Part shown: positions 1 to 64,000 of the stretch, in pieces
How the letters are laid out: the number at the start of each line of letters is the position of its first letter
How positions within the stretch are numbered: the stretch's first letter is position 1
The notes under the pieces: generated by a model
Seen by the model: the letters and a program-made list of their open reading frames with translations, nothing else
Told to the model about the DNA's origin: nothing
The model's database searches: none
Made by a program: the position numbers and the translations under genes
From: an uncultured Clostridia bacterium
Lineage (GTDB): Bacteria; Bacillota; Clostridia; Oscillospirales; CAG-272
DNA: 64,000 nt
Assembly: GCA_947627475.1 (NCBI GenBank)
Contig: CANQWE010000002.1
Span: 11,990 to 75,989 of the forward strand
Direction of reading: 5' to 3'

Positions 1-1704
1 AGCGGATATGTAGACCAGGCAGCCATCACAGGGGAGAGTATCCCAGTAGAGGTAGGGCCAGGCAGCGAGGTGATCTGCGCCACGGTAAACCAAAACGGAA
101 CCTTCCGATTCACCGCATCCAAAGTAGGGGCGGATACAACGCTTGCCCAGATGATCCGGCTGGTTGACGAAGCAGGCAGCTCCAAGGCCCCGGTAGCACG
201 CCTTGCGGACAAAATCAGCGGGGTGTTTGTACCGGTTGTCATCGCCATCGCCCTCATCGTGGCAGCGGCGTGGCTGATTGCGGGGGCCTCATTCTCCTTT
301 GCCCTGTCCTGCGCCATTTCTGTGCTGGTAGTATCCTGCCCCTGTGCGCTGGGGCTGGCCACTCCGGTGGCCATTATGGCCGGGACCGGCAGGGCAGCAG
401 AAATGGGCATTCTTATAAAATCGGCAAAAGGTTTGGAAACCCTCCACAGCGTAGATACCATTGTGCTGGATAAGACCGGCACTGTTACCAGCGGCCGCCC
501 CGCTGTGACAGACGCCCAGGTACTGCATCCGGGTCTGTCCCGTGAGGACTTTCTCCGTCTTGCCGCCGCGGCAGAGGCGGGAAGCGAACACCCTCTGGCA
601 GCGGCAGTGCTGGAGTATGTACGCAGTCAGGGAATAGAGATCCCCCAGGGGCAGTCCTTTGCCGCAGTGCCGGGACGAGGTGTACGAATCACTTTGTCAG
701 GAGAAGAAGTGCTGGCAGGAAACGAAGCATTTCTAATGGAAGAAGGCATTCAAAAGCTGGATCCAGACGGAATAGAAAAAGCACAGTCTCTGTCCGCTCA
801 ACTGTCCGGGCAGGGGAAAACACCGATTTTGTTTACGACAGGCGGGAAAGTAGCAGGCGTTATCGCCGCCGCAGATGAAGTACGTCCCACCAGCCGGGAC
901 GCCATCGATACCTTCCACAAAATGGGACTGCATGTGGTTATGCTTACAGGAGACAATGCGCAGGTAGCAGGTGCAGTGGCACAGCGTCTGGGTATTGAAG
1001 AAGTGATCGCCGGCGTGCTGCCTACAGGAAAAGAAGCCAGCATTCGCTCCCTTCAGGAGCAGGGGCGGATCGTGGCCATGGCGGGGGACGGGATCAACGA
1101 CGCGCCTGCTCTGGTGCGGGCCGATGTAGGAATCGCGGTTGGAGCCGGTACGGATATCGCCATGGATTCGGCTGACATAGTATTGATGCGGGATACCCTG
1201 CTGGACGCGGCCAAAGGCATTTCCCTCAGCCGGGCAGTACTGCGCAATATTCATATGAATCTGTTTTGGGCATTTTTCTATAACGTGCTGGGCATCCCGG
1301 TAGCGGCCGGGGTTTTATATCCCGCTTTCGGACTGCTGCTCAGTCCTATGCTGTGCGCCGCAGCGATGAGTATCAGCTCTCTCTGTGTGGTGACAAACGC
1401 TCTGCGGCTGCGGTTTTTCAAAGATAAAATCAAAGATACACCCCCCTCTGTGGGCACACTGTCCCAGAAAACGAAAGGAGATTTTAAAATGATAAAAGTT
1501 TTGACAGTAGAAGGAATGCAGTGCGGCCACTGCAAAGCGCATGTGGAAAAGGCGCTGGGAGAACTTTCCGGCGTGTCCTCTGCCCAGGTGGATCTGGAGG
1601 CAAAGACGGCTACGGTAGCGCTTTCTGATCCAGTTGCAGACGACGCTTTGCAGGCTGCTGTGGAAGAAGCGGGATATACCGTCGTCTCCATAAGGGAAAA
1701 GTGA
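1..1704 (+). CDS. copA: Cu(I)-translocating P1B-type ATPase, 5' end outside window, with a C-terminal HMA domain
   Basis: Frame 1 is open from nt 1 (..AITGESIPVE..). Motifs SCPCALGLATP, DKTGT, GDGINDAP and MSISS are present, and the C-terminal 70 aa carry GMQCGHC. Confidence 0.9.
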   Translation, partial: SGYVDQAAITGESIPVEVGPGSEVICATVNQNGTFRFTASKVGADTTLAQMIRLVDEAGSSKAPVARLADKISGVFVPVVIAIALIVAAAWLIAGASFSFALSCAISVLVVSCPCALGLATPVAIMAGTGRAAEMGILIKSAKGLETLHSVDTIVLDKTGTVTSGRPAVTDAQVLHPGLSREDFLRLAAAAEAGSEHPLAAAVLEYVRSQGIEIPQGQSFAAVPGRGVRITLSGEEVLAGNEAFLMEEGIQKLDPDGIEKAQSLSAQLSGQGKTPILFTTGGKVAGVIAAADEVRPTSRDAIDTFHKMGLHVVMLTGDNAQVAGAVAQRLGIEEVIAGVLPTGKEASIRSLQEQGRIVAMAGDGINDAPALVRADVGIAVGAGTDIAMDSADIVLMRDTLLDAAKGISLSRAVLRNIHMNLFWAFFYNVLGIPVAAGVLYPAFGLLLSPMLCAAAMSISSLCVVTNALRLRFFKDKIKDTPPSVGTLSQKTKGDFKMIKVLTVEGMQCGHCKAHVEKALGELSGVSSAQVDLEAKTATVALSDPVADDALQAAVEEAGYTVVSIREK

Positions 1705-1732
1705 AAAAATCCAGAAAATTTCTACGCAGTCA

Positions 1733-1761
1733 TTGACAGTCTCTTTACCCATGTGTATAAT
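1733..1761 (+). promoter_or_regulatory. sigma-A type promoter TTGACA-17-TATAAT
   Basis: TTGACA at 1733-1738, 17-nt spacer, TATAAT at 1756-1761, upstream of the 1844 CDS. Confidence 0.5.
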
Positions 1762-1843
1762 GAAGCAAAATACACTTTGCAAAAAATCTGTGTCAGGGAA
1801 GTTTTCCTGACACAGATACATCCTGCAAATCCGGAGGAACTCT

Positions 1844-2749
1844 ATGACCATCGAACAAATTCTTGCAGATATCAAAAGCGGTCGTCCCAAAAAGGTCATT
1901 TTGGATACGGACGCTTTTAACGAAATCGACGATCAGTACGCCATTACATATTGCTATCTGGCAGATTCTATTAATCTGCAGGCCGTATACGCCGTACCTT
2001 TCCACAACGACAAAAGCAATGGCTTTGAAGACGGTATGGTGAAAAGCTACGAGGAAATCAAGAAAGTGCTTGCTATGATCGACCCGGACTACACCACTCC
2101 GGTATTGGAAGGAAGCCGCACCACCATCGAGGTCAGCGGCGGTCCGGTGGACAGTCCCGCAGCCCGACATCTGATCGATTTTGTGAAAAAATCGGATGAA
2201 ATCGTATATGTGCTTGCAATCGGCGCGATCACCAACATTTCCTCCGCTTTGATGATGGACCCCTCTATCAAAGACAAGATGGCAGTCATTTGGTTGGGAG
2301 GCAATCAGATCGAGGGAGACAATTTGGGTGAGTTTAACTTAGTACAGGACTTCACTGCCGGTCAGATCCTGCTGAACTCCGGCGTTCCGCTGCTGCTTTG
2401 CCCTGCCTGGTTTATCGTATCTGTACTGACGACCAACATTACGCTGACCCGGGATCTGATGGGCCACAACAAGGTATGCGACTATCTTGCGAGTATTTCG
2501 GAACAAACCTGGAGAGATGCAGGGGAAAATCCCGCATGGGTACGCACCATTTGGGATATTGCCGCGCCGGCTATCCTGGACAACCCGGACTGTGCGGAGA
2601 TTGAAATCATCCCTACACCGATCTTCACCGATCAGCGGGTTTATGCCTTTGACAGCACACGGCATAAGATGCTGTATCTGAAATCTATCGATCGGGAAAA
2701 GGTGTTTGATGCTACCTGGAAAATTCTGAAGGCGCACAAAGACAAATAA
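1844..2749 (+). CDS. nucleoside hydrolase (IUNH) family protein
   Basis: N-terminal VILDTDAFNEIDDQYAI resembles the DTDxxxDD signature of inosine-uridine nucleoside hydrolases. GGAGG lies 7 nt before the ATG. Confidence 0.7.
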   Translation: MTIEQILADIKSGRPKKVILDTDAFNEIDDQYAITYCYLADSINLQAVYAVPFHNDKSNGFEDGMVKSYEEIKKVLAMIDPDYTTPVLEGSRTTIEVSGGPVDSPAARHLIDFVKKSDEIVYVLAIGAITNISSALMMDPSIKDKMAVIWLGGNQIEGDNLGEFNLVQDFTAGQILLNSGVPLLLCPAWFIVSVLTTNITLTRDLMGHNKVCDYLASISEQTWRDAGENPAWVRTIWDIAAPAILDNPDCAEIEIIPTPIFTDQRVYAFDSTRHKMLYLKSIDREKVFDATWKILKAHKDK

Positions 2750-2750
2750 A

Positions 2751-2793
2751 AGGAAAGGGACCGGCTATGCCGGTCCCTTTCCTTTTATTTTTG
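2751..2793 (+). terminator. rho-independent terminator
   Basis: 14-bp stem aggaaagggaccgg/ccggtccctttcct, 5-nt loop, then a T-run. Confidence 0.75.
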
Positions 2794-3145
2794 TTATTAC
2801 CATGATATCGGTAAAACACTTACTCTATCGTTGCCAGTAAAAACGAAGCACTGTGCAATTTTAAAACTTATGCAGCAATAGCCTGCCAATACAGAGGGAA
2901 GATGAGAGATTTAGTAGTTCCACCTCTCCGTCGCTGCCGCGCCACCTCCCCGACTTTGTCTCGAAGTGCCTCCCGCCACCCCAGCATCTGCATCTCTAAG
3001 TGGCTCTGAAGGAGTCATCCCAGGGTAGGCCGGCCCCCGGCCCATGCTCATGGCCCCTCAACTGAGGGGATGACACATCTATGGTGTATCGGGGGAATTT
3101 TTTACTCTTTACTCTCTTCCTGCCACACTTCTGTAGGGACAAAGC

Positions 3146-3979
3146 TTATAAAATAAGCACTTCTCCCGCTGCCTGGGGGTCGTCCCGGATCACTTCCCCT
3201 ACAGCCGGCGCGGTGATCCTGCCCCCGTAGGGATTTTTTATGCTCACGACCGGCGTGGTGATAACCGCCTGCACACACGATTTTTCAAAGGCCAGATCCG
3301 TATCATACATTTCACAGTCGATCAGCGTAAGATCCCTGCAGTAGCAAAAGGGCTGGGTACCGGTGATCTTGCAGTTGATCAGCGTAAGGCCCTGGGAATA
3401 CCATGCCAGGTATTCCCCTCGGATCACGCTGTTTTTCACCGTAATATTTTCTCCATGCCAAAAGGCGTCCTTGGTTTGAAAAATACAATTTTCAAAGGTA
3501 GCATTTTTGATATACTGAAAGGCATATTTTCCCCGCAGCTCCACGTGATCAAACTGCAGATCCGACCCCCGCAGCAAAAAATACGCGCTCTCTGCGCTGC
3601 ATCGTTCCATGGAAAACCCGGACACAGACCAACCAAACTCCGGGGATATGATGTCGCAGCCCCGTATTTGTACGTCCCTGCACTCCCGCAGCGCCTTGAT
3701 TCCGTGCAGCTTCGTATCTTCTATTTCTACATTCTCACAGTACCAAAGAGCTGCCCGACACGTCTCCGTCATCTCACACCGACACAGCTTCAAGCAGCTG
3801 TTGTGCCAAAACGGATACCGCAGGCGAAAGCTACACGCCTCTGCGCTTATATTGATCCCTTCCTTGCAGGCGCTCTCCCCGTCTGCCGGTCCGTCAAAGA
3901 CGCAGCGCACCATATGTATATCCTTTGCACCGTATAAGGCCCGTTCCGTATCAAAGCTTTGGTTTTCTATTGTTTTCAT
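3146..3979 (-). CDS. DUF3737-like beta-helix repeat protein
   Basis: 277 aa starting MKTIENQSF..ERALY, with repeated Cys/Asn-rich ~20-aa turns typical of DUF3737 as I recall the family. Confidence 0.55.
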   Translation of the reverse strand: MKTIENQSFDTERALYGAKDIHMVRCVFDGPADGESACKEGINISAEACSFRLRYPFWHNSCLKLCRCEMTETCRAALWYCENVEIEDTKLHGIKALRECRDVQIRGCDIISPEFGWSVSGFSMERCSAESAYFLLRGSDLQFDHVELRGKYAFQYIKNATFENCIFQTKDAFWHGENITVKNSVIRGEYLAWYSQGLTLINCKITGTQPFCYCRDLTLIDCEMYDTDLAFEKSCVQAVITTPVVSIKNPYGGRITAPAVGEVIRDDPQAAGEVLIL

Positions 3980-4001
3980 TTCTGCTCCTCATAAAGACGG
4001 C

Positions 4002-4031
4002 AAAAGAGAACCGCGATGCGGTTCTCTTTTT
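4002..4031 (-). terminator. hairpin terminator after pfkA
   Basis: 13-bp stem aaaagagaaccgc/gcggttctctttt with a 3-nt loop, 3 nt after the pfkA stop. Confidence 0.5.
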
Positions 4032-4033
4032 CA

Positions 4034-5101
4034 TCAGCCGGAAATTTCATCCAGCAATGCGTTCATCATCTTAAAGTATGCACGCTTCTTCTCACCGGCC
4101 GCGAGAATTTCCGCCTGCTCTTCCTTGCTGTATTTTTCCAGCGCCTCCATGCCCACCTTGCCTTTGTACAGCCGGTCTGCCGTCTGTGCCAGGTTGATGT
4201 CTATGGCGACGATTTCATTATTCTGCTCGCAGATGACCAGATTGGACTTGCCGTCAAGCAGCTCCGCTACAGCCCGGGATCCCATTCTGGCGCCGGCTAC
4301 CCGGTCCCGCAGAGTGGGGCTGCCGCCCCGCACCACATGGGCCAGGCGGGCAAACTTGGTTTCTACACCGGTTTTTTCCTGGATACGCTTTGCAAAAGCC
4401 GGATCCGCATAATCAGGGATCAGCTCTGACACGATCACAATGAAGCCCCGCTTACCGGATTCCTTCAGACGAGAAATCTTCTGACACATAGCAGCCTCAT
4501 CAAAAGGCACTTCGTTGATGACGCACGCTACAGCCCCGCAGGCGATGGCAGACTGTATTGCAATGCCGCCAGCATTGTTGCCCATGACCTCCACTACGTT
4601 GCACCGGGCGTGAGACTCGCAGGTGTCCCGCAGGCGGTCCACCATTTCTACTACGGTATTCATAGCAGTGTCATAGCCGATAGCATATTCACTAGAGGTG
4701 ATATCGTTGTCAATGGTGCAGGGGATGCCGATAGTAGGAATTCCCCGGTTGGAAAGATCCGTGGCGCCTCGGAAGGTACCGTCTCCGCCGCAGGCCACGA
4801 TCCCGTCGATTTCGTATTTCCTGCAGGTGGCGATTGCCCGTGCCATACCCTCTTCTGTTTTAAACTCCGCGCACCGGTCAGAATACAGCATCGTTCCCCC
4901 GTGCGTTACCACATTGGAAACATCCCGCGCACTCAGGATACGCACATTATCGTTTACAAGGCCGCTGTAACCGCCGCTTATTCCAATTACCTCAACGCCG
5001 CTGGCAAGGGCAGCCCGTGTTACGGCCCGCACTGCGTTATTCATACCGGGCGCGTCTCCGCCGGAGGTGAGCACCCCGATTTTTCTAAAACGTGTCGCCA
5101 T
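4034..5101 (-). CDS. pfkA: ATP-dependent 6-phosphofructokinase
   Basis: IGVLTSGGDAPGMNNAVRAV and GIPCTIDND motifs. About 35 aa of extra C-terminal tail relative to typical PfkA. Confidence 0.9.
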   Translation of the reverse strand: MATRFRKIGVLTSGGDAPGMNNAVRAVTRAALASGVEVIGISGGYSGLVNDNVRILSARDVSNVVTHGGTMLYSDRCAEFKTEEGMARAIATCRKYEIDGIVACGGDGTFRGATDLSNRGIPTIGIPCTIDNDITSSEYAIGYDTAMNTVVEMVDRLRDTCESHARCNVVEVMGNNAGGIAIQSAIACGAVACVINEVPFDEAAMCQKISRLKESGKRGFIVIVSELIPDYADPAFAKRIQEKTGVETKFARLAHVVRGGSPTLRDRVAGARMGSRAVAELLDGKSNLVICEQNNEIVAIDINLAQTADRLYKGKVGMEALEKYSKEEQAEILAAGEKKRAYFKMMNALLDEISG

Positions 5102-5195
5102 ATTTTTATCTCCTATCTGTACTAGTAAAACATAGTAGTATTATTGTAATACCATACAGCTGAAAAATCAAGGGTTTTCTGCGTATTTGAAAAGG

Positions 5196-7199
5196 TTACA
5201 CATGGCGGTATACAATTTTATAGTACGTCCTGGCGGTCATGGAATATACGATGGCGTAAATCAGGGCAAACACCAAAACCGTGCATATGGTACAGGTGAA
5301 AAACAAAGGCACGTTCTGCAGGTTCAACAGGTACAAAAGTTTTGTAAGAATGGGGAAAGCCACGGCGATATGCACCACTGCGGCCAGCAGCGGGATGAAA
5401 AAGACAAGCACGACCTGGGTACGCACCGTCCGCTTTACCTCCTGCCGGCTCATGCCTACCTTCTGCATAATGGCAAATCGCTCTTTATCATCGTATCCCT
5501 CAACGATTTGCTTATAATAAATGATTAGCACCGTTGCCATCAGGAACAGCGCCCCCAGGAAAATTCCAAGGAAAAACAATCCTCCGTACAGATCAAAAAA
5601 GCTGTCCCGGCTCAGTTCCTTTGCAGAAAAGGTGATTTTCTCACTGCCGGGGAATCCGGAAAATCGTATTTCAGACAGCTCCTGGGCCAGGGCTACTTTC
5701 TCCTCTTTGCTTCCGTCCGTGTCAAAGGCAATATGACAGGTAAAGGGATCATATCCCTCGCCGTACGTCGCTTTAGCCGCCTCTGCCACGGGCACTGCCG
5801 CGTCTAAATCATCCACTACTAAATAGCAGATTTCGGCAAGATATGCAGTATAAGTGCCGATCTCGGGAGAGATGCCGCCAGTACCCGCCAGCCGGAAGGG
5901 ACATCCTAAAATATCGATAGAATCCCATTCCTTCGCCTCGCTGCTCTCGAACACGTCTCCCAAAGCATAGATTTCTCCTTCACCTACCGGTACGTGCTCT
6001 CCTGTCAGTGCATAATAATCTTCCCCCGACAGAATGATCAGCAGATGGATCGCAGAAGAAACCTCCGCATCACTTCCTGAAACAAAGGCGTTTCCGTCCC
6101 GCTGGGTGGACACGGTCAGCGAAGTGGAAACCTCCAGATTTTCCATCTGCCGGCCCGCTTCCAGTACCGTTTCTTCCACCCCGGCCAGCAGTCCGTCCCG
6201 GTCAAAATCCGTTCCGGACAGATAGGTAGCCGATATGTCGATCTCCTGGGGGAACCGAGTATGCAGCAGATCATCCACCCCTACAAACATGGACACCGTG
6301 GTGGAAATCATCACCAGCACTGCGGTAGACAAAATGCAGATGCTGGCTAGCCCGGCGGCATTCTGCTTCATCCGGTAGATCATGCCGGATATGGTGGTAA
6401 AGTGGGCTGGCTTATAATAATACTTTTTGTTTTTGCGCATCAGCTTTAAAAAGATGATGCTTCCGGCGGTGAACAGCAGATAGGTACCGATGATTACCAG
6501 TACCACGGCAACGAAAAACATGGTTAGGGCGTCCAGGGGAGAGCCAATGGTCAGGGCAATCCAGTACCCTGCTCCCAGCGTGAGCACTCCTGCCAGGGCG
6601 GAAATCCATTTTGCCTTTGGCTCCTTTTCTCCGGCGCTGGTATCCCGCAGCATCTGAATCGGGTTGGACAGACGGACCTGCAGCAGATTGAACAGTAGAT
6701 TCGCCGCAGCAATACCCGCGAACAAAACCACTGTATATACAATAGATTGGGGGCTGATTTCAAAGGCGAAGTTGGGATCAAAGCTTAGAATCCGGTATAA
6801 TATCAGGGTGACCAGCTTGTTGAACAGCATCCCCAGCCCAAGCCCCAGAGCCGTACTGCCCAAATATACGTACAGGCTTTCAAACAGCATGGTAATGCCG
6901 ATATGTTTTTTCTCCAGGCCCAGGATGTTGTACAGTCCAAACTCCTTTTTGCGCCGTTTGATTACAAAGCTGTTTGTATAGAAAAGAAAGATTACTGCAA
7001 AAACAGCGGTCACACCCATTCCCAGAGACATGAGCGTGCTCAAATTGCCATCCCCGATGGTGGAGGTGTGAAAGGTCAGGGCGCACATGTTGTAAAACAT
7101 CATTACCGTCCCGGTACAGGTAAGAAAATAGGGCAGATAGGTCTGCCGGTTGTTTTTCAGTCCGGTAGCTGCTAGACGGGGCAGAAAACCTTTACGCAT
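5196..7199 (-). CDS. BceB-type (FtsX-domain) ABC transporter permease
   Basis: About 667 aa and multi-TM, with a large extracytoplasmic loop. I place the start at MRKGF (ATG 7199), which overlaps the ATPase stop by 8 nt. The longer ORF to 7331 is rejected. Confidence 0.8.
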   Translation of the reverse strand: MRKGFLPRLAATGLKNNRQTYLPYFLTCTGTVMMFYNMCALTFHTSTIGDGNLSTLMSLGMGVTAVFAVIFLFYTNSFVIKRRKKEFGLYNILGLEKKHIGITMLFESLYVYLGSTALGLGLGMLFNKLVTLILYRILSFDPNFAFEISPQSIVYTVVLFAGIAAANLLFNLLQVRLSNPIQMLRDTSAGEKEPKAKWISALAGVLTLGAGYWIALTIGSPLDALTMFFVAVVLVIIGTYLLFTAGSIIFLKLMRKNKKYYYKPAHFTTISGMIYRMKQNAAGLASICILSTAVLVMISTTVSMFVGVDDLLHTRFPQEIDISATYLSGTDFDRDGLLAGVEETVLEAGRQMENLEVSTSLTVSTQRDGNAFVSGSDAEVSSAIHLLIILSGEDYYALTGEHVPVGEGEIYALGDVFESSEAKEWDSIDILGCPFRLAGTGGISPEIGTYTAYLAEICYLVVDDLDAAVPVAEAAKATYGEGYDPFTCHIAFDTDGSKEEKVALAQELSEIRFSGFPGSEKITFSAKELSRDSFFDLYGGLFFLGIFLGALFLMATVLIIYYKQIVEGYDDKERFAIMQKVGMSRQEVKRTVRTQVVLVFFIPLLAAVVHIAVAFPILTKLLYLLNLQNVPLFFTCTICTVLVFALIYAIVYSMTARTYYKIVYRHV

Positions 7200-7965
7200 G
7201 CTCCTCACCCCCCACGGACAGCAGGGTGAGAGAAGATGCAATGTCAGCATAAAAGGCTTCTCTGGTCCGATCACCCCGGTACAGCTGGGTAAATACCTCT
7301 CCATCCCGGATAAACAGAACCCGGGAGGCATGACTGGCCGCTTTTACGCTGTGGGTCACCATGAGAATCGTCTGCCCCTCTCCGTTGATCTGGGAAAACA
7401 TATCCAGCAGATTGTCGGATGCGCGGGAGTCCAGTGCACCGGTAGGTTCGTCCGCCAAAATCAGCTGGGGTCTGGTGATGAGTGCCCTGGCTACGGCGCA
7501 CCGCTGCTTCTGCCCGCCGGAAATCTCATAGGGGTACTTTTCCAAAATATCCTCAATCTGCAGTTTTTTTGCAATGGGCGCCAGCTCCTCTTCCATCTTT
7601 TTATAGCTTTCCCCGGAGAGTACCAGCGGCAGATAGATATTGTCCCGGATGCAGAAGGTATCCAGCAAATTAAAATCCTGGAATACAAAACCCAGCTTTT
7701 TTCTCCGAAAAACAGACAGCTGCTTTTCCGGAATAGATGTCACATCCTCCCCGGCCAGCAGCACTTTTCCCGCGGTAGGCCGATCCAGGGAGGCGATAAT
7801 GTTTAGTAGTGTGGTCTTGCCCGATCCGCTTTCTCCCATAATGGCTACATATTCCCCCTGCTCCACAGCAAAATTTACTGCGCGCAGCGCTTGTACCTGG
7901 GCGCCTCCAAAGCGGGTGGTATAAATTTTCTTTACATTTTTTACTTCTAACAGCGGCATATTCAA
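7192..7965 (-). CDS. BceA-type ABC transporter ATP-binding protein
   Basis: Walker A GESGSGKTT, signature SGGQKQR, Walker B LILADEPTGALD. Confidence 0.85.
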   Translation of the reverse strand: MNMPLLEVKNVKKIYTTRFGGAQVQALRAVNFAVEQGEYVAIMGESGSGKTTLLNIIASLDRPTAGKVLLAGEDVTSIPEKQLSVFRRKKLGFVFQDFNLLDTFCIRDNIYLPLVLSGESYKKMEEELAPIAKKLQIEDILEKYPYEISGGQKQRCAVARALITRPQLILADEPTGALDSRASDNLLDMFSQINGEGQTILMVTHSVKAASHASRVLFIRDGEVFTQLYRGDRTREAFYADIASSLTLLSVGGEEHA

Positions 7966-8050
7966 TGCTTCCTTTCTGTATGATCTGTGTCTATTGTACT
8001 AAGCCGCTGATACAGTTGCCATAGATTCAGCTTACATTTTCCGCTTTATT

Positions 8051-8066
8051 CTTACGTTTTTGTAAG
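8051..8066. promoter_or_regulatory. candidate response-regulator box (inverted repeat cttac-N6-gtaag)
   Basis: Inverted repeat about 85 nt upstream of the bceA-like start. This placement is typical for BceR-type activator sites. Confidence 0.3.
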
Positions 8067-8070
8067 GTTG

Positions 8071-9066
8071 TCATTCCGCCTGCACATTCTGCCTGCCAAA
8101 GTGGATGCGCACACAGGTTCCCTTCCCCGGCTGGGAATCGACAGACAATCTGTGGCACAGCTTTTTGCACACTGTATCGCAAAGGTACAGTCCCAGTCCG
8201 GTAGCCTTTTTATCGATCCGACCGTTGCCTCCGGTAAAGCCCCGTTCAAACACCCGAGGCAAATCCTCGCTTCGGATACCGATTCCTGTATCCCGAATAC
8301 AGAGTACCGTTCCCGCCGCATCGGTATATTCGCTCCAAATACGGATTTCCCCCGCAGCTGTGTATTTGAGTGCGTTGGACAAAAGCTGCTCTACGATAAA
8401 TACCAGCCATTTCTCGTCGCTGATCACGGTCCGGTCCAGTTCTTCGGTAGCCACCCCCAGCTTTTTATAAATGAAGACAGGGGCATATTTCTTCACAGCC
8501 TGCCGGACCACGTGGGAGAGACTGCAGGGCTGGGCCCGCAGATCAGTGGCAATGGAACCGATCCGCAGATATTCCAGGGTCAGGCCGGCATACTGTTCGA
8601 TTTTAAACAGCTCCTGCCGCAGCTGTGCCACAGCGGGATCGGTATTCTGCTGGAGCAGCAGACTCATGGCTGCAATGGGCGTTTTGATCTGATGCAGCCA
8701 TAGGGTATAAAAATTCTCCGCATCCTGCTGGGATTGCATCTGCTCCTCCCGAAGCGTCTCCCTGTCCCGGCACAAACGCAAAAGCAGTGCGTGGAAATCC
8801 TGCTCTTCCAAGGTCCGGGCCTCCGGGAGCGCTTCGGGCAGCACGGTACTGCTGCTGCAAAGCTGGCAAAGCCTGCGATGCCTCCGGCGGTAGCGCTGAA
8901 AATCCCCTACTGCAAGGGGAATCGCCACTGTACAGAACAGAGCCGCTGCATAGAGTACCGGCACAGGGGGAAGCCGGAACAAGAGGAATACCACTGTAAA
9001 TATGCCAAACAAAAGCAGCAGCAGGAAAAGCAGGATCCGACGGTCCCGCAGATACTGAAACAACAT
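8071..9066 (-). CDS. intramembrane-sensing histidine kinase (BceS-like)
   Basis: Two N-terminal TM helices with almost no loop, a His box HQIKTPI, and a HATPase region (NALKYT, DTGIGI, GLGLYL). Confidence 0.8.
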   Translation of the reverse strand: MLFQYLRDRRILLFLLLLLFGIFTVVFLLFRLPPVPVLYAAALFCTVAIPLAVGDFQRYRRRHRRLCQLCSSSTVLPEALPEARTLEEQDFHALLLRLCRDRETLREEQMQSQQDAENFYTLWLHQIKTPIAAMSLLLQQNTDPAVAQLRQELFKIEQYAGLTLEYLRIGSIATDLRAQPCSLSHVVRQAVKKYAPVFIYKKLGVATEELDRTVISDEKWLVFIVEQLLSNALKYTAAGEIRIWSEYTDAAGTVLCIRDTGIGIRSEDLPRVFERGFTGGNGRIDKKATGLGLYLCDTVCKKLCHRLSVDSQPGKGTCVRIHFGRQNVQAE

Positions 9067-9108
9067 ACGCAGGATACAACCTTTCTTTTCGTTTGTGCTA
9101 ACGGTTCC

Positions 9109-9780
9109 TTACGGGATCATATATCCCGCGTTTTTCTTTGTCACAATAAAATCGGAAAGCCCCACATCCGCCAGCTTGTGCCGCAGGCGGGTCATATTGA
9201 CGGTGAGGGTATTGTCGTCGATAAACGTATCGCTTTCCCAAAGCCTGCGCATAATCGTCTCACGAGAGACGATGCTCCCGCCGTTTTCCATTAGAAGCTG
9301 CAAAATCCGAAATTCATTTTTGGTCAGTACGATTTTATGATTTTGGACGCTTAAAGTGGCATCCGCAAGATTCAGGATGGCACCGCCCCGCTCCAGCAGC
9401 TGGGCAGACGCGCCAAAGGAATAGGTCCGGCGTATCAGCGCCTGGATCTTGGCGCACAGGACAGTAAGATCAAAGGGTTTTGGGATAAAATCGTCCGCCC
9501 CCATATTCATAGCCATGACGATATTCATTTTATCCCCTGCAGAAGACAAAAAGATAATGGGAACGCTGGACAGGCTGCGAATCTGCTGACACCAGTAATA
9601 TCCATTGAAAAAAGGAAGGGAAAGATCCAGCAGCACCAGTTGGGGATCAAATGCGGTGAAGGTTTCCAGCACGTGCTGAAAGTCCCCGGCACACAGCGTT
9701 TCATATCCCCACCGGGAAAGCTGGGTTTCCACTGCTGCGGCAATGGTAGCGTCATCCTCAACGATCAGTATTTTATACAT
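9109..9780 (-). CDS. OmpR-family response regulator (BceR-like)
   Basis: MYKILIVEDD receiver domain plus a winged-helix C-terminus. The start is taken at ATG 9780 rather than TTG 9798. Confidence 0.85.
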   Translation of the reverse strand: MYKILIVEDDATIAAAVETQLSRWGYETLCAGDFQHVLETFTAFDPQLVLLDLSLPFFNGYYWCQQIRSLSSVPIIFLSSAGDKMNIVMAMNMGADDFIPKPFDLTVLCAKIQALIRRTYSFGASAQLLERGGAILNLADATLSVQNHKIVLTKNEFRILQLLMENGGSIVSRETIMRRLWESDTFIDDNTLTVNMTRLRHKLADVGLSDFIVTKKNAGYMIP

Positions 9781-9825
9781 AGCTTGGCAGGCCTCCAAGG
9801 ATAAACTGTATCAATATAATAACAC

Positions 9826-10255
9826 AATCAGTTTGCAAATGCAACAGAAGGTGAAGGTTCCCGCCTTTCAAAAACAGCTTTTCTCTTTCCTCTTGGAAGA
9901 GGAACATCCTTTCCTTTCTCTTAGAAGAGAAACAGGTTCTTTCCTGCTTTCCGTTAGCAGGGGAACGATGGTACTTTTGCCAGACGCGGCAAAAGTACCC
10001 AAAAGCGCTTTTTCGCGGATCGCAACGCGATCCGTGGGGGCGAAGCTGCAAAGCAGCTTCGCTATAGCGTTTGTTTCGTGCAGACTGAAAGTCTGTCTTT
10101 GGACTGCAAGTTTACAGTGCTGTTGCAGTCCCTGCAATGTCTTGCTATGACTATCCACCTTACGTGAAAGTCTGTACAGACTTTGTAACCCTCCTATAAC
10201 GAGGGAGGTGCCCTTTGAGGGGAGGGAGGATGCACTCCCCTTCCCTACGTTAAAT
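9826..10255. repeat. mosaic hairpin-module element, inverted copy
   Basis: Collinear with the reverse complement of 61233-61447. Perfect hairpins at 9970-9999, 10016-10034 and 10040-10062, and an 18-bp palindrome at 10167-10184. Confidence 0.8.
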
Positions 10256-10337
10256 TTCAAAAAATGCCGCCTTTTTATTGAAACGGGAATTGTTTCATGG
10301 TAAAATAAGTGCAGCAATTTATTTGGAGGACAGTAGT

Positions 10338-11048
10338 ATGTTTGCAGATTCTTTTTCCTTTGAAACGTTTGAAGGCACAAAGTGGACGGCCCCTTATCGC
10401 CTGCGTCTGCCGGAAAACTACAGCATCGAAAAAAAATATCCCGTAGTGCTTTATTACCATGCCGCAGGAGAGCGGGGGGACGACAACATCATGCAGCTTG
10501 CTATCGGTCTGCCTGTTGCCATGCAGGATCCGGACAGCCCCCTGTATGACGCCATCATTATCGCACCCCAGTGTCCCAAAGATAAAAAATGGGTAGACAC
10601 TGACTGGACAAAGGGAAACTATCGTGTAGACGACACGCCGGAAACCATTTATATCCAGACAGCACAGGAGTTGCTGGATTATACCCTGAAAAAATACAGC
10701 TGCGACAAATCCAGAATCTACACGATGGGCATTTCCATGGGATCCTTTGCAGTATGGGATACTCTGGCACGGCACGGAGAACGGTTTGCAGCCGCTTTTG
10801 CCTGCTGCGGCGCGGGGGATCCGTCCAAGGCAGAAAAAATGCGGGACATTCCCATCTGGGCGTATCACGGCGCATTGGATGACGAAGTGCCTGCCGACGG
10901 CACCAGAAATATGGTACGAGCCATCCAGGCAGCAGGCGGAAAAAAAATTCATTACACCGAGTTCCCGGATTTAGGACACTGGACCTGGGACAGCGCATAT
11001 TCCCAATACGATGATATCCGGGCAATGTTTCAGGAAAAAAAGTCGTAA
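10338..11048 (+). CDS. alpha/beta hydrolase (esterase/peptidase S9-like)
   Basis: YPVVLYYHAAGERGDD and GISMGS (GxSxG) motifs. GGAGG precedes ATG 10338. The upstream part of the ORF lies in the repeat. Confidence 0.65.
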   Translation: MFADSFSFETFEGTKWTAPYRLRLPENYSIEKKYPVVLYYHAAGERGDDNIMQLAIGLPVAMQDPDSPLYDAIIIAPQCPKDKKWVDTDWTKGNYRVDDTPETIYIQTAQELLDYTLKKYSCDKSRIYTMGISMGSFAVWDTLARHGERFAAAFACCGAGDPSKAEKMRDIPIWAYHGALDDEVPADGTRNMVRAIQAAGGKKIHYTEFPDLGHWTWDSAYSQYDDIRAMFQEKKS

Positions 11049-11078
11049 CGGAACACCCGCCCATAGGAGGGAGTATAC

Positions 11079-11894
11079 ATGAAAAGTCGAAAGAAAATCC
11101 TGTCGCTGGCCTTACTTGTCTTCCTGCTTGCAGGCACACTTTTCTCCTGCCGCAGCGCAGAGCAGGATACTCCGGAGAGTACAGTGGAACAAACGCCGGC
11201 AGATGCGGACTTTCCCCGTACAGGAAAAGACAACATTACTGTATGTATCGACGCAGGACATGGATTTGGAGACGTGGGGTGCGGGCCGGCATTTATAGAT
11301 GCATACGAATACGAAATCACGCTTTTGATGGCAAAGCTTTTGCAGGACAAGCTGGAGCAGGAGGGAATCACCGTGATTCTTACCCATGACGGAAAAACTT
11401 TTCCCGCCTCAGGAGAAATTACGTCCCAGGCAGACCAATATGGCCTTACATACAAACCGGAGAATATGGTCGATAACGATGTGTTCAGCGCTTATGAACG
11501 GGTAATCTGGGAGAATGTATTGGACAGGCAGACAGACGGGGGGCTGGATCTTTTTGTTTCCCTGCATGTCAACGCCATTGAAGATCATCCTCAGGTTTCT
11601 GGTATGTCCATCGATTACTGTGAGGACAATCCAAGTCTTTTGTTCCTGCGGGGCTTTTCAAAGGATCTGAAAAAAGCATATTTGGACGCTGGGCTGACAG
11701 AGAGCTTTACTGTTTTTGAAGACTCCTATGAAGACTCCTTTATTGTAACAAAGTACACAGAGGTTCCCTCCGTTCTCATCGAGATGGGATACTCCACCAA
11801 TACAGAGGACGCAAAAAAGCTGCGTAACGAAACCTGGCAGGATCAATTTGCCTCCCTTTTGTGTGAGCGAATCTGCTATGCCTTTGGGAAATGA
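11079..11894 (+). CDS. N-acetylmuramoyl-L-alanine amidase (Amidase_3) lipoprotein
   Basis: Signal peptide ending LFSC, plus VCIDAGHG, SLHVNA and IEMGYSTN motifs. Confidence 0.8.
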   Translation: MKSRKKILSLALLVFLLAGTLFSCRSAEQDTPESTVEQTPADADFPRTGKDNITVCIDAGHGFGDVGCGPAFIDAYEYEITLLMAKLLQDKLEQEGITVILTHDGKTFPASGEITSQADQYGLTYKPENMVDNDVFSAYERVIWENVLDRQTDGGLDLFVSLHVNAIEDHPQVSGMSIDYCEDNPSLLFLRGFSKDLKKAYLDAGLTESFTVFEDSYEDSFIVTKYTEVPSVLIEMGYSTNTEDAKKLRNETWQDQFASLLCERICYAFGK

Positions 11895-11906
11895 CAGAAA
11901 AACGCC

Positions 11907-11935
11907 TTGACAAGGGGATGCGCGCGTGCTATACT
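11907..11935 (+). promoter_or_regulatory. promoter TTGACA-17-TATACT
   Basis: Consensus boxes directly upstream of the TPP riboswitch. Confidence 0.55.
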
Positions 11936-11964
11936 GAGACCGGACATGGATCCATCCGTCCACA

Positions 11965-12059
11965 ATTCAATACAGGGGTGCTGCGCCCACGCGCGGCTGA
12001 GATGGCGACGGCCGAACCCTTTAACCTGATACGGGTAATTCCGGCGTAGGGAGCATTGA
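11965..12059 (+). promoter_or_regulatory. TPP (THI-box) riboswitch
   Basis: aggggtgc..gctgaga..accctttaacctgat..ggtaat.ccggcgtagggag matches the THI-box core. Confidence 0.85.
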
Positions 12060-12078
12060 GCATCATATTGCTTTTTTT

Positions 12079-12110
12079 ACCCTGCGGGCATTTTCCGCAG
12101 GGTATTTTTT
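12079..12110 (+). terminator. riboswitch expression-platform terminator
   Basis: accctgcgg/ccgcagggt stem followed by a T-run. Confidence 0.75.
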
Positions 12111-12381
12111 GCAAAATTTGAATTTGCGCAAAATGCTCCTTTTTTACTAGACTCTGTCACGGCATAAATGAGGAAGACACCACCTTCTCCGGCAGCAAGG
12201 AAAGGCATTCCATTAAAAAGCCTCTCACCGCAGCGTCTCGAGGCGGCTTTGAAAAAGTCGCTCAGCGAGGCCAGGGAAGTTCCCTTTGTTATTGGCAAAG
12301 GGCCAAGGGAGGGATATGTTGACGATCTTCCCCCACGCATCTGTTATGACTGAGTCTTTCATGAAAGGAGAAAATCGAAAT

Positions 12382-13215
12382 ATGCAAACAAACACAAAAC
12401 CAAGCATGGCACTGCGGCTCACAGAAAGCGCAATTATGATCGCGCTGGCCACAATTTTAAGTCTGCTGAAATTGGTGGATCTACCTTACGGTGGCAGTAT
12501 CACCCTGGCTTCCATGCTGCCGATCCTGTTGATCGCATACCGCTACGGCACTGCCTGGGGCATGCTCACAGGCTTTGTCCACGGCGTAGTCCAATTTGTT
12601 CTGGGCACCAGTGTCCTCAGCTATGTCACCGGCGCTTTGTCTGTAGCAGCGGTGATCGTTTTTGACTATTTTCTCGCATTTGCCGTAATCGGGCTGGGCG
12701 GCCTGTTTCGGAAACGAATAAAGAGGCAAAGTGCCGCCTTACTGGCAGGCGCAATTGCCGCCGGCTTCTTCCGGTATATCTGCCATGTAATTTCCGGCTG
12801 TACCGTATGGGCAGGGCTTTCCATTCCCACCGCCGGCGCACTGGCCTATTCCTTTGTATACAACGCAACCTACATGATTCCGGAAACCTTGGTTGTAGCA
12901 CTTGCCGCCTATTATGTAGGTTCTGCTGTAGACTTTAGAAGCGGCAAGCTGGCTATGCTGAAGAAAGAAACATCGGCCGGCAGCATGCGGATCGCCCATT
13001 TGATCAGCGGCGCGCTGATTTGTGCAGCTGCCATATTCGATGTGGTATCCGTGTTCAGCACCCTGCAAAATGCAGAAACAGGAGAGTTTGATATCACCGG
13101 GATTGTAAACACAAACTGGATCGCAGTAGCCGCTGTCACTGGTGCTGTCATTCTTCTCAGCATTGCCCTCTGTGCAATCTGGCGTATAACGGCCGCAAAA
13201 AAAGCTGAAAACTGA
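12382..13215 (+). CDS. thiT: ECF-transporter S component ThiT with C-terminal two-helix extension
   Basis: ALRLTESAIMIALATILSLLKLVDLPYGGSITLASMLPI resembles ThiT. AAAGGAG precedes ATG 12382. TPP riboswitch lies upstream. Confidence 0.75.
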   Translation: MQTNTKPSMALRLTESAIMIALATILSLLKLVDLPYGGSITLASMLPILLIAYRYGTAWGMLTGFVHGVVQFVLGTSVLSYVTGALSVAAVIVFDYFLAFAVIGLGGLFRKRIKRQSAALLAGAIAAGFFRYICHVISGCTVWAGLSIPTAGALAYSFVYNATYMIPETLVVALAAYYVGSAVDFRSGKLAMLKKETSAGSMRIAHLISGALICAAAIFDVVSVFSTLQNAETGEFDITGIVNTNWIAVAAVTGAVILLSIALCAIWRITAAKKAEN

Positions 13216-13263
13216 ATTTTTTAACAAAATAAAAAAATTCGGCAGTGAATTTTTTTCATGCGC

Positions 13264-13291
13264 TTGACATCCCCGTTTCTGTGGCTATAAT
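13264..13291 (+). promoter_or_regulatory. promoter TTGACA-16-TATAAT
   Basis: Consensus boxes upstream of the 13340 CDS. Confidence 0.5.
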
Positions 13292-13339
13292 GTTTACTAT
13301 ATGTAAAAATGCAAATAGCAAAAGGTCGGGTACAGAGCA

Positions 13340-14413
13340 ATGAAGAAAAAGGTTGGCATCGTCGGATACGGCGGCATGGGACAATGGCATGCCTGCAGTA
13401 TTTCCGGCACCACATATTTAAAAACAATTCCTTTTCAGGAAAGCGATGTAGCTGAAGTCACGGGCGTTTACGACATCGATCCGGAGAAAAGAAGCAAGGC
13501 CCAGGCAGACGGATATCCGGTGTATCCAACATTGGAAGCATTATTGCAGTCGGATATCGACATTGTAGTAGTCGCTACGCCCAATGATGTACATGAATCC
13601 CTCGCTGTACAGGCTATGCAGGCAGGCAAGCATGTGATTGTGGAGAAACCGGTGACCATGTCCAGCGAGGCCCTGGACGCTATGATCGCCGCAGCAGAAA
13701 AATATGACAGAAAGTTTTCTGTGCACCAAAACCGCCGTTTTGACGATTACTATGTAGCCATGAAACGTCTTGCAGATGAAGGCGCAATCGGAGACATCAT
13801 CAGCATCGAATCCCGGATCCACGGGGACCACGGCGTACCGGGAGACTGGCGTAAAACGGTGGAGCAGGGCGGCGGCATGCTGTATGACTGGGGCGTGCAT
13901 ATGCTGGATCAGCAGTTGTGGATGCTGGGATATGACGTAGACCGGGTGTATGCCCATTTTGATTATCTCACAGGCATCCCGGTTGACGATGGCTGCTTTG
14001 TAGACGTATATCTGAAAAGCGGCAAGGTACTGCGTACAGAAATCTGCACCTATAACTTTATTCCCCTTCCCATGATGTATATGCGTGGGAGAACGGGCAC
14101 CGCCCTGTTCGGCACTTGGGGAGACGATATTCAGGTGGTGCGCTGTACGGAATGGGGAGACCATGACGACATCCTTCCGGTGAAAGCCGCGGCAGGACTG
14201 ACCAAGACGATGGCACCCCGGACAGGGCGCTCCATGGAACAGCTTTCTGTAAAGCTGCCCAAAACGGACGCCCACGACTATTACCGCAATTTCTGTGCCG
14301 CTATTGACGGGAAAGAGGATCTGCTGGTAACCCACGACCAAATGCGTGTGGTTATGCGAGTAATTATGGCGGCTTTTGAATCCGCCCAAACCGGTACGGT
14401 AGTGAAATTATAA
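13340..14413 (+). CDS. Gfo/Idh/MocA family oxidoreductase
   Basis: N-terminal Rossmann fold VGIVGYGGMG and an EKP motif (VIVEKPV). Confidence 0.8.
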   Translation: MKKKVGIVGYGGMGQWHACSISGTTYLKTIPFQESDVAEVTGVYDIDPEKRSKAQADGYPVYPTLEALLQSDIDIVVVATPNDVHESLAVQAMQAGKHVIVEKPVTMSSEALDAMIAAAEKYDRKFSVHQNRRFDDYYVAMKRLADEGAIGDIISIESRIHGDHGVPGDWRKTVEQGGGMLYDWGVHMLDQQLWMLGYDVDRVYAHFDYLTGIPVDDGCFVDVYLKSGKVLRTEICTYNFIPLPMMYMRGRTGTALFGTWGDDIQVVRCTEWGDHDDILPVKAAAGLTKTMAPRTGRSMEQLSVKLPKTDAHDYYRNFCAAIDGKEDLLVTHDQMRVVMRVIMAAFESAQTGTVVKL

Positions 14414-14416
14414 AGC

Positions 14417-14455
14417 AAAACAGCTTCTCCGATGGAAGAAGCTGTTTTCTCTTTC
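14417..14455 (+). terminator. rho-independent terminator
   Basis: 12-bp stem aaaacagcttct/agaagctgtttt. Confidence 0.7.
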
Positions 14456-14481
14456 TGTTCCTTTGAATTTTTCATATCCCC

Positions 14482-14510
14482 TTGACAAACAGCCCATGGT
14501 ATGCTATACT
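14482..14510 (+). promoter_or_regulatory. promoter TTGACA-17-TATACT
   Basis: Consensus boxes upstream of the T-box leader. Confidence 0.55.
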
Positions 14511-14514
14511 GATA

Positions 14515-14735
14515 TTTACAAATATTCATGCGGACCATGTTGTCCGGTAGATTTTTATTTTGTCGTGCCAAGAGAGCCGCTTGGTGGGTGTAAAAGCGGA
14601 GACGACAGCCGGATGATACCAGCCGCAGGTGTACAATTTTATACGAATTGAGTGAAACGCTCGGGTGGAACCGTGCGGACTTTGTCCTCACCCCGACATA
14701 TTTTTGTCGGTGCGGGGATTTTTCTTTTTCCCCGG
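14515..14735 (+). promoter_or_regulatory. T-box leader (Thr specifier ACC)
   Basis: T-box sequence gggtggaaccgtgcgg at 14663-14678, candidate specifier ACC-A at 14618-14621, and a terminator hairpin plus T-run at 14686-14730. Confidence 0.8.
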
Positions 14736-14765
14736 CCGACAAGGAAAAGGAAAGGATGGAATAGC

Positions 14766-16700
14766 ATGCACATTCAATTTAAAAACGGACCCGCCATCGA
14801 AGCAGCTCAGGCGGCTTCCGTATACGATCTGGCTGCTCAGGCAGGCGTGATCTCCCGGGAGGTGATCGCCGCTAAGATCGGTGACGCAGTGGTGGACTTG
14901 ACCTATCTGGTATCCCAGGATGCCAATATTCGCCTGCTCACCTTTGCAGATGAGGAGGGGCAGCGGGTATTCAACCACACCGCCAGCCATATTCTGGCCC
15001 AGGCGGTAAAACGTCTGTACCCTGAAACGAAGCTGGCTATCGGCCCGGCTATCGATAACGGATTCTACTACGACTTTGACTCGGAAATTTCCTTTACCCC
15101 AGAGGTCCTCACAAAATTGGAAGGGGAAATGAAGAAAATCGTAAAGGAGAACCTGCGCCTGGAACGGTTCACACTGCCCCGGGACGAGGCCATTGACCAT
15201 ATGGAGGCAGCCGGAGAGCCCTACAAGGTGCAGCTCATTTCCCGCGTGCCGCTGGGGGAAGAAATCTCCTTTTACCGGCAGGGTGAATTCACCGATCTGT
15301 GTGCCGGCGCCCACCTGTTTGCTACAGGACTTGTAAAGGCTGTGAAGCTTACCTCCTGTACAGGCGCCTACTGGGAAGGCAACAGCAACAACAAAATGCT
15401 CCAGCGCGTTTACGGCACGGCCTTTCCCAAAAAGGATCAGCTAAACGAATACCTGGCTATGGTGGAAGAAGCAAAAAAGCGGGACCACAACAAAATCGGA
15501 CGGGAACTGGAATACTTCACCACGGTGGATGTGATCGGACAGGGTCTGCCGATCCTGATGCCCAAAGGCGCAAAGGTTATCCAAACGCTGCAGCGGTTTG
15601 TAGAGGATGAAGAAGCCCGTCGGGGATATGTGCTCACAAAAACCCCCTATATGGCCAAGCGGGAGCTGTACAAAATATCCGGGCACTGGGATCATTACCG
15701 CGACGGCATGTTCCTTCTGGGGGATCCGGACGACGAGAGTAAGGAATGCCTTGCCCTGCGGCCTATGACCTGCCCCTTCCAGTATCAGGTATACCTGAAT
15801 AAAAAGCGGTCCTACCGGGATCTGCCCATGCGGCTGGCAGAGACCTCTACCCTGTTTCGCAATGAGGATTCCGGTGAAATGCACGGCCTGATCCGGGTAC
15901 GCCAGTTTACGATTTCCGAAGGACACATCGTTTTGCGTCCCGATCAGCTTGCCCAGGAATTCAAGGGGTGTCTGGAGCTGGCAAAATATATGCTGGAGCT
16001 TTTGGGTTTGGAAGAAGACTGCACGTACCGGTTCTCCCAGTGGGATCCAAACAACCGGGACAAATACGAAGGAACTACGGAGCAGTGGGAAGAAGCCCAG
16101 GCAGTGATGAAGAACCTGTTGGATGAAATCGGCCTGGATTATAAAATTGGAATTGATGAAGCTGCCTTCTACGGGCCTAAGCTGGATATTCAGATTAAAA
16201 ACGTCCATGGCAAGGAGGATACGCTGATCACCCTGCAGATCGATATGCTGCTGGCCCAGAAATTCGGTATGGAATACACCGACTCGGACAATACCCAAAA
16301 GACGCCGTATATTATCCACCGGACCAGCATCGGCTGCTACGAACGGACCCTAGCGCTGCTACTGGAAAAGTATGCCGGCGCGCTGCCTCTTTGGATCGCG
16401 CCTGTGCAGGTAACGGTCCTGCCGGTGTCCAATCTGTTTGAAGACTATGCCGTGCAGGTGCGCGACAAGCTGCAAGCTGCAGGCATCCGGGTGGAAATGG
16501 ACGCCCGCAATGAAAAGATCGGCTACCGCGTACGGGAAGCACAGCTTTCCAAGGTACCGTATATGGCCATTGTAGGAGCAGAGGAACAGGAAGCCGGAAC
16601 GGTTTCTGTCCGCGCCCGCAGAGAAGGAGAAGGCGGCCTTCTGTCTGTAGACGATTTTGTAGCAAAAGTCCTTTTGGAAATCGCCGAAAAGAGAAAATAA
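14766..16700 (+). CDS. thrS: threonine--tRNA ligase
   Basis: TGS/editing/class II core similarity (HTASHILAQAVKRLYP, RVRQFT). Start at MHIQFKNG, after the leader terminator. Confidence 0.9.
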   Translation: MHIQFKNGPAIEAAQAASVYDLAAQAGVISREVIAAKIGDAVVDLTYLVSQDANIRLLTFADEEGQRVFNHTASHILAQAVKRLYPETKLAIGPAIDNGFYYDFDSEISFTPEVLTKLEGEMKKIVKENLRLERFTLPRDEAIDHMEAAGEPYKVQLISRVPLGEEISFYRQGEFTDLCAGAHLFATGLVKAVKLTSCTGAYWEGNSNNKMLQRVYGTAFPKKDQLNEYLAMVEEAKKRDHNKIGRELEYFTTVDVIGQGLPILMPKGAKVIQTLQRFVEDEEARRGYVLTKTPYMAKRELYKISGHWDHYRDGMFLLGDPDDESKECLALRPMTCPFQYQVYLNKKRSYRDLPMRLAETSTLFRNEDSGEMHGLIRVRQFTISEGHIVLRPDQLAQEFKGCLELAKYMLELLGLEEDCTYRFSQWDPNNRDKYEGTTEQWEEAQAVMKNLLDEIGLDYKIGIDEAAFYGPKLDIQIKNVHGKEDTLITLQIDMLLAQKFGMEYTDSDNTQKTPYIIHRTSIGCYERTLALLLEKYAGALPLWIAPVQVTVLPVSNLFEDYAVQVRDKLQAAGIRVEMDARNEKIGYRVREAQLSKVPYMAIVGAEEQEAGTVSVRARREGEGGLLSVDDFVAKVLLEIAEKRK

Positions 16701-16702
16701 GG

Positions 16703-16740
16703 GCAACAGCTCTCCCTTTGGGAGAGCTGTTGCTTGTTAC
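16703..16740 (+). terminator. hairpin terminator
   Basis: 13-bp stem gcaacagctctcc/ggagagctgttgc. Confidence 0.6.
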
Positions 16741-16786
16741 AGCATATTTTAGTCGACCGCGCGTGGCCCTCTCATTAGCCGCTCTC

Positions 16787-16815
16787 TTGACAATCCCAAC
16801 CCGGTACGTTATAAT
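16787..16815 (+). promoter_or_regulatory. promoter TTGACA-17-TATAAT
   Basis: Consensus boxes upstream of the RpiR-family gene. Confidence 0.5.
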
Positions 16816-16882
16816 GATATATTAGAAAATTGACCGCCAGGAGCAAAATGTGCGCGGCTGCTGCGCACACGAAAGGATCAGT

Positions 16883-17764
16883 ATGTCATTGGATCTGATA
16901 GAGACGATCGAACGGGCATTGCCCGGCATGTCCAAAGGGCAAAAGCGAATTGCCGCTTTTATTATTGAACACTGTGAGCAGGCGGCCTATATGACGGCCT
17001 CGCGGCTGGGTACACATGCAGACGTATCCGAATCTACCGTGGTACGTTTTGCCATTGAGCTAGGCTTTGACGGATACCCCGGCCTACATCGGGCCATGCA
17101 GGATACACTGGGCAAACGGCTTACCAGTGTACAGCGTATGGAGGTAGCCAATGCCCGGTTCCGAGAAGTCGGTGTGCTGGAAGCAGTGTTGTCCGCCGAT
17201 GCAGACCGGATACGAACAACGCTGGAAAATATAGACAGGCGCGCCTTTGACGACGCGGTAGACGCGATTCTGTCTGCCGGGAAGATTTATATTATCGGTA
17301 TGCGGTCTTCCTTTTCTCTGGCAGAATTTTTAGATTATAATCTAAGCCTTATTTTCCCAAGCGTCCATCTGCTGCGCAATACCGGCAGCAGTGAGGTTTT
17401 CGAACAACTGATGAAAATCGAAGAAGGGGATACCGTAATCGCCTTCAGCTTTCCCCGGTACTCCAGCAGAATCATCAACGCGGTGGATTTTGCCCAACTC
17501 AGCGGGGCACGGGTGATCGCCATTACCGACAGCATCCAGGCCCCCATCGCACAAAACGCTTATGCAACCTTGTGCGCCAAAAGCGACATGGCCTCCTTCG
17601 CCGATTCCCTTGTGGCGCCCCTGTCTATTGTAAACGCAATTCTTGCTGCTATCGGTATGAAACGGCAGGAAATGGTGTCAGACACCCTGGCCCGTTTGGA
17701 AGCGGTGTGGGATGAATATAACGTCTACGAAAAACGCAGCGCCGGCAAGGAGAACTTGACATAA
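16883..17764 (+). CDS. MurR/RpiR family transcriptional regulator (HTH + SIS)
   Basis: GMSKGQKRIAAFII..ASRLGTHADVSESTVVRF forms the HTH, followed by a SIS domain. Confidence 0.8.
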   Translation: MSLDLIETIERALPGMSKGQKRIAAFIIEHCEQAAYMTASRLGTHADVSESTVVRFAIELGFDGYPGLHRAMQDTLGKRLTSVQRMEVANARFREVGVLEAVLSADADRIRTTLENIDRRAFDDAVDAILSAGKIYIIGMRSSFSLAEFLDYNLSLIFPSVHLLRNTGSSEVFEQLMKIEEGDTVIAFSFPRYSSRIINAVDFAQLSGARVIAITDSIQAPIAQNAYATLCAKSDMASFADSLVAPLSIVNAILAAIGMKRQEMVSDTLARLEAVWDEYNVYEKRSAGKENLT

Positions 17765-17908
17765 AATTACATGGCATCGACCCGCCAAGCAGGCTTCACG
17801 CGCGAACACTCCTGAAAATGGCGTCTCACCCATGTTTGTTTTCTATGGAAATATCCTTACATTTCATTGCTTTTTAAACCGCCGCCCCGCGGCGAAGTGG
17901 AGATGCAT

Positions 17909-19138
17909 ATGAGTCAATCCATTGCCATAATAGGCGGCGGAGCTGCCGGAATGATGGCCGCCTGCGCTATATCCCAAGCCGGAGGGCAGGCGGTTCTGTA
18001 TGAACAGAACGCCTCCTGCGGCAGAAAGCTGCGCATCACCGGAAAGGGCCGCTGCAACGTAACCAACGACTGTTCCCCTGCCCAGGTGATGGAAAACGTC
18101 ACCCGAAATCAAAAATTTTTGTACAGCGCCCTGTACCGTTTTTCTCCTTCCGATGTGATGGAATTTTTCGAGGGCCGCGGCGTTCCCCTGAAAACAGAAC
18201 GCGGCAGACGGGTATTCCCCGTGTCGGACCGGGCGGCGGATATCTGTACCGCACTGGAGCGGGGTCTCCAGTGCCCTGTCATACGGGAACAGGTGCAAAG
18301 CATACTGTATGATACAGAAAAACGCGTGCGCGGTGTGCATACCCACAGCGGCGACCATGTCCACCGGGCTGTGATCGTGGCTACCGGCGGCATCTCCTAT
18401 CCCGCCACCGGATCCCGGGGAGACGGACACCAAATGGCCCGGCAGGCAGGCCTTGCTGTGACGCCCCTTTCCGGATCTTTGGTTCCCATTGAATGCCGGG
18501 AACCCACCCGGGACTGGATGGGCCTTTCCCTGAAAAACGTGATTCTCACCGTAGAGCGGGAAAACAAAATCGTCTTTTCCCAGCAGGGCGAAATGCTGTT
18601 CACCCATTTCGGCGTCAGCGGCCCCCTGGTATTGTCCGCCTCCGCCCAAATGCAGGCGGGAGATCTCTCTGAATATGGGATGTTTATAGACTTAAAGCCC
18701 GCTTTATCTGAGAAGGAGCTGGACGCCCGTCTGGTGAGCGACATACAAAAATACGCAACCAGAGACTTTATCAATTCTCTGGGAGATTTGCTGCCGCGGG
18801 TGCTGATCCCCGCCGTTGTGGAGCGCAGCGGAATCCCTGCCCGGATGAAAACCGGATCGATAACCAAAGAAATGCGGACAGGACTTTTGGCTGTGCTCAA
18901 GCATTTTACCCTGACTCCTACAGCTTTCCGTCCTGTGAACGAGGCCATTGTCACCCGCGGCGGGGTAGACGTGCGGGAAATCGATCCCAAAACGATGATG
19001 GCAAAGAAAATACCAGGACTTTTTTTCGCCGGCGAGGTTCTGGATCTGGATGCGTACACCGGAGGATACAATCTGCAGATCGCATGGTCTACCGGGCGGA
19101 TGGCAGGGCTGGGCGCTGTTCAGTATATTAGCCAGTGA
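17909..19138 (+). CDS. BaiN/HI0933-family NAD(P)/FAD-dependent oxidoreductase
   Basis: IAIIGGGAAGMMAA dinucleotide fold, GKGRCNVTN, and the C-terminal GGYNLQIAWSTG motif. Confidence 0.75.
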   Translation: MSQSIAIIGGGAAGMMAACAISQAGGQAVLYEQNASCGRKLRITGKGRCNVTNDCSPAQVMENVTRNQKFLYSALYRFSPSDVMEFFEGRGVPLKTERGRRVFPVSDRAADICTALERGLQCPVIREQVQSILYDTEKRVRGVHTHSGDHVHRAVIVATGGISYPATGSRGDGHQMARQAGLAVTPLSGSLVPIECREPTRDWMGLSLKNVILTVERENKIVFSQQGEMLFTHFGVSGPLVLSASAQMQAGDLSEYGMFIDLKPALSEKELDARLVSDIQKYATRDFINSLGDLLPRVLIPAVVERSGIPARMKTGSITKEMRTGLLAVLKHFTLTPTAFRPVNEAIVTRGGVDVREIDPKTMMAKKIPGLFFAGEVLDLDAYTGGYNLQIAWSTGRMAGLGAVQYISQ

Positions 19139-19177
19139 AACAGAAAATTTTATAAAAAAGAAATAAATGGAGTTTAT

Positions 19178-19861
19178 ATGAATCAGAAAATTAAAATCGC
19201 GATTGACGGTCCCAGCGGCAGCGGGAAAAGTACGCTGGCAAAAAGAATTGCCCGGGAGCTGGGCCTCGTATATGTAGACACAGGCGCGCTGTACCGGGCG
19301 GTAGGTCTATATGCGAAACGGGCCGGAGCTGATCCCAGCATAAATTCTCAAATTGCTGCTCTACTCCCCCAAATGCAGCTGGAACTGCGCTATACAGAAG
19401 ACGGACAGCGGGTCATATTAAATGGCGAGGATGTATCCGGACTGATCCGCACATCGGACGTCACGGTATATGCCTCCACCGTTTCTGCCATTCCCTCTGT
19501 TCGTAAATTCCTTTTGGAAATCCAAAAGCGAATGGCCGGGGAAGGCAACGTGGTCATGGACGGTCGGGATATCGGTACGGTGATCATGCCTGACGCAGAT
19601 GTAAAGCTCTTTTTGGAAGCTTCTCCCGCCAAGCGAGCACACCGCAGATACCTGGAACTGCTGGCAAAGGGAGAACAGGTAACAGAGCAAGAGGTTCTTG
19701 CTGCTGTAATGCAGCGGGACAAAGCGGACAGCGGCAGAGAAATCGCTCCTGCCGTGCCGGCGGAGGACGCTATTTTTATCGACAATTCTCAGTTGGATGA
19801 AGCCCAGACGCTGTCCAAGGCGCTGGAGATTATTGGGGAAAAACTGCGCAGGCTGCGGTAA
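19178..19861 (+). CDS. cmk: cytidylate kinase
   Basis: IAIDGPSGSGKST..DTGALYRA. Confidence 0.9.
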   Translation: MNQKIKIAIDGPSGSGKSTLAKRIARELGLVYVDTGALYRAVGLYAKRAGADPSINSQIAALLPQMQLELRYTEDGQRVILNGEDVSGLIRTSDVTVYASTVSAIPSVRKFLLEIQKRMAGEGNVVMDGRDIGTVIMPDADVKLFLEASPAKRAHRRYLELLAKGEQVTEQEVLAAVMQRDKADSGREIAPAVPAEDAIFIDNSQLDEAQTLSKALEIIGEKLRRLR

Positions 19862-19879
19862 GCTGCCTCAGGAGGCATT

Positions 19880-20488
19880 ATGTCCTTTTATCAAAATATC
19901 TACAATCTATTGGCCCGCCCGCTGCGGGCTCTTTTCCGTGTCCAAGTAACGGGAGCAGAAAATCTTCCCCAGGACAAAGGATGCATTTTGTGCGCCAATC
20001 ACACCAGTATGCTGGATGTACTGATCATTTCTGCAGGGCTGAATCGGCAGGTACGGTATATGGCAAAAAAGGAGCTGTTCAAAATTCCGGTGCTGGGTTC
20101 GTTGATCACCGCGCTGGGAGCCTATCCGATAGACCGTGGGGGCGCTGATGTATCCTCCATCCGAAAAACGATCCGTCTTTTGGAAGAAGGGCAGCTGATC
20201 GGGATCTTCCCGCAGGGCACCAGACAGCCGGGAGCAGATCCCAAGACAACACCGGTAAAGCACGGTGTAGGAATGATTGCCTATCACGCCAAATGCGACG
20301 TGGTTCCGGTATATATCCAAACAAAGAAAAACAAGGTCCGCTTTTTCCATAAAACCCACCTGTTGGTTGGAAAACCGATCCCCTATGCGGATTTGGCCTT
20401 TGAAAAAGGCGGGATGCAGGAATATAAAGCTGCTACAGAAAAAATTTTTGGGTCGGTATGTGCCCTGGACGGGAGCGCAGACGTATGA
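19880..20488 (+). CDS. plsC: 1-acyl-sn-glycerol-3-phosphate acyltransferase
   Basis: NHTSMLD (HX4D) and FPQGTR motifs. Confidence 0.85.
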   Translation: MSFYQNIYNLLARPLRALFRVQVTGAENLPQDKGCILCANHTSMLDVLIISAGLNRQVRYMAKKELFKIPVLGSLITALGAYPIDRGGADVSSIRKTIRLLEEGQLIGIFPQGTRQPGADPKTTPVKHGVGMIAYHAKCDVVPVYIQTKKNKVRFFHKTHLLVGKPIPYADLAFEKGGMQEYKAATEKIFGSVCALDGSADV

Positions 20489-22551
20489 ACATACAAGTGG
20501 CAAAGCATGCGGGCTTTTGTTTTGGCGTCCGCAGGGCCACCCAGGTGGCGGAGGATGCCCTGCGGCAGGGAAACGGCGCCATATACACCTTGGGACGGCT
20601 GATCCACAACGACGGATATATCACGCAGCTGCAGCGCAAAGGCATGGGCGAGATTGGCAGAGAGGATATCGATGAGATCTGCCGCCGGGCACAAATCGGA
20701 GAAAACATAACCGTGATTATTCGCGCCCACGGCGAAGTGCAGGAAAATCTGTCTCGTCTGCTCACCTGCGCGGCGGAGCATAAAAACCTTACCGTACTGG
20801 ACTGTACATGCCCTTATGTCACAAAAGTACGGAGGATCGCCGCAGAATACAGCGGTCCGAAAAAGCTGTTTCTTTTGATCGGCGCGGCAGACCATCCCGA
20901 GGTCCAGGGAATTATGAGCTGCTGTAGGGGCGAGGGGATGGTTTTTCCTGACGCCGCCCTTCTGGAGGAATGGCTGTACTCCCCCGACGCTGATAAATAC
21001 AGGCGTTTTCAGGTGAGCGTTGCCGCTCAGACCACGCAAAATTTGTCGGAGTGGAAAAAATGTTTGAAAATTATCAAAAAAGTATATACAAATGCTTTGA
21101 TTTTTGATACAATATGTAATGTTACGGAAGAAAGGCAGACAGAAGCCGAGCAGCTTGCCGATTCCTCTGATGCAGTTATCGTCATTGGAAGCCGGGGCAG
21201 TTCCAATACGGTCAAGCTTTATGAAATCTGCAAAAAACGCTGCCACGAGACATATCTCTGTGAAAATGCAGATTCAATCGGGGATCTGGTCATTCCCCCC
21301 CGCTGTAACACCATATCTATTACTGCCGGCGCTTCGACGCCGTTCAGTGTAATACAGGAGGTTAAACAAACAATGAGTGAGCAAATGGAAAACTTTGCTG
21401 AAATGCTCGAGCAGACCATGAAAACATTGAATCCGGGAGATATTGTCGTCGGTGTCGTTACGTCCGTGTCCCAGAACGAGATCACACTGGACCTGGGTAC
21501 AAAAACGACCGGCGTGATTGTACATGACAAGCTGACCGACGATCCGTCCGCAAAATTGGATGAAATGTTCAAAATTGGGGATGAGGTTCGTGCAAAGGTT
21601 ATCAAAATCAGCGACATTGAGGGCATTGCTACCCTTGACAAGCTGAAAGTGGATTCTGAACAAAACTGGCATGAGATTGTTGCAAAATACGAATCTGGTG
21701 AAACAGTAGAAGGAAAGATCGTAGACTGCGTAAAAGGCGGCCTGATCATTTCCATCAACTCTGTTCGGGTATTTATTCCCGCGTCCCTTTCCGGCGTTCC
21801 CAAGAATGCAGGTCCCGATGCTCTGCAGGCATTAGTAGGCACCGTGCAGAAAGTAAAAATCATCGAAATCAAAGAAGACAGAAAGCGCGCTTTTGCTTCT
21901 ATCCGCGCTGTTCTTGCCGAAGAGAGACGGGCAAAAGAAGAAGCTTTCTGGAACCAGGTAGAAGTTGGACAGATTTACGAGGGTCCTGTAAAAAGCCTGA
22001 CCAGCTATGGTGCATTCGTAGATTTGGGCGGCGTGGACGGTATGGTACATACCAGCGAGCTGTCCTGGAGACGGATTCGGCATCCTTCCGAGGTTGTTTC
22101 CCAGGGGGAAGTGATCAAAGTGTATGTAAAAGCGTTGGACCGGGAAAAAGGCAGAATTTCTCTTGGTTATAAGACAGAAGATACAGATCCCTGGTTTATC
22201 TTTAATCAGAAATACAGCGTGGGCGATACTGCCAGCGTGAAAATCGTTTCCCTGATGCCCTTCGGTGCATTTGCGGAAGTGGTACCCGGTGCGGACGGAC
22301 TGATTCATATCAGTCAGATCGCAGACCACAAGATCGAAACTCCGGCAGAGGTGCTGAAGGTTGGCGATATTGTCGACGCAAAAATCATTGCCATTGATGA
22401 TGAAAACCGGAAGATCAGCCTTTCCATGCGTGCGCTTATCGAAGAGAAAAAGGAAGCGGAAGAACAGGGCGACGCTGCAGAGCTTGCGGACAGCGCGGTG
22501 GTTTATTCTACTGACAATCCCCAGAGCTTTGCGGATGCAGACGCTGAATAA
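20485..22551 (+). CDS. ispH: bifunctional 4-hydroxy-3-methylbut-2-enyl diphosphate reductase / ribosomal protein S1
   Basis: LytB N-terminal half (AKHAGFCFGVRRA) is fused to four S1 repeats. The ATGA overlap with the plsC stop indicates translational coupling. Confidence 0.9.
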   Translation: MNIQVAKHAGFCFGVRRATQVAEDALRQGNGAIYTLGRLIHNDGYITQLQRKGMGEIGREDIDEICRRAQIGENITVIIRAHGEVQENLSRLLTCAAEHKNLTVLDCTCPYVTKVRRIAAEYSGPKKLFLLIGAADHPEVQGIMSCCRGEGMVFPDAALLEEWLYSPDADKYRRFQVSVAAQTTQNLSEWKKCLKIIKKVYTNALIFDTICNVTEERQTEAEQLADSSDAVIVIGSRGSSNTVKLYEICKKRCHETYLCENADSIGDLVIPPRCNTISITAGASTPFSVIQEVKQTMSEQMENFAEMLEQTMKTLNPGDIVVGVVTSVSQNEITLDLGTKTTGVIVHDKLTDDPSAKLDEMFKIGDEVRAKVIKISDIEGIATLDKLKVDSEQNWHEIVAKYESGETVEGKIVDCVKGGLIISINSVRVFIPASLSGVPKNAGPDALQALVGTVQKVKIIEIKEDRKRAFASIRAVLAEERRAKEEAFWNQVEVGQIYEGPVKSLTSYGAFVDLGGVDGMVHTSELSWRRIRHPSEVVSQGEVIKVYVKALDREKGRISLGYKTEDTDPWFIFNQKYSVGDTASVKIVSLMPFGAFAEVVPGADGLIHISQIADHKIETPAEVLKVGDIVDAKIIAIDDENRKISLSMRALIEEKKEAEEQGDAAELADSAVVYSTDNPQSFADADAE

Positions 22552-22649
22552 GTGCTTTTAAAAAACCTGCAGAAGTTTAAATGGATGTCCGTAAAACAAT
22601 GAATGATACTGCAAAATCACTCACTTACGCCATCTGTAAACGGGGTCGA

Positions 22650-22695
22650 TCAATAAGAAAACAAACGGTGCCTGGCTTTTCAGCTGGACACCGTT
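22650..22695 (+). terminator. rho-independent terminator
   Basis: aaacaaacggtg/caccgtttgttt stem plus a T-run. Confidence 0.7.
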
Positions 22696-22757
22696 TGTTT
22701 TTCCATTGTTAAAACAATAGATTTATTCACACTTTTCTAATATAATCAATCTATCCG

Positions 22758-22771
22758 TCAATAAATATTGA
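22758..22771. promoter_or_regulatory. candidate TetR operator tcaata-aa-tattga
   Basis: 6-2-6 inverted repeat just after a TATAAT (22741-22746), about 45 nt upstream of the tetR start. Confidence 0.3.
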
Positions 22772-22813
22772 TTACGGCACGATGTGTAATAAGAAATTGA
22801 AAGGAGGCTTCTT

Positions 22814-23378
22814 ATGTCACAAATCACAAAACGAGCTTTGGAGGCATCCCTTAAAAATATGCTTCTTCAGAAGCCGCTAGATAAAATCACCATTAACAAT
22901 ATTGCAAAGGACTGTGGTATCAACCGCATGACATTCTATTACCACTTCAAAGATATCTACGACTTAGTGGAGTGGTCCTTGTGCTGAGGATGCGGCCAAA
23001 GCGTCGGCCGGGAATAATACCTATGACACTTGGCAGCAAGGACTTTTGCAGATATTTGAGGTAGTCAAAGAAAATAAGCCCTTTATCATGAATGTGTACC
23101 GTTCCGTCAGCCGGGAACAAGTAGAGCTTTACTTATACAAGGTCACCTACGGGCTGCTTCTGAATATTATAAACGAGGAAGCCGCCGATGAACCGCTAAG
23201 CGAGGGAGATAAATTCTTCATCGCCCACTTTTATAAGTATGTCTTTGTGGGGCTGATGTTAGTCTGGATTCGAGGGGATATGAAGGAAGATCCGAAAGAG
23301 ATTGTCGATCATCTTTCGTTACTAATGCAGGGGAAATTTTCCCGGGCACTAAAAGCGTACCGCGCTGGAAAAAACTAA
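22814..23378 (+). pseudogene. TetR/AcrR (DhaS-like) regulator, frameshifted
   Basis: The HTH part MSQITKRALEASL..GINRMTFYYHFKDIYDLVEW ends at TGA 22985-22987. The C-terminal domain continues in another frame (..CAEDAAKA..QQGLLQIFEVVKENKPF..). Confidence 0.7.
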
Positions 23379-23524
23379 ACAAATTCGACAATTTGATAAA
23401 TTCCCAAGCAGAAATGCCGTTGTGATATGAGTTTTATCATAACGGCATTTCTGCTGATTTTGGAAGTTTTTGAAGGCCGCTATAATTACATAAACCCAAA
23501 GCAAATTCTATGTAGGGATTCATT

Positions 23525-25295
23525 ATGTATTAATCAAGCGGTAACTATGAAGCATTTGCACGCCCTGAAAATCCGGAAGGTATTGAGCACAAATCAGCGT
23601 ATTTGATCGGCAGCGCCTGGCATCCCTGGCGGCGGCTTGTTTCCTCGTCAGAGACGTTCGGATGCCCGGAAGCCATATTCATGTGCTGGAACGTGATTCT
23701 CATCCCGGCGGCGCTTTGGATGGCGATTAGATGACCAGTGTTGGTTATGTGATGCACGGCGGACGGGAAATGGACAATCACTTCGAGTGTTTGTGGGACC
23801 TGTTTCGTTCCATTCCATCCATCGAAACCGATGGCGTCAGCGTTTTGGACGAATACTATTGGCTGAATAAGAAAGACCCCAACAATTCTCTGTGCCGGGC
23901 GACCCAAAACCGAGGCGAAGGCGCACAGACCGGCAATAAATTTGGCCTTTCGGACAAAGGCAGTATGGAAATTATGAAGTTGTTCATGACTCCGGATGAG
24001 CAGCTGGCCAATGTGAAAATGACAGAACTGTTTGACGATGAGGTTTTTAACACCAACTTCTGGATGTATTGGCGCACCATGTTTGGTTTTAAGGACGACC
24101 AGAGTGCTCTGAAATGAAGCGGTATATGCAGCGCTACATCCACCATATCGAAGGATTGCCGGACTTCACCGCGCTGCGTTTTACGAAATACAACCAGTAC
24201 GAGTCCATGGTACTTCCCATGGTGAAATATTTGGAGGGGCACGGCGTGCAATTCCACTATGGCGCCCGGGTGATGAACGTGCTATTTAACATTCACGACG
24301 GCCAAAAACAAGCAAAGACCATTGTAGTGGAGCACGAAGGCCAGGCCGAGAATATCGGTCTGACCGAAAACGATCTGGTGTTCTACACCAACGGCAGCAA
24401 TGTGGAAAACTCCACCTACGGCAGCCAGACCAAAGCCACCGGTATGGACGGAACCATCCACGAAGGCGGCTCCTTCAGCCTTTGGCGAAAAATCGCAGCT
24501 CAGGATCCTTCCTTTGGCCGTCCCGATAAGTTCTGTACCGATCCGGAGGACAGCAACTGGGTCAGCGCCGCAGTCAATACCCTTGACGAGAGAATTCTGC
24601 CCTATATTCGGAATATCTGCAAGCGCGATCCTCTGTCCGGAAAGGTAGTCACAGGCGGTATTGTTACGGTCAAGGATTCCAGTTGGCTTCTCAGCTGGAC
24701 AAACAATCGTCATCCTAAATACCGTAACCAGCCCAAGGGGCAGGTATTGGTATGGCTTACGGAATGGTCTCTGACCGTCCCGGCGACTTTGTGAGAAAGG
24801 CCATGCGCGACTGCACCGGTATGGAAATCTGTGAAGAATGGCTTTATGACCTGGGTGTTCCCGAGGATCAGATTGAGGAGTTGGCAAGAAACAGCGCCAA
24901 TACAGTTCCGGTCATGATGCCTTTTGCCAGCGCATATTTCCAGCCCCGCGAATCTGGTGACAGACCTGATATCGTACCTGACGGTTCGGTGAACTTTGCC
25001 TTTATCGGTAATTTCGCAGAAACACCCAGAGATACGGTTTTTACCACGGAATATTCCATTCGTACCGCTATGGAGGCAGTCTACACGCTGCTAAATGTGG
25101 ATCGTGAAGTGCCGGAGGTGGGGGCAGTTATTTAATATCCGTGATTTGCTGAACGCCACCGTAGCGTTAAGAGATGGAAAGAAAATTACGAATATGGAGC
25201 TTGGGCTCAAAGAACGGGTTGCTCTAAAGGAAGTTTTGAAAAAAATCGAAGGGACAGAGATTGAAAAACTTTTGGAAGGCCACAATGTAATTTAA
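23525..25295 (+). pseudogene. ohyA: oleate hydratase (MCRA family), multiply disrupted
   Basis: [18 protein letters not shown].., GGREMDNHFECLWDLF, FWMYWRTMF, KRYMQRYIHHIEGLPDF and [17 protein letters not shown] are spread over at least 5 frames. Lesions are listed in the findings. Confidence 0.8.
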
Positions 25296-25619
25296 TTACT
25301 GAAAAAGTTGTGGAAAACATTCCCTAAATTACAAAATTCAATAGCTTCAATAAAATACCGCAATGAAAGAACAATTGGCGATAAGTGTACAGGTCCAAAT
25401 GTACGGGCTGTACAAAAAAAGCACCTTATGGTAGAAAGAATTAAATATTAAGCAGCATACTGACTTCTCTTTTCAAGGGCAGTCAGTTTTGCTTTTAACC
25501 GGATAGGTTGATGATTGAAAAGTAGAAGTATTCTCATTTATGAGTATGCGTGCTTAATCATAAGTTTATAGCTTGGTACGTTAATGCACTCTGTTTTAAG
25601 AATGGAAAAAAATATTCAG

Positions 25620-26100
25620 CTAAAGCGTTGTCAAAAGGGTACCCATGACATTGAGGGCGTTATGCCGTAAGATGGTGTCGGCTTAAAATATACTTGGGAT
25701 GTATACTGAAAGCCCCCGTCCCTGTAGAGCTGCGGCTCTACAGGGACGGGGGCTTTTTCTTTTGCAGCACGCATAGCAGATAGAACAAGGCTGATGTTCT
25801 GTCCCTGTTCTGCAGGCAACTATGCTGTTGTCGAATAAATTTCTGACGATAGACAAAGACAATGTTCCCTGTACTGTTTTGATTTATAAATATCTGTAAC
25901 CCATCTTTGGTTTGATCTGTGTGCCTTGAAATCTCACACTTGATGGCATTTGTAAAACTGTATAGAGGGTTTAAAAACATTCCCCAAAATTTTTTGAAAG
26001 AGAGCTCCTTTTCCTACGCTTACTCGCCTCATTCCGGCAGAAATAAGAATCAGTCATGGTGGACAGAGGAATACAAGGAAACCAGAAGCTATTTATATGA
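25620..26100 (-). mobile_element. IS3-family transposase (OrfB) remnant A
   Basis: By-eye translation gives ..DFKAHRSNQRWVTDI.., TVQGTLSLSIVRNLFDNSIVACRTGTEH, ..GGFQYTSQVYFKPTPSYGITPSMS. It is frameshifted and truncated at both ends. Confidence 0.6.
25709..25764 (+). terminator. 22-bp perfect-stem hairpin plus T-run inside IS remnant A
   Basis: aaagcccccgtccctgtagagc-tgcg-gctctacagggacgggggcttt followed by ttcttttg. Confidence 0.5.
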
Positions 26101-26147
26101 AACGAAAACCTCGCCTCCCGATAGTATTCTGCTATATCACATAAAGT

Positions 26148-27155
26148 TTATCGAACAAATTCCTGACTACGATTTTCTAGGAAAGTAAAGTCGAATAGTG
26201 TATTCATATCCGGCATGGTTTGGAAGATTCCCATCTGAAAGAAATAATTGCAGAGATTACGGGTAAACATGACATATTCTTCTTCAATATCCCAGACCCA
26301 CTGATAGTTATCCCGTTCCTGTTGGATTCCCGCCGCATCAAGTCCAAATTCCTTCGCCGAGGACAGACCGAAATCATCCAAAGGAGTTACCATTTCCATA
26401 ACCTGATAGTTGGCATTGACAATTTCCTGAATCCAGTCCCTTTTTTCGTTGATTTTATCTTCCGTTGTGACGAGAACAAGATTTCCATAGCCCAGATCGC
26501 TGGCATAGGGATAGCTCAGGATTTTTCCGTATCCCTCCATAAAAGCAGTACCGGCCAGCGCCGCATCGCCGCAGTAAGCGTCAATGGTTCCGGACTGCAG
26601 CGCCTCGTTCAGCTCTGATGGCTCCATTTCCTTCCAAGTAATAGAGCCGGCGTCTATTTTTCGGTTATACAGATCTGCTCGCAGCTGTGCGTATTCCATG
26701 GAACCATCGGTATATCCAACGACTTTTCCAGCCAGTTTTTCAATGGAGGTTATGTTCTGTTCCGTTGCCGTCACAACGGCGGAACCCTTTTGATAAAAAT
26801 TGCACAGAATTTTTACTTTATGTCCATCTAGCTGCGCCTGCAGTACAGACGGCAATGCCGACACACAGACGTCCACCTCCCCGGCTGTCAGCGCCTCAAT
26901 GGGCTGCGTGGATTTAGAATATTCCTTTACTTCACAGGAATATCCGGTACTTATATGCTTTGGATACTCCCGAACCGGCAGGGTAGGGAAAGACGCATAG
27001 ATGCCAACACTTACTGGATCCAGGGCCTGAGACTCGGAGCTGTGACCATCCTGGACAGACACGTTATTGCCGCAGCCGCAAGCGGCTACGATCCAGAAAG
27101 CAACGGAAAAAGCTACAGCAAGAAACCTTATATACATGTGTTTCATATTTATCAT
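26148..27155 (-). CDS. ABC-type substrate-binding lipoprotein, NMT1/SsuA/TauA-like (orphan)
   Basis: Lipobox VAACG, with periplasmic-binding fold similarity as I judge it. No permease or ATPase gene is adjacent. Confidence 0.65.
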   Translation of the reverse strand: MINMKHMYIRFLAVAFSVAFWIVAACGCGNNVSVQDGHSSESQALDPVSVGIYASFPTLPVREYPKHISTGYSCEVKEYSKSTQPIEALTAGEVDVCVSALPSVLQAQLDGHKVKILCNFYQKGSAVVTATEQNITSIEKLAGKVVGYTDGSMEYAQLRADLYNRKIDAGSITWKEMEPSELNEALQSGTIDAYCGDAALAGTAFMEGYGKILSYPYASDLGYGNLVLVTTEDKINEKRDWIQEIVNANYQVMEMVTPLDDFGLSSAKEFGLDAAGIQQERDNYQWVWDIEEEYVMFTRNLCNYFFQMGIFQTMPDMNTLFDFTFLENRSQEFVR

Positions 27156-27325
27156 TTCATCCTTTCAGTATCTCATATTTCTACCTGTAGTAAAGAATAG
27201 CATATTTCCATTTGCATTGGAAGTGATTTTTCATAAATTTAACTTACGTTTTACTTAAATTAGATAGTTGCTATTTGAACAATCTACTAAAATAAAGCCG
27301 TACTAATATAAAGGAGGATATGTAA

Positions 27326-30300
27326 ATGAAATTAAAATCCAAAAAAGTAGGCGGGAAAGCACTGGCTGCATGTCTGGCAGCAGTCCAACTGTTGACGCTT
27401 GCCGTACCTCTAAGCGCAGCAGGAGGCTCGGAAGTCCCCAGCAAAGCTGTCGCGGGAAAAAGCAATGTGGATCCGGGCTTTACCTACGGAAGCAAAGGTC
27501 GTGACTATGTTACTGGGCAGGACTACTATTATTTGGAAAATCAGTACGTCAAAACCTTAATTGGTCCGACAAAGGCGGCCAATGACCAACAGGGTCCTAT
27601 GTCTAACGGCGCGATTATGGATGCTGTGACACAGGAAGCCAAGCGTGAAAACCTGGACTGGACACAGTTTTTTCTGGCTTCAAAGATGAGCGGATCTTGG
27701 GATATGGGCAAAGGTGTATTGGACCTGAATGAGTTAGAGGTCAAGGGGAACACCATAGTCGGAAAAGGTGTTTCGGAAGCCACACCGAATATTCAAGGCG
27801 AAGTTACCTATTCTATTGTGGAGAATACGCCCCTTATTCAGATGCAGGTGAAACTGACCAACAATGGTTCAGAGGATTACAATGGATATTTTGAATATCA
27901 GATTGATCCGGATGAAAGCGGTGAACAAAACACTTACGTACCGGGTGTGGGCTGGACCATGGGCAATATCTATACGGTTCTAACAAACCACGAGTGGACG
28001 GGGAACTACATCTTTGAAGGTTCTGCCAGCAAATATACCGGAAACACCGCCCATGCAATCCTGTGGGATGAAGCAGATACAGTTCCCAGCGGGCTGCTGA
28101 ATGACGGATACATTTTCGGGATCTGGTATGACGCCTCCTTGAAAGCTGGCGAGAGCAAAACGCTGACATTTTACCACTTGCCGCACCAGCCGGGTGGAGT
28201 GAGCGAGCCGTATGCCGAAGCCGCTTTCTGGGCTAAGGTTGTCAGCGGCGAAATTGATATTTCCAATTACGGTACGATCAACGGCTCTGTTACCGACCGG
28301 TACGGTAATCCCGTGAAAAATGTGGATATTACTTGCCAGTATGCAGTGGGCGAACATGCAGGGGAAAGTGCAGGGACGACCGTCACGGATGTGAATGGCA
28401 ACTATTCCCTTCGCGTAGAGAAGGGGCCGTATACTCTGACCGCTTCTATACCCGGGTATGAGCAGAGTTCGCATTCAGTGGATCTGAATAACCAGGAAAA
28501 TCCCCGTGCGGATATTATTTTAGAATCCATAAAAGGAACCCGCATTCTGGACACTACCAGCATGCAATCCTTTGGCGGAATAGTGGAAGGTAAACCCGGA
28601 GACTATACGCTGGAAAATGAAGCCTTTACCATGCTGGTTGCGAAGATCACAAAGGACGGTCAACTGAAAGATTCCTCTGCGGGTCGTATTTTAGACATCG
28701 CCGCTAACGGTAAATCGGACGTCATGGACTTTATATTTACCAGTTGGATTTCAGATGTTAAGCCGCATCAGGAAACGCAGGACAACGTAGTACCTGGCGA
28801 TTCCTGGCAACAGTTGGATACCAGGTTTGATAATCTGGAAGTAGTATCCCAGTCTAAAAGTAAAATTGTTCTGAAAGCCACCGGTGTCTACCATCATGAT
28901 CTGGCAAACGCCCCTGAAAGCAAGGATGGCGAAATCGAGCAGATCATCACCTTAGAGAGCGGTAAGCCCTATGCTGAGTTGGAAACCACCATTCGCAATA
29001 CCAGCGGTCAGGAGCTGCAGGTATATGTCGGCGACATTTTTGATGTGGATGGGAACGCACAAAAGTCCTATGCGCCTGGGGTTGGCGATGTAACGGCACC
29101 TTTTAATTCGCCGATCGATGAGAAACCGGTCCAGCCGTGGTTTGCACAGTATGCCACTAGTGATCAGGAGGTTTATTCGTTCCTGTACGAAGATGATTTT
29201 GATTTCCGGGTATTCGGCAGTACCAACTGGCTGATGGGTTATGCTCCGGTAAAGCTGGCAGCAGACGAAACCTTCACATATAGCCGGCAGCTCATCGTTC
29301 TGGATACCGAAGGCTATACCCAGCAGCCGGAGGCCATGACTGCCTACTATAACGCCTATAAATACGGCATGGAAACCCGTATGGATGTGTATGATGGCAA
29401 GGTACAGAAGGGAGATGTTTTCCCGGTCAAGGTCACAGTGGAAAATTCAGCCGAGAAACCGATCCGGAATGTGACGGCATCATTGAAGCTTCCTTATCAG
29501 ATGTACTGTGTCGGTGAATCGGAAATCACTATTCCAGAAATTCCGGCTGGCGGAACCGAAACCGTGGAATTCTCTGTTCTGGCGCTGGAAGGCGGTCGTG
29601 GGTTGCTAAAATCGGAGGTAAGGACAGCAGATGACGTAGCAATGACTTTCTCAGAGGCGTTGTCAATCTCCGGACAGGGGTACTATGCCGGTGACAACCA
29701 TACCCACTCCATCTATAGTGATGGAAAGGGAACCATCCGTGAAAATGTAGACTCTGCTTATGAGGATAAGCTGCTTAACTGGCTGTACAGCACCGACCAC
29801 AACAAGATTAGCCAGTACAATGATACGGTGACAGAAACTAACCGTCTCACCGGTAACTTTGTCAACATCACCGGTACAGAAATTACTTCTTCCAATAAAG
29901 GACATGCCTTAGCTTACGGTGTTGGTTCCTTTATCCCGGAGTATCGAATTGGGAAGGAAGTCAATGGTAAAGTTTGGACTTGGCAGGACACAATTGATCA
30001 GGTAAATAGCAATGGCGGCGTTCTCTATGTGGCGCACCCCAACTATCCGGGGCTAGAATTTTCCGATCCTTATGGCATCCGTGAGTACACAGGTATCGAA
30101 GTCTGGAACGGTTTCAATCACGCCATCGATCCGGACAAGAACATCAATACATTTGCCTTTGATTACTGGGATAATGTCAACCGCCGCGGTGAACAGAAAT
30201 ACTTTGGAATCGCCAACTCGGACGGTCACAACTCTACGAAGATGGGGGATCCGTATATCAAGACCGAAATGGATAACCTTTCATATGATAACATCCAAGA

Positions 30301-32152
30301 TATTTTGGCAAATGGTAGCTTCTACGGCTCCAATGGTCCAGAACTCCGCTATGATATTGAAGGCGTGGGCATGGGTGAAACGCTTACCATCAAGGAAAGC
30401 GGAAATGTCGATTTCAACATCACCGCTTTCGACCAGAACTATGATCTGGTGAACGTCAAACTCATTAAAAACACTATTACCGGCAGTGCAGAAAAGGGCG
30501 AAGCAGAAGTTGTCTTCAATAAAGACCTGAAGGGTCAGGGGCTCAGCGAGTTCAAGACCACACTGTCTCTGCCCGTTAAGGCGGGAGAATTTTACCGCGT
30601 TGAGGTAACCAGTGAACAGGGAACCACCGGTAACGGAGGAAATGGAGAAGGACAGGGACTTGGCTTTGCTTTCTCAAATCCTATCTGGATCAGCGATGGG
30701 GAAAAATCCAATGCCACTGACATCAAGAAAATTACCTACGCTGGCGGACAGGTTATCGAAACCGTTGGTGATAACATGGTAATTACGGTGGAGGATGTTT
30801 TCTCGGTCGACAAACTGAATGTGGAGGTTTCGGATGAAGCCGCCGTCCGCACCGAAGTTATTGATGCAGTGGATGATGAACTGGATACGGCTGCAGCTGT
30901 AAAAATTACGGTGACGGCAGAAGATGGCACGCAGGATGTGGAAACCGTCTTCCTGACTAAAGGAAAAGTTGAAGAAACTCCTGCTGAAATTATATCTTTC
31001 ACCACGGCTTTTGTGAAGACAGAAGAGGGAAAGCAGCCGCAGATGCCGGAAACGGTGGAGGCTACATATGATAATGGCTCAATTAAATCTGTGGCTGTCG
31101 ATTGGGATGAAGTCACAGAGGATATGGTTGCCGAACCTGGTATTTTCAAGGTGGAAGGTACGGTAACCGGAACCACTATCAAGGCGGAAGCATTTGTTCA
31201 GGTCGTACCTGGCAAGGATGTAGAAAATGTCCGTGGTCTGTTGCAGAAAACCTACAAGTTTGCGCAGAATTTGAGTTCTGATGGGGTGACCGACAGTGCT
31301 AAGGTGTTCTTTGAAAAGGCCAAAGAGCAGGCGAAGGCCGCGTTGGAGAACCCGAGCGCAACCCAAGAGGAATTGTCTTCTGCATGGGATACTCTGCTGG
31401 AAGGTATCTGGGGTTTGGGGCTGTACCAGCCAGATAAAGCAACTCTGGGTTTGCTGATTGAGAAGGCAGAGAGCATGGTTGCTCAGGAAGATAAATATGT
31501 AAAGAGAAACTGGCAGAAGCTGGTAGATTCTTTGGCCCAGGCAAAAACTGTTATGGATGATGGGGATGCCATGGAAGACGAGGTGTCCTTCGCCACAGAG
31601 GAGCTGCTGAATTCTATCCATCTTCAGTTGTACAAGGCGGACAAAGCCATTCTTGAAAGCCTGATCCAAAAAGCGGAAGGTTTGGATCTGACCAGCTATA
31701 CCCAGGAAAGCGTTGCCGTGCTGAAGTCGGCTCTGTTAAAGGCCAATGCCGTTTATGCTGACGTTACCCTGAGCATAAATGATCAGGAGAAAGTGGACGA
31801 AGCCGCCGACAGCCTGAATGAGGCAATGAACGGCTTAGTTAAACTGTCAGATGTATCTGGTGGAAACAACACTGGAAATAACCAGGACAGCAACACTGGA
31901 AATAACCAGGACAGCAACTCTGGAAACAACCAGGACAACAACTCTGGAAACGATCAAGGCAAAGAGGATGGAGCAGGCGATAATCAGGTCAAGCCATCGG
32001 GTGACAGCAATGTGGATGGCAAAGATCATAATGACATTTCCAATCCGCAGACCGGGGAAAGCCGGACGGGTATGTTAGCGGCGCTCTTGGCTGGTATTTC
32101 GTCTTTGGTGTTGCTTCTTGGCAGCAGAGTTTGGAAAAGAAAGACAAAATAA
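27326..32152 (+). CDS. 1,608-aa wall-anchored multidomain protein with PHP/CehA-McbA-type metallohydrolase domain
   Basis: AAAGGAGG RBS and a signal peptide. Also a CarboxypepD_reg-like domain, DNHTHSIYSDG..VAHPNYPG..NSDGHN (PHP), Ig-like and helical repeats, and an N/Q/D stalk. The protein ends in NPQTG, a hydrophobic helix and RKTK. Confidence 0.85.
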   Translation: MKLKSKKVGGKALAACLAAVQLLTLAVPLSAAGGSEVPSKAVAGKSNVDPGFTYGSKGRDYVTGQDYYYLENQYVKTLIGPTKAANDQQGPMSNGAIMDAVTQEAKRENLDWTQFFLASKMSGSWDMGKGVLDLNELEVKGNTIVGKGVSEATPNIQGEVTYSIVENTPLIQMQVKLTNNGSEDYNGYFEYQIDPDESGEQNTYVPGVGWTMGNIYTVLTNHEWTGNYIFEGSASKYTGNTAHAILWDEADTVPSGLLNDGYIFGIWYDASLKAGESKTLTFYHLPHQPGGVSEPYAEAAFWAKVVSGEIDISNYGTINGSVTDRYGNPVKNVDITCQYAVGEHAGESAGTTVTDVNGNYSLRVEKGPYTLTASIPGYEQSSHSVDLNNQENPRADIILESIKGTRILDTTSMQSFGGIVEGKPGDYTLENEAFTMLVAKITKDGQLKDSSAGRILDIAANGKSDVMDFIFTSWISDVKPHQETQDNVVPGDSWQQLDTRFDNLEVVSQSKSKIVLKATGVYHHDLANAPESKDGEIEQIITLESGKPYAELETTIRNTSGQELQVYVGDIFDVDGNAQKSYAPGVGDVTAPFNSPIDEKPVQPWFAQYATSDQEVYSFLYEDDFDFRVFGSTNWLMGYAPVKLAADETFTYSRQLIVLDTEGYTQQPEAMTAYYNAYKYGMETRMDVYDGKVQKGDVFPVKVTVENSAEKPIRNVTASLKLPYQMYCVGESEITIPEIPAGGTETVEFSVLALEGGRGLLKSEVRTADDVAMTFSEALSISGQGYYAGDNHTHSIYSDGKGTIRENVDSAYEDKLLNWLYSTDHNKISQYNDTVTETNRLTGNFVNITGTEITSSNKGHALAYGVGSFIPEYRIGKEVNGKVWTWQDTIDQVNSNGGVLYVAHPNYPGLEFSDPYGIREYTGIEVWNGFNHAIDPDKNINTFAFDYWDNVNRRGEQKYFGIANSDGHNSTKMGDPYIKTEMDNLSYDNIQDILANGSFYGSNGPELRYDIEGVGMGETLTIKESGNVDFNITAFDQNYDLVNVKLIKNTITGSAEKGEAEVVFNKDLKGQGLSEFKTTLSLPVKAGEFYRVEVTSEQGTTGNGGNGEGQGLGFAFSNPIWISDGEKSNATDIKKITYAGGQVIETVGDNMVITVEDVFSVDKLNVEVSDEAAVRTEVIDAVDDELDTAAAVKITVTAEDGTQDVETVFLTKGKVEETPAEIISFTTAFVKTEEGKQPQMPETVEATYDNGSIKSVAVDWDEVTEDMVAEPGIFKVEGTVTGTTIKAEAFVQVVPGKDVENVRGLLQKTYKFAQNLSSDGVTDSAKVFFEKAKEQAKAALENPSATQEELSSAWDTLLEGIWGLGLYQPDKATLGLLIEKAESMVAQEDKYVKRNWQKLVDSLAQAKTVMDDGDAMEDEVSFATEELLNSIHLQLYKADKAILESLIQKAEGLDLTSYTQESVAVLKSALLKANAVYADVTLSINDQEKVDEAADSLNEAMNGLVKLSDVSGGNNTGNNQDSNTGNNQDSNSGNNQDNNSGNDQGKEDGAGDNQVKPSGDSNVDGKDHNDISNPQTGESRTGMLAALLAGISSLVLLLGSRVWKRKTK
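31868..31957 (+). repeat. in-frame 24-nt tandem repeat (NTGNNQDS x ~3.7)
   Basis: aacactggaaataaccaggacagc repeated at 31868, 31892, 31916 and 31940, with increasing divergence. Confidence 0.85.
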
Positions 32153-32186
32153 TAACGTCCTATATCAAAGCTTTCAAAAGTAAGGT

Positions 32187-32229
32187 AGCACGCCCTGTCA
32201 ACCGTATGGTTGACAGAGCGTGCTTTTTC
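32187..32229 (+). terminator. rho-independent terminator of the 1,608-aa gene
   Basis: 17-bp stem agcacgccctgtcaacc/ggttgacagagcgtgct (1 mismatch) followed by ttttt. Confidence 0.8.
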
Positions 32230-32382
32230 AGGTACCTAAAGAGGAAACACCGAAAATGGAGGAAAACACAATGAACAAACGCACCGCCAACAGATTACAG
32301 AAATGAAAAGCCAGGCCATCGGAGTCGAGGTTAGACCTATGTCAATACTTTGGATAAAAAGGCTGGAAGTTTGTGCCACTTT

Positions 32383-32480
32383 TTAAATTTCATCCACGTT
32401 TTGCTGCGGAGTCATATAATCAATGGCACTGTGAATTTTTTCGGTTATACTATGATTCTATATACTCAAAGATAGCCCTG
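32383..32480 (-). mobile_element. IS3-family transposase C-terminal fragment C
   Basis: By-eye translation gives AIFEYIES*YNRK(K)IHSAIDYMTPQQNVDEI*, which carries one stop and one frameshift in an A-run. Confidence 0.45.
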
Positions 32481-32536
32481 CTCCCTTATAATCCTGTTAA
32501 GTGCGACGATGGACTTCCTCGTTAGGAGGGATTTTT

Positions 32537-33650
32537 ATGCCCAAAAGTTACAAACCTATCATGGAATATGAAAAAGAAATATTAGAATAGAAAGCATAAT
32601 ATTACGTCCAATGGATGAACAATTAGGGTTTATATATAAGCAACAGCACAATTTCATTCCGCGTCACAATGCCAATCAGCGTAAGCTAAGCAGAAATAGC
32701 GTTAAAACGCAAAGGCAGACCGTCCAAAAACTATGTTGTATCGGAACAAAATAAGGCAGCCGAGCGAAATAGATCCTTGCTCACAAAGAAGAAAAGATAA
32801 AATTATTAAAAAGGAAAATGCACTGATGCGGGATTTTCGCTTGCTTACCAAAAAGAAGTAAGATCAAACATAAAATAATAGTGATCTGTTGTCATAGAAA
32901 CAAATATGGGTAAGAAAAATGTGCAGATTGTTCTTGGTATCAACAAGCGAATATTATGACTTTGGCAAGCAAATGGATCCACCTGCAAAAGATTTGCCGT
33001 TGACGAAAAAGATACAGGAATGCCTAAAAAGTGCGGAAAGACCTACAGATACCGCAGAGTACATATATGGTTAGAGCGTAACGGCATACATCAGAATAGC
33101 AAAAAATGCTTCGTGTTATGCAGAAATACGGTAGAAATACAATTTTTGTCACCAGTCAGAAGAAAGCAATAGGACAATTATGGAGAATATCTGCAACATT
33201 ATCCTAAATTACTGAACAGAGATTTGAAGGACGCAGACCAAACCAAAAGTGGGGTACAGATATTTTTGTATCAAAACAGCACGGGGAACATTGTATTTGT
33301 CTATCATCAGAGATTTATTTGGCAACAGCATAGTTGCCTATAGAACAGGGATAGAACATTAGTTTTGCTCTATCTGCTATGCGTGAAAAAGCTACCCGTT
33401 ACCAGAAATTGAACGCACGCAAGCGCAAATCTGACAGTATAAACCGGTACAAAATGCTGGCGCGGAAAATTTCCGCCCAAATTTACCGGAAATGCAGCCA
33501 TCATATTTTCCTGTACAGCGACTTTCTGGAAAGTATTGTACAGGGGCGAAAACTATGACCGAAGGCGAGGGTAAAGGCTTCTCCTGTACCATATTGCAAA
33601 GAGCCAAAGCGCAGGATTTTTTGTGAAAACGATCCTACTTGTTTTGCAAT
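32537..33650 (+). mobile_element. IS3-family element remnant B (orfA + orfB, heavily decayed)
   Basis: RBS aggaggg plus MPKSYKPIMEYEKEILE*; MCRLFLVSTSEYYDF..; ..RPNQKWGTDI..; TARGTLYLSIIRDLFGNSIVAYRTGIEH. Many stops and frameshifts. Confidence 0.6.
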
Positions 33651-33779
33651 GTTGTAAGTATGCATTGGATCATTATAAAAATGAATCCTCGAAAGAGGAC
33701 AAATAGCATTTAATAGAAAAGGCCCCTTGTGGGCGGTTTCCAAGGAACCGCCCACAAGGGGCAGTCAGCATTAACTGAC

Positions 33780-34425
33780 TGAGGGATTGCTATACTATAG
33801 GATTGTAGAAAAAGGAAAGGACATACTTACAATCTCTCCGAGTTTTGCTGCGCAAAATCCACCTCCCTTTACACAAGGGAGGCTTTTATTTTAGAAATAA
33901 CAGAATACCCCCACCGGCGGCAGGGTCGCCACCACCCCCTGGCAGGTCGTTCTGCGACCTGCAGCACTGGGGAGGCTTTTTAGTAGTTCCTCGAACAATA
34001 TGTTTTACAGAATCTTTATTTTAACAGTTGAACCAAGTGGCTACAGATAATAATGTTTCTTTCAACTACGCTGTCTCCTCTTTAACGCCCCCCCAAAGAA
34101 AACAGATTCATTGTAGGTTATTTCCTTTTATGGGGTTTTAATACAAGATTTTTTGGGGGAGATATTATCCCTCTGGAAAAACTGGTGAAAGAGGAAACGG
34201 CGTAACTTCAGTCACGCCGCCCCTTGAAAGCACATTTTTTCAACCTTTTTCAATTTTTACTGTTGTTTTACAACCACCCAGCATTAAACCAGCAGCTTTT
34301 TTAAGTAGCTCTTGCTACGCTCGTTGCCCTCCTCCTTGTAAACATTACAATGGAACTAATGCGTTAAGCCCCCCTATGCTGTAGGGGGGTGTCCCGGCAG
34401 GCCGGGACGAAAGGGTTGGTCATAC
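33780..34425. other. ORF-free, hairpin-studded spacer at the right edge of the island
   Basis: No ORF of 60 aa or more. Contains GC-rich hairpins in an AT-rich background. Confidence 0.4.
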
Positions 34426-34430
34426 AACAT

Positions 34431-35504
34431 TTACCGCTCATCCTCTATCAGAAGCTGCGCAAATCCTTCTGTATAGCAGGCTTCTCCGGATTCGTCAATC
34501 CAGGCTGCCTCCACACCGTCCAGACTCTCGATCAGCGCCCTGCCCTGGTCATAGGGCATATTGAATACCGCCGTAGACAGGGCATCTGCCATACCTGCAT
34601 GGCTGCACAGGATAGAGACAGAAACAAAAGAATTTTCCGGCTGCAGCGTCTGCGGATGGATAATATGGTGATACCGTACGCCATCCACCATATAATACCG
34701 CTGATACGATCCGCTGGTCACCAGGGATAAATCCGTTAGTGCAACCCGACAGAAGGTGGCGTCCTGCGCCTCAAGATCCGGATTTTGAATACCTGCGGTC
34801 CAGGGAGTGCCATCCCCTTTTGTGCCAATGGTGCGCACATTGCCTCCCACGCTGAACGCCAAATGGTCCCACCCCATTTCCCGGGCAGCTGCAGCAGCCA
34901 TTTCTGTAGCATATCCTTTGGCAATGGAACCTACGTCCAGCTGCATCTGGGGATCCGGCAAATACACGGTTCCCCCGTCCCGGTCAATTACAACAGAATC
35001 TATATCCATATGCTGTGCTGCAGCTTCCAGCTCAGCCCGGTCCGGCAGCGACGCATGCTCCGGATCCTCTATACCCGCTTCCCTATATGTATGCCATATG
35101 GAAAGCACGCTGCCCATGGCTATGTTGGTCATTCCCTGGGTGAGGGTGTACATCTCCCGGCTGTACTCCAGCATATCTATAATACGGGCGTCCACCGCTA
35201 CAGGCTCCAGGCCCGCGTGATCATTTACCGTTTTTAAATTGTTAATCCCATCATAATCATGATAAATATCATATAGCTGGTGATACTCCTCCAGCAGCTG
35301 CAGCAGCCAGTCCGCCTTTGTTTCAAATGCCTGCTCCGACGTATCAAAGCCGGTGATCACCGTTACCGTATCAAACAAATCAAAGGAAGTGCGGGAATAG
35401 CGATTCAACACAGCGTCCTCCTGGGCAGGGCGGCTGCATCCACCGAAAACAGGCAGCAGAAGGATCAGAGCGGCAAGCTGGGCCATGTATTTTCTTATTT
35501 GCAT
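34431..35504 (-). CDS. apbE: FAD:protein FMN transferase (ApbE family) lipoprotein
   Basis: Lipobox FGGCS and ApbE-like core (AMGSV, DVGSIAKGYA, SGSYQRY). Start at MQIRKY. Confidence 0.85.
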   Translation of the reverse strand: MQIRKYMAQLAALILLLPVFGGCSRPAQEDAVLNRYSRTSFDLFDTVTVITGFDTSEQAFETKADWLLQLLEEYHQLYDIYHDYDGINNLKTVNDHAGLEPVAVDARIIDMLEYSREMYTLTQGMTNIAMGSVLSIWHTYREAGIEDPEHASLPDRAELEAAAQHMDIDSVVIDRDGGTVYLPDPQMQLDVGSIAKGYATEMAAAAAREMGWDHLAFSVGGNVRTIGTKGDGTPWTAGIQNPDLEAQDATFCRVALTDLSLVTSGSYQRYYMVDGVRYHHIIHPQTLQPENSFVSVSILCSHAGMADALSTAVFNMPYDQGRALIESLDGVEAAWIDESGEACYTEGFAQLLIEDER

Positions 35505-35571
35505 GGTAATGTCTTTCCTCGTCCTATGAAAAATACAGAGCTCCTGCAGCTGCAGGAGCTCCATAAGCCGG

Positions 35572-36633
35572 TTATTTTTCCAGCGCCTTTTCTATTACAG
35601 CGATCCACTGGTCAATTCCTACAGTACAGCCTGCGTAAAGGTCTGTATCCTTTGCAACCATGTTTCCGCTGTCGTTTTGCTGGGTTTCGATCCCTGTAAC
35701 TTCATCCGGGGTTTTACCGGCAACAAAGTCCGCAAAAGCCTTTTCCTGCTCATACCACTCCTTGCCGATACCGGACATGTCCTTCATACCGTATTCTTCT
35801 TTCAATTCCCGCTTGGAACCGTCGAATTGCATTTCGCCGATAGCGCCGTCTGCACCGAAAGCGATTTTGGGTTCGATTTCATCCACACAGCAAGCCAAAA
35901 CTCTGCCATCATTCTCTACAACAGCGGTAAAGGTTGTGTACATGGCAGCCAGTCCGTCTGCTTCGTCGGAAGCGTCCTTGGAAGAAGCGTCTTCCGTTAC
36001 AGCTGCAAACCGCAGGGTTGGATTGCTGGTAGACTGGAAGGCATATGCCTGGTCGTCTTTGCAGGCCTTTGCTACTGCCTGAATCATTTCTGTTACCCCT
36101 ACAGTACAGCCGGCATACAGATCTTCATCGGCAGCCACCTGCGCGCCTGCGTCATTTGCCTCTGTTTTAATGGCAGAAACCTCGTCGCCGGTCATTCCCT
36201 TTACATAGCCGGCAAAAAAGTCCGCCTGTTCGTTCCATTCCTTACCGATACCAGAAGCGTCCTTCATATTATAATCGGCGCCCAGCTCCTGCTTGGTCTG
36301 GTAGGCTTGTCCCTTTTCGGCTACCCCGTCTGCTACAGACATTTTATTCTGCGCCGCATCGATATAGCAATCCACAATTTTACCGCTCTCGTCTGTGATC
36401 ACAGCGGCGAAGGTTGCTTCTACCTGGGCTGTTCCATCCTTGGATTTCGCGGTATCTACCTGAACACCCATACCCAACTTGTACGCGCCGCTATCTCCGG
36501 CTGCGTTCTCTGTCGTCTTTGCAGTGTCATTTTCTGCAGAGGTGTCCTTGCCATCCCCATTTTTGTCGCTGCATCCTGCAAACAAAGTAGCGGTAAGCAG
36601 CACAGCAAAAAATACTGAAAGAAATTTTTTCAT
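35572..36633 (-). CDS. two-domain lipoprotein, probable extracytoplasmic FMN-binding (PplA-like) ApbE substrate
   Basis: Lipobox FAGCS and two ~160-aa repeats, each ending D-LYAGCTVG(V/I). ApbE lies immediately downstream. Confidence 0.55.
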   Translation of the reverse strand: MKKFLSVFFAVLLTATLFAGCSDKNGDGKDTSAENDTAKTTENAAGDSGAYKLGMGVQVDTAKSKDGTAQVEATFAAVITDESGKIVDCYIDAAQNKMSVADGVAEKGQAYQTKQELGADYNMKDASGIGKEWNEQADFFAGYVKGMTGDEVSAIKTEANDAGAQVAADEDLYAGCTVGVTEMIQAVAKACKDDQAYAFQSTSNPTLRFAAVTEDASSKDASDEADGLAAMYTTFTAVVENDGRVLACCVDEIEPKIAFGADGAIGEMQFDGSKRELKEEYGMKDMSGIGKEWYEQEKAFADFVAGKTPDEVTGIETQQNDSGNMVAKDTDLYAGCTVGIDQWIAVIEKALEK

Positions 36634-36721
36634 GCGCTTTGTCCTCCTAAAATAAATATTATATATATATTAACCACGCCGGAAAAAACCATACATATTT
36701 TTCCGGCGCGGGTGCGCGCGG

Positions 36722-38947
36722 TTACGATTTCTTTTGCACTGCTGTAAAAGGAAGCTCCAGCCGCTCTAACGTCTCCAAAATCGGCGCATTCTCCTCCACG
36801 CAAAGGGTAGTGGTCTTTTCAAAAGAGTCAGCGGTAATCCGGGTAATTTCTACCGGAAGGGTCAGCCGCGCAAGGCTGGTACATCCTGCAAAAACCTTGC
36901 TGTCGATAGCGGTGAGCGTGTGGGGCAGCTGCACCTTTTCCAGTGCAGTGCAGCCCGAAAAAGCGCCATACCCCAGCTCTGTAAGCCCTTCTCCAAGGGT
37001 CACAGACTGCAAAGCCGTACAATCAGCAAAAGCATACAAACCGATCAGGGGGGTGGATGCGGTACGCATACTTTTCAGTCCGGCCCCGCGAAAGGCGCCA
37101 GCTTCGATTTTTTTCACCCTTGCAGGCACCGTATAGTTTTGATTTCCCAGTCCCCCTGGATACAGAATCAGCGTTTCCCCGTCCGCAGAAAACAGTACAC
37201 CGTCCACCACCGAATACAGGGAATCATATCCGGAAGTCCGGATATCCGCCAAAGCGCTGCAGCCGGCAAACATTCCCCCAGTCACCTGGGCAGACGCAAA
37301 TAGTCCCAGAGACTGGAGCTTTTCCATACCCGCAAAGGCCCCGTCTCCTATAAAGGTAACGCTTTTGGGAATGTCTAAATACTGCACAGCGCTGCAGCTC
37401 TGGAAAGCGTTTTCTCCAATAGACTGCAGGGAGGCCGGCAGCGTAATCTTCTGAAGCGCGGTACAGCCCGAAAATGCCCTGTCTCCAAGAGATTGGATTC
37501 CATATGGAATATTTGCCTGCAAAAGTCCCGTGCAATTTTCAAACGCGCCTTCCTCCACGGACTGTATCCCTTCCGGAATGGAAGCACTTTGCAACCCTGT
37601 GCAGCCGCTGAAAAAGCGGGCAGGTATCCTTACGGCGTCGGCTGGAAGGGTATATTCTAAAAGTCCGCTGCAGTCAGCAAATACCCCCTGCCCAAGAGTC
37701 TCTGTATTATTGGATATATGCGCCTGGGTCAGCGCGCTACAGCCTTCATAGGCCCCGTCTCCAATATGCAAAATCTGACTACTGATACCAGAGTCCCTCA
37801 GAGCAGTGCATCCGGCAAACAGGTGCGGGGGAATTGCCGATATGCCTGCCGGCAGAGGCGGCGTTTGCAGAGAAATACAGTCCAAAAAGGCACCTTCCGA
37901 TAGGGCAGTATTCTCGTTTTCATAGGTCACCTCTGTCAAAGACGTACAGCCGGCGAACAGCTCTTTTCCAAGGGTAAGGGTTTTGCCCCCGAAGGCTGCT
38001 CGCTCCAGAGCACTGCACCCGGCAAGGGCACGGTCTCCTATATTGAGGCAGTTGATTTCCGCCAGGGTGACGGAACTGCATCCCTGAAACGCACCCGCAC
38101 CAATAGAATCCGCATCGGGAATGACGATCTGCGTAAGAGCGGCACAATTTTCAAAGGCGTTTTGTCCGATCTTGGACGCGTCAGCAGACAGGACCAGAGA
38201 AATCTGCAAATCCCCACAATTTTGGAAGGCGCAGGCGCCGATAGATATGACCCCTTCTCCCAAAGGAAAAGCGGCCAGCAGCCTGCAATCCTGAAACGCA
38301 TAGGCGCCGATTTGGGTAATTTCCCCTGCTACAACCTCTGTAAGAGACGCACACCCGTCAAACGCGCCGTAGGATATTTCCTCCACGCCCCCTAAGTCTA
38401 TCTGGACAAGGCTGGTGCACCCCTCAAAGGCGCGCACACCTACCCGGGACACCTTCCTGCCCACTGTCAGCTGCGTGATCTTTTCCATATGGACAAATCC
38501 CTCGTCTGCAATTCCCTCCACTGTTTTGCCGTCAAAGGTATCGGGAATGGTAATGGATTCAGGTACATCTCCTGTATAGTCTGCATTATAGGAAAGCATT
38601 CCATCGGAAAACCACAGCCAGGGGGCCTCTTTACTGGTAAGCGCTATGGTTTCGTCTGTGGCTCTTTTACCGGAAAACAAACTTCCAAATCGCAAAAATA
38701 ACGCGGCTGCTCCTGCTACTACAAGCAAAACACATACGACAATCAGCCAAAGCTGCCGCCTTACAGCGCGGCGTACCAGTTCGCCCTTTTCCGGCAGCGG
38801 CACTGCTGCGCCGCTGGCCCCAGGATCATTTTCCCTATCAAAAGGATCCCTCTGTGCTTTCTCCATACGGGCTTGGAGGGCAGCGGTATCCAGGTCTTTC
38901 AGGGAGCCTGAAGCTTCTCTCTCTTCTCCATTCGTATGTTGTTCCAC
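36722..38947 (-). CDS. BspA-type leucine-rich-repeat (LRR_5) membrane-anchored protein
   Basis: More than 15 repeats of IPxxVxxIGxxAFxxCxxL and one N-terminal TM helix. Start is probably GTG 38947 (AGGAG 8 nt upstream). ATG 38998 lies in a -10-like box. Confidence 0.75.
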   Translation of the reverse strand: MEQHTNGEEREASGSLKDLDTAALQARMEKAQRDPFDRENDPGASGAAVPLPEKGELVRRAVRRQLWLIVVCVLLVVAGAAALFLRFGSLFSGKRATDETIALTSKEAPWLWFSDGMLSYNADYTGDVPESITIPDTFDGKTVEGIADEGFVHMEKITQLTVGRKVSRVGVRAFEGCTSLVQIDLGGVEEISYGAFDGCASLTEVVAGEITQIGAYAFQDCRLLAAFPLGEGVISIGACAFQNCGDLQISLVLSADASKIGQNAFENCAALTQIVIPDADSIGAGAFQGCSSVTLAEINCLNIGDRALAGCSALERAAFGGKTLTLGKELFAGCTSLTEVTYENENTALSEGAFLDCISLQTPPLPAGISAIPPHLFAGCTALRDSGISSQILHIGDGAYEGCSALTQAHISNNTETLGQGVFADCSGLLEYTLPADAVRIPARFFSGCTGLQSASIPEGIQSVEEGAFENCTGLLQANIPYGIQSLGDRAFSGCTALQKITLPASLQSIGENAFQSCSAVQYLDIPKSVTFIGDGAFAGMEKLQSLGLFASAQVTGGMFAGCSALADIRTSGYDSLYSVVDGVLFSADGETLILYPGGLGNQNYTVPARVKKIEAGAFRGAGLKSMRTASTPLIGLYAFADCTALQSVTLGEGLTELGYGAFSGCTALEKVQLPHTLTAIDSKVFAGCTSLARLTLPVEITRITADSFEKTTTLCVEENAPILETLERLELPFTAVQKKS

Positions 38948-39076
38948 GGGAAGCACTCCTTTCCAAGCAGAAATCCTTCTCAATTTATATGATAGCATAC
39001 CTTTTTATAAAACTCAATAGCAGGGCAAAACGGTTTTAAAAAATTTAAAAATTTGTATGATTTTCCATGAATCCCC

Positions 39077-39105
39077 TTGCAAACGGGATAACAACACGGT
39101 AAAAT
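39077..39105 (+). promoter_or_regulatory. promoter TTGCAA-17-TAAAAT
   Basis: Near-consensus boxes upstream of the 39167 CDS. Confidence 0.45.
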
Positions 39106-39166
39106 AGCTATAAAATAAACGTGCCGGGCACGTATTGAAAATCCGCTTTTGCGGAGGGAGGCATTT

Positions 39167-40231
39167 ATGTCGAAAATCAAAGTTGCCGTAATCGGATGCG
39201 GCTGTATCGCGCGGTCAGCGCATATTCCCTGTTACATGGAGGCACAGGACGCTGAAATTAAATACTTTTGCGATATAATTCCGGAAAAGGCCCAGTCATG
39301 TGTAGACGAATACGGCTGCGGCGCCGCCATTACAGACTACAAAATCGCGCTACAGGATCCGGAGGTTGAAGCAGTTTCCGTATGTACTCCAAACTTAATG
39401 CACAGCGTAATTTCCATAGACGCTATGCGGGCCGGAAAACACGTCCTCTGTGAAAAGCCTGCTGCACGTATTTACAGCGAGGCATTGGAGATGCAGAAGG
39501 TGCAAAGGGAGACCGGCAAGGTGCTGAACATCGGCGTGGTGTGCCGCTTCCACGAAGCGGTAAATCAGGTGCGCCAGAAAATTTTGGACGGAGAGCTGGG
39601 AGAAGTCTATCACGTATTCATTAACTTTCGGGCCCACAGAAGCATCCCCGGTATCGGCGGCGCCTTTACCACAAAGGCTGTATCCGGCGGAGGCGTGCTC
39701 ATCGACTGGGGCGTACACCGGCTGGATCAGGTACTGTACTGCGTGGGCGATCCGGATCCGATCTCTGTATCCGGTGCAGCCTATTCCAAGCTGGGTAAGG
39801 ATATTAAGGACTATGTTTACCGGAGCATGTGGAGCGAAGAGACGCGAGACGTAAACGGTACATACGATGTGGACGACTCTGTATCCGCCTTTATCCGGAC
39901 CACCGGCCCGGTGATTACCCTGGAGGGCGCTTGGGCGCAGAATATTGAAGAAGAGGAGCAGTATCTGGATTTTATCGGTACCAAGGCGGGGATTCGCCTG
40001 CAGTACTGCGGGAATTATAAGGTATACGGCACACGGGATGGAGAACTCTTTACAGAAGATGTGGAAGTACCTGAGGCCAGCATGTTCCAGCGGGAGATCG
40101 ACGCTTTCCTGCGGTGTGTGCGCACCGGAGAAAAGGAGCGTTCCCATATCGATTACGCTATTAAGACTTCGAAAATTATGCAGGGAATTTATGATTCCTC
40201 CGACAGCGGCAGAGAAGTTGTGTTTGGTTGA
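39167..40231 (+). CDS. Gfo/Idh/MocA family oxidoreductase
   Basis: KVAVIGCGCIARSAH Rossmann fold and an EKP motif. GGAGG precedes ATG 39167. Confidence 0.8.
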   Translation: MSKIKVAVIGCGCIARSAHIPCYMEAQDAEIKYFCDIIPEKAQSCVDEYGCGAAITDYKIALQDPEVEAVSVCTPNLMHSVISIDAMRAGKHVLCEKPAARIYSEALEMQKVQRETGKVLNIGVVCRFHEAVNQVRQKILDGELGEVYHVFINFRAHRSIPGIGGAFTTKAVSGGGVLIDWGVHRLDQVLYCVGDPDPISVSGAAYSKLGKDIKDYVYRSMWSEETRDVNGTYDVDDSVSAFIRTTGPVITLEGAWAQNIEEEEQYLDFIGTKAGIRLQYCGNYKVYGTRDGELFTEDVEVPEASMFQREIDAFLRCVRTGEKERSHIDYAIKTSKIMQGIYDSSDSGREVVFG

Positions 40232-40243
40232 TGGAAGTGATAT

Positions 40244-40272
40244 AAAAAAACAGGCCGATTGGCCTGTTTTTT
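40244..40272. terminator. bidirectional terminator between convergent genes
   Basis: A-run, acaggcc-gatt-ggcctgt, then T-run. The mnmG stop abuts it. Confidence 0.75.
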
Positions 40273-42145
40273 ATTCCTTCAAAGATAAATAAATCACCAA
40301 AACAGAAATATCTGCCGGACTCACTCCGGAGATTCTGGAAGCCTGTCCCAAAGACGCCGGCTTTGCCGCTTGGAGCTTCTGCATAGCCTCCAGGCGCAGT
40401 CCTTTAATCCTTGTATAATCCAAATCCATCGGCAGTGGCTTTTCTTCCATCTTCTGCTGTTTTTTCGCCTGGGCCTGCTGCCGGGTAATATACCCCGCGT
40501 ACTTGATCTCTGTCTCCACAGTGTGGATGATATCCTCCGAAAGCTCAGGCCGCTGTGGATCCGCCCCAGCCAGCGCCGCATAGGTGACCTTTGGACGGCG
40601 GAGCAGATCTGCCAGCTTTGCACCGGTAGAAATTTCGCTGCTCCCGATCGACGCAAGAATCCCGTTGGCTGCCGACGGGGACACAGTAGTTTTCTCCAGA
40701 CGCTGGATTTCTGCGTCTTCCCTGTGGCATTTTTCCACAACTGCGGCATATCGCCCATCGTCGATTAGCCCTGCCGCCCGGCCGTATTCCAAAAGACGCC
40801 GGTCTGCATTGTCCTGGCGGAGCATCAGCCGGTATTCAGACCGAGATGTCATAATACGATATGGCTCGTTGGTACCTTTGGTCACCAGATCGTCGATCAG
40901 CGTGCCGATATAGGAAGAATACCGGGGCAAAATCACCGGCGGACGCCCCTCCAGCGCCGCTGCAGCATTGATTCCTGCAATCAGTCCCTGAACGGCGGCC
41001 TCTTCATATCCGGAAGATCCGTTGAACTGCCCCGCCCCATAGAGTCCTTCGATATCTTTGAACGCAAGGGTGGGATACAGTTGGGTAGGGTCGGCGCAGT
41101 CGTATTCGATAGCATAGGCATACCGCATGATCTGTGCCTCAGAAAAACCCGGCAGGCTTCGAAGCATTGCATACTGCACATCCGCCGGCAGGGAGGAAGA
41201 AAACCCCTGCAAATAAATTTCCTCAGTATCCACCCCCATGGGCTCGACAAACAGCTGATGCCGCTCTTTATCGGCGAACCGTACCACCTTATCTTCGATG
41301 GAGGGGCAATATCGGGGCCCCGTTCCATGGATCTGCCCGGAATACAGGGGAGAACGGTGGAGATTATCTCGGATGATCTGGTGGGTGCGTGCACCGGTAT
41401 ATACAATATAACAGGGAAGCTGTTCAATGGCGTTCAGTGCAGCCCGGTCGGTCCGGCAAGAGAATGGGGTGATATGCTCTTCCCCATCCTGACGCTCCAA
41501 GCAGGAGAAATCAATAGAAGCCCGATGAACCCTGGGAGGAGTCCCCGTTTTAAACCGGGCAAGGCGGATGCCGTTTTCCCGCAGGGATGCGCTGAGCTCC
41601 CCTGCAGGCAGGCTTCCGTCCGGCCCTGCGCTGCGCTGCACCTCTCCTACATGGGTGGTGCCCCCAAGATATGTACCGCTGGACAAAATCACCGCTCTGG
41701 CCAGATATTCCCCTCCAGGAGCGGCCACAACGCCGCGCACCCGTTTCTTTTTGCCTGCCAATTCCGTCAGCAGGCTGCACACCTCTCCCTGGATCAAAGA
41801 GAGATGGGGGGTGTTTTCCATCACCTGCTTCATCCGTTTGCTGTAAGCGATTCGGTCCGCCTGCACCCGCTTGGACTGGACGGCCGCGCCTTTTCCCGTA
41901 TTCAGTGTCCTGGACTGAATGGTGCTGCAGTCGGCCGCATACCCCATTTCACCGCCCATTGCGTCCAGTTCAAAGACCAGATGTCCCTTCCCGGTCCCGC
42001 CAACAGAGGGGTTACAGGGCATATTGGCAACCGCGTCCAAGCTGATTGTAAATACTGCTGTTTCCAGACCGCGCCGGGCGCAGGCCAGCGCGGCTTCCAC
42101 GCCGGCATGCCCTGCGCCCACTACGATCACATCAAATTCCTGCAT
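40271..42145 (-). CDS. mnmG: tRNA uridine-5-carboxymethylaminomethyl synthesis enzyme MnmG
   Basis: MQEFDVIVVGAGHAGVEAALA and full-length GidA similarity. The 79-codon upstream extension is rejected. Confidence 0.9.
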   Translation of the reverse strand: MQEFDVIVVGAGHAGVEAALACARRGLETAVFTISLDAVANMPCNPSVGGTGKGHLVFELDAMGGEMGYAADCSTIQSRTLNTGKGAAVQSKRVQADRIAYSKRMKQVMENTPHLSLIQGEVCSLLTELAGKKKRVRGVVAAPGGEYLARAVILSSGTYLGGTTHVGEVQRSAGPDGSLPAGELSASLRENGIRLARFKTGTPPRVHRASIDFSCLERQDGEEHITPFSCRTDRAALNAIEQLPCYIVYTGARTHQIIRDNLHRSPLYSGQIHGTGPRYCPSIEDKVVRFADKERHQLFVEPMGVDTEEIYLQGFSSSLPADVQYAMLRSLPGFSEAQIMRYAYAIEYDCADPTQLYPTLAFKDIEGLYGAGQFNGSSGYEEAAVQGLIAGINAAAALEGRPPVILPRYSSYIGTLIDDLVTKGTNEPYRIMTSRSEYRLMLRQDNADRRLLEYGRAAGLIDDGRYAAVVEKCHREDAEIQRLEKTTVSPSAANGILASIGSSEISTGAKLADLLRRPKVTYAALAGADPQRPELSEDIIHTVETEIKYAGYITRQQAQAKKQQKMEEKPLPMDLDYTRIKGLRLEAMQKLQAAKPASLGQASRISGVSPADISVLVIYLSLKE

Positions 42146-42165
42146 ACGTTTTCCTTTCCGGGGCT

Positions 42166-43893
42166 TTACGCTGCCGGCGCCATTTTCTGATAGATCTCCC
42201 AGCCGTCCGCTTCGCTGTACGCTACCATAGTGCCGCTGGAGATATTGGAGATATATTTGTACTGATAGGGAATCACCAAATTTCCCTTGGTATCGATCAC
42301 ACCGTAGTATCCATCCTTCTCTACTACTGCCACTCCCTCTAAAAAGGGCTTTGCATCTGCAGCCTGGGGCTGATGGATCCACACACCTGTATTGGATAAA
42401 TATCCGTACAAGCCGTCTTTTTCCAAAAGAAGAATCCCATCGGAATAGGAAACCAGACGATATCCTACCGGGATACTGAACTGACTGCCGTCCGGATACA
42501 CCAGCACATCTTCGTCCGAAACGATACGGATCATATCCAAATCGGTAAAGTGGTACCGGTCATAGGCCTGTATGTGCAGGCGCATAAGTCCGTGGTCAAA
42601 ATAGTAGCTGCCAAGGGCGTCGATTCCTCTGGAAAGGGGCTCTACAAACCGCTCGTTTGCAGACCATCCTTCCTCGCTCACGTAATTTTTTCGGGATGAG
42701 AACATCTCCCGTCCATTCTCGTCGACCACACGCATCTCGTTGCTGACTACCTCAAAATACCGGTTCTCTGTAACGCCGTCTTCCGTCACGTTGTTGTAGT
42801 AGTCCCAGTGGATGTCCTGCATCACAGCAGCATATCCCTCTCGCATGGCGTAGGCCCGAGTATACGGGAACACCAATTCCTCATCGGCATAGTCCGGCTT
42901 TTCTGTGGCAAACAGCCAATCTGCCAGCTCCAGCACCGATGTTTTTCCCTTCAAATCGGTAAGCACCTTGGTACTTCTTTTATAATACCGGCTGTATCGG
43001 CTGTCCGTACTTCCGTAATAGGCGGGATAATCGAAATACAGGCCTCTTCCGTCTACCGTGTCGTCGTAGTCAGACTCCACAAAGGTGCGCCCGTCCGCCC
43101 CCAGGTAATAATATTTCTGGGATTCTACCCGCACGGTGTCTGTTTCGATCCACTCCTGATTTCCTTCCTCGTCCGGTTCCCCCAGCTGCGTGGGATAGGT
43201 CATGGTATAGGAGTATGGGGAATAAAACAGGGGGCGGCCTTCCCGGTCCCTGGTATAGGCAGGCATATACCGCTGGTCGTTATACTGGCTCAGCGGCGTA
43301 CCGTCCGGCCCTAAAATATACAGGGTGCCCCGGTCGTCGTATAAAATATATCCCATATAGAGCTCCAGTGCCGGGCGCTTTTCTGTAGCCTGCACAATCT
43401 GGCGCTGGGGCTCTGTTCCGTCTTCAAAATACAGCAGTTCTTCCCTGTTATAGGTCTTATCCGTATAGGAAAAGGAACGAGGCAAACTATAGGACGTATC
43501 TAAAAGGGCAAACTGCATCCCTTCCGTATATACTGCGTCGGTCCGTATCCAGCCCTCTCCCTGCAGGGCAGAAACTGTGGAAAATTCCAATGGCGTGCCC
43601 AGGTCCGGCGGGGGAGTACCATCTCCATTGTTTGGTTTTTGGGACGGTCGGGTTTCCTCCGGCTGCGTTTCCTCCGGCTGGGGTTCTATCGTCTCTTCCG
43701 GATCTGTTTTCTCTCCAAACAAAACAGAATACAGCCGGTCGATGTGATCCTCCCAGGCAGCCGGCCTTTGCAAAAAGGAAACATCATACACTCCCAAATA
43801 ATACAGTCCGAAAATTGCAACTACAAAAACGGCGCACAAAATCGCCGGCAGTTTCCTTTTTAATTGCAGTTTCAAACGATCGGTTGTCTTCAA
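42166..43893 (-). CDS. membrane-anchored WG-repeat (KWG) protein
   Basis: N-terminal TM helix, a Pro/Glu-rich linker, and C-terminal WG-type repeats (DGLYGYLSNTG.., DGYYGVIDTKGN..). Confidence 0.65.
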   Translation of the reverse strand: MKTTDRLKLQLKRKLPAILCAVFVVAIFGLYYLGVYDVSFLQRPAAWEDHIDRLYSVLFGEKTDPEETIEPQPEETQPEETRPSQKPNNGDGTPPPDLGTPLEFSTVSALQGEGWIRTDAVYTEGMQFALLDTSYSLPRSFSYTDKTYNREELLYFEDGTEPQRQIVQATEKRPALELYMGYILYDDRGTLYILGPDGTPLSQYNDQRYMPAYTRDREGRPLFYSPYSYTMTYPTQLGEPDEEGNQEWIETDTVRVESQKYYYLGADGRTFVESDYDDTVDGRGLYFDYPAYYGSTDSRYSRYYKRSTKVLTDLKGKTSVLELADWLFATEKPDYADEELVFPYTRAYAMREGYAAVMQDIHWDYYNNVTEDGVTENRYFEVVSNEMRVVDENGREMFSSRKNYVSEEGWSANERFVEPLSRGIDALGSYYFDHGLMRLHIQAYDRYHFTDLDMIRIVSDEDVLVYPDGSQFSIPVGYRLVSYSDGILLLEKDGLYGYLSNTGVWIHQPQAADAKPFLEGVAVVEKDGYYGVIDTKGNLVIPYQYKYISNISSGTMVAYSEADGWEIYQKMAPAA

Positions 43894-43925
43894 CGCTTTG
43901 TACCTTGCCTTTGTTTGCAGGTGGA

Positions 43926-44408
43926 TTACTTATGATAGGGAGATCCCCGCTGAATCTCCATACAACGATAGATACATTCGTACAGCATAACCCGCGCCAT
44001 CTGATGAGGAAAAGTAAGTGCCGACATGGAAAGCCTCAGTTGGGCAGCCTGCTTGACCCGCTGGGACAGTCCATGGGAGGAGCCGATGATAAAACAAAGT
44101 TCGCTGGCGCCGCCGGTAATCTTATCCTCCAGCAGCGCGGCAAGGGCTCTGGAATTATACTGTTTTCCTTCAATGCATAAAGCTATCGTAAAAGCCCTGG
44201 GGGAGATTTGTGGAAGAATTAAATCTGCCTCCCGCTCCAGAGCGGCTGCAATGTCTCCTGCGCCCGGGTCTCTGCCCGTACGCACTTCCCGCAGCTCCAC
44301 CTCCTGGACGCTGCAGGTGTGGGACAGTCGCTTTTTATATTCTTCGCAGGCATCCCGCCAATGCGGTTCAGAAAGCTGGCCTAAAACGATCAGCTTACAT
44401 TTGATCAT
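43926..44408 (-). CDS. rlmH: 23S rRNA (pseudouridine1915-N3)-methyltransferase
   Basis: SPOUT fold and the ending LTFPHQMARVMLYECIYR..PYHK. Confidence 0.85.
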   Translation of the reverse strand: MIKCKLIVLGQLSEPHWRDACEEYKKRLSHTCSVQEVELREVRTGRDPGAGDIAAALEREADLILPQISPRAFTIALCIEGKQYNSRALAALLEDKITGGASELCFIIGSSHGLSQRVKQAAQLRLSMSALTFPHQMARVMLYECIYRCMEIQRGSPYHK

Positions 44409-45240
44409 ACAATAGTTCCTCCCGGCAGTCCCACCGAGGCCGCTGCTCCGCTTCGCTGCAGGAAAGCGCTACACAGCCCGGACAGTCTCTCCTGGCTACA
44501 GAAAGGGCAAAACCCGTATAGCCTTCCCGGTCCAGCGCAGTGCGCACGGTTTGATACGCTATCTCAGGGGTATTGTTTTCATGGCTGAGATGGGCCAGAA
44601 TGATGCGCTCTGTGTGGCCTCCTGCCAGCCCGCGGCATAGGCCGGCGCAGTCCACATTGGAAAGGTGCCCACCCCGGGAAAGAATCCGCTGCTTCAGCGG
44701 GAAGGGATAGGGTCCCATGCGGAGCATATCCAGATCGTGATTGGCCTCCAGCACCACAGTCCGACAGTGGCGCAGATGGTTGTATGCGTCCATGGTAGCA
44801 TAGCCCATATCGGTGGCCAACCCGGCTGTGTCTCCCGCTGCATCTGCAAACATATATCCCACATGGCCGGCGCTGTCGTGGGGCAAGGGGAAAGAGCGAA
44901 CCGTCAGATCCCCCACCTGGACCTCATACAAAAGTCCCGGGTGCACCACCGCCGCTTCTCCGGCGCTGCGACCCCGGCACAACTCCGGGGCAGAAAGAGA
45001 GGTGATGTGAATGGGTATGGATCTGCGGCGCATCATTACATCCAAGGCGCTGATATGGTCTCTGTGTTCGTGGGTGACAAAAACAGCAGACAAATCAGAT
45101 AGGGACATGCCAAGCATTTCCAGGCCAGCCGTCACTGCTTTACAGTTTTTGCCGGCGTCCACCAGCACAGCCGTTTTTTCTGTGCGAATAAGGGTGCAGT
45201 TCCCGCTGGAGCCGGAAAACAGGGTTTCTACTGTTATCAT
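44395..45240 (-). CDS. MBL-fold metallo-hydrolase (YycJ-like)
   Basis: SGSSGNCTLI and THEHRDH motifs. Confidence 0.8.
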   Translation of the reverse strand: MITVETLFSGSSGNCTLIRTEKTAVLVDAGKNCKAVTAGLEMLGMSLSDLSAVFVTHEHRDHISALDVMMRRRSIPIHITSLSAPELCRGRSAGEAAVVHPGLLYEVQVGDLTVRSFPLPHDSAGHVGYMFADAAGDTAGLATDMGYATMDAYNHLRHCRTVVLEANHDLDMLRMGPYPFPLKQRILSRGGHLSNVDCAGLCRGLAGGHTERIILAHLSHENNTPEIAYQTVRTALDREGYTGFALSVARRDCPGCVALSCSEAEQRPRWDCREELLYDQM

Positions 45241-46583
45241 GCCTGGACCACTCCTACCAGATCATAGTCCATGGCCTCGGTAATGCGAACCTTGACAAAG
45301 TCTCCCTCCTGCACTCCGGCAGATGCGGTAAACCAGATTTTTCCATCAATTTCCGGGGCCTCCCGGAAGCTTCTGCCAAAATAAGACTCGGAAACCGAGT
45401 CAAATCCCTCGCACAGAACCTCTACTATCTCGCCTATGAGAGACTGCTGAAACGCTTCGCTGACGGTCAGCTGGTGCCGCATAAGAATATCATATCGTTC
45501 CTGCTTAATCTTTTCGTCGATTTGGCCCTCCATAGAGTAGGCGGGGGTATCCTCTTCTCTGGAATAGGCGAACGCGCCGAACCGGGCAAAGGGTCCTTCG
45601 CTGATAAACTGGCACAGTGCTTCAAAGTCTGCCTCGTCCTCTCCGGGAAAGCCCACAATCGCAGTGGAACGGATGACAATATCCGGAACCCCTTCCTTCA
45701 AGCGGCGGACTGCATCCCGTACGCAGCCGCTGTCCCCATGGCGGTTCATGGCAGTGAGCATTTTGTCAGTGATATGCTGCACTGGTAAGTCAATATATTT
45801 TACGATCCGGTCGTTTTCCCGGATTTCCTGAATCAGTTTCTCTGTTATTTTATCCGGATAGCAGTATAAAATCCGGATCCATGGAATTTGTGTATTTTCT
45901 GTAATGGCCCGAAGCAATCTGGGCAGTGCATATTCCCCGTACAGGTCCAGTCCGTATACGGTGGTATCCTGGGCGATGACGACCAGTTCCTTGATGCCCA
46001 TTTCGTCCAGTTCCCTGGCCTCCGCCACAATATCCTCTATGGGACGGCTGCGCAGTCCCCCACGGATCCCGGGGATTGCGCAATAGGAGCAACGGTTGTT
46101 GCATCCTTCCGCTATTTTTATATAAGCATATGCCTGCCCGGTGGTGACGATCCGGTCTCCCCCGAGAGAACAGGCATCCTTTTGGGGTAGACAGCAATAT
46201 TTTTGCCCGTCGCCGTTCATAGCCTGCTCTACTGCTTCTTCGATTTTGTCGATACTGCCTACGCCAATGATGGCGTCGATTTCCGGCATTTCCTCCAGCA
46301 GCTGCTCACGATACCGCTCCGGCAGGCATCCGGCTACCACTATTCCCCGCAGGGATCCATGCTCCTTGAGCCATGCGATATCCAAAATGTTGTCAATGGC
46401 TTCCTTTTTCGCACTTTCTATAAATGCGCAGGTATTAACCACTACCACATCCGCCTCTGTCTCTTCCGGGGTGATTTCATATCCCGCCTGCATAAGACGG
46501 TGAAGCATTACTTCTGTATCGCAAAGGTTTTTTGCGCATCCAAGGGAAACAAACCCCACTTTTCCTTTACATTTCTGTATCAA
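45237..46583 (-). CDS. rimO: ribosomal protein S12 methylthiotransferase
   Basis: SLGCAKNLCDTE, a radical-SAM CNNRCSYCAIP motif, and a C-terminal TRAM domain. Confidence 0.8.
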   Translation of the reverse strand: MIQKCKGKVGFVSLGCAKNLCDTEVMLHRLMQAGYEITPEETEADVVVVNTCAFIESAKKEAIDNILDIAWLKEHGSLRGIVVAGCLPERYREQLLEEMPEIDAIIGVGSIDKIEEAVEQAMNGDGQKYCCLPQKDACSLGGDRIVTTGQAYAYIKIAEGCNNRCSYCAIPGIRGGLRSRPIEDIVAEARELDEMGIKELVVIAQDTTVYGLDLYGEYALPRLLRAITENTQIPWIRILYCYPDKITEKLIQEIRENDRIVKYIDLPVQHITDKMLTAMNRHGDSGCVRDAVRRLKEGVPDIVIRSTAIVGFPGEDEADFEALCQFISEGPFARFGAFAYSREEDTPAYSMEGQIDEKIKQERYDILMRHQLTVSEAFQQSLIGEIVEVLCEGFDSVSESYFGRSFREAPEIDGKIWFTASAGVQEGDFVKVRITEAMDYDLVGVVQA

Positions 46584-46673
46584 ACTACTCGTCCGTTCCT
46601 TTCTGCTTGTATCACGGCAGCTCCCAAAATAAGGACTGCCCCTGAAAACATTGTTTTCGGGGACACTCCTTTT

Positions 46674-47303
46674 TCAGGAACCGGTCTCTTCCAGAGCCCG
46701 CTGGATTTCTGCATAGGAAAATCCCAGCCGGGACAGGGCTGCGATTCGCTTTTGCTTTTCCTTTTCGTCTGTGCAGGGCGCAGCATATTTTTTCTCCATA
46801 AGCTGCACCAGAGAGGAAAAATACTCCTCATCGCTGAGAGAATTGAGGGCTTCCATCACTGCGTTATGGCAGTACCCCCTGCCCATAAGCTCCGCGGCGA
46901 TCCGTTTCTTGCCCCAGTGCTTGTTCTTACAGTAAAACCGTGCGATCCGCAAGGTCTGCTCTCCCTCCCGGATATACCCCTTTTCGATCATATAATCTGC
47001 TGCCCGTTCACACACAGGCCGATCGAAGTCATATCGCATAAGCCGGTAGATCAGCCGGGTACGGCTGTAATCGGAGTTTGCAAGAAGCCCTTCCGCCCGG
47101 GCGATCGCCTGACAAAACTGGGCTGTGGCGCACAGATGTGCTATGCCCTCTTCATCTACAACGTCACCGGCTTGCAGCCCTTCCTCCAGCCACAGAGAAG
47201 GCTTAAACAGCAATGTCTTTTCCGCCTCATTCCCTTCATCGCAGGACAGCACTACAGAAATGCCTGCCCGGGTTTCATAGATATCCGTAATTTGATATTG
47301 CAT
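46674..47303 (-). CDS. recX: recombination regulator RecX
   Basis: Three-repeat helical pattern (SDYSRTRLIYRL.., GKKRIAAELMGRGY.., RIAALSRLGFSYAEI). Start at MQYQITD. Confidence 0.7.
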   Translation of the reverse strand: MQYQITDIYETRAGISVVLSCDEGNEAEKTLLFKPSLWLEEGLQAGDVVDEEGIAHLCATAQFCQAIARAEGLLANSDYSRTRLIYRLMRYDFDRPVCERAADYMIEKGYIREGEQTLRIARFYCKNKHWGKKRIAAELMGRGYCHNAVMEALNSLSDEEYFSSLVQLMEKKYAAPCTDEKEKQKRIAALSRLGFSYAEIQRALEETGS

Positions 47304-47357
47304 GATCCCTCTCCCATTCTCTCTACCGGTGCAGTGCACCGTATTTCCCTACGTGGA

Positions 47358-48488
47358 TTACAGATTCTTCTTTTGTCCCACTATTTTGCCTTCCCGTACC
47401 TGGAGCATCTGTACGGTATCTGTGCCGAAATGTGCACTCTCACAGGAGGTAACTATGATCTGCCGGTCTGTCAGTGCCTGCAAAATAAAGGATCGGCGCT
47501 GTCCGTCCAGCTCGCTGAGTACATCATCCAATAAAAACACCGGATATTCTCCGCCGATGTCCCGTGCCAGTTCCCCTTCCGCAAGCTTCATAGCCAGCGC
47601 CAGACTGCGCTGCTGCCCTTGGGAGGCATAGGTTCTTGCTTCTTTCTCGTTGAGTCGGATCCCAATGTCGTCCTTGTGGGTGCCGTATAATGTGGCTCCG
47701 TACCGCATTTCCCGTTCAATTGAGTTGGTGAGAGAGGAAAACAGCCGGGCCTCCCCCTCTTTTCGGATCTGTTCCTGATCAGATGTATCTCCTTCCGGGA
47801 TTGCGCCGGACTGATAGGTAAGCCGCGGAGTTTCCCGTCCCTTTGTCATTCCTTCAAAAATCTCCCGCACATGCGTTTCCAGCGCCTGCATGTAAGTGTG
47901 GCGGCGGACTGCTATGTCTGCGCCCAAACGGGACAGCTGCTGTGCATACACCTCCCAGACCGCTGTATCCGTACTGCCGCCGGATTTGATCAGCGCGTTG
48001 CGCTGGATCAAAATCCGGTTATACCGGGAAAGACTGTCCAGGTAACCGGGATATAGCTGAGACAGGGCGATATCCAAAAAATTGCGCCGCAGTGCCGGCC
48101 CGCCGCCCACCAGTGACAGATGCAGGGGACAAAACAGCACTGCGCGAAAGGTGCCGATCAGCTCCCGCACCCCGGACAGCCGCGCACCGCCCCGGCGCAG
48201 AACTTTCTTTCCTGTCTGGGGCAGTTCCGCTTCCAGGGTCACCGGATACTGCGCCCCCTCTTTTTGAAACGTCAGGGAAAGCTGCGCCTGTTTTTCCCCA
48301 AACCGGATCAGCTCTCGCTCCCTGGCTCCCCGAAAGGAACGTCCCCGGGCAAAAAAGTAAATCCCTTCCAAAATATTGGATTTCCCCTGGGCATTGTCCC
48401 CCCAGAGCACGTTGACACCCGGAAAAAAAGAAACGGTCTCCAGGGAAATATTACGGTAATTGCAGAAGGAAATGCTGCTGCAAATCAA
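47358..48488 (-). CDS. recF: DNA replication/repair protein RecF
   Basis: NYRNI.., Walker A GDNAQGKSNILE, SQGQQRSLALAM, and FLLDDVLSELD. Confidence 0.8.
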   Translation of the reverse strand: MICSSISFCNYRNISLETVSFFPGVNVLWGDNAQGKSNILEGIYFFARGRSFRGARERELIRFGEKQAQLSLTFQKEGAQYPVTLEAELPQTGKKVLRRGGARLSGVRELIGTFRAVLFCPLHLSLVGGGPALRRNFLDIALSQLYPGYLDSLSRYNRILIQRNALIKSGGSTDTAVWEVYAQQLSRLGADIAVRRHTYMQALETHVREIFEGMTKGRETPRLTYQSGAIPEGDTSDQEQIRKEGEARLFSSLTNSIEREMRYGATLYGTHKDDIGIRLNEKEARTYASQGQQRSLALAMKLAEGELARDIGGEYPVFLLDDVLSELDGQRRSFILQALTDRQIIVTSCESAHFGTDTVQMLQVREGKIVGQKKNL

Positions 48489-48510
48489 AATTCATCCTCG
48501 CTATGTAATA

Positions 48511-49623
48511 TTATTCTTCGTCCAGCGTCATATCCAAAAGCCGGATGTCCAGTTCTTCCTCGTCCTCCAGATCGGCGCCGGGAAGTTCTTCCTCCTGCTT
48601 TGTACCCAGGGACTTGATCTTCTCCTCGATTTCTGCCAAAAGCCCGGGATTTGCCTCTAAGAACTTACGGGCATTGTCTCTGCCCTGGCCGATGCGTTCC
48701 CCGTTATAGTAGTACCAGGAACCGCTTTTGTCCATTACGCCGGTTTCCACACCCCGGTCTACGATTTCACCTGTTTTGGAAATACCGTGTCCATACAGAA
48801 TATCAAATTCCACCACCTTAAAGGGCGGCGCCACCTTATTTTTGACCACCTTGCATTTTACCCGGTTCCCGATGGGCTCCGATCCGTTTTTCAGCACCTC
48901 TGTCTTACGGATCTCCAGCCGCACGGAAGCATAGAATTTCAGTGCCCGTCCGCCGGTGGTGGTTTCCGGGTTGCCGTATACTACGCCCACCTTCTCACGG
49001 AGCTGGTTGATAAAGATCACAATACAGTTTGTTTTCGCCACGGTTCCCGACAGCTTCCGCAGGGCCTGGGACATCAGCCGCGCCTGGAGGCCCACATGGG
49101 AGGCACCCATATCGCCTTCGATTTCCTGCTGGGGGACCAGGGCTGCCACAGAGTCGATGACTACAATATCCACCGCGCCGGAACGCACCAGGGCCTCGCA
49201 CACCTCCAGCGCCTGCTCGCCGGAGTCCGGCTGCGACACCAAAAGGTTGTCGATGTTTACCCCAAGGGCCTTGGCGTACATAGGATCCAGGGCGTGCTCC
49301 GCATCGATAAACGCAGCTTCTCCGCCCAGCTTCTGCACTTCCGCCACCGCGTGGAGGGCCACGGTGGTTTTACCGGAGGATTCCGGCCCGTAGATCTCGA
49401 TGATTCTTCCTCTGGGGAACCCTCCTACGCCCAAGGCGATGTCCAGCCCCAGAGATCCGCTGGAAACGGCGGACACGTTCATTTTGGGGTTCTCCCCCAT
49501 TTTTATAATTGTGCCCTGTCCGAAGTTTTTTTCGATCTGAGAAATCGCAGTTTCCAAGGCTTTTTTCTTATTTTCCGATGTGGACTCTGCTGCAGGAGCA
49601 GCTGTTTTTTTCTTCTGTGCCAT
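48511..49623 (-). CDS. recA: recombinase RecA
   Basis: GPESSGKTT and full RecA similarity, with an acidic tail. Start at MAQKKK. Confidence 0.95.
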
Positions 49624-49736
49624 TATTACAACCATGCCTTTCCAAATAATCCCGAAAAACCATACCCGCTTACAGCCCGGATCCCTTCGGACCGGCAAAT
49701 GGCAATAGTATGGCAATGTAATCATTTCTACTTCTT

Positions 49737-49765
49737 ATTATATAGCATAGGGAATGTATAGTCAA
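49737..49765 (-). promoter_or_regulatory. recA promoter TTGACT-17-TATAAT
   Basis: The minus-strand boxes are -35 at 49760-49765 and -10 at 49737-49742. Confidence 0.5.
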
Positions 49766-49930
49766 GAAAAACAGGGGTATTTTTTGTTTTTTTACGGTAA
49801 AACAAGAATGGAATCCGCTGCAGTCCAGAGCTTTGCAGTTGTGTTTTCCATGGTAAAAAATTGGTGTAAGGCTCCTCGGGAAAAGAAACGCGCTGTCCCA
49901 GGTCGGATACAAAAAATTCTGCCTGCCCTG

Positions 49931-49959
49931 TTGACAAGGAAATAAATCTGTGCTACAAT
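49931..49959 (+). promoter_or_regulatory. promoter TTGACA-17-TACAAT
   Basis: Consensus boxes upstream of the L-box. Confidence 0.55.
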
Positions 49960-49967
49960 ATTTCTAA

Positions 49968-50130
49968 CACGGTAGAGGTGCATTGTGCCAAGAGTACTGC
50001 AGACGGGATAGGGTCGACCGCCTGTTGTTTGCAGAAAAGGGGCAGATGCCGAAGACAGGCTGCGGTCACGTCTGTTCTGGTTTGGGTGAATAAGATCATC
50101 CCGACTGTCGCTTTTGCGGAGAGCTATCTG
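49968..50130 (+). promoter_or_regulatory. lysine (L-box) riboswitch
   Basis: ggtagaggtgc start, ..gccgaag.., and ..ccgactgtcg..ggagagcta end match L-box conserved segments. dapA-dapB-lysA follow. Confidence 0.8.
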
Positions 50131-50164
50131 ATTTCGAATTTCGATAGGAATATTAGCTTTTTTG

Positions 50165-50198
50165 CAGAGTCGGCCCGTGTGTCGGCTTTTTTATTTTG
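50165..50198 (+). terminator. probable L-box expression-platform terminator
   Basis: gucggc/gucggc stem (with G-U pairs) followed by ttttttatttt. Confidence 0.4.
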
Positions 50199-50231
50199 TA
50201 TTAGCAAATTGCAGAAAGGTTTGTGAATTCT

Positions 50232-51119
50232 ATGAAAAAAACGATTTTTAAGGGGATCGCTACTGCCTTGATCACCCCCTTCAACCAGGATGGGATCGAC
50301 TACGAACAGTTTGGCCGAATCATCGACTGGCAAATCGCGTCCGGCATCAACGCCTTGGTGATCTGCGGCACCACCGGCGAAGCCTCCACCCTCACCGACG
50401 ATGAACACCGGGACGCCATTGCTTTTGCGGTAAAACGGGCAGGAGGCAAAGTGCCGATCATTGCAGGAACCGGCTCCAATGACACCGGATATGCAAAAGA
50501 CCTGACCCGCTGCGCCTGTCAGGCTGGGGCAGACGCGGTACTGGTAGTAACACCCTACTATAATAAAGCCACCCAAAAGGGCCTCGTAAAAATGTTCACC
50601 GACATTGCGGACATGAGCGACGCGCCGGTGATCCTATACAACGTCCCCTCCCGTACCGGGGTGAATATCGAGCCGGACACCTACCGGATTCTGGCGGATC
50701 ACGAAAATATCTGCGGCATTAAAGAGGCCAACGGCAATCTGTCCAAAATCGTAGAAACCATGTCTTACGTTTCCGGCAAGCTGGATCTGTACTCCGGAAA
50801 TGACGACCAGATCGTGCCCCTAATGTCTGTAGGCGGCATCGGCGCGATCTCTGTTCTTTCCAATGTGCTTCCAAGGGAAACCTGCCAAATTACAGAAAAA
50901 TTCTTTGCCGGGGATATTCACGGTGCAGCAATGCTTCAGTATCAGTATCACGCGCTTATCAGCGCCCTGTTCTCCGAAGTAAATCCCATTCCGGTAAAGG
51001 CCGCTATGGCTGCCATGGGCTTTTGTGAAAATACTCTGCGCCTGCCCCTAACGCCTATGGATGAGGAAAAACAGGCAAAAATGCTTCAGATTATGCGCGG
51101 CCACGGACTCATCTCATAA
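50232..51119 (+). CDS. dapA: 4-hydroxy-tetrahydrodipicolinate synthase
   Basis: ALITPF..GTTGEASTL. Start could be ATG 50232 or GTG 50223. Confidence 0.9.
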   Translation: MKKTIFKGIATALITPFNQDGIDYEQFGRIIDWQIASGINALVICGTTGEASTLTDDEHRDAIAFAVKRAGGKVPIIAGTGSNDTGYAKDLTRCACQAGADAVLVVTPYYNKATQKGLVKMFTDIADMSDAPVILYNVPSRTGVNIEPDTYRILADHENICGIKEANGNLSKIVETMSYVSGKLDLYSGNDDQIVPLMSVGGIGAISVLSNVLPRETCQITEKFFAGDIHGAAMLQYQYHALISALFSEVNPIPVKAAMAAMGFCENTLRLPLTPMDEEKQAKMLQIMRGHGLIS

Positions 51120-51140
51120 AGCAAAGGAATACGATCATCT

Positions 51141-51884
51141 ATGATAAAAATCATTTTAAACGGCGCTGGCGGCCGCATGGGTGCGGCCGTACGGGAACAG
51201 GTTGCCGGAAATATAAACGATGCTGTACTGGCAGCGGAAATCGACAAATTTGCAGAAGGCTTCACTATGCAAAGCATTGCCGAATATAAGGGAGAAGCCG
51301 ATGTGATCATCGACTTCTCCCACCACAGCGCAGTACGGGAGCTGATTTCCTATGCGGTAGGCAGGACGATCCCCCTGGTTCTGTCCACTACAGGCCACAC
51401 GGAAGATGAAAAGGCGCTGATTTACGAGGCGGCAAAGTCTGTGCCGATCTTTTATTCGGCCAATATGTCTCTGGGCATCGCTGTCCTGACAGATTTTGCC
51501 CGGCGGGCTGCGGCACTCTTTCCCGGTGCAGATATAGAAATCGTAGAAATCCATCACAATCGAAAGCTGGATGCCCCCAGCGGCACTGCGGAAATGATCG
51601 CCGAAGAACTGAAAACGGTACGACAGGACGCCACCTTCGTATATGGGCGTCACGGCATGGGTAAGCGGGCGCCGGAAGAAATCGGTATCCATGCCCTGCG
51701 CATGGGAAACGAAGCTGGCACCCATCAGGTGATCCTGTCCACAGACCATCAGACAATTCGTCTGGAGCATAAGGCGGAATCCAGGGCCGTCTTTGCAGAA
51801 GGGGCATTGTCTGCGGCAAAATTTCTGGTAGGAAAGCCTGCGGGTCTGTACGATATGAAAAGCATGGTCAGCTTATCTGTGTAA
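51141..51884 (+). CDS. dapB: 4-hydroxy-tetrahydrodipicolinate reductase
   Basis: EIVEIHHNRKLDAPSGTA. Confidence 0.9.
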   Translation: MIKIILNGAGGRMGAAVREQVAGNINDAVLAAEIDKFAEGFTMQSIAEYKGEADVIIDFSHHSAVRELISYAVGRTIPLVLSTTGHTEDEKALIYEAAKSVPIFYSANMSLGIAVLTDFARRAAALFPGADIEIVEIHHNRKLDAPSGTAEMIAEELKTVRQDATFVYGRHGMGKRAPEEIGIHALRMGNEAGTHQVILSTDHQTIRLEHKAESRAVFAEGALSAAKFLVGKPAGLYDMKSMVSLSV

Positions 51885-51921
51885 TCGTCGTAATCGTTAA
51901 AAAGGAAAAAGGACAAATTGT

Positions 51922-53217
51922 ATGCTGCATAAAAATTTATCTGTCAACGAAGCAGGGCACTTGGCCCTTGCCGGAATGGACACAGTAGAGCTTGCAAAAA
52001 AATACGGCACGCCGCTGTATCTCATGGATGAAAACCGCATCCGGGAAAACTGCAAAATATATATCGATGCCATGCGCAAATATATGGGAGAAGGTTCCCG
52101 GCCGATTTTTGCCAGCAAAGCCTGCTGCTTTAAACGGATGTATGCTATTATAGCCGAAATGGGTATGGGTACGGATATCGTATCCCCCGGAGAACTATAT
52201 ACGGCAAACGCGGCGGGTTTCCCTATGGAGGAGGCGTTTTTCCATGGGAACAACAAGACGGACGCGGATATAGAATATGCCATGAATGTTGGAATCGGCC
52301 ATTTTATCGTGGACAATCAGGAAGAGCTGGATGCAGTAAACGCCTGCGCCCTGCGGCGGGGTTTGCGGCAGAAGATCCTGCTGCGGCTCACCCCTGGTAT
52401 CGACCCTCACACCCAGAAAAAAATTTCCACCGGAAAGGTGGATTCCAAATTCGGTACCGCAATTGAAACAGGACAAGCGCTGGAACTGTGCAAATATGCT
52501 CTTAGCCTGCCTGGAATAGAGCTGGAAGGATTTCACTGTCACATCGGATCCCAAATTTTCGATTACTACCCCTTCCGGGACGCTGCAGAAATTATGCTGC
52601 GGTTCATCCGTACCCTGCTGGATGCATGCGGCCATGAAATTCGGACCTTGAATCTGGGCGGCGGATTTGGCGTACGCTATGTGGAAAACGACCCGGTAGT
52701 CGATTACGAAGCCAATATTCGGGGGCTTGCAGAGGAAATTCGGCGGATTTGCGCCGAGCTTTCCATCCGGCAGCCGGATATTCTCATGGAACCGGGACGA
52801 AGCATTGTGGCGGACAGCGGCATGACCCTGTATACTGTGGGCAGTGTAAAAACCATCACCGGATATAAAAGCTACGTATCCGTAGACGGAGGCATGACCG
52901 ACAACATCCGGTATGCTCTGTACGAATCAGATTACACTGCGCTGCTGGCCAACCGGCCGAAGGATCCGGCAGATTTCTGCGCCACCATAGCGGGCCGCTG
53001 CTGCGAAAGCGGCGACATCATCCAAGAGGATGTGATGCTGCCCCGGCCTGTGCGGGGAGACACACTGGCCGTGCTGGTAACAGGCGCGTATAATTACGCT
53101 ATGGCATCCAATTACAACCGGATTCCCCGGCCGCCTGTAGTAATGATTCGGGATGGAGACGATTACATCGCGGTCCGCAAAGAATCCTATGAGGATTTAT
53201 GTCGGAATGATATGTAA
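51922..53217 (+). CDS. lysA: diaminopimelate decarboxylase
   Basis: PLP-dependent Orn/DAP decarboxylase similarity (FASKAC, HCHIGSQ, EPGRSIV, CESGD). Confidence 0.9.
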   Translation: MLHKNLSVNEAGHLALAGMDTVELAKKYGTPLYLMDENRIRENCKIYIDAMRKYMGEGSRPIFASKACCFKRMYAIIAEMGMGTDIVSPGELYTANAAGFPMEEAFFHGNNKTDADIEYAMNVGIGHFIVDNQEELDAVNACALRRGLRQKILLRLTPGIDPHTQKKISTGKVDSKFGTAIETGQALELCKYALSLPGIELEGFHCHIGSQIFDYYPFRDAAEIMLRFIRTLLDACGHEIRTLNLGGGFGVRYVENDPVVDYEANIRGLAEEIRRICAELSIRQPDILMEPGRSIVADSGMTLYTVGSVKTITGYKSYVSVDGGMTDNIRYALYESDYTALLANRPKDPADFCATIAGRCCESGDIIQEDVMLPRPVRGDTLAVLVTGAYNYAMASNYNRIPRPPVVMIRDGDDYIAVRKESYEDLCRNDM

Positions 53218-53242
53218 AAAGAGGGGCAATGCCCCTCTTTTT
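53216..53242 (+). terminator. rho-independent terminator
   Basis: aaaaagaggggc/gcccctcttttt. Confidence 0.75.
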
Positions 53243-53274
53243 ACATATCACAAATTGAAAGCAAATATTCATAT

Positions 53275-53305
53275 AAAACAAGCCCCCTTTGTGGGGGCTT
53301 GTTTT
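53275..53305 (-). terminator. terminator of the dnaK-prmA operon
   Basis: aaaacaagccccc/gggggcttgtttt. Confidence 0.7.
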
Positions 53306-53358
53306 ATATGGAAAAATATGTAGGGGTAGTTTTTGTGCCGAATGCATCTTTTTCTCCG

Positions 53359-54282
53359 TCAGCTTTGCTGCAGTGCGCCTGCAAACCAGCCGTTTTCCCT
53401 GCGCTGGTCGATCAAGTTCCATCCGGCTGCTTCCAGAGCAGACACCGTCTCCGATGCCCGCTGTGTAATGATACCGGATACGATTAGCACTCCGTCCCTT
53501 GCCATAAAGTGTCCGATATCCGGCGCCATACGGATGATCACATCCGCCACAATGTTGGCGCAGCAAACTTTGTACCCCCCTGGCACCGTCTTCGCCTGGG
53601 CCAGCAGATCGGATACCCCTGTTTCTACCTGGGCTGTTTGATTGAGCACGGCATTTTCTCCGGCAATCCGTACCGCTACCGGGTCGATGTCGCAGGCATA
53701 GCAATGTCCTGCCCCCAGCTTTGCGGCGCAGATCGCCAAAATTCCACTGCCGCAGCCTACATCCAGCATTGTATCTCCGGGATGCACGTACTGCTCCAGC
53801 AGCATGGCGCACAGCCGGGTTGTTTCGTGGGTACCCGTTCCAAAGGCCATACCCGGGTCCATCAGCACGACGATTTCCCCGTCCGCCGCATCATACTTTT
53901 CCCACTTCGGCACGATCACCAACCGTTCGCCTGTTTTAATGGGTTTGTAATACTGCTTCCAGGAGTTGGCCCAATCTTCCTCGTGCACACCGATGCACTC
54001 TATATCTGCTGGAATCTTCAATGCCTCCAACCGCTCCCGGATAAAGCCCTCTGATTCCGCAGGGCTTTTCTCCGCCGGAATGAACACAGAAACAGACGCC
54101 ACCGTCCGGTCCCGCTCCAGCAGCTCCTGATCAATCAAATCTCCATATACTCCATCCAGCTCCTGCTCCACATCGGAGTAGTCCTCCACCATAAGGGAGT
54201 TGTCGACCATGCTCATCACTGCGCACAAGTCGTTTAAGTACTGCTGCGCTGCCGTTACCTTGATCTGAATCCAGCTGTCCAT
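53359..54282 (-). CDS. prmA: ribosomal protein L11 methyltransferase
   Basis: DPGMAFGTGTHETT and DVGCGSGIL. Confidence 0.9.
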   Translation of the reverse strand: MDSWIQIKVTAAQQYLNDLCAVMSMVDNSLMVEDYSDVEQELDGVYGDLIDQELLERDRTVASVSVFIPAEKSPAESEGFIRERLEALKIPADIECIGVHEEDWANSWKQYYKPIKTGERLVIVPKWEKYDAADGEIVVLMDPGMAFGTGTHETTRLCAMLLEQYVHPGDTMLDVGCGSGILAICAAKLGAGHCYACDIDPVAVRIAGENAVLNQTAQVETGVSDLLAQAKTVPGGYKVCCANIVADVIIRMAPDIGHFMARDGVLIVSGIITQRASETVSALEAAGWNLIDQRRENGWFAGALQQS

Positions 54283-55409
54283 TACGAGTCCTTTCTAAAG
54301 AACTTTTTCATAAACTTTTCTTTTTTGGAATGGTTGCCGCTGCCGCAGGAATCGCTGAACGCACGCAGCAAATCCTTCTGCTTGGCGCTTAGTCCCTTTG
54401 GAACCTCCACCACTACGGTAATATACATGTTCCCGCGGGTTTTAGCGTTGACCACCTGTACCCCTTTGTTTTTGAGCGTAAAGGTAGTCCCTGTTTGGGT
54501 TCCCTCCGGAATGCGCAGTGCCTCGTTTCCATCAATGGTGGGCACCTGCAGCTCAGCACCCAGGGCAGCATCCGCAAAGGTTATGGGGACATCGCAGTAT
54601 ATATCATAGCCGTCCCGTTCAAAGAATGCATGGGGACGCACACTGACGGAAATCGTAAGATCCCCTGCAGGACCACCGTTTCTGCCGTCGCTCCCCTCGC
54701 CCCGCAGAGCGATGCCCTGTCCGTCATCGATTCCCGCAGGAATGGACACCTCTAACTTTTTGGTAGCCCGTACATATCCGCCGCCCCGACAGTTTTTACA
54801 GGGTGTTTCTATAATTTTTCCGCTGCCCCGGCACCGGTCACAGGTTTTGGTAGTCTGCATCACACCAAAAGGCGTGCGCTGCTGAGCATTCACCTGACCC
54901 CGGCCGCCGCACTCCGGACACTGCTTGGGACTGGTACCCTTGGCGGCACCGCTGCCGCCGCACTCCGGACATTTTTGGATCCGCTGATACTGGACCTCTT
55001 TTTTGCAGCCGAAAACTGCCTCTTCAAAGGTAAGCGTCACCCGCAGGCGCACATCGTCTCCCCGGATTGGGCCGTTGGATCTGCGGGAGGACCCTCCGCC
55101 GAAAAAGCTGGAAAATATATCGGATATATCAAAGCCGTCAAAGCCAAAGCCCCCGCCCCCGCCAAATCCACCGGACGCAGGATCAAAAGCCGCATGGCCA
55201 TACTGATCGTATTTTGCTTTTTTATCCGGGTCTGAAAGAACATCATACGCTTCGTTGACTTCCTTGAATTTTCCCTCAGCCACCTTGTCCCCGGGATTCA
55301 TATCCGGGTGATACTGCTTTGCCAGCTTCCGATAGGCTTTTTTTATCTCGTCCTCGGAAGCCCCCTTTGCAAGGCCCAGCACTTCATAATAATCGCGTTT
55401 ATCTGCCAT
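54282..55409 (-). CDS. dnaJ: chaperone DnaJ
   Basis: J domain with HPD, a G/F region, and four CxxCxGxG motifs. Confidence 0.95.
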
Positions 55410-55491
55410 GTACTGTCTATCCTTCCCGGTCAGCGGGAAACAGCCGGGGCAAATTTTGCCCCGGCATTTCAGCTGACTTTTTTATGCAATC

Positions 55492-57360
55492 TTACTGGTT
55501 TGTGTCGCTCTTATCTTCGTAATCCGCGCTGTAGAAGGTGCCGTCTCCGCCCTCTCCGGCAGCGCCTGCACCAGCGCCGGGATCTGCTGTAAAGCCTGCT
55601 CCGGCGCCTGCATCCGCGCCGGCACCACTCTGCTGGTACAGCTTCTCGCTGATCTTATAGAAGGATTTTTCCAAGGCTTCCATATCCGCCTTGATGGCTT
55701 CCGTATCGCCGCCTGCAATGGTAGCGCGGAGCTTTTCCACAGCGGACTGTACCTCGGCCTTTTCTCCAGCGTCGATTTTATCGCCCAGCTCGCCCAAGGT
55801 CTTTTCGCACTGGAACGCCAGAGACTCTGCCCGGTTTTTGATTTCAATGGATTCCTTCTGCTTCTTATCTTCCGCGGCAAACTTCTCCGCTTCCTTCACT
55901 GCCTTGTCGATCTCATCCTGGGACATGTTGGTGGAAGAAGTGATGGTAATGTGCTGCTCCTTGCCGGTGCCTTTGTCCTTTGCAGACACATTCACGATGC
56001 CGTTTGCATCAATGTCAAAGGTAACCTCGATCTGCGGCACGCCTCTGGGCGCAGGGGCGATTCCGTCCAGAGAGAACCGGCCCAGCGTGGTGTTTCCTGC
56101 TGCCATTTCCCGCTCGCCCTGGAGCACATGGATCTCCACAGAGGTCTGTCCGTCCGCGGCAGTAGAATAAACCTGACTCTTTTTTACCGGGATAGTGGTG
56201 TTGCGGTCGATGATCCGGTTGAACACGCCGCCCAGGGTTTCAATACCAAGAGATAGCGGCGTTACATCCAGCAGCAGCAGATCCTTTACGTCCCCGCCCA
56301 GAACGCCGCCCTGGATGGCTGCGCCGATTGCAACGCATTCGTCCGGGTTGATGCCCTTGAAGGGTTCCTTGCCTGTATAGTTTTTGATGGCTTCCTGTAC
56401 TGCAGGAATACGGGTTGAACCGCCCACCAGCAGTACCTTGTCGATCTGAGAAGCGGAAAGGCCCGCGTCAGCAAGCGCCTGTTTTGTCGGATCGATGGTT
56501 TTCTGTACCAGATCGGCAGTCAGCTCGTTGAATTTTGCCCGGGTAAGGGTTGCGTCAAAGTGCTTGGGGCCGGTGGCGTCTGCCGTGATAAAAGGCAAAT
56601 TGATGTTGGAGCTTGCCACGCCGGACAACTCGATTTTTGCCTTTTCAGCTGCTTCCTTCAGTCTCTGCAGGGCCATTTTGTCTTCCCGCAGATCGATGCC
56701 GTTTTCCTGCTTGAAGGTATCTGCAATCCAATCGATGATCCGCTGGTCAAAGTCGTCGCCACCCAGCTTGTTGTTGCCGGCGGTAGCCAGCACTTCAAAC
56801 ACGCCGTCGTCGCTGATTTCCAGAATGGAAACGTCAAAGGTACCGCCGCCCAGGTCGTAGATCATAACCTTCTGATCCTTATCCTGGTCTGCACCGTAGG
56901 CCAGCGCTGCAGCGGTAGGCTCGTTAATGATACGGAGCACCTCCAGGCCGGCGATCTTGCCCGCATCCTTGGTTGCCTGCCGCTGTGCGTCCGAGAAGTA
57001 CGCGGGAACGGTGATCACCGCCTGGCTTACCGGCTGACCCAGATATGCCTCCGCGTCTGCTTTCAGCTTCTGAAGAATCATTGCAGAAATTTCCTGGGGA
57101 GTGTAGGTTTTATCGTCAATTGTGACTTTTTTGTTCGTACCCATGTCGCGCTTGATACTCATAACCGTTCTGTCCGGGTTGGTGATGCTCTGACGCTTTG
57201 CCACCTGTCCCACCATTCTTTCTCCTGTTTTGGAGAAGGCCACTACAGACGGTGTGGTCCGTGCTCCTTCCGGGTTGGGGATCACGCTGGGTTCTCCTCC
57301 CTCAAATACTGCCACACAAGAGTTTGTGGTTCCCAAATCTATACCGATAATTTTTGCCAT
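55492..57360 (-). CDS. dnaK: chaperone DnaK
   Basis: [10 protein letters not shown] and full Hsp70 similarity. Confidence 0.95.
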
Positions 57361-57430
57361 TGTTCTGTCCTCCGTTTATTCTGAATTAAAGTGCATTAAG
57401 TTTATTTATGATTCTCTATATCATATAAAT

Positions 57431-58018
57431 TTAGTTGGCTACCTTTACCATAGCGTATCGGATAATCCGATCTCCGATGCTGTATCCCTGCTGGAACACT
57501 TCTACAATTTCACTTTCCCCATGCGCTTCATCCTCCACATGCATCACTGCGTTGTGTAGATTGGGATCAAATGTTTCGCCCGGAGCACCGAAAGATGTGA
57601 TCTTCATCTTCTCAAATACCGCCGGCAGGGATCCAAGGATCATGGCAAGCCCCTCGGCCACTTTGTCCGGAGCTGTATATTCAGTAGCCCGCTGAAGATT
57701 GTCGATCACCGGCAGCAGTTCCTTGATACAGTCTGCCGCAGCGTCAGTATAGATTCCTTCCCGCTCCTTCACGCTTCTCTTTCGGAAGTTATCATACTCC
57801 GCCGCAAGCCGCAGGTATTTATCCTCTGCAGCCGCGGCCGCGTCCTTTGCAGTCTGCAGCTCCTTTTCCAGCTTTTCTACTGCTGCGCGCAGCTTCTTTC
57901 CCTCTTTATCTGCAGCCTTTTTTTCTTTTTTCTCTGATTTGTCCGGCACCGGCGCCTTTTCCTGCTCCTGTGTCTTTTGCGGCTGCGTCTCTTTCAAAGT
58001 CTCCATTTCCTGTTCCAT
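57431..58018 (-). CDS. grpE: nucleotide exchange factor GrpE
   Basis: RLAAEYDNFRKR..FDPNLHNAV. Confidence 0.9.
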   Translation of the reverse strand: MEQEMETLKETQPQKTQEQEKAPVPDKSEKKEKKAADKEGKKLRAAVEKLEKELQTAKDAAAAAEDKYLRLAAEYDNFRKRSVKEREGIYTDAAADCIKELLPVIDNLQRATEYTAPDKVAEGLAMILGSLPAVFEKMKITSFGAPGETFDPNLHNAVMHVEDEAHGESEIVEVFQQGYSIGDRIIRYAMVKVAN

Positions 58019-58030
58019 TGTATACCCCCT

Positions 58031-59137
58031 CTAATTTGCTGTCTCCCCATCTCCCTGCGGACCTGGCGGAGCATCGCTTTCTATCACCTCGCGGATTCCA
58101 TCGGCGATCCCGTCGATCATGGTAATCACACGCCTGTAATTCATACGTTTGGGACCGATCACGCCCAGAGCGCCCACGGTCCTCCCATCCTTGAGCACAG
58201 GTTTAAAAACCAGCGTGGAATTGTCCAGGGTGACCACCGGATTCTCACTTCCGATATATACCTGCACTCCACCCTCCTGCTGTCCGGCCGGCATCAGAGG
58301 AGCCTGTTCCCCGGACACCAGCTGCAAAAGGTCTTCCTTGCGCTCCAATGCTTCCAGCATTTCCCGCAGCTTGCCGATATCATAAAACTCCGGATAGGAA
58401 AGAAGCCGGTTGACTCCGTCTACCTTTACATCGCCGCCGGACACCGCACTGATGGTCTGGCAAACGCACCGCACCACAGGAGCTGCCAAAAAAGCATATT
58501 CCCCCATGGCGCTCTCTATCTCCATCAAAAGGGGCAGCGTCATTTGATCTCCTGTAATGCCTGTAAGACGGATGTTCATCAAATTGGCCAGTTTCTTTAC
58601 CGCCTCTTCCGGAACCGGCTGCTGGCTGACGATGTTCTGGGTACGCACGGCTCCTCCGGCTGTCACCATTACCAGCACAATGCTCCGACCGTCTATGCAG
58701 ATAAGTTCATATTTTTTCACCGTCATTGACGAAACACGCGGCCGCACAGCCAGGGCCGTATAGTTGGTCATGCTGGCTGCCAGGTGCATGGCCGCATCCA
58801 ATATCCCATCCAGCTGTGCCTGCTTGGCACGTAGTGTTGCCTGGAGGCTTTCTATTTCCTCCGCGGTCATACGGTATCGCTCCACCAGCGTGTCTACATA
58901 AAACCGATATCCCGCCTCGCTGGGGACCCTGCCTGCAGACGTATGGGGCTGCTCCAGATATCCCATGCTTTCCAGCTCCGCCATCTCATTACGGATGGTT
59001 GCGGAGGAGTAAGAAAATCTGCCGCCCTGGGTGAGGTATTTGCTTCCTACCGGTTCGCCGTTTTCGATGTGGGCGTCTACGATCGCTTTCAAAATCGATT
59101 TTTTTCTTTCGCTTAGGAAAGCATCTTCCGATTTCAC
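58031..59137 (-). CDS. hrcA: heat-inducible repressor HrcA
   Basis: LSERKKSILKAIVD..VGSK, with CIRCE upstream. Confidence 0.9.
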   Translation of the reverse strand: MKSEDAFLSERKKSILKAIVDAHIENGEPVGSKYLTQGGRFSYSSATIRNEMAELESMGYLEQPHTSAGRVPSEAGYRFYVDTLVERYRMTAEEIESLQATLRAKQAQLDGILDAAMHLAASMTNYTALAVRPRVSSMTVKKYELICIDGRSIVLVMVTAGGAVRTQNIVSQQPVPEEAVKKLANLMNIRLTGITGDQMTLPLLMEIESAMGEYAFLAAPVVRCVCQTISAVSGGDVKVDGVNRLLSYPEFYDIGKLREMLEALERKEDLLQLVSGEQAPLMPAGQQEGGVQVYIGSENPVVTLDNSTLVFKPVLKDGRTVGALGVIGPKRMNYRRVITMIDGIADGIREVIESDAPPGPQGDGETAN

Positions 59138-59155
59138 GTCAGATCCTCCTCTCTT

Positions 59156-59182
59156 TTAGCACTGTTGATCTTAGAGTGCTAA
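59156..59182. promoter_or_regulatory. CIRCE operator
   Basis: ttagcactg-N9-gagtgctaa compared with the consensus TTAGCACTC-N9-GAGTGCTAA. Confidence 0.85.
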
Positions 59183-59193
59183 ATCTTGTTTTA

Positions 59194-59222
59194 AATTTAC
59201 CATGATATCCCGGGAAAGTCAA
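59194..59222 (-). promoter_or_regulatory. hrcA operon promoter TTGACT-17-TAAATT
   Basis: Minus-strand boxes immediately upstream of CIRCE. Confidence 0.5.
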
Positions 59223-59293
59223 TAAGAATATAGATATATAATGTGAACTTTTTGTTAAATTAGGGGTGGAGTGCCAAAATGTCACCGGTCTCC

Positions 59294-59322
59294 TTGACAA
59301 AAGAAAGGCGCCTCTTTATAAT
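59294..59322 (+). promoter_or_regulatory. promoter TTGACA-17-TATAAT
   Basis: Consensus boxes upstream of the glucokinase gene. Confidence 0.5.
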
Positions 59323-59356
59323 ATGGGTATCCAAGGAAAGGAACGCACATTTTATT

Positions 59357-60322
59357 ATGTATAACATTGGAATTGATCTTGGCGGTACCAACATCGCCGC
59401 AGGTATCGTAGATGAAAACTACAATATTGTAAAAAAAGCCTCCACCCCCACCAACGCCGGCCGCAGTGCTGATGAAATCACCGCGGATATCGCCGCACTG
59501 TGTCAAAAGGTAACTGCTGAAGCAGGTCTGACGATGGATGAGATGGACAGTATCGGCATCGCAACCCCGGGAACGGCCAACTGCGGGACAGGGGAAATTT
59601 TATATGCAAACAATCTTCCCTTTTCCAATTATCCCATGGAAAAAAAGCTGTCGGAATTTTTGGGCTGCAAAAAGCGGGTATATATTGAAAACGACGCCAA
59701 CGCAGCTGCCAAGGCAGAAGCTGTGGCAGGCGCTGCAAAGGGATCGAAATACTCTGTGATGATCACCCTGGGCACCGGGGTTGGCGGCGGTATCATTTTA
59801 GACGGACAGGTATATTCCGGCTTTAATCATGCAGGCGCGGAGCTTGGCCATATGGTAATCGTAAAGGATGGCAGACAGTGTACCTGCGGACGGCGGGGAT
59901 GCTGGGAGACCTATTCCTCTGCCACCGGGCTGATCCGGACCACCCGGGAAAAGTTAGAGGAATGCAGAAAAAGCGGCCGCAGCACCGTGATGGAAGAAAT
60001 GATCGGCGGGGACCTGAGCCGGATTTCCGGCAGAACTGCTTTTCGCGCCATGCAGACGGGAGATGCAGTAGGGGCCGAAGTGGTAGACGAATATATCTCC
60101 TATTTGGCTACCGGACTTGTAAATATTATTAATATTTTCCAGCCCAATGTGTTGTCCATCGGCGGCGGAATTTCCAATGAAGGGGATTCTCTCATTGAAC
60201 TGCTCCACGATCGTGTATTTGCAGAGACATACACCCGAGGAGACACGCCCCAGTGTTCGCTGAAAATTGCAAAGCTGAAAAACGACGCCGGAATCATCGG
60301 CGCCGCAAGCTTGGGGTTGTAA
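59357..60322 (+). CDS. glcK: ROK-family glucokinase
   Basis: IGIDLGGTNIAAG and a CTCGRRGCWE zinc motif. Start at MYNIG. Confidence 0.85.
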   Translation: MYNIGIDLGGTNIAAGIVDENYNIVKKASTPTNAGRSADEITADIAALCQKVTAEAGLTMDEMDSIGIATPGTANCGTGEILYANNLPFSNYPMEKKLSEFLGCKKRVYIENDANAAAKAEAVAGAAKGSKYSVMITLGTGVGGGIILDGQVYSGFNHAGAELGHMVIVKDGRQCTCGRRGCWETYSSATGLIRTTREKLEECRKSGRSTVMEEMIGGDLSRISGRTAFRAMQTGDAVGAEVVDEYISYLATGLVNIINIFQPNVLSIGGGISNEGDSLIELLHDRVFAETYTRGDTPQCSLKIAKLKNDAGIIGAASLGL

Positions 60323-60332
60323 ATCTGCAGCA

Positions 60333-61570
60333 AACAAGCGCCATAGCGAAGCTGGGGAAGTCAGCTTCGCTTCTACGGATCACGACGCAATCCGCAAAAC
60401 GCTCTTTTGGGTACTTTTCCTCAGCGTAGGAAAAGTACCCTCTGTTTTCCTTTGCTTCGGGAGGCAGGAAAGAAACTGCTCCTTTTCCAAAGGAAAGAGA
60501 AAAGGACGTTCCTTTTGTACTGTGACAAAAGGAACCAAAAACACAGAAAAGGGAAGGGGGATTCCCCCTTCCCTTTTCGATCCCTTCCCCTTTGACAAAT
60601 GGGGCAGGGCAAACCTTTCGGTATGCGCTAAGTTTCCAGCAGCTGCAGGATAGATGGAAAGCAAAAAGATATCGTCTGTATAAGACGAGACAAATGCAGT
60701 TTGCAGAAACGAAAAAAGCTTTCCTCTAAAGGGGGGATTGCGAAGTCTATACAGACTTGGCGTGAAGTGGATCAGCAAAGCAGCATTTTGCAGGACCTGC
60801 ACAACAGCACCGTAGTCAAGCAGTCCAAGGACGGACGGAAAGTCTGCAGAAGACAAACGCGATCGCAAAGCCGGGCATCCGGCTTTGCCCTACGGATCGT
60901 TGTGCGATCCGCAAAAAGCATTTTGGGGTACGTGTACTTTGCGCAGCAAAGTACCATTTTGCTTTGGAAAAAAGTACCATCGTCCCCCCTGCTTCGGTAA
61001 GCAGGAAAGAAACTGCTCCTTTTCCAAAGGAAAGAGAAAAGGACGTTCCTTTTGTACTGTGACAAAAGGAACCAAAAACACAGAAAAGGGAAGGGGGATT
61101 CCCCCTTCCCTTTTCGATCCCTTCCCCTTTGACAAATGGGGCAGGGCAAACCTTTCGGTATGCGCTAAGTTTCCAGCAGCTGCAGGATAGATGGAAAGCA
61201 GAAAAATATCGTCTGTCTGAGACAGAGACAAAGAAAGTCTGTACAGACTTTCGCGTAGAGTGGATCACCACGGCAAGACATTGCAGGGTCTGCAACAGCA
61301 CCACAGTCAAGCAGTCCAAGGACAGACGGAAAGTTTGTACAAAACGAACGCGATAGCCAAGCCGGGGATCCGGCTTGGCCCTACGGATCGCGGTGCGATC
61401 CGAAAAAAGCGTTTTTGGGTACTTTTGCCGCGCCTGGCAAAAGTACCATTGTTTCCCCCCTGCTCCCAGAGCAGAAATTCCCCCGTGGAGATGGGAAAAG
61501 TCGATTTTCCCCACCGCTTCAAAGGGAGCCTGTAAGGGAAGTCCTATAGTTTTACAGGTCAAAAAACCTC
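60333..61570. repeat. tandem array (~2.3 units of ~537 bp) of the mosaic hairpin-module element
   Basis: Offset of 537 nt, with 60464-60663 identical to 61001-61200. Flanking modules are diverged but collinear. No credible ORF. Confidence 0.85.
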
Positions 61571-61573
61571 CCA

Positions 61574-62872
61574 TCACTTTCCGGAAACGGTGATCCCGTT
61601 AAAGGCTGCATACGGAAGCACCGAATATCCGTCCGCTACCCTTTCCCGGGAAATTGCCTCTACGTTTTGCAGCATATCGGCAAGATTGCCGGAAATCATC
61701 GTCTCGCTCACCGCATGGGTGATCTTGCCGTTCTCAATGAGAAAGCTGTTTTTGGCAACCCCGGAGAAATCTCCATTGGTACTGGGCTGTCCACCGGAGA
61801 AGCGGCCCACCAGAATGCCCTTATCAATGGAAGCAATAATCTCCTCCACCGAGCGGTCTCCCGGCCGCATCACCATGCTGCCCCCGGCGTTTTTCGCCCG
61901 GGGTACGCCAGTTTTATTAGATACATACAGTCCCACTAAAAAGCTGGACAGCTTTCCCTCCTGGATAAAGTCAAAATCCTGGGCCAGAAAGCCCTCTGCC
62001 GTATACGACTGCCCGCATACGACCTGTGGATCCCCAGGCGCAAAGGAAACGGTGATTTTCGGATCCGCTACCTGCTCGCCCAGCTTGTCCTTCCAGATGC
62101 TGGTACCCTCCAGCACCGGTCCGTCGGACGCAAAATTGTCCGCGATATCTCCCAAAAAGGAACCCAGGCATCCGGGAGGCAGCAGCATCACCCCGGTGAA
62201 TTTCTCACCGACTGTCTTTGTGTGGATCTGCTTCTCTACGTCTGCCAAGTCCTTTTCAATGGAGCCAAGTTCCATAAAAGGACGATCCAGATTATCTGTT
62301 ATGACGCCTGTTCCAAAGAAGGAAGAGGCCGCCTGCCCTTCATGGGCAGAAAACATTAAATCTACATTATAGTATCCGGCATCTTTGGTATAACACGCGC
62401 CGTTTGTATTACGGTATACACTGTGACTGCGCACATGAGACACGATCATTTGCTCTACCATGATTTTTGGATATTTTTTCCCGATTTGCTCCAGCAGCTC
62501 CGCCGTCCGGTCAAAGAGCCGATCCACATCTGCCGTGAGAACACCCTGGGTAAAGCTGTGCACTTCTCCGTCCGGCGCCAAATCCCATGCCGAATCCGGT
62601 TCTGCAGAAACAGCAGACGCCATACAGTCAGCCACGGCCTGATCTACCGCCGCATCGTCAAACCGGTTGATTCCAACAGAGCCCTTTTTCCCCTCTGTAA
62701 TTCCGGTAAGGGACAGCGAATTGTCAAACAAGGTGCGCATCAGGCTAAATTGGCCGCCATCCACATTGAATTCTCTGGTAACACTGGTAGACGCGGTGCA
62801 GTGCGCCTTATCCGCACCGGCCCCCTGTAATTTTTCTATGACATTCCCCGTTATTTTATCCAGTTCGATCAT
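61574..62872 (-). CDS. pmbA: TldE/PmbA family metalloprotease subunit
   Basis: Peptidase U62 family similarity by eye. Paired with tldD. Confidence 0.75.
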   Translation of the reverse strand: MIELDKITGNVIEKLQGAGADKAHCTASTSVTREFNVDGGQFSLMRTLFDNSLSLTGITEGKKGSVGINRFDDAAVDQAVADCMASAVSAEPDSAWDLAPDGEVHSFTQGVLTADVDRLFDRTAELLEQIGKKYPKIMVEQMIVSHVRSHSVYRNTNGACYTKDAGYYNVDLMFSAHEGQAASSFFGTGVITDNLDRPFMELGSIEKDLADVEKQIHTKTVGEKFTGVMLLPPGCLGSFLGDIADNFASDGPVLEGTSIWKDKLGEQVADPKITVSFAPGDPQVVCGQSYTAEGFLAQDFDFIQEGKLSSFLVGLYVSNKTGVPRAKNAGGSMVMRPGDRSVEEIIASIDKGILVGRFSGGQPSTNGDFSGVAKNSFLIENGKITHAVSETMISGNLADMLQNVEAISRERVADGYSVLPYAAFNGITVSGK

Positions 62873-62887
62873 ACGAAGTCTCCTTCC

Positions 62888-64000
62888 TTATCTGCCGCCT
62901 ACTGTGATTTTGCAACGAATGGCCGGGCCACCCAAGCCTACAGGCATAGGCTGCTTTTTTCCGCAAAAGCCGGAGGAGGACCAGCTGATAGTATCCCCCA
63001 CCATGTCCACTGTTTTGAGCATTTCAAAAGCCACGCCGGATATGGTGGTATCCAGCAGCGCTCTGCCCAGCTTGCCGTTTTTGATCTCGTATCCCATGCA
63101 GACGCCAAACATAAATTCGCCGGTTGTGTCTGCCTGGCCGTTGTTGGTATCGATAAAATAATACCCGTCCTCCACAGAGGCGATCATGTCCTCTAACTTG
63201 GATGAACCGGGGACAATGGCTGTATTGCGCATCCGGATCAAGGGTTCGTCAGAGAAGAGGTATGCCCTTGCGTTACCGGTAGGTTCCATTCCAAAGTGCT
63301 GGGCCGTCTGCCGACTGTTCATATATCCGGTAAGCATGCCGTCCTGAATCAATACCGCATCCCTTGCAGGCGTACCTTCATCATCTACATAAACCGGCAA
63401 CGGGGTAGGCGTGCCCAGACATGTGTGAGCATAGTCCACCATAGTTACCAGGGGACTTGCCACCATTTTTCCCAGGTTATGAGCAGCTACACTGCCGCCC
63501 AGCACCAGATCTGCCTCCACCGTATGGCCAACCGCCTCATGGGCCAGCATACCGGTGAGCTCGCCGCTGATGATGCAGGTTTTCTCCCCTGCCGACGGAT
63601 ATATGCCCTCCCGCTTCTGCATAAGCTTTTCATACAGCTCGTCCACTTTGGGATATAGCAGGGCAGGATCGGAGAAGATGGTATCAAAGGTGCCCATGCC
63701 CCCTACGGGCACAAATAGCTCCACCGGAACCCCCGCGGGCGTATCCGCCGTCAGGCGAAGGTATACGTAGCAGCGGGGTAAAATCACATGGGCGTCGTGC
63801 CCTTGGGACACGCACAGAAGCTTTTCCATAGAATCTGCCCGGATGCTGACGCCTCTGCCAGTGAGGCCAGGACAACTTTTTTCGATATAGGCGTCCAGGG
63901 CGCCTGCAAAATCGATATAATCCTTTTGTACGGGATCGTTGTCCGAAATCTCCCGCAGGGTTTGTCCTTTCGCTACATCAGGCAGGGGGGAAGATTTTTT
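62888..64000 (-). CDS. tldD: TldD family metalloprotease, 5' end outside window
   Basis: HEAVGHTVEAD metal motif. The reading frame stays open from 63829 to the window edge. Confidence 0.8.
   Translation of the reverse strand, partial: KKSSPLPDVAKGQTLREISDNDPVQKDYIDFAGALDAYIEKSCPGLTGRGVSIRADSMEKLLCVSQGHDAHVILPRCYVYLRLTADTPAGVPVELFVPVGGMGTFDTIFSDPALLYPKVDELYEKLMQKREGIYPSAGEKTCIISGELTGMLAHEAVGHTVEADLVLGGSVAAHNLGKMVASPLVTMVDYAHTCLGTPTPLPVYVDDEGTPARDAVLIQDGMLTGYMNSRQTAQHFGMEPTGNARAYLFSDEPLIRMRNTAIVPGSSKLEDMIASVEDGYYFIDTNNGQADTTGEFMFGVCMGYEIKNGKLGRALLDTTISGVAFEMLKTVDMVGDTISWSSSGFCGKKQPMPVGLGGPAIRCKITVGGR

Follow-up and report, generated by a model that had tools for sequence, protein, structure and literature searches.

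A dispersed family of modular hairpin repeats in a gut Clostridia genome, examined from its copy between a bceR-like gene and an esterase gene

Described repeat families and the family in this genome

BOX elements of Streptococcus pneumoniae are hairpin-forming intergenic repeats that occur in about 100 copies and are built from modules, boxA-boxB(n)-boxC, in varying number; they are not known to have a transposase of their own. The repeats described below resemble them in architecture, as modular, hairpin-forming, dispersed intergenic repeats of a Firmicutes genome. We define "module A" (~230 nt) and "module B" (~300 nt) as the two units delimited by aligning the copies together with their flanks; A and B together span ~530 nt. 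These modules are larger than those of BOX, and whereas the terminal modules of BOX act like inverted ends, no such ends are seen in A or B.

The REP and BIME sequences of Enterobacteria and Pseudomonas, which are associated with RAYT transposases (REPINs), offer the other close comparison (PMC2817692, PMC3116915, PMC3733652). Like them, the present family consists of abundant, species-specific extragenic palindromic repeats that form composite mosaic clusters, lie mostly between gene ends, keep their stems by paired changes and cause assembly breaks. A REP unit, however, is an imperfect palindrome of 20-40 nt with a conserved 5' tag, GTAG or CGTC (PMC3733652), whereas here hairpins and linkers in a fixed succession make up a unit of 300 nt (B) or ~530 nt (A+B), in which the palindromes are fixed parts of the module and carry neither tag (H2 starts with GGTAC, H3 with CGGATC and H4 with GCGAAG). 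The arrays run head to tail, A-B-A-B, in contrast to BIMEs, which are clusters of REPs in alternating orientation with defined linkers. The host is a Clostridia-type gut bacterium, and its MAG contains no RAYT or Y1 gene.

Bacterial MITEs, including Correia/NEMIS and RUP (reviewed in PMC10969869), are likewise non-coding, non-autonomous in appearance and dispersed, have the potential to form secondary structure and can land near promoters, but neither terminal inverted repeats, nor a target-site duplication, nor a parent IS was found for A or B. Derivatives of IS200/IS605 (PATE, omega/reRNA) differ in that the MAG has no TnpA (Y1) or TnpB gene, those of IS110 with bridge RNA in that it has no DEDD recombinase (PF01548 with PF02371), and retrons and group II introns in that it has no RT gene and the element no Rfam intron or retron match. 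The tests that define REP/RAYT, BIME, MITE, IS200/605, IS110 and retroelement derivatives all came out negative. The best reading is that the family resembles REP/BIME and BOX and is a member of neither. A literature search returned no such repeat family described for gut Clostridia.

Module B between the bceR-like and esterase genes

The window, a stretch of 64,000 nt, contains the copy under study near its left end. An earlier note, made from the letters of the window, had described this copy as the third of its kind, inverted relative to a tandem array further along and situated between the divergent BceR-like operon and an esterase gene. Much of that description stood up. Two gapless inverted matches in a repeat search of the window, 10010-10184 with 61234-61408 (175 nt, 76%) and 9960-10013 with 61404-61457 (54 nt, 93%), bear out the collinearity proposed between 9970-10184 and the reverse complement of 61233-61447. 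The four palindromes listed lie exactly at 9970-9999, 10016-10034, 10040-10062 and 10167-10184, and Pfam domains confirm both flanking genes. The copy is not the third, however, but one of ~60 loci found by BLAST, nhmmer and profiles, and the interval first given for it, 9826-10255, was too wide: matches to that query span its positions 53-360, equivalent to 9878-10185 of the window, while 9846-9877 and 10186-10250, just outside B, are unique in the genome. The features of the locus are as follows.

9112..9780, minus strand: bceR-like OmpR-type response regulator gene (Pfam Response_reg and Trans_reg_C), first in a bceRSAB-like operon
9781..9851, minus strand: conserved block upstream of bceR, ending in ...aatgcaacagaagg, which forms the left edge of the variable spacer
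9852..9877, plus strand: unique short segment with no second copy in the genome, aligning loosely with the module A end in the conspecific contig L117
9878..10185, plus strand: full-length solo module B, the repeated element, covering positions 2-302 (nhmmer) and 1-308 (BLAST) of the model and missing from the spacers of 8 related species
9878-9961, plus strand: 5' section of B, with short T/C-A/G hairpins, moderate pairing across copies and a start that varies by copy
9889-9902, plus strand: H0a, cctctt/aagagg (H0a and H0b, 59-72% paired across copies)
9917-9930, plus strand: H0b, tctctt/aagaga
9943-9961, plus strand: H1, cctgct/agcagg, 86% Watson-Crick paired across copies
9970..10062, plus strand: middle section of B, with the three strong palindromes H2-H4
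9970-9999, plus strand: H2, ggtacttttgcc/ggcaaaagtacc, varying between copies
10016-10034, plus strand: H3, cggatcgc/gcgatccg, invariant across copies
10040-10062, plus strand: H4, gcgaagctgc/gcagcttcgc, varying between copies
10063..10185, plus strand: 3' section of B, conserved in sequence, with the terminal palindrome aaagtctgtacagacttt at 10167-10184
10186..10246, plus strand: two C-rich/G-rich hairpins, unique in the genome, forming the rest of the variable spacer
10247..10337, plus strand: conserved block upstream of the esterase gene, kept in 8 related species
10338..11048, plus strand: alpha/beta-hydrolase (esterase) gene (Pfam Peptidase_S9, Esterase and Abhydrolase_2)

Both genes are flanks, outside the repeat element, and module B is placed between, not within, their conserved promoter blocks. 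The block upstream of bceR is 79-84% identical to its counterparts in six related species up to ~9845-9851, where similarity ends. The bceR promoter presumably lies within it; a consensus promoter scan called no sigma-70 site in 9781..9851, and the candidate TTGCAT-17-TATTAT on the minus strand is our own interpretation. Within the conserved esterase-side block the same kind of scan located a promoter that scored 10/12: TTGAAA at 10278-10283 and, after 17 nt, an extended -10 element, TGnTAAAAT, whose last base is 10306. Since the conserved blocks stop at ~9851 and resume at ~10247-10249, B occupies the one stretch of the spacer that varies freely, and the element leaves both promoters intact. 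The suggestion that it is tolerated in regulatory DNA holds for the divergent promoter region as a whole; within that region the copy sits in a neutral gap between the promoter blocks and not inside either of them.

The remainder of the gap is also filled with hairpin sequence. The segment 9856-9877 is probably what decay has left of the last (3') hairpin of a module A (ggttcc...caaaa). To the right of B are the hairpins ccctcc..ggaggg at 10189-10208 and gaggggag..ctcccctt at 10217-10246, and small C/G hairpins resembling this pair are also found 3' of B at other loci. The element, with the A remnant and the two GC hairpins, fills an unconstrained gap and most likely has no specific regulatory role here.

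The palindromes in the middle of B are conserved across the family. RNAalifold of the middle section in 26 copies gave -50 kcal/mol, with double changes in 13 of 40 pairs. For H1-H4, 95.3% of the cells were paired, compared with 35-50% when the partners were slid, and the observed paired fraction, number of double-change pairs and covariation score were reached in none of 500 shuffles. H2 and H4 covary, in discrete variants, while H3 is constant. Shuffled controls fold far less stably than either strand of the flagged region (z = -7.7 and -6.9 for the two strands). A mutual-information scan of the copies supported local hairpins only. RNAalifold on 37 copies returned no consensus structure for the 3' section (3' 120 nt), and its local palindromes at 10080-10096 and 10101-10131 are perfect in the window copy and 57-73% paired family-wide. 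Two long-range helices from the single-sequence fold, aagcgct/agcgttt and gtgcagact/agtctgtac, enclosing 80 nt, had no covariation support.

Mispairs of the G.T and A.C types are similarly rare in the core stems, at 2-3.5% each, which is the pattern expected of DNA palindromes. The outer positions of H1 and H3 are G.U-rich on the element's plus strand, a minor point in favor of folding of one strand.

Module B is non-coding. The ORFs 9743-10150(+), 9868-10380(-) and 10275-10952(-), called spurious from the outset, have no Pfam match. A first-order Markov control gives a fully open frame in ~10% of cases, compared with 28 of 48 B copies on one strand and 25 of 48 on the other. These frames nevertheless vary from copy to copy and encode no common peptide, so that B was rejected as a gene. 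Rfam gave no match to the element even at E <= 10; over 9700-10400 the best matches scored 26 bits or less against gathering thresholds of 42-191 bits, and the only matches in the window at gathering score were TPP and lysine riboswitches, both elsewhere.

Copy number, distribution and variation

The family is dispersed through the genome. BLAST of 9826-10255 against its own genome (2.13 Mb in 111 contigs) yielded 58 matches and nhmmer 80, and iterated profiles place modules at ~60 loci of that genome. Twenty-two loci lie at contig ends, which explains much of the fragmentation of the assembly; for annotation, the element accounts for the three spurious ORFs and for many contig breaks in assemblies of this species. 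The copies occur in both orientations, as had been proposed, and in all four gene configurations (14 convergent, 12 co-directional, 9 anti-directional and 7 divergent loci on a crude longest-ORF map). No orientation bias relative to genes was found, nor any replication-strand bias by local GC skew (20 vs 18, with 24 ambiguous).

Copies of B are 70-88% identical to one another. Self-BLAST found no pair above 92% identity, indicating that there has been no very recent copying. Module A usually stands both before and after B in the same orientation, producing A-B-A-B arrays with a period of ~500-540 nt in which all modules are on one strand. The window includes one array of the same family, identified by repeat search and profiles:

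60333..61570 (C2:72304-73497), minus strand: head-to-tail array B-A-B-A-B

In the module A copies of this array, at 60546-60578 and 61083-61115, a perfect 15-bp hairpin is followed by TGTGTTTTT. A third conserved module of ~100 nt, containing ..ccccnnggggcatttttcgccgcggctcgccagaggcgccttgcgtaatgcaaggga.., is found between B and the terminator at five or more loci (C1:12670, C1:116771, C41:3413, C46:14162 and C50:2995), so the family has more than two modules.

The expansion of the family is restricted to this lineage. BLAST for B found no copy in 40 relatives. A sequence-only covariance model of the B 3' section detected 61 copies here; among 31 congeners it detected one copy in the sister genome G046, one marginal match in G043 and none in the other 29. 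G046 is the closest complete relative (97% complete, with an esterase protein 91% identical); it has a single copy of module A and, of the B 3' section, one diverged fragment. The family therefore grew at least 45-fold in this lineage, and as part of the reading we favor, the expansion probably followed the split from the closest sampled relatives.

Sites that lack the element are directly observed in these relatives. The esterase gene is present in 29 of the 31 congeners. In six species among the closest, bceR adjoins it, with 79-84% identity in each of the two promoter-proximal blocks; contigs of two further relatives have the esterase-side block only, which brings the number of species with that block to eight. 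The orthologous spacer is ~55 nt in G009 and ~120-135 nt in G001 and G046, where it holds one short H0-type hairpin, and in G003, G042, G041 and G015 (L037, L038, L039 and L040) it holds unrelated GC-rich hairpin repeats; none of these spacers contains B. An ancient local duplication, for which the earlier note had looked to related genomes all carrying the sequence with no other copies, is thus contradicted by the spacers without B and by the many other copies. The same note had proposed that orthologous spacers be compared for empty sites and target-site duplications: the empty sites were found, and no duplication was. When the flanks of 33 loci were joined to make one query against G046, both flanks adjoined in 21 cases, 2-167 nt apart, with the element absent.

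The GC-rich hairpin repeats in the four spacers, for example caatccctcagtcgac..gtcgacagctccctttacacaagggagcc, belong to a family different from A and B. The spacer between bceR and the esterase gene appears as a recurrent site of landing or accumulation for unrelated hairpin repeats.

Pattern scans of a genome collection of 185,579 species, the JGI metagenomes and IMG/VR found true carriers of the family on two contigs only, both from one sample (ERZ826764). These contigs derive from a relative ~91-98% identical to this genome, which has a longer array at the orthologue of C41:2925. The remaining matches, 13 in the genome collection and 15 of 17 in the metagenomes, were rejected as distant homologues; they are single chance matches in unrelated GC-rich genomes. 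Searches for phage, plasmid and viral similarity gave no matches, and an origin of that kind was rejected on this ground.

Within the species, every conspecific contig that reaches the site carries B, and thus no presence/absence polymorphism was found. These contigs were recovered by exact look-up of the esterase protein; a look-up through pmbA returned the same strain alone. That strain's 2.47-Mb contig (L115; ENA ERZ28758767, contig_8506) is identical to the window across this region. A second contig, L116, has B at the same site with 14 differences over 1.96 kb, 10 of them within the 557-nt spacer. A patch of four substitutions at 10129-10138 lies in a run of 24 nt that exactly matches the paralogue at C44:3965-3988, which makes it a short gene-conversion tract. 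In a third contig, L117, the 3' two-thirds of B are unchanged while the 5' third differs, with another H2 variant and an extra hairpin; the copy is preceded by a module A, at which the contig ends (L117:1-330; ENA ERZ27316974, k141_406677). Genuine recombination could have produced this 5' third, or else it is an assembly chimera at the repeat. Several short-read conspecific contigs stop within B, as expected of a repeat.

Mosaicism extends across the whole family. Family-wide, distances between copies in one section of B do not correlate with those in the neighboring section (Mantel r = 0.13 and 0.06), indicating that each copy of B is a mosaic. The stem variants that preserve pairing are best seen as exchangeable hairpin alleles, shuffled between copies by gene conversion, rather than as independent compensatory mutations. 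The earlier note's observation that stems vary and still pair is confirmed by the double changes in H1-H4.

With 61 copies against one and many empty sites, the family shows cleanly, in nature, how a large structured repeat has recently expanded within a single lineage. The combination of no known mobilizing enzyme, visible gene conversion and an oriented preference for terminators makes it suitable for studying the spread of REP-like repeats in Firmicutes, beyond the RAYT-bearing Proteobacteria.

Spread of the copies

The interval 9878-10185 is a solo, full-length copy of B, from a lineage-specific, non-coding, mosaic hairpin repeat with ~60 intergenic loci, and we consider it probable that it is neutral at this locus. 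The family as a whole we infer to be selfish or neutral DNA, although the G.U-rich outer stems of H1 and H3 and the depletion of stop codons are beyond what a purely neutral DNA repeat explains. Homologous recombination between copies, together with gene conversion, would keep and reshuffle them, and one-ended copying may carry the repeat to new sites, its anchors being short palindromic modules common to many intergenic regions.

The ends of the copies and their surroundings are informative about such a process. B is complete at its 3' end in 45 of 58 copies and at its 5' end in 30 of 58. Terminal inverted repeats are lacking; the two ends of B are unrelated to each other, and A at its start resembles B at its end in no more than a self-palindromic gtctg..cagac core. 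Nor is any target-site duplication visible at C36:10720/11472, at C32 or at the bceR-esterase locus, where the junctions are clean. One-ended copying would be in keeping with 5' ends that vary and with a family that lacks terminal inverted repeats, target duplications and a recognizable transposase.

A candidate anchor for this copying is a class of stereotyped terminators, AAAAAGAGGGGC..GCCCCTCTTTTT. The genome holds 18 near-identical bidirectional terminators of the form A5-7 GAGGGG(C)-N3-7-(G)CCCCTC T5-7. Ten of the 18 have an A or B module no more than 300 nt away, compared with 80 of 2212 long-ORF ends, and the 3' end of the element faces the terminator in all nine non-overlapping cases. 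The terminators predate the A/B family: they are present at the empty orthologous sites in G046, and the close relatives G046, G009, G001 and G003 have 4-11 each, where a reverse-pattern control had no matches, while a distant congener has none. Homology-seeded copying at shared palindromes is compatible with these data, in which the association with terminators is a correlation.

The stereotyped terminators often have ATC before them; examples are at C1:12793-12822, C32:4128-4155, C41:13544-13572 and C2:65205 (window ~53216). They look like an older small repeat family and form the usual neighborhood of A and B modules.

The main rival to the reading of a mosaic repeat spread by recombination is transposition, in which B or A-B would be a non-autonomous element moved in trans by a hairpin-recognizing enzyme and inserted in fixed orientation beside the terminator hairpin, on the model of REPIN/RAYT, IS200/IS605 PATEs, IS110-type hairpin targeting or a MITE. 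Transposition would readily explain how one lineage gained ~60 copies in a burst at sites that are cleanly empty in its sister, as well as the oriented association with terminators (10 of 18 occupied, nine of nine with the same polarity) and the similar subterminal palindromes (gtctgt.cagac) found where A begins and B ends. The enzyme is what fails to appear. Y1_Tnp (PF01797), the TnpB zinc ribbon (PF07282), the reverse transcriptase RVT_1 (PF00078), DEDD_Tnp_IS110 (PF01548) and Transposase_20 (PF02371) had no match in the 95.9%-complete MAG, while control genomes were positive for each, and self-BLAST of the genome revealed no longer element that contains A or B. At 2.13 Mb the MAG is ~0.34 Mb shorter than the same-strain contig, and a transposase could lie in that portion; multi-copy IS elements are frequently left unassembled. 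The ends argue in the same direction as the gene content, since there are no terminal inverted repeats, the cleanest junctions show no target-site duplication and the 5' ends vary. Copies show no orientation bias relative to GC skew, and the ceiling of 92% identity between copies of B gives no sign of recent movement. Taken with the mosaicism, the conversion tract and the oriented terminator association, the ragged 5' ends and the missing inverted repeats and duplications point away from a classical transposon, and we regard transposition as unlikely.

A variant that dispenses with known transposases is likewise unlikely. The A-B unit might be a new type of non-autonomous mobile element that homes in fixed orientation, its target being the bidirectional terminator hairpin AAAAAGAGGGGC-N3-5-GCCCCTCTTTTT and its spread owed either to an unrecognized hairpin-specific enzyme or to one-ended, palindrome-anchored copying by the replication and recombination machinery of the host. 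If it were true, structured repeats would be able to colonize a genome without a dedicated gene.

That B is a structured non-coding RNA, with its hairpins selected as RNA, seems improbable. It would be either a multi-copy sRNA or a cassette that acts in cis as a 3'-UTR stabilizer or terminator. H1-H4 are conserved and covary, and the G.U pairs of the outer stems would be C.A mismatches on the opposite strand. At nine loci the element has its 3' end directed toward a bidirectional terminator, and module A has a hairpin that is a strong terminator-like site acting in one direction only, the element's own. Against an RNA, the window copy lies between two diverging promoters with no promoter or terminator predicted inside it, and copies take all orientations relative to neighboring genes. 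The counts of G.T and A.C in the core stems are symmetric, the 3' 120 nt have no consensus fold and the long-range helices do not covary. That the sister species nearly lacks the family speaks against conserved function, and Rfam has no match.

Very improbable indeed is the proposal that the palindromes are operator or architectural protein sites that regulate the bceR and esterase promoters, whether by binding BceR or a nucleoid protein or by absorbing supercoils through cruciform extrusion: the position between divergent promoters and several perfect palindromes of 8-12 bp are in its favor, but related species keep the genes and promoter blocks without the element (the esterase-side block in eight), B occurs at ~60 unrelated loci, mostly at gene 3' ends, and conspecific strains vary within it.

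The distribution of the loci along the genome is uneven. A "master" copy between inverted arrays on contig C20 was considered and rejected, as the segment in question is the sole one of its kind and is a housekeeping gene, mnmE, encoding MnmE. This gene (C20:12717-14102, minus strand) has arrays of opposite orientation on its two sides. It belongs, together with uvrA, to a dense region orthologous to G046:C8:21-62 kb, in which ~18 of the ~60 loci are packed into ~67 kb on contigs C20, C44 and C41, about five times the density of the large contigs.

Follow-up and report, generated by a model that had tools for sequence, protein, structure and literature searches.

A decaying genomic island with an intact lipoprotein/metallohydrolase gene pair between ispH/rpsA and apbE of an uncultured Clostridia bacterium

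The DNA analysed here is a stretch of 64,000 nt (the window) from an uncultured gut Clostridia bacterium (GCA_947627475.1 CANQWE010000002.1:11990-75989), and coordinates are those of the whole stretch. An island of about 11.7 kb, from 22573 to approximately 34285, lies between ispH/rpsA, which is an essential gene, and apbE. An earlier reading of the sequence had placed its limits at 22700-34430, and these are corrected here by 127 bp on the left and by some 145 bp on the right, the right end falling about 145 bp ahead of the apbE stop codon. The hairpin at 22657-22704, previously taken for the ispH/rpsA terminator, turns out to be part of the island. The features of the locus are as follows.

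22560..22572, plus strand: left arm of the ancestral two-way terminator, AAAAAACCTGCAG; homology to the sister species ends at 22572
22573..22813, plus strand: left end segment, with a replacement terminator hairpin and the TetR upstream region; no homology to the sister species
22814..23378, plus strand: TetR-family regulator pseudogene with a single frameshift near 22980
23525..25295, plus strand: pseudogene of an oleate hydratase (MCRA family), broken by two in-frame stops and four frameshifts
25397..25935, minus strand: IS3 remnant A, 5' half deleted, with residues ~120-284 of OrfB and the 3' end remaining
26148..27155, minus strand: intact NMT1/SsuA-like substrate-binding lipoprotein gene, 335 aa, with matches to PF09084 and TIGR01728
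27326..32152, plus strand: intact gene for a 1,608-aa surface protein with a CehA/McbA metallohydrolase domain at residues 785-1122
32331..32532, minus strand: IS3 remnant C, derived from a different IS3; final ~45 codons of OrfB, interrupted by stops and a frameshift
32523..33417, plus strand: IS3 remnant B, 3' part deleted; it retains the left terminal repeat, a decayed orfA and residues ~19-186 of OrfB
33442..33635, plus strand: frameshifted C-terminal remnant of a DUF3847 gene (tblastn, combined E 2e-9)
33707..33990, no strand assigned: palindromic repeat units of ~60 nt
34149..34285, plus strand: remnant of a DUF4368-type large serine recombinase gene (last 18 codons), terminator hairpin and terminal ~80 nt of the element
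34289..34302, plus strand: probably the right arm of the original terminator, CCAGCAGCTTTTTT; the sister species have CCTGCAGGTTTTTT, with two mismatches in 14

The ancestral arrangement of the locus can be read from its relatives. In three sister species ispH/rpsA is followed by an intact two-way terminator hairpin and then by apbE, with the same neighbours, so the proposed insertion between these genes is borne out by synteny; a tree places the source genome as sister to these three island-free species. In three members of an outgroup clade the downstream genes are different but the hairpin is still intact, and it is thus whole in six relatives, outgroups included, while here it is split, with its halves 11.7 kb apart. 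The island has no homology to the sister species, and the alignment breaks at two points only, which are the two halves of the one hairpin. The left-arm remnant has lost its folding: it reaches -4.9 kcal/mol (z -0.12), where the intact hairpin of the sister species reaches -22.2 kcal/mol. For the right arm the chance expectation is about 5e-6 per position, or by an arithmetic estimate roughly 1e-3 over the 150-bp gap, and its two mismatches in 14 count against the explanation preferred below. Both island junctions have AA at the break, and the target, being a hairpin, has dyad symmetry. The island has evidently inserted in the loop region of the terminator that serves both convergent genes, ispH/rpsA and apbE, and must have arrived after the split from the three nearest sister species and before the present strains diverged. 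The hairpin at 22657-22704 now behind ispH/rpsA has a folding energy of -27.7 kcal/mol (z -4.6). Only about 40 nt of the left end segment (22711-22754) recur in other genomes. No recognisable partner for the left island end was found, which counts against the preferred explanation.

The TetR and oleate hydratase genes form an operon with seven lesions in total. The TetR gene is frameshifted, as had been proposed: its N-terminal domain (PF00440) and C-terminal domain (PF14278) lie in separate frames, and intact 187-aa homologues are 82-88% identical. For the hydratase gene at least six lesions had been counted, and comparison with intact homologues gives exactly six, namely the stops TAA at 23531-33 and TAG at 23728-30 and frameshifts near 23615, 24112, 24757 and 25119. 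A full-length open frame for oleate hydratase (PF06100 / NF010584) is absent, the domain being in pieces over three frames, and no second copy of the gene was found in the genome. The pseudogene is 77.7% identical in nucleotide sequence to the intact TetR-hydratase operon of another genome (L134).

The same island is present in three other independent assemblies of the species (L130, L132 and L133), making four assemblies from different samples, one of which places it on a 2.47-Mb contig. L130 is 99.9% identical, gapless apart from the stalk repeat of the surface-protein gene, and has the same stops; L132 and L133 are 99.3% identical and have the same island, without two of the six hydratase lesions. 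The TetR frameshift and the other four hydratase lesions (five of the seven overall) are common to all four assemblies, and each of the three further assemblies has at least one of the two stops. Only one of the five frameshifts adjoins a homopolymer of at least five nucleotides, and two lesions arose by substitution, giving TAA and TAG. These comparisons mark the lesions as real, and not as sequencing errors. Decay was stepwise, since the two youngest hydratase lesions are confined to one strain lineage; the order of lesions is read directly from the strain comparison, the last two having arisen within the species.

The 2.3 kb to the right of the surface-protein gene had been described as lacking ORFs of 85 aa or more, and indeed 32153-34430 contains no start-codon ORF of that size, the longest being 84 aa. 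Its 2,218 bp without a stop-to-stop ORF of at least 90 aa are the longest such run in the 2.13-Mb genome, the next being 1,281 bp. The palindromic units within it are scattered through genomes of the order, where they are 82-100% identical, and gave no match in an Rfam search. The island is AT-richer than its flanks, as first stated, with 45.4% GC in 22700-34430 against 51.5% on the left and 52.6% on the right (6-7 GC points lower), but it is not an outlier genome-wide. The genome mean is 48.5% GC, and the island lies 1.0 SD under the average for windows of its size, 14% of which are as low or lower; 8.7% of windows deviate as much in tetranucleotide distance (z = 1.24). The decayed parts are the AT-richest (38.7% GC in IS remnant A, 40.8% in the ORF-free stretch). 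On the genome-wide scale the composition argument for foreign origin is weak.

All three predicted IS3-type fragments were located by tblastn and nucleotide matches, A and B through tblastn with the intact IS3 of contig C13. A and B share a 155-nt inverted repeat, 86% identical, with the copies 7.3 kb apart. Remnant A holds a perfect hairpin with a 22-bp stem (25709-25756). Sequences of other genomes that match remnant B do so from 32523 on, at the ends of contigs, and the remnant has a 407-nt deletion relative to L131, the related copy in a distant host described below. Remnant C abuts the left end of B and is supported by tblastn and by its 78% nucleotide identity with the 3' terminus of an orfB from an IS3 of genome G278.

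The original prediction, sound as to the content listed so far, overlooked a serine-recombinase and mobilization backbone at the right of the island. Over 90 nt the recombinase remnant matches, at 80-81% nucleotide identity, the 3' ends of recombinase genes of this type from G128, G254 and G132; the G132 protein has Resolvase, Recombinase, Zn_ribbon and DUF4368 domains. The element ends at about 34285, and homology to L131 stops at the identical base. By domain content the intact element L252 is laid out as DUF3847, MobA/MobL relaxase, serine recombinase and element end. A tblastn search with a full-length relative found nothing of the rest of the recombinase gene, and tblastn likewise found no relaxase remnant in the window. 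That the relaxase and recombinase genes are missing both here and in L131 counts against the preferred explanation, as the module would have had to move after their loss or the deletions to have occurred in parallel; with the recombinase reduced to 18 codons and the relaxase gone, the element cannot move, and excision as a circle followed by re-integration is not to be expected of it. Only GTAAAACAA is shared at matching offsets as a possible inverted repeat of the left and right ends (local alignment p = 0.065), and no intact relative of the island's element sub-lineage with both ends was found. At right junctions of the element family in metagenomes a T-run lies 12-52 nt past a conserved TTTTAC in 55 of 67 unique cases, compared with 17.6% of random 40-mers (p = 2e-30), and the last 14 nt of the element pair with the flank in 54 of the 67. 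The junctions fold no more stably than 45-mers drawn at random from those loci; the case for a terminator preference therefore comes from the T-run and from how the sequences pair, and folding energy contributes nothing to it.

The only genes of the island said to be intact were those for the substrate-binding protein and the surface protein, and both reading frames are indeed open. The surface protein comprises a signal peptide, CarboxypepD_reg, CehA/McbA, Big_4 and FIVAR domains, a stalk encoded by 24-nt repeats and a C-terminal anchor; the repeat number differs between strains, giving lengths of 1600-1656 aa. No transporter genes lie near the lipoprotein gene. The surface-protein gene has its lipoprotein partner in every homologous locus, with at least six other neighbourhoods, and none of 31 further genomes of the genus has the pair. 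In L131, whose host is distant (45% amino acid identity in ThrRS), the shared sequence extends from IS remnant A through to the recombinase end, the pair being 94% identical in nucleotide sequence and the IS, DUF3847 and recombinase-end remnants 82-86%. Between the two copies the pair shows dS of 0.147-0.164, dN of 0.033 and dN/dS of 0.20-0.23, while the junk flanks have diverged by 0.15-0.20, similar to the dS of the pair. Taken gene by gene, dN/dS estimates are 0.13-0.20 for the lipoprotein gene and 0.08-0.23 for the surface-protein gene. The idea that the pair is the selected cargo of the island gains from this low dN/dS and from a dS equal to neutral flank divergence, and purifying selection appears to have kept the pair intact. 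Host genes compared with the sister species have dS of 0.6-1.06, against about 0.15 for the module, so the two module copies split long after speciation.

The segment from 22573 to ~34285 is probably what is left, no longer mobile, of a mosaic element that was acquired horizontally and has kept a binding-lipoprotein/hydrolase pair. The earlier interpretation, an inserted and decaying island with selected cargo, is supported; the region is absent from relatives at a conserved locus, carries mobility-gene remnants and has a defined insertion site, and it is a well resolved island but of an ordinary kind. The most likely vehicle is a Tn4451/Tn5397-like integrative mobilizable element, carrying DUF3847, a MobA/MobL relaxase and a DUF4368 'multi-targeting' recombinase at its right end, from a family for which terminator hairpins would be habitual landing sites. 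The insertion broke the host terminator, and a hairpin from the left end of the island has its place behind ispH/rpsA. Deletion would then have removed the relaxase gene and all but the end of the recombinase gene; two inverted IS3 copies bracketing the cargo, together with a third IS3, were truncated, and the TetR-oleate hydratase operon gained its seven lesions, the final two within the species. The divergent lipoprotein/metallohydrolase pair, which stayed open, would be the sole functional content.

How many events brought this material together is less certain. Assembly in place by at least two insertions, one of the TetR-hydratase operon and another of the recombinase element with its IS copies and the pair, is a serious possibility, though the less probable one: the operon may have arrived separately because it is missing from the L131 copy, it is elsewhere an ordinary chromosomal two-gene unit, its hydratase gene has 50% GC compared with 39-44% in its neighbours, and the inverted repeat of the left and right ends is not significant. 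With just two breaks in homology, however, a second insertion must have landed within the first or at its border, and no further element ends or target duplications are seen. That the pair was moved by an IS3 composite transposon, for which the serine-recombinase element was merely a landing place, is unlikely but has points in its favour. As in composite transposons of the Tn10/Tn5 layout, inverted copies of one IS family flank a two-gene cargo, here with the left end of each facing inward, and the bracketed segment occurs in both orientations, being reversed in L131 relative to the recombinase end as recombination between inverted IS copies predicts. Here, though, the IS copies are truncated and share just 86% identity, one of them has another IS remnant nested against it, and in six other neighbourhoods the pair has no adjoining IS3, homology stopping at the two genes; in most other genomes the pair is without any IS. 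Neither transposase gene is intact, both being truncated and broken, no flanking direct repeat was found, and with the outer end of remnant B deleted target duplications are not demonstrable.

The two remaining alternatives would do away with the insertion or with the decay. An ancestral region lost from the sister species by precise excision or deletion is very improbable. The source genome being sister to all three island-free species, one event suffices either way, and a serine recombinase with a directionality factor can restore its target exactly; yet the hairpin is intact in the outgroup also, so that a gain plus a precise loss would be needed, and the module parted from its L131 copy (dS 0.15) far more recently than the sister species split off (dS 0.6-1.06), by a factor of four to six. 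As for the broken genes, the genome is a metagenome-assembled one of 111 contigs, and artefacts of sequencing, assembly or binning, or read-through by recoding, might be suspected; but the island and five of the seven lesions recur in four assemblies from different samples, frameshift contexts vary, the stops are substitutions, and the window outside the island has no ORF-free gap above 640 bp. This suspicion can practically be dismissed.

The wreck of a mosaic element favoured here resembles Tn4451/Tn4453 (TnpX) and Tn5397 (TndX), clostridial elements mobilised by large serine recombinases, in having the recombinase gene at the very end of the element, reading outward, with the relaxase gene just upstream in intact relatives (L252), and in its many different insertion sites and accessory cargo. 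It differs in that the relaxase of the intact relatives is of MobA/MobL type, whereas TnpZ of Tn4451 is of MobV type, and in that the island itself retains 18 recombinase codons and no relaxase. DUF4368 recombinases, TndX-like enzymes among them, make up a multi-targeting clade (Durrant et al. 2022, PMC10083194). The island's target is an intrinsic terminator loop, a habit of which no description was found in that study. With other decaying genomic (fitness) islands it shares sister species that lack it, mobility remnants, pseudogenised passengers and one selected module; it differs in its barely atypical composition, in its target, a terminator hairpin and not a tRNA gene, and in a directly readable order of lesions.

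The enzymes that gave the CehA/McbA family its name, a family with a PHP-like fold, are small carbamate hydrolases. Residues 785-1122 of the surface protein match the NCBIfam family model NF038032 with 133.2 bits, well above the curated cut-off of 80, but they belong to a 1,608-aa wall-anchored multidomain protein that is always beside an orphan NMT1-type binding lipoprotein. The most likely reading is that the lipoprotein captures the product of the adjacent extracellular hydrolase. It is tempting, though distinctly speculative, to see in the pair a self-contained two-gene module without its own transporter, which would move between families of gut Clostridia and be kept while every vehicle rots; the surface enzyme would act on a polymer, of host or dietary origin, and set free a small molecule, and the orphan lipoprotein would pass the product to a transporter encoded elsewhere. 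That transporter might be of ECF type, because in one lineage an ECF component gene adjoins the lipoprotein gene.

The insert between ispH/rpsA and apbE is most likely a decayed integrative mobilizable element, scarred by IS3 copies and retaining a single two-gene cargo under selection. It lies in a 2.13-Mb metagenome-assembled genome (111 contigs, the window being 11990–75989 of contig C2) of an uncultured Clostridia species, to whose IspH/RpsA that of MAGs labelled Candidatus Avispirillum is 77–79% identical, as is that of more distant genus members. In three sister species (IspH/RpsA 92–93% identical) ispH/rpsA is followed, after about 110–125 bp, by the stop codon of convergent apbE, with three upstream and three downstream genes as in the window; this synteny comparison bears out the proposal that an island has been inserted between the two genes. 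The sister-species intergenic region houses a two-way terminator, AAAAAACCTGCAGG-ATAn-CCTGCAGGTTTTTTT, which folds at -22.2 kcal/mol (z = -6.9), and the hairpin is kept after ispH/rpsA in an outer clade (loci L095, L096 and L098, L096 being from genome G002) despite other genes downstream. In the window, homology to the sister species ends after AAAAAACCTGCAG at 22572, where the hairpin remnant no longer folds, and picks up again at the apbE stop. A copy of the right arm, CCAGCAGCTTTTTT, with two mismatches to the sister-species arm, is found at 34289–34302, directly after the point where homology to a second copy of the element, on contig L131 from a distant host, ends; by our own arithmetic about 1e-3 matches this good would be expected by chance in a 150-bp gap. 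Taken together, the stop of homology and the displaced arm place the island at 22573 to about 34285, so that the location originally predicted stands but its limits, 22700–34430, are corrected. The features recognised within it are as follows.

22573–22813: end segment with the putative replacement terminator
22814–25295: TetR-oleate hydratase operon, decayed; 77.7% nucleotide alignment to the intact operon of locus L134
25397–25935, minus: IS3 remnant A, OrfB residues 120–284
26148–32152: binding-protein gene (26148–27155, minus) and large gene (27326–32152, plus), divergent, 170 bp between
32331–32532, minus: IS3 remnant C, tail of a different IS3
32523–33417, plus: IS3 remnant B, left end intact, OrfB residues 19–186
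33442–33635: DUF3847 gene fragment, frameshifted
33707–33990: palindromic repeat units of a kind widespread in the order
34149–34285: last 18 codons of a large serine recombinase, terminator and element end (90-nt match)

A tree from 4.7 kb of flanking genes groups the window genome with the three species that lack the island, as their sister, and leaves L098 outside. Presence or absence of the island alone fails to polarise the insertion; the hairpin does so, being ancestral and split only in the window genome. A second hairpin, at 22657–22704 (-27.7 kcal/mol, z = -4.6), 100 nt past the ispH/rpsA stop codon, had been taken for the host terminator of that gene, but it falls inside the island, and is predicted to stand in for the terminator that this essential gene has lost. 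Comparison of the left end (22560–22800) with 300 genomes of the order gave only matches of about 40 nt, to 22711–22754 upstream of TetR; no left-end relative was found among metagenome loci, and an inverted-repeat alignment of left and right ends was not significant (p = 0.065). In the next clade out (L098, CANPFW010000002.1, and L096) apbE and its lipoprotein neighbour are located about 7 kb upstream of ispH/rpsA, and CobW-like GTPase genes and palindromic repeats instead of apbE follow the conserved terminator. This makes the ispH/rpsA-apbE junction itself a site of recent rearrangement.

Composition is a weak leg of the argument. The island is indeed AT-richer than its flanks, as originally noted (45.4% GC, against 51.5% and 52.6%), but it does not stand out genome-wide: its GC is 1.0 SD under the mean of equal-size genome windows (genome mean 48.5%), and its tetranucleotide distance has z = 1.24, with the right flank nearly as deviant. 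The large gene, at 48.4% GC, matches the genome average, and the decayed parts (38.7–43.5%) are the main source of the AT-richness. Loss of coding capacity is more distinctive. ORFs of at least 200 aa cover 0.61 of the island, the first percentile of genome windows, and the 2.3 kb from 32153 to 34430, as predicted, has no ORF of at least 85 aa; it holds the longest stretch of the genome (2,218 bp) lacking a stop-to-stop ORF of 90 aa, the second longest being 1,281 bp. Pfam searches of 20 short stop-to-stop ORFs from the decayed parts found nothing, and remnants there were recognised only with intact relatives as queries. An Rfam scan of 22000–35000 (E up to 0.1) returned three sub-threshold matches only, all at a hairpin near 25.7 kb; the ORF-free stretch contained neither a riboswitch nor any other known RNA. 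Whole-island megablast found no match in either plasmid or phage collections, so the island corresponds to no known segment of either kind.

The decay is most legible in the TetR-oleate hydratase operon, for which the intact chromosomal operon at L134 (187-aa and 591-aa genes) aligns all the way between the start of TetR and the end of the hydratase; the sole other copy in the genus, in genome G042, aligns at 65–71%. The two TetR domains lie in separate frames, in agreement with the frameshift predicted, and where at least six hydratase lesions had been claimed, comparison with intact homologues gives exactly six: in-frame stops TAA (23531–33) and TAG (23728–30), and frameshifts near 23615, 24112, 24757 and 25119. 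Their reality was tested by independent assemblies of the same species, on other contigs with members of the large protein's 90%-identity cluster. One, a 2.47-Mb contig from another sample (L130), is 99.88–99.96% identical over 17326–42152 and has the same two stop codons, the sole gap being three extra copies of a 24-nt stalk repeat. Two more, from further samples (L132 and L133), are 99.3% identical, with the same island in the same place; the TetR frameshift and four of the hydratase lesions are common to them and the window, and neither the stop at codon 3 nor the frameshift near 24.11 kb is present in them, leaving a hydratase fragment of 354 aa there. Only one of the five frameshifts adjoins a five-base homopolymer. 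The decay is therefore real, five lesions predating the strain split and two postdating it, and the order of lesions in a dying gene can thus be read from strain comparison. No second hydratase gene was found in the genome, and, to the extent that a 96%-complete assembly shows it, the species lacks a working oleate hydratase.

By contrast with these broken genes, both cargo genes, for the binding protein and the 1,608-aa protein, are confirmed as intact. The large protein has a CehA/McbA metallohydrolase domain (133 bits against a cut-off of 80), along with CarboxypepD_reg, Big_4 and FIVAR domains and a C-terminal anchor; the pair's predicted function is read from domains only. None of the 31 other genomes in the genus encodes the large protein. 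At every homologue locus (64–94% identity, in at least six unrelated neighbourhoods) a gene for an NMT1-type lipoprotein is the divergent neighbour, and DNA homology among these loci stops at the two genes. The pair thus appears to be a widespread gut-Clostridia module under selection. In one lineage (L052–L055) the NMT1-type gene adjoins a gene for an ECF-transporter component (PF12822), a hint that this orphan lipoprotein might deliver to a transporter encoded elsewhere, of the ECF type or another.

The L131 copy allows selection to be gauged. This 808-kb NCBI contig is from a distant host (amino-acid identity 45% for ThrRS and 65% for RNase Y), yet the pair is 94% identical at the nucleotide level, and remnant A and the stretch past the large gene 82–86%. 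Remnant B, the DUF3847 fragment and the recombinase end are present at 83–86%, inverted and directly beside the binding-protein gene; the TetR-hydratase operon is not part of the L131 copy and may have reached the island separately. The shared remnants indicate that junk and pair were linked before the two copies parted, and that the segment between inverted IS copies has flipped in one of the two lineages. Divergence of the flanks between window and L131 (0.15–0.20, Jukes-Cantor) is like dS in the pair (0.147 and 0.164), and dN is only 0.033–0.034: the flanks drift at the synonymous rate, and both cargo genes are constrained; against more distant homologues the pair has dN/dS of 0.08–0.15. 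The original prediction of a decaying island with a selected cargo is thus confirmed as observation and, by synteny, independent assemblies and dN versus dS, supported as interpretation, with the boundaries corrected and a likely vehicle identified; its surprise value is moderate to low. The island is a clean natural experiment rather than a new mechanism, one 11.7-kb insert that allows drift in decaying sequence to be measured next to purifying selection on intact genes. Acquisition followed speciation from the sisters, because host-gene dS between window and sister species is 0.6–1.06, against the module's divergence, and preceded strain divergence, because all four strains carry the island.

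Two strains otherwise identical over 11.6 kb show 8 of their 17 differences within 500 bp in the C-terminal third of the large gene (30917–31414), three amino-acid changing and five not, and differ by three copies of the 24-nt stalk repeat (31867–31961); the protein ranges from 1570 to 1656 aa across assemblies. A recombination tract and slippage-driven change of stalk length are possible causes. In L056 and L131, from different hosts, the pair is within 2–3 kb of an RNase Y gene, on opposite sides, which may reflect a common older insertion region, or an inversion.

The vehicle was recognised at the right end, where the 90-nt match is to the 3' ends of genes for proteins with Resolvase, Recombinase, Zn-ribbon and DUF4368 domains, and the element ends in ...ACAACCACCCAGCATT. 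With a full-length recombinase as tblastn query, only the last 18 residues were found in the window. An intact relative (L252) has the order DUF3847, MobA/MobL relaxase, recombinase, element end; the window has about 0.5 kb of repeats in place of the 3.3 kb expected for relaxase and recombinase, both of which are absent from the window and L131 copies alike; either an already gutted block would have reached two hosts, or the deletions would have been parallel. DUF4368 recombinases make up the 'multi-targeting' clade, of which TndX-like enzymes are members (PMC10083194). Metagenome contigs were scanned with a pattern for the conserved element end, which gave more than 120 hits and 67 unique right junctions. 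A T-run (at least four T) occurs 12–52 nt past the conserved TTTTAC in 55 of the 67, against 17.6% of random 40-mers (p = 2e-30), and in 54 there is pairing between the flank and the terminal 14 nt of the element. Junction folding energy is no different from that of random 45-mers, so stronger-than-chance hairpins are not claimed; T-runs and flank pairing nevertheless suggest a tendency of the family to lie within intrinsic terminators or to complete them. This tendency fits the split ispH/rpsA hairpin, and makes the gutted element a further case of DUF4368 serine-recombinase elements landing in terminator hairpins, where coding sequence is left unharmed. The motif CCGTAAAACA, considered as a possible mark of a second element end in L131, was dropped, being in the wrong orientation.

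All three predicted IS3-type fragments were found. Derivation of remnants A and B from one IS, by a single inversion through it, was rejected, since it predicts opposite halves on each side; two IS copies with later deletions are favoured. The genome's contig C13 carries one intact IS3-family element (22275–23407; 94-aa orfA and 284-aa orfB with the usual overlap), whose proteins are only 35–44% identical to remnants A and B. Inside the transposase-aligned coding sequence of remnant A, at 25709–25756, there is a perfect GC-rich hairpin with a 22-bp stem, followed by a T-run; a small palindromic unit may have inserted there later. The repeats near the right end (33827–33887, and 33707–33790) include a unit of about 60 nt (…CTCCGAGTTTTGCTGCGCAAAATCCACCTCCCTTTACACAAGGGAGGC…) and a partner that carries a complementary CTGAGGGATTG / CAATCCCTC motif. 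The unit has no Rfam match; unit and partner recur at 82–100% identity in about 25 of 300 genomes, from many families of the order, and look like a family of repeated extragenic palindromes. One genome (G163, contig C19, 32153–33571) has a tandem array of repeats at 227-bp spacing.

Follow-up and report, generated by a model that had tools for sequence, protein, structure and literature searches.

An ApbE-paired lipoprotein with two FMN-bind2-type domains as a candidate extracytoplasmic electron relay in an uncultured Clostridia bacterium

The lipoprotein-ApbE gene pair

The window, by which we mean the whole 64,000-nucleotide stretch of DNA that was analyzed, carries an open reading frame for a lipoprotein of 353 amino acids and, directly downstream, one for an ApbE flavin transferase, both as described in the initial annotation. 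The features of the locus are collected in Table 1. The lipobox cysteine C21 was invariant in an alignment of 38 homologues. In the tether region the AF2 model has pLDDT values below 50 (residues 11-27 and 29-45), and the length of this region varies among homologues. An NCBIfam search with the lipoprotein returned only noise at the level of the signal peptide.

Table 1. Features of the lipoprotein-ApbE locus, in window coordinates
Feature	Position	Strand	Basis
Lipoprotein gene, two FMN-bind2-type domains, stop codon included	35572..36633	(-)	ORF call
Signal peptide and lipobox, aa 1-21, L-F-A-G-C21	36571..36633	(-)	Sequence; predicted lipidation site Cys21
Low-complexity tether, aa 22-46	36496..36570	(-)	Low pLDDT and variable length in alignment
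FMN-bind2 domain 1, aa 47-196	36046..36495	(-)	Internal repeat, AF2, profile match to 2KZX over the domain
FMN-bind2 domain 2, aa 197-353	35575..36045	(-)	Internal repeat; secondary-structure order as in domain 1
Site 1, D171-L-Y-A-G-C-T177, predicted FMN acceptor Thr177	36103..36123	(-)	Alignment to 2KZX DAISGAT and RnfG sites
Site 2, D331-L-Y-A-G-C-T337, predicted FMN acceptor Thr337	35623..35643	(-)	Equivalent position in repeat 2
Intercistronic hairpin, 13-14 bp, then U-run	35534..35565	(-)	Between lipoprotein stop and ApbE start
ApbE flavin transferase, most likely 357 aa from ATG 35504	34431..35504	(-)	PF02424; start re-assigned from sequence
BspA-type LRR_5 membrane protein, co-directional, upstream	36722..38998	(-)	PF13306, E 4e-109

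The mature part of the lipoprotein is duplicated. Local alignment of the two halves gave a score of 288, compared to 37 +/- 7 for 200 shuffles (maximum 60), and revealed two repeats of about 150-157 aa, each ending in D-x-x-A-G-C-T. The AGCT motifs occupy residues 174-177 and 334-337, with Thr177 at nt 36103-36105 and Thr337 at nt 35623-35625. The repeat alignment and the coordinates thereby confirm the earlier description of two repeats of about 160 aa with AGCT ends and these two threonines.

The downstream reading frame (34431-35564, minus strand) matches PF02424 with an E-value of 1e-65 (222 bits, cutoff 25.6). Its first 20 codons coincide with a terminator-like hairpin, and we therefore placed the real ApbE start most likely at ATG 35504, which is preceded by GAGGAAAG. 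From this start the protein begins with a signal peptide with a cysteine, the lipoprotein signal ...LPVFGGC. The hairpin has 14 pairs in our scan and an RNA folding energy of -26.1 kcal/mol (z -3.4), and none of 200 shuffled sequences was as stable. Its position is conserved in four relatives (L011, L012, L013, and L017) with changes in both arms. Judged from sequence, the conserved hairpin probably keeps expression of ApbE below that of the lipoprotein. A search of positions 32000-39200 against Rfam gave no match.

The window itself contains none of the Rnf, Nqr, Ndh2 or EetAB genes. The pair does not adjoin electron-transfer genes in this genome, a point against the relay role proposed below. 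The absence from the window agrees with the initial annotation, and all rnf and eetA/eetB matches in the genome lie on other contigs.

Relation of the repeats to FMN_bind domains

The HMM check against FMN_bind was negative for the window protein itself, which did not match PF04205 either as a whole protein at E <= 1 or with either domain at E <= 10, and positive for 5 of the 38 homologues (best E 1.9e-6). Likewise, phmmer of the lipoprotein against PDB sequences returned only a chance match to NDUFA11 (E 0.2). A profile of the family, however, hit the PDB entry 2KZX at E 6.4e-6 over domain 1, with agCT aligned on SGAT. The matched stretch of 2KZX is PF04205 itself (25.8 bits, cutoff 22). Profile comparison of the family with RnfG by hhalign gave an E-value of 4e-4 and aligned the motifs with the SGAT and AGVT sites of RnfG. 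Furthermore, three relatives (P0141, P0140, and P0237) carry canonical PF04205 domains, with E-values down to 1.5e-26, fused to the two-domain unit, and such natural fusions hold both motif types within one protein. By these sequence comparisons the window lipoprotein is linked to PF04205 transitively only, via homologues, 2KZX and the fusions. The 2KZX match, the RnfG comparison and the fusions support the earlier proposal that the repeats are FMN_bind-like and that the AGCT threonine aligns on the SGAT threonine.

We assign the repeats, from the published description, to a divergent form of FMN_bind domain, the FMN-bind2 subtype. This subtype was described in 2024 by Huang, Meheust, Barquera and Light in mSystems from AlphaFold models only (PMC11334425). 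Domains of about 160 aa, an extended beta-sheet, an even copy number and packing of two sites were all found in the window protein or its AF2 model, and some relatives contain four or six domain copies. The window protein is a further member of this type, which is unannotated in domain databases; the divergent type proposed in the initial annotation is therefore not a new one, having already been described as FMN-bind2. More than 1,200 homologues of the lipoprotein were found, with 1,849 representatives at 50% identity, and the protein is present in about 11% (17 of 150) of the Clostridia genomes that were sampled. The family is mid-sized and almost always paired with ApbE. Since domain databases miss it, Pfam-based flavinylation surveys could not count it.

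Predicted structures provided a weak test of an FMN_bind-like fold. AF2 modeled the two-domain lipoprotein with a mean pLDDT of 89 and a pTM of 0.84. Domain 1 alone reached a pLDDT of 94 and shows three strands of 9-14 residues followed by helices, and domain 2 has the same secondary-structure order. Foldseek against the PDB gave no match at E <= 0.001 with the whole or the single-domain model. With the whole model, 3O6U was the sole FMN_bind structure recovered (probability 0.63, TM 0.43 normalized to the target). Unrelated beta-sheet proteins dominated this search, since the two domains together make one large sheet. With the single domain, IscU ranked first (probability 0.85-0.97, TM 0.32-0.44, all E-values above 0.02), and no FMN_bind structure appeared among the top 50.

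Compared to the canonical motif D-x-x-[S/T]-G-A-[S/T], the window protein keeps D at -6, G at -2 and T at 0, while position -3 is Ala and position -1 is Cys. Over 159 sites in 80 species, position -1 is Cys at 136, Val at 22 and His at one, and the acceptor Thr/Ser is retained at all 159. Val replaces Cys at both sites in whole proteins, a change that arose several times on the tree, and the relative P0237 has a canonical SGAT, with Ala in place of Cys, within one FMN-bind2 domain. The family motif can be written as A-[G/S]-[C/V]-[T/S]; it broadens the acceptor motif for predicting ApbE substrates. In RnfG the N-terminal site reads A-G-[V/S/A/C]-T, where G and T never vary (55 of 55). An exchange of Ala to Val at -1 still allows partial flavinylation (PMC12052999).

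These exchanges bear on the role of the cysteine. The initial annotation had noted the Cys beside the acceptor and proposed, among other roles, a redox-sensing module. Since the Cys is not fixed, nothing points to redox sensing or to thiol chemistry of a special kind. A more radical reading holds that the protein is not flavinylated at all, that the conserved Cys forms a functional metal, Fe-S or thiol site in an IscU-like fold, and that ApbE is adjacent for other reasons. The IscU scaffolds at the top of the single-domain search, the invariance of the Cys among the 38 closest homologues and the missing FMN_bind Pfam match of the protein itself fit this idea. However, hhalign against the IscU family of the same genome gave only E 0.32 (probability 0.2%) without motif correspondence, each domain has one conserved Cys compared to three in IscU, and no structural match was significant. 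The repeated replacement of Cys by Val, while the following Thr/Ser was never lost, likewise argues against it. We consider this reading highly improbable and rejected it on the profile comparison and the Cys/Val exchange.

Gene neighborhoods and electron-transfer genes of the genome

We compared 80 related loci from 80 species, 76 of which are informative for the position of ApbE. The lipoprotein directly precedes ApbE in 75 of these 76. The rnf operon (rnfCDGEAB) adjoins 60 of the 80 loci, and the lipoprotein lies ahead of rnfC in 50. In at least 32, EetA/EetB-like genes come next. In four of the compared loci (L081, L082, L087, L090) and in two further genomes (G132 and G042) the lipoprotein lies inside a Listeria-type Ndh2-EET locus, behind Ndh2, prenyl-diphosphate synthase, UbiA, NusG_II (EetA) and PF07456 (EetB) and ahead of ApbE. 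The same set of genes makes up the EET locus of Listeria (PMC8906456; PMC9973259). The lipoprotein is the PplA-position protein of clostridial Ndh2-type loci, and in most other lineages it stands ahead of rnf. Cultured carriers exist for both layouts: Neglectibacter caecimuris M00184 has an Rnf-type locus (L039) and Mobilitalea sibirica DSM 26468 an Ndh2-type locus (L087). All Ndh2-type members fall into one clade, and Val at -1 also arises inside the Rnf-linked group; we therefore dropped a rule by which Cys would mark Rnf-type and Val Ndh2-type loci. In the clade of the window, comprising eight species, the pair is free-standing. The term stand-alone, used in the initial annotation, holds for this locus and clade but not for the family, given the related loci beside rnf or in Ndh2-EET loci.

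Rnf itself needs ApbE. RnfD was found in 120 of 150 sampled Clostridia genomes and in 15 of the 17 that carry the lipoprotein. Since Rnf is so common in Clostridia, its adjacency could simply follow ApbE. G042 and G132 encode a full-length lipoprotein and gave no RnfD/NqrB match. An obligate Rnf subunit was accordingly rejected, Rnf not being enriched among carriers.

The same neighborhoods would suit an accessory that carries no electrons and serves flavin handling or Rnf maturation, for instance by buffering or presenting FAD/FMN for ApbE or by assembling the outer face of Rnf. The near-constant ApbE linkage, the frequent place ahead of rnfC and the vicinity of the EetA/EetB FAD-export genes speak for it, and co-localization of eetB, Rnf and ApbE in Clostridia has been put down to FAD supply (PMC9973259). 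We judge such a role improbable, considering the two genomes without an RnfD/NqrB match, the PplA position in the Ndh2-EET locus and the acceptor residue kept at every site. Proteins in which the unit is joined to a string of canonical FMN_bind domains are also easier to understand as redox wires than as chaperones.

Contigs C16 and C68 of the source genome each carry one complete rnfCDGEAB operon. The C16 operon is followed by eetA/eetB-type genes (rnfCDGEAB-NusG_II-PF07456), and its RnfG, of 415 aa, has two acceptor sites. No match to UbiA, the quinone prenyltransferase, was found in the genome, nor any tblastn match to Ndh2- or DmkA-like genes. A search of the genome for EET genes thus recovered the eetA/eetB part but not the Ndh2, DmkA-like or UbiA part.

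The gene upstream of the pair raises the possibility of a dedicated partner. The order LRR_5 gene, lipoprotein, ApbE is shared by the four close relatives with the hairpin, and the LRR_5 protein is a possible partner by association only. Moreover, in P0180 an LRR_5 region, a dockerin and an FMN-bind2-type domain are fused, and in P0170 a Redoxin/AhpC-TSA/thioredoxin-fold domain is fused to the two-domain unit. On this reading the protein is flavinylated but, instead of forming a general electron outlet, would feed one particular reductase outside the membrane, acting on thiols, peroxide or another substrate, or else a partner at the surface, for which the LRR protein is a candidate. Both fusions are, however, single examples among the representatives, most loci lack such a partner and have rnf or Ndh2-EET genes instead, and the genome holds no other FMN_bind-type reductase, PF04205 being matched by its RnfG proteins only. 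We regard this arrangement as unlikely.

Proposed function and known systems

We favor as the probable function an ApbE-flavinylated, PplA-like extracytoplasmic relay with two flavins that passes electrons outside the cell. The membrane-tethered surface lipoprotein would consist of two FMN-bind2 domains, predicted to pack as one compact unit. Using FAD, the ApbE lipoprotein would link FMN through a phosphoester to Thr177 and Thr337, and the resulting two-flavin protein would act as the outermost relay between a membrane complex and acceptors outside the cell, like Listeria PplA. We found no FMN-bind2 member with an experimentally shown flavin in the literature, where, as far as we found, the subtype is named only by Huang et al. 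Since neither a quinone prenyltransferase nor Ndh2-type EET genes were found in the genome, the Rnf complex would be the most likely electron source. The C16 operon is the best candidate because its RnfG has two acceptor sites and FAD-export genes of the eetA/eetB type follow.

Neither quinones nor cytochromes occur in many of the abundant gut Clostridia (Oscillospiraceae, Lachnospiraceae). We tentatively raise the idea that the arrangement lipoprotein-ApbE-rnfCDGEAB-eetA-eetB might constitute a quinone-independent extracellular electron transfer in gut Clostridia, in which Rnf takes over the membrane step from Ndh2 and demethylmenaquinone. Electrons would then run from the outward flavins of Rnf, including the second conserved site of the double-length RnfG, to the two-flavin lipoprotein and on to outside acceptors. 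If true, the lineage of the window would run this route with the genes unlinked.

Several known systems resemble the locus in part. The published FMN-bind2 proteins (PMC11334425; example NTW96865.1 from an Erysipelotrichaceae bacterium) resemble the lipoprotein in domain length (about 160 aa), in copy number (two or four), in extended beta-strands and the pairing of domains into a compact unit with two sites, in the lack of InterPro/Pfam annotation, and in occurrence in Firmicutes; the correspondence is to the published description and not to an alignment with NTW96865.1. That paper reports no experiment on the subtype. It says nothing of a lipoprotein, of a cysteine, of the A-[G/S]-[C/V]-[T/S] motif, of synteny with Rnf or Ndh2-EET genes, or of PplA. 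The stand-alone FMN_bind proteins of solved structure, 2KZX (C. thermocellum) and 3O6U (C. perfringens CPE2226), are single domains that share with the window protein an EW-x-EQA helix and an acceptor at the start of the last helix. They measure about 120-130 aa and have canonical SGAT, whereas the window protein has longer strands, is duplicated and carries Cys for Ala.

PplA of Listeria monocytogenes is likewise a surface lipoprotein with two domains flavinylated by ApbE/FmnB, as predicted here, and its gene lies beside a flavin transferase. The window pair has the same combination of a lipobox Cys21, two sites and ApbE downstream. The acceptor threonines of PplA (143 and 265) are 122 residues apart, the size of FMN-bind1 (PMC8906456), compared to 160 here. 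The Listeria EET locus has Ndh2, DmkA/DmkB-like, EetA and EetB genes in common with the six Ndh2-type relatives, whereas a locus of this type (ndh2, dmkA/dmkB, eetA/eetB) is absent from the window and eetA/eetB lie beside rnf on C16.

Much like the lipoprotein in the common layout of the family, MmcA of Methanosarcina acetivorans is an additional extracytoplasmic redox protein whose gene accompanies rnfCDGEAB, and it is expected to carry Rnf electrons to other acceptors, extracellular ones included (PMC12174285). It is an archaeal multiheme cytochrome without homology to the lipoprotein, which would use flavins and would, as we hypothesize, receive its electrons from Rnf. If this holds, the route from Rnf to the lipoprotein would be the flavin counterpart of the MmcA cytochrome encoded with Methanosarcina Rnf.

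The lipoprotein/apbE gene pair and its hairpin

The initial annotation had described an ApbE flavin transferase paired with a duplicated-domain lipoprotein. This observation was confirmed, while its interpretation was supported in part. The window indeed holds two co-directional ORFs on the minus strand at the expected place. The lipoprotein gene is preceded by its own AT-rich leader, with AGGAGG 8 nt 5' of its ATG, and the N-terminus of its product is a lipoprotein signal ending L-F-A-G-C21. The two halves of the protein are homologous (local alignment score 288, versus 37 +/- 7 and a maximum of 60 in 200 shuffles). Each half is closed by D-x-D-L-Y-A-G-C-T-V-G, and both predicted acceptors map to the bases originally assigned to them. 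The ORF directly downstream, at 34431-35564, is an ApbE (PF02424, E 1e-65 in Pfam). Its start had to be corrected, since the first 20 codons encode nothing real and contain a hairpin and U-run instead; 3' of the hairpin follow GAGGAAAG and then ATG 35504, the most likely start, which opens the lipoprotein signal peptide of ApbE.

The RNA hairpin has a fold energy of -26.1 kcal/mol (z -3.4), a stability unmatched by any of 200 shuffles. Four relatives have a hairpin at the same place, and there both arms have changed in a compensatory manner (GGAGCTCC... here, GGGATCC... there), pointing to a conserved attenuator or to an element that stabilises the RNA. It may set the lipoprotein:ApbE ratio as an attenuator, or act as a 3' stabiliser.

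Features of the gene pair, its surroundings and related genes on other contigs (C16, C68, C70) of the same genome
Feature	Position	Strand	Remark
Lipoprotein ORF, 353 aa	35572-36633	minus	upstream gene of the pair
Thr177, predicted acceptor	36103-36105	minus	repeat 1
Thr337, predicted acceptor	35623-35625	minus	repeat 2
Perfect 13-14-bp hairpin with U-run	35534-35565	minus	between lipoprotein stop and ApbE start; sequence scan
BspA-type LRR_5 membrane protein	36722-38998	minus	precedes the pair; likewise in related loci L011, L012, L013, L017
Insertion of ~11.7 kb	22700-34430		apbE/ispH-rpsA junction, versus L011 and L012
Double-length RnfG	C16:21751-22998	minus	
RnfG of second rnf operon	C68:2831-3949	+	~170-aa Thr/Pro/Glu-rich low-complexity C-terminal tail
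Second, divergent ApbE-family lipoprotein	C70:1145-2182	minus	96 bits to PF02424

Relationship of the lipoprotein family to FMN_bind domains

The lipoprotein has no match in Pfam or NCBIfam. More than 1,200 homologues were found at 90% clustering, and an exhaustive profile search yielded 1,849 representatives at 50% identity (1,382 at E <= 1e-10), nearly all without annotation. At the sequence level, four lines of evidence nevertheless tie the family to FMN_bind, in support of the proposed FMN_bind-like repeats. PF04205 was matched by 5/38 homologues (best E 1.9e-6). The family profile found the solved structure 2KZX (E 6.4e-6), placing 'dllagCtmqi' on 'DAISGATIKV' in a stretch that itself matches PF04205 above cutoff. 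RnfG aligned with the single-repeat profile (E 4e-4) at both of its acceptor sites. Finally, three natural fusions (P0141, P0140 and P0237) are lipoproteins in which the two-domain unit follows between one and three canonical PF04205 domains, the best of them at E 1.5e-26; in P0237, one FMN-bind2 domain has the canonical SGAT, and the domain after it has ASVT.

The FMN-bind2 subtype comprises domains of ~160 aa in two or four copies, with a beta-sheet lengthened by insertions; two of them form a pseudo-symmetric pair that bears two flavinylation sites, and the published example lacks an InterPro entry (Huang et al., 2024, PMC11334425). Our lipoprotein fits this description. Consequently, the domain type is not new, having been described already on AlphaFold models only, and the "divergent type" of the initial annotation is not an unrecorded one. 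The words 'lipoprotein', 'cysteine' and 'PplA' are absent from that paper, and our literature search found no further study naming the subtype. Previous surveys relied on Pfam models to define ApbE substrates (PMC8238504), so that this family would escape them. It represents an unannotated group of putatively flavinylated proteins, of which the lipoprotein here is one more member. In three members (P0121, 983 aa; P0125, 991 aa; and the one at locus L059), FMN-bind2 domains occur in tandem sets of four or six, and the motifs are all Cys or all Val. FMN-bind2 copy numbers were even without exception, consistent with paired units.

AlphaFold2 modelled the whole lipoprotein confidently, with pLDDT 89 and pTM 0.84, and one domain alone with pLDDT 94. 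Each repeat is predicted to form three long strands followed by helices, with the acceptor Thr immediately before the last helix. Foldseek searches with the models returned nothing at E 0.001 or better; in these weak comparisons the whole model recovered 3O6U alone (probability 0.63), and IscU scaffolds ranked top for the single domain (TM 0.32-0.44). A relationship to IscU was rejected (hhalign E 0.32, motifs without correspondence, one conserved Cys per domain). The RnfG profile also aligned weakly with IscU (E 0.024, SGAT-helix on HCS-helix), and the likeness of FMN_bind and IscU may be a remote fold resemblance or chance.

Acceptor motif and gene neighborhoods

The initial annotation had singled out the Cys beside the acceptor Thr. 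In the 38 closest homologues this Cys is invariant and followed by Thr or Ser. Among 159 sites from 80 species, position -3 was A in 151, S in 7 and E in 1; position -2 was G in 91, S in 59, T in 7, Q in 1 and A in 1; position -1 was C in 136, V in 22 and H in 1; and the acceptor was T in 110 and S in 49. The constant feature is the acceptor Thr/Ser and not the Cys. Val occupies both sites in some homologues and is found at no fewer than three distinct positions on the maximum-likelihood tree. An Ala-to-Val exchange at -1 of a tested substrate partly retained flavinylation (PMC12052999), and in these bacteria the extra N-terminal site of RnfG is A-G-[V/S/A/C]-T, whose G and T never vary (55/55). 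On this evidence, the Cys seems to serve packing as a small hydrophobic residue rather than to act as a catalytic or sensing thiol. An alternative that we consider very unlikely is a non-flavinylated Cys protein; the invariance among close homologues speaks for it and the exchange for Val against it.

We surveyed 80 loci from different species, probed with the ApbE and Rnf proteins of the own genome. ApbE lies directly downstream of the lipoprotein gene in 77/80 (75 of the 76 with room for it). The proposed stand-alone character holds for the locus here and for the well-supported clade of eight species to which its lipoprotein belongs, but across the family an rnf operon adjoins the pair in 60/80 loci (50 lipoprotein-ApbE-rnfCDGEA(B), 8 divergent upstream, 2 convergent downstream). 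At least 32 loci carry NusG_II (EetA-like) and PF07456 (EetB-like) genes after rnf; co-localization of eetB with Rnf and ApbE is already known from Clostridia, where it has been attributed to the export of FAD needed in flavinylation (PMC9973259). These linkages speak for an alternative that we consider unlikely, a role as a flavin-handling or Rnf-maturation accessory. Among 150 sampled Clostridia genomes, the lipoprotein occurred in 17 and RnfD in 120; RnfD was present in 15 of the 17 carriers, which is not above the background rate, and absent from G132 and G042. These two genomes and loci L081, L082, L087 and L090 share the order Ndh2-like (666 aa), polyprenyl synthase, UbiA prenyltransferase, NusG_II, PF07456, lipoprotein, ApbE.

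RnfG beside this family is of double length (~390-516 aa), as seen in the own genome and in 53 ORFs of 380-520 aa from rnf-linked loci among L018-L089. Two candidate acceptor sites are conserved in it, the N-terminal one and a C-terminal [S/A/T]-G-A-T. The RnfG structures tabulated in a review have one covalent FMN each (PMC12174285).

The eight-species clade is sister to the Ndh2-type clade (support 99/95). The nearest relatives of the window share the order gidA, GFO-type oxidoreductase, LRR_5 protein, lipoprotein, ApbE and a convergent ispH-rpsA gene, the latter ~100 bp after apbE in the two closest, where the window carries an insertion. In a distant relative (P0180, 1,574 aa), this type of flavin domain is fused to LRR_5 repeats and a dockerin, which together with gene order hints at a functional link of the LRR_5 protein to the lipoprotein. 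In another lipoprotein (P0170, 623 aa), the two-domain flavin unit is joined to Big_2 and to a thioredoxin-fold domain of the Redoxin/AhpC-TSA kind, suggesting that some members feed extracellular thiol or peroxide reduction. Both fusions speak for an alternative that we consider unlikely, in which the lipoprotein donates electrons to one particular partner, either a thiol or peroxide reductase or the LRR protein.

A putative two-flavin electron relay

Of the electron-export genes sought, the own genome has two complete rnfCDGEAB operons, with eetA/eetB-type genes behind the one on C16, but neither an Ndh2 nor a DmkA-like match. A UbiA-family prenyltransferase was likewise not found in this 96%-complete assembly, whereas the same search was positive in 14/14 reference genomes. 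PF04205 matched RnfG proteins only. The tail of the C68 RnfG is possibly a wall-spanning extension. The second ApbE adjoins a 236-aa membrane protein.

The sequences establish the gene pair, its homology, synteny and motif, whereas we infer covalent flavin, electron path and acceptors. An EetB-type module would export FAD, from which ApbE would attach FMN to both acceptor Thr residues. Anchored to the membrane through a flexible tether of ~25 residues, the lipoprotein would relay electrons outside the cytoplasmic membrane in the manner of PplA. We consider such a flavinylated, PplA-like relay probable. Rnf would be the most plausible electron source, because a quinone-dependent feed appears absent here; this more specific Rnf-fed export route is a tentative and rather less likely proposal. 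The cytochrome MmcA of Methanosarcina, whose gene accompanies rnf, offers a precedent for it (PMC12174285). The Ndh2-type loci of relatives have the same gene set as the flavin-based electron-export locus of Listeria (PMC8906456), and the lipoprotein occupies the position of PplA in them. The acceptor Thr residues are 122 residues apart in PplA (PMC8906456) and 160 apart here, so that the lipoprotein would be a PplA counterpart built of the longer domain type.

Follow-up and report, generated by a model that had tools for sequence, protein, structure and literature searches.

The 1251-bp spacer between the glcK and pmbA genes (60323-61573), which is bounded by the stop codons of the two genes and holds no credible gene, is occupied by an array of hairpin-rich units whose stems are kept by paired changes and whose relatives are dispersed through the intergenic regions of the same genome. 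On balance, we consider the array probably to consist of members of a new BIME/BOX-like family: selfish, non-coding, mosaic hairpin repeats that are moved as folded single-stranded DNA (ssDNA) and that terminate transcription as a side effect. The host is an uncultured Oscillospiraceae/Ruminococcaceae-like gut bacterium with a 2.47-Mb genome, and the window (the whole 64-kb stretch of DNA that was analysed) lies about 228 kb from dnaA in a 2.47-Mb contig, in reverse orientation. Much is known about interspersed repeats rich in hairpins from Proteobacteria (REP/BIME) and from streptococci (BOX). Our search of the literature on such repeats in Clostridia/Oscillospiraceae returned nothing relevant, and we found no description of them in Oscillospiraceae/Ruminococcaceae, which are dominant in gut metagenomes.

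The array runs from a partial core A through a 3′ block, core B, a second 3′ block and core C to an alternative tail (Table 1). The natural unit, as seen in single copies in the loci L132 and L134, is approximately 490–540 nt long and carries more than 12 near-perfect hairpins. Its first part is a core of seven palindromic modules, namely Ha (AAGTCTGTACAGACTT), Hb, Hc, Hd, He, PK1, and Hg; its second part is a 3′ block of purine/pyrimidine-rich hairpins, after which the following unit restarts with Ha. Hk, a perfect palindrome of 33 nt, is present in two copies in the array, and in the PK1 of core A an upstream ACGCT pairs with AGCGT in the loop. A repeat search showed that the two 234-nt 3′ blocks are 97% identical at a spacing of 537 nt, and that the remainder of the unit repeats at a spacing of 491–493 nt with 73–83% identity (83% for 60802-60950 versus 61293-61441), giving a variable period of 491–537 nt; the same search placed the third, partial copy at 60321-60463. 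A previous sequence-only reading of this DNA had described a head-to-tail unit of about 537 bp; the tandem array is confirmed, and the fixed period is not. Tandem Repeats Finder reported no repeat in the array, because the unit period exceeds its maximum of 500. The whole 491–537-nt unit is repeated without unique spacers, and the array is thus not a CRISPR array. No tRNA or tmRNA was found in the region.

Table 1. Positions in the window of the array, its modules, the flanking genes, and the single inverted unit.
Feature	Position	Strand	Components or remarks
ROK-family glucokinase gene (glcK)	59279-60322	+	flanks array
PmbA/TldD-family gene (pmbA)	61574-62872	-	flanks array
Whole array, glcK stop to pmbA stop	60323-61573	+	nhmmer matches 60276-60693, 60738-61233, 61235-61532
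Partial core A (third, partial copy)	60321-60468	+	Hd 60346-60370, He 60376-60394, PK1 60409-60440, Hg 60449-60468
3′ block, copy 1	60453-60686	+	Hj 60508-60535, Hk 60546-60578, Hm 60633-60660, Hn 60672-60688
Core B	60738-61005	+	Ha 60743-60758, Hb 60788-60801, Hc 60832-60846, Hd 60865-60888, He 60893-60911
Core B, rest	60926-61005	+	PK1 variant with nested additional hairpin 60926-60978, Hg 60987-61005
3′ block, copy 2	60990-61223	+	Hj 61045-61072, Hk 61083-61115, Hm 61170-61197, Hn 61209-61226
Core C	61235-61474	+	Ha 61235-61250, Hb 61281-61294, Hc 61323-61337 (G·T wobble), Hd 61356-61379
Core C, rest	61384-61474	+	He 61384-61402, PK1 61417-61447, Hg 61458-61474
Alternative tail module	61475-61573	+	hairpin TTCCCCCGTGGAGATGGGAAAA 61478-61499; same module ends arrays in L133 and L136
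Single inverted unit D	9846-10186	-	Ha 10168-10183, Hb 10124-10137, Hc 10081-10095, Hd 10040-10062
Unit D, rest	9943-10034	-	He 10016-10034, PK1 9970-9999, Hg 9943-9962

The pairing of the stems is preserved among the copies. In an alignment of 18 units (A2), in which 54 pairs were counted in seven hairpins, 88.4% of the stem cells formed standard pairs, versus 29.7–48.2% when the partners were slid by 1–3 columns. Changes on both sides of a pair were found in 32 cells, approximately three times the 11.0 ± 2.7 of the shuffles (0 of 500 reached 32), a significance that is overstated since the copies are related; the slid-partner controls retain this relatedness, yet pairing collapses in them. 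The covariation score was 0.131 compared with 0.076 in the shuffles, and RNAalifold independently identified six pairs with compensatory changes. These results support constraint on the hairpins and not neutral junk, as the sequence-only reading had argued. The hairpins that it quoted lie where it had placed them, and its Hd example (GCGAAGCTG/CAGCTTCGC, GCAAAGCCGG/CCGGCTTTGC, and GCCAAGCCGG/CCGGCTTGGC) presents three Watson–Crick pairs at one position (G-C, A-U, and C-G). Its second example had been described as a matched indel; it actually consists of two paired substitutions in the inner PK1, TTTT-CCT..AGG-AAAA versus TTTT-GCC..GGC-AAAA.

The repeat is not the one-off tandem structure that it had appeared to be but a dispersed multicopy element. 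When the spacer was compared with the window by BLAST at low stringency, a single inverted unit (unit D), missed in the earlier reading, came to light between two divergent genes, one for a response regulator (9109-9798, minus strand) and one for a hydrolase (10278-11048, plus strand). Three more arrays are located within 8.4 kb on the same 2.47-Mb contig, at cysS/rbfA, at truB/dnaA (three units), and after dnaN, and six other metagenomic contigs carry further copies. In total, five arrays, all intergenic, were found in the approximately 90 kb read of one genome, and the repeat occupies about 2.6% of the window, which is an unbiased 64-kb sample of that genome. The units were found between genes only, either solitary or in head-to-tail arrays of up to three, and copies at unlinked loci or in other strains are 65–83% identical and retain 88% pairing. 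A pattern scan of metagenomes with 27 fixed bases recovered one locus, L132; more copies were recovered via protein-database matches to a spurious ORF of the repeat and then via the contigs encoding them. An identical GlcK was encoded in ten assemblies, one of which spans the spacer with 99.9% identity to the window, while nine stop within the first repeat, as is expected because the sequence is multicopy. The repeats of this genome thus break short-read assemblies.

Comparison with relatives and strains revealed turnover of the element. The glcK–pmbA spacers of two relatives measure 300 bp (PmbA 91% identity) and 209 bp (PmbA 84% identity), against 1251 bp in the window; they show no similarity to the element and contain a different hairpin set instead, and, being too diverged to align, they document the absence of the element rather than a clean empty site. 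At the locus following an ABC-F gene, L132 and L134 are 100% identical in the flank and the first module; inside the element the identity falls to approximately 65–70%, the PK1 variant differs, and one unit stands against two, a copy-number difference between strains of the sort that the earlier reading had proposed to look for. Because the relatives' spacers lack the element and L132 and L134 differ, the repeat family is shown to undergo gain, loss, and reshuffling as DNA. Within the window, 3′ blocks of 97% identity adjoin cores of 72–83% identity, which shows that conversion between copies has been patchy. Strain differences of this type at one locus affect MAG quality, annotation, and strain typing.

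The ORFs of the region, the longest of 253 aa, were judged spurious, in agreement with the earlier view that no credible ORF is present. A search of the 253-aa minus-strand ORF against 5.8 billion proteins returned only nine relatives, all of them translations of other repeat copies and none with a Pfam domain; thus neither homologues beyond the repeat nor a known domain, either of which would mark a protein-coding gene, was found. ORFs are often called by gene finders inside such repeats, and spurious gene calls from this repeat are already in protein databases.

The earlier reading had also recognised no family in the spacer and no transposase, cas, or RT gene in the window, and both statements hold. 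Rfam searches at gathering and permissive thresholds, which covered the region, the whole window, 18 related loci, L009, and L130/L131, detected no family for the element or its motif even at E ≤ 10; the best match in the region scored 23 bits against a threshold of 79. Elsewhere, Rfam detected only unrelated TPP and lysine riboswitches. By Pfam, none of the 40 window ORFs is an intact transposase, cas, or RT gene, and no transposase or RAYT linked to the family was found among these ORFs or the genes called in L133 and L146 (approximately 90 kb of genome). Around 32.9–33.4 kb of the window there may be a remnant of an IS3-like element in an advanced state of decay, for which the support is weak (rve E = 0.14). 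The single units D, L132, and L134_759 have neither a target-site duplication nor a common flank. The palindromic Ha at the unit borders is the sole terminal symmetry, and the combination of terminal inverted repeats and target-site duplication that defines a MITE was not found.

REP/BIME elements are described as clustered near-perfect palindromes, multicopy and with complementary stem changes, for which roles in termination and mRNA stability have been proposed (PMC3733652; PMC2817692). The present family is similar in being a mosaic of multicopy intergenic palindromes that maintain their stems through complementary changes and frequently lie between genes that converge or run in one direction, and its modules (16–33 nt, 88% of stem cells paired) agree with REP palindromes, which are imperfect, 20–40 bp long, of high copy number, and extragenic. 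However, the units are arranged head-to-tail, whereas REPs alternate in orientation within a BIME, and a unit of approximately 540 nt built from over 12 distinct hairpins contrasts with one palindrome of 20–40 bp. No REP or REPIN substrate comes near this unit of a dozen hairpins in complexity. No module ends in an invariant GTAG/CGTC tag; directly before He, the window copies A, B, and C read CTAC, which is GTAG on the opposite strand, and other copies read CCAC, CAAG, CCTG, or CATG. The host also differs, being of a Clostridia lineage with no RAYT found in approximately 90 kb, and a REP/RAYT catalogue makes no mention of Firmicutes or Clostridia (PMC3733652).

Large BOX elements, which look parasitic, likewise fold extensively and carry spurious ORFs on each strand (PMC3049150). 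The family shares with BOX, and also with RUP and SPRITE, its occurrence in Firmicutes, a modular build with variable sub-modules, extensive predicted structure, and spurious ORFs on both strands, as well as the lack of a transposase of its own, lineage restriction, and a character judged parasitic with slow turnover (PMC3049150). In contrast to the three boxes A, B, and C of BOX, and as compared by description, with no sequence relationship expected, it has more modules, a longer unit, whole-unit tandems, and a cross-phylum module. Its anatomy and behaviour agree with the known class of interspersed mosaic hairpin repeats, and we file the family within that class as a new form because membership in REP/BIME, in the MITEs, and in the PATE/omega-RNA elements discussed below fails. 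A REP-type origin, which the earlier reading had listed only as something to check, has become the leading reading in the broader form of a selfish REP/BIME/BOX/MITE-like element.

According to this leading reading, the family would spread to fresh intergenic sites as non-autonomous selfish DNA of the REP/BIME or BOX kind, and unequal recombination or gene conversion among the copies would enlarge its arrays and make them more alike. The palindrome arms would stay complementary since the element has to fold on itself when single-stranded, and the fold would most likely be recognised by a trans-acting ssDNA enzyme of the HUH/Y1 type, like RAYT or the TnpA of IS200. Mobilisation as ssDNA by a trans-acting enzyme is the most likely route, if an unproven one. 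Against this reading stand the lack of a transposase or RAYT tied to the family in the approximately 90 kb read, the absence of a target-site duplication and of a common flank at the three single units, the elaborate build of the unit, and the loop-to-flank complementarity of PK1 described below. The stable hairpins with T-rich tracts on both strands probably serve as two-way terminators or insulators and as 3′-end protectors of the flanking genes.

A simple consensus scan counted 27 terminator-like hairpins on both strands, against 2.7 ± 1.5 expected, and the outermost of these begin 87 nt past the glcK stop (PK1 of core A) and 75 nt past the pmbA stop (the tail module, read on the minus strand). 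A two-way terminator or insulator side effect is therefore a plausible prediction from the scan. The array resembles intrinsic bidirectional terminators in its G+C-containing hairpins followed by T-rich tracts, on both strands and near two convergent stops. In contrast, one hairpin suffices in those terminators, whereas here 1.25 kb of modules is present, most of them without a T tract, and the unit also occupies a divergent promoter region (9846-10186).

The PK1–PK2 module, for which we found no known counterpart, is what remains strange about the family. The PK1 module is TTTTGGGTACTTTT...AAAAGTACC, usually followed by TCGCC..GGCGA, and the full layout comprises a variable stem a, YTTTTGGGUACUUUU, a′ within the loop, AAAAGUACC, and UCGCC-b-GGCGA-AAC-b′. 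When 185,579 species genomes were scanned for TTGGGTACTTTT-N10-14-AAAAGTACC, at least 119 stretches matched, against a chance expectation of approximately 1–2, which is our own estimate for uniform sequence. Among the matches listed, two thirds were in MAGs of Oscillospiraceae and other Clostridia, where a single MAG contributed many contigs and the motif often lay at the end of a contig, and the cultured Pseudoflavonifractor phocaeensis (An858/An901) was represented; the other listed matches were in Bacteroidota, Pseudomonadota, Desulfobacterota, Fibrobacterota, and Candidatus Peribacteria (CPR). Two additional upstream T's that the pattern does not require were present in all 131 copies listed, and TCG follows the motif in 21 of the 42 listed copies outside Bacillota. 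The bases upstream of the motif are complementary to its own hairpin loop (a:a′, 4.24 versus 3.12 ± 0.08 shuffled), and the loop of the TCGCC..GGCGA hairpin is complementary to the bases after it (b:b′, 3.72 versus 2.56 ± 0.11 shuffled), each more than 10 SD above the shuffled pairings. In the window family, a:a′ comprises 3–6 bp whose sequence differs between copies. Where such loop-to-flank complementarity occurs, it is usually in folded RNAs.

A single-sequence nhmmer comparison of the spacer with the 119 motif loci gave weak partial matches only, and the window family and these loci have only the PK1 module in common. Within −3 to +2.5 kb of the 131 listed motif copies, no protein cluster recurred, and a conserved neighbouring gene (TnpB, IscB, or RAYT) was looked for beside the listed copies and rejected. 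Ten sampled upstream ORFs, judged by reading their sequences, encode unrelated ordinary cellular proteins with no likeness to transposases. The motif was matched once in 2.9 million viral contigs; in plasmid, phage, and E. coli collections, neither the unit nor the Pseudomonas version of the motif was matched. In a Wenzhouxiangellaceae MAG, the motif is found in three tandem 509-bp units. We tentatively raise, as a possibility of modest weight, that PK1–PK2 is an undescribed phylum-spanning motif with two consecutive loop-to-flank pseudoknots and invariant stems that would be the hallmark of a novel class of mobile or guide-like elements, serving as the recognition fold of an ssDNA mobilisation system or as an orphan guide-RNA scaffold, with the Oscillospiraceae mosaic repeats as one lineage that builds it into larger units. 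Should the module prove to be a real structured motif shared across phyla, it would point to a system for mobilisation or guiding, so far unrecognised, that acts on nucleic acid in single-stranded form. The idea of a leading-region or single-strand promoter was rejected, as the hairpin of the Bacteroides plasmid is GGTTCTTTTTT.. and not the motif, and it resembles the terminator of the ArdC gene.

The unit, or its PK1 region, might instead be a structured ncRNA with pseudoknots and hairpins selected as RNA, for example an sRNA encoded in many copies or a UTR element that acts in cis, and the repeats would then be gene copies and not selfish DNA; we regard this as possible but rather unlikely. 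The compensatory stem changes, the pseudoknot-type complementarity of a:a′ and b:b′ above shuffles, the folding of the full unit on the plus strand (z = −8.0 relative to dinucleotide shuffles), and several single changes that yield G·T wobbles in Hc on that strand all agree with an RNA. However, folding is even stronger on the minus strand (z = −12.2), the conserved nucleotides sit in stems rather than in loops or junctions, no Rfam family matches, and a scan of both strands for sigma-70-like promoters found 0 sites. Single mismatches flanked by pairs in approximately 10 kb of window-family arrays, with stems predicted without G·U, were balanced between G·T and A·C (8 versus 9), as were the mismatches of the A2 column count (36 versus 39), and the broad motif set tilts the opposite way (13 versus 25). 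By crude ORF calling in the loci listed, the motif outside Bacillota is co-oriented with the upstream gene in 21 cases versus 11, which an RNA would explain, whereas its orientation to genes in Bacillota is random (32 versus 33). The element is antisense to both neighbours at cysS/rbfA and truB/dnaA and sense at CotH/ABC-F, and other copies are in convergent or divergent spacers, with mixed orientation to genes. The balanced mismatches and the random orientation fit selection on DNA or ssDNA better than selection on a strand-specific RNA. Of the earlier proposal that the hairpins are selected as RNA or DNA, selection on the hairpins is upheld, and the data lean to DNA or ssDNA over a strand-specific RNA.

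PATE-like elements without genes but encoding omega-RNAs are documented (PMC10055086). PK1–PK2 could accordingly be the guide-RNA scaffold and the end of a gene-less IS200/IS605 derivative (PATE, orphan omega-RNA) that is mobilised by TnpA and used by a TnpB encoded elsewhere, an explanation we consider improbable. PATEs resemble the window family in lacking genes, in carrying hairpins, and in being dispersed; they are believed to be mobile as ssDNA and may encode a pseudoknotted RNA scaffold (PMC10055086). The module has pseudoknots and occurs across phyla, which would be expected of IS ends that spread horizontally, many of its matches are at contig ends, and the copies in the MAG S10_Bin2 (L015, L018, L036, and L096) are conserved through PK2 and diverge right after it, like a right end and its guide. 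In the window family, however, the conserved module is internal and not terminal, and no TnpA/TnpB partner, target motif, or guide-like junction could be demonstrated for it. No TnpB/TnpA-like ORF recurs beside the 131 listed motif copies, no conserved target-adjacent motif was seen, and no omega-RNA-type family in Rfam was matched; the few single-unit insertions have the hairpins, and no flanking motif common to them was seen. The sole nearby transposase is a frameshifted IS110-family gene approximately 200 nt from the motif on one Pseudomonas plasmid. An IS110 bridge RNA was considered for this case and rejected, as no other locus is so arranged, and we take the plasmid case as an IS110 insertion near a REP-like target.

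That the arrays are replication or chromosome-structure sites, that is, clusters of DnaA-box-like or nucleoid-protein sites, we hold to be highly improbable. Three arrays lie within 8.4 kb of dnaA/dnaN, every core contains GTGGAT(A/C), which resembles part of the DnaA box, and a single replichore rule fits the orientation in four of the five loci. This rule was rejected as not significant, and the glcK array, 228 kb from dnaA, violates it. Moreover, the match to the DnaA box is only 7/9, most copies are at ordinary intergenic positions, and L133 was chosen for holding a copy, so that position in it is a biased sample.

A neutral, recent, local tandem duplication of a terminator-rich spacer with unselected hairpins is the least credible explanation: the 97% identical 3′ blocks do show recent duplication or conversion, but the element is absent from the relatives' orthologous spacer, and copies that are only 65–83% identical, from other strains or from loci that are not linked, still pair in 88% of stem cells and show more double changes than shuffles, whereas the slid-partner controls fall to 30–48%.

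In the 2.47-Mb genome, the dnaA-dnaN genes are bracketed by three arrays of the main element, the hairpin-packed mosaic repeat of approximately 490-540 nt. The truB-dnaA spacer of this genome is 1565 bp long, and three main-element units, lying on the strand opposite to dnaA, make up most of it. At another locus, on the minus strand of L136 (4770-5200), an ORF passes directly into the PK1 module, the hairpin of the main element with loop-to-flank pairing, with no stop codon and no spacer between them. At this junction, either the repeat truncated a gene, or the repeat marks a chimeric join in the assembly.

The PK1-PK2 motif was also observed in other phyla. In a MAG of Wenzhouxiangellaceae (Gammaproteobacteria), TTTTGGGTACTTTT..AAAAGTACC-TCGCC occurs in three units of 508-509 bp, arranged in tandem immediately 3' of two tRNA genes (L118 950-2100, minus strand). 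This locus and the array of the window are both tandem hairpin mosaics, although the phyla differ. In Mucilaginibacter (L009 4150-4900), a spacer carries the motif plus further repeat-like palindromes, such as ...TGCTTCGTTCCTCGCAATGACG..., and this spacer suggests that in Bacteroidota, too, the motif may be part of a mosaic of intergenic repeats.

Two plasmids carry similar structures. In the Pseudomonas antarctica plasmid pP27494_1 (L131 1599-3100), a relative of the motif lies approximately 200 nt from the start of an IS110-family transposase gene, which is frameshifted and absent from the gene table of the plasmid. This was the only transposase gene seen adjoining any copy of the motif. In the Bacteroides plasmid pBF9343, an ArdC-like gene has at its 3' end a hairpin (L130 2490-2565) with the architecture of the motif but another sequence (GGTTCTTTTTTGGCGTTTGAAAAAAGAAC, then CCCCCC..GGGGGG); read on the strand of the gene, this hairpin looks like an ordinary terminator.

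A second family, unrelated to the main element, consists of G/C-run hairpin modules that recur in intergenic spacers of the window genome; sample modules are AAAGGCCCCTTGTGGGCGG..CCGCCCACAAGGGGC, GCCCCCC..GGGGGGC and ..GGGAGGCTTTTT. In both relatives without the main element, the glcK-pmbA spacer is occupied by this G/C-run family.

Coordinates of main-element arrays, G/C-run hairpin modules and riboswitches
Feature	Location	Context
Main-element arrays	L133 370-889, 3417-4727, 8032-8459	2.47-Mb genome
G/C-run hairpins	window 33700-34410, 10190-10260	
G/C-run hairpins	L146 6900-7150	
G/C-run hairpins	L140 5300-5599	
G/C-run hairpins	L141 3441-3649	
TPP riboswitch	window 11964-12069	5' of thiamine transporter gene; exceeds Rfam gathering score
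Lysine riboswitch	window 49965-50134	5' of dapA/dapB/lysA genes; exceeds Rfam gathering score

The window also contains possible broken genes. An MCRA-family (oleate hydratase-like) gene is present as three consecutive ORFs at 23731-25135, covering profile positions 51-175, 177-387 and 387-495, respectively, and is probably a frameshifted pseudogene or the result of a sequencing error. A 1.2-kb region of low GC content without a long ORF (32250-33480) contains broken frames resembling IS3-family OrfB (GKTYRYRRV..., W.TDI..., LYLS.I.DLF..IVAY). Pfam rve matched its hand-stitched translation with an E-value of only 0.14, so the region is only a possible candidate for a decayed IS remnant.
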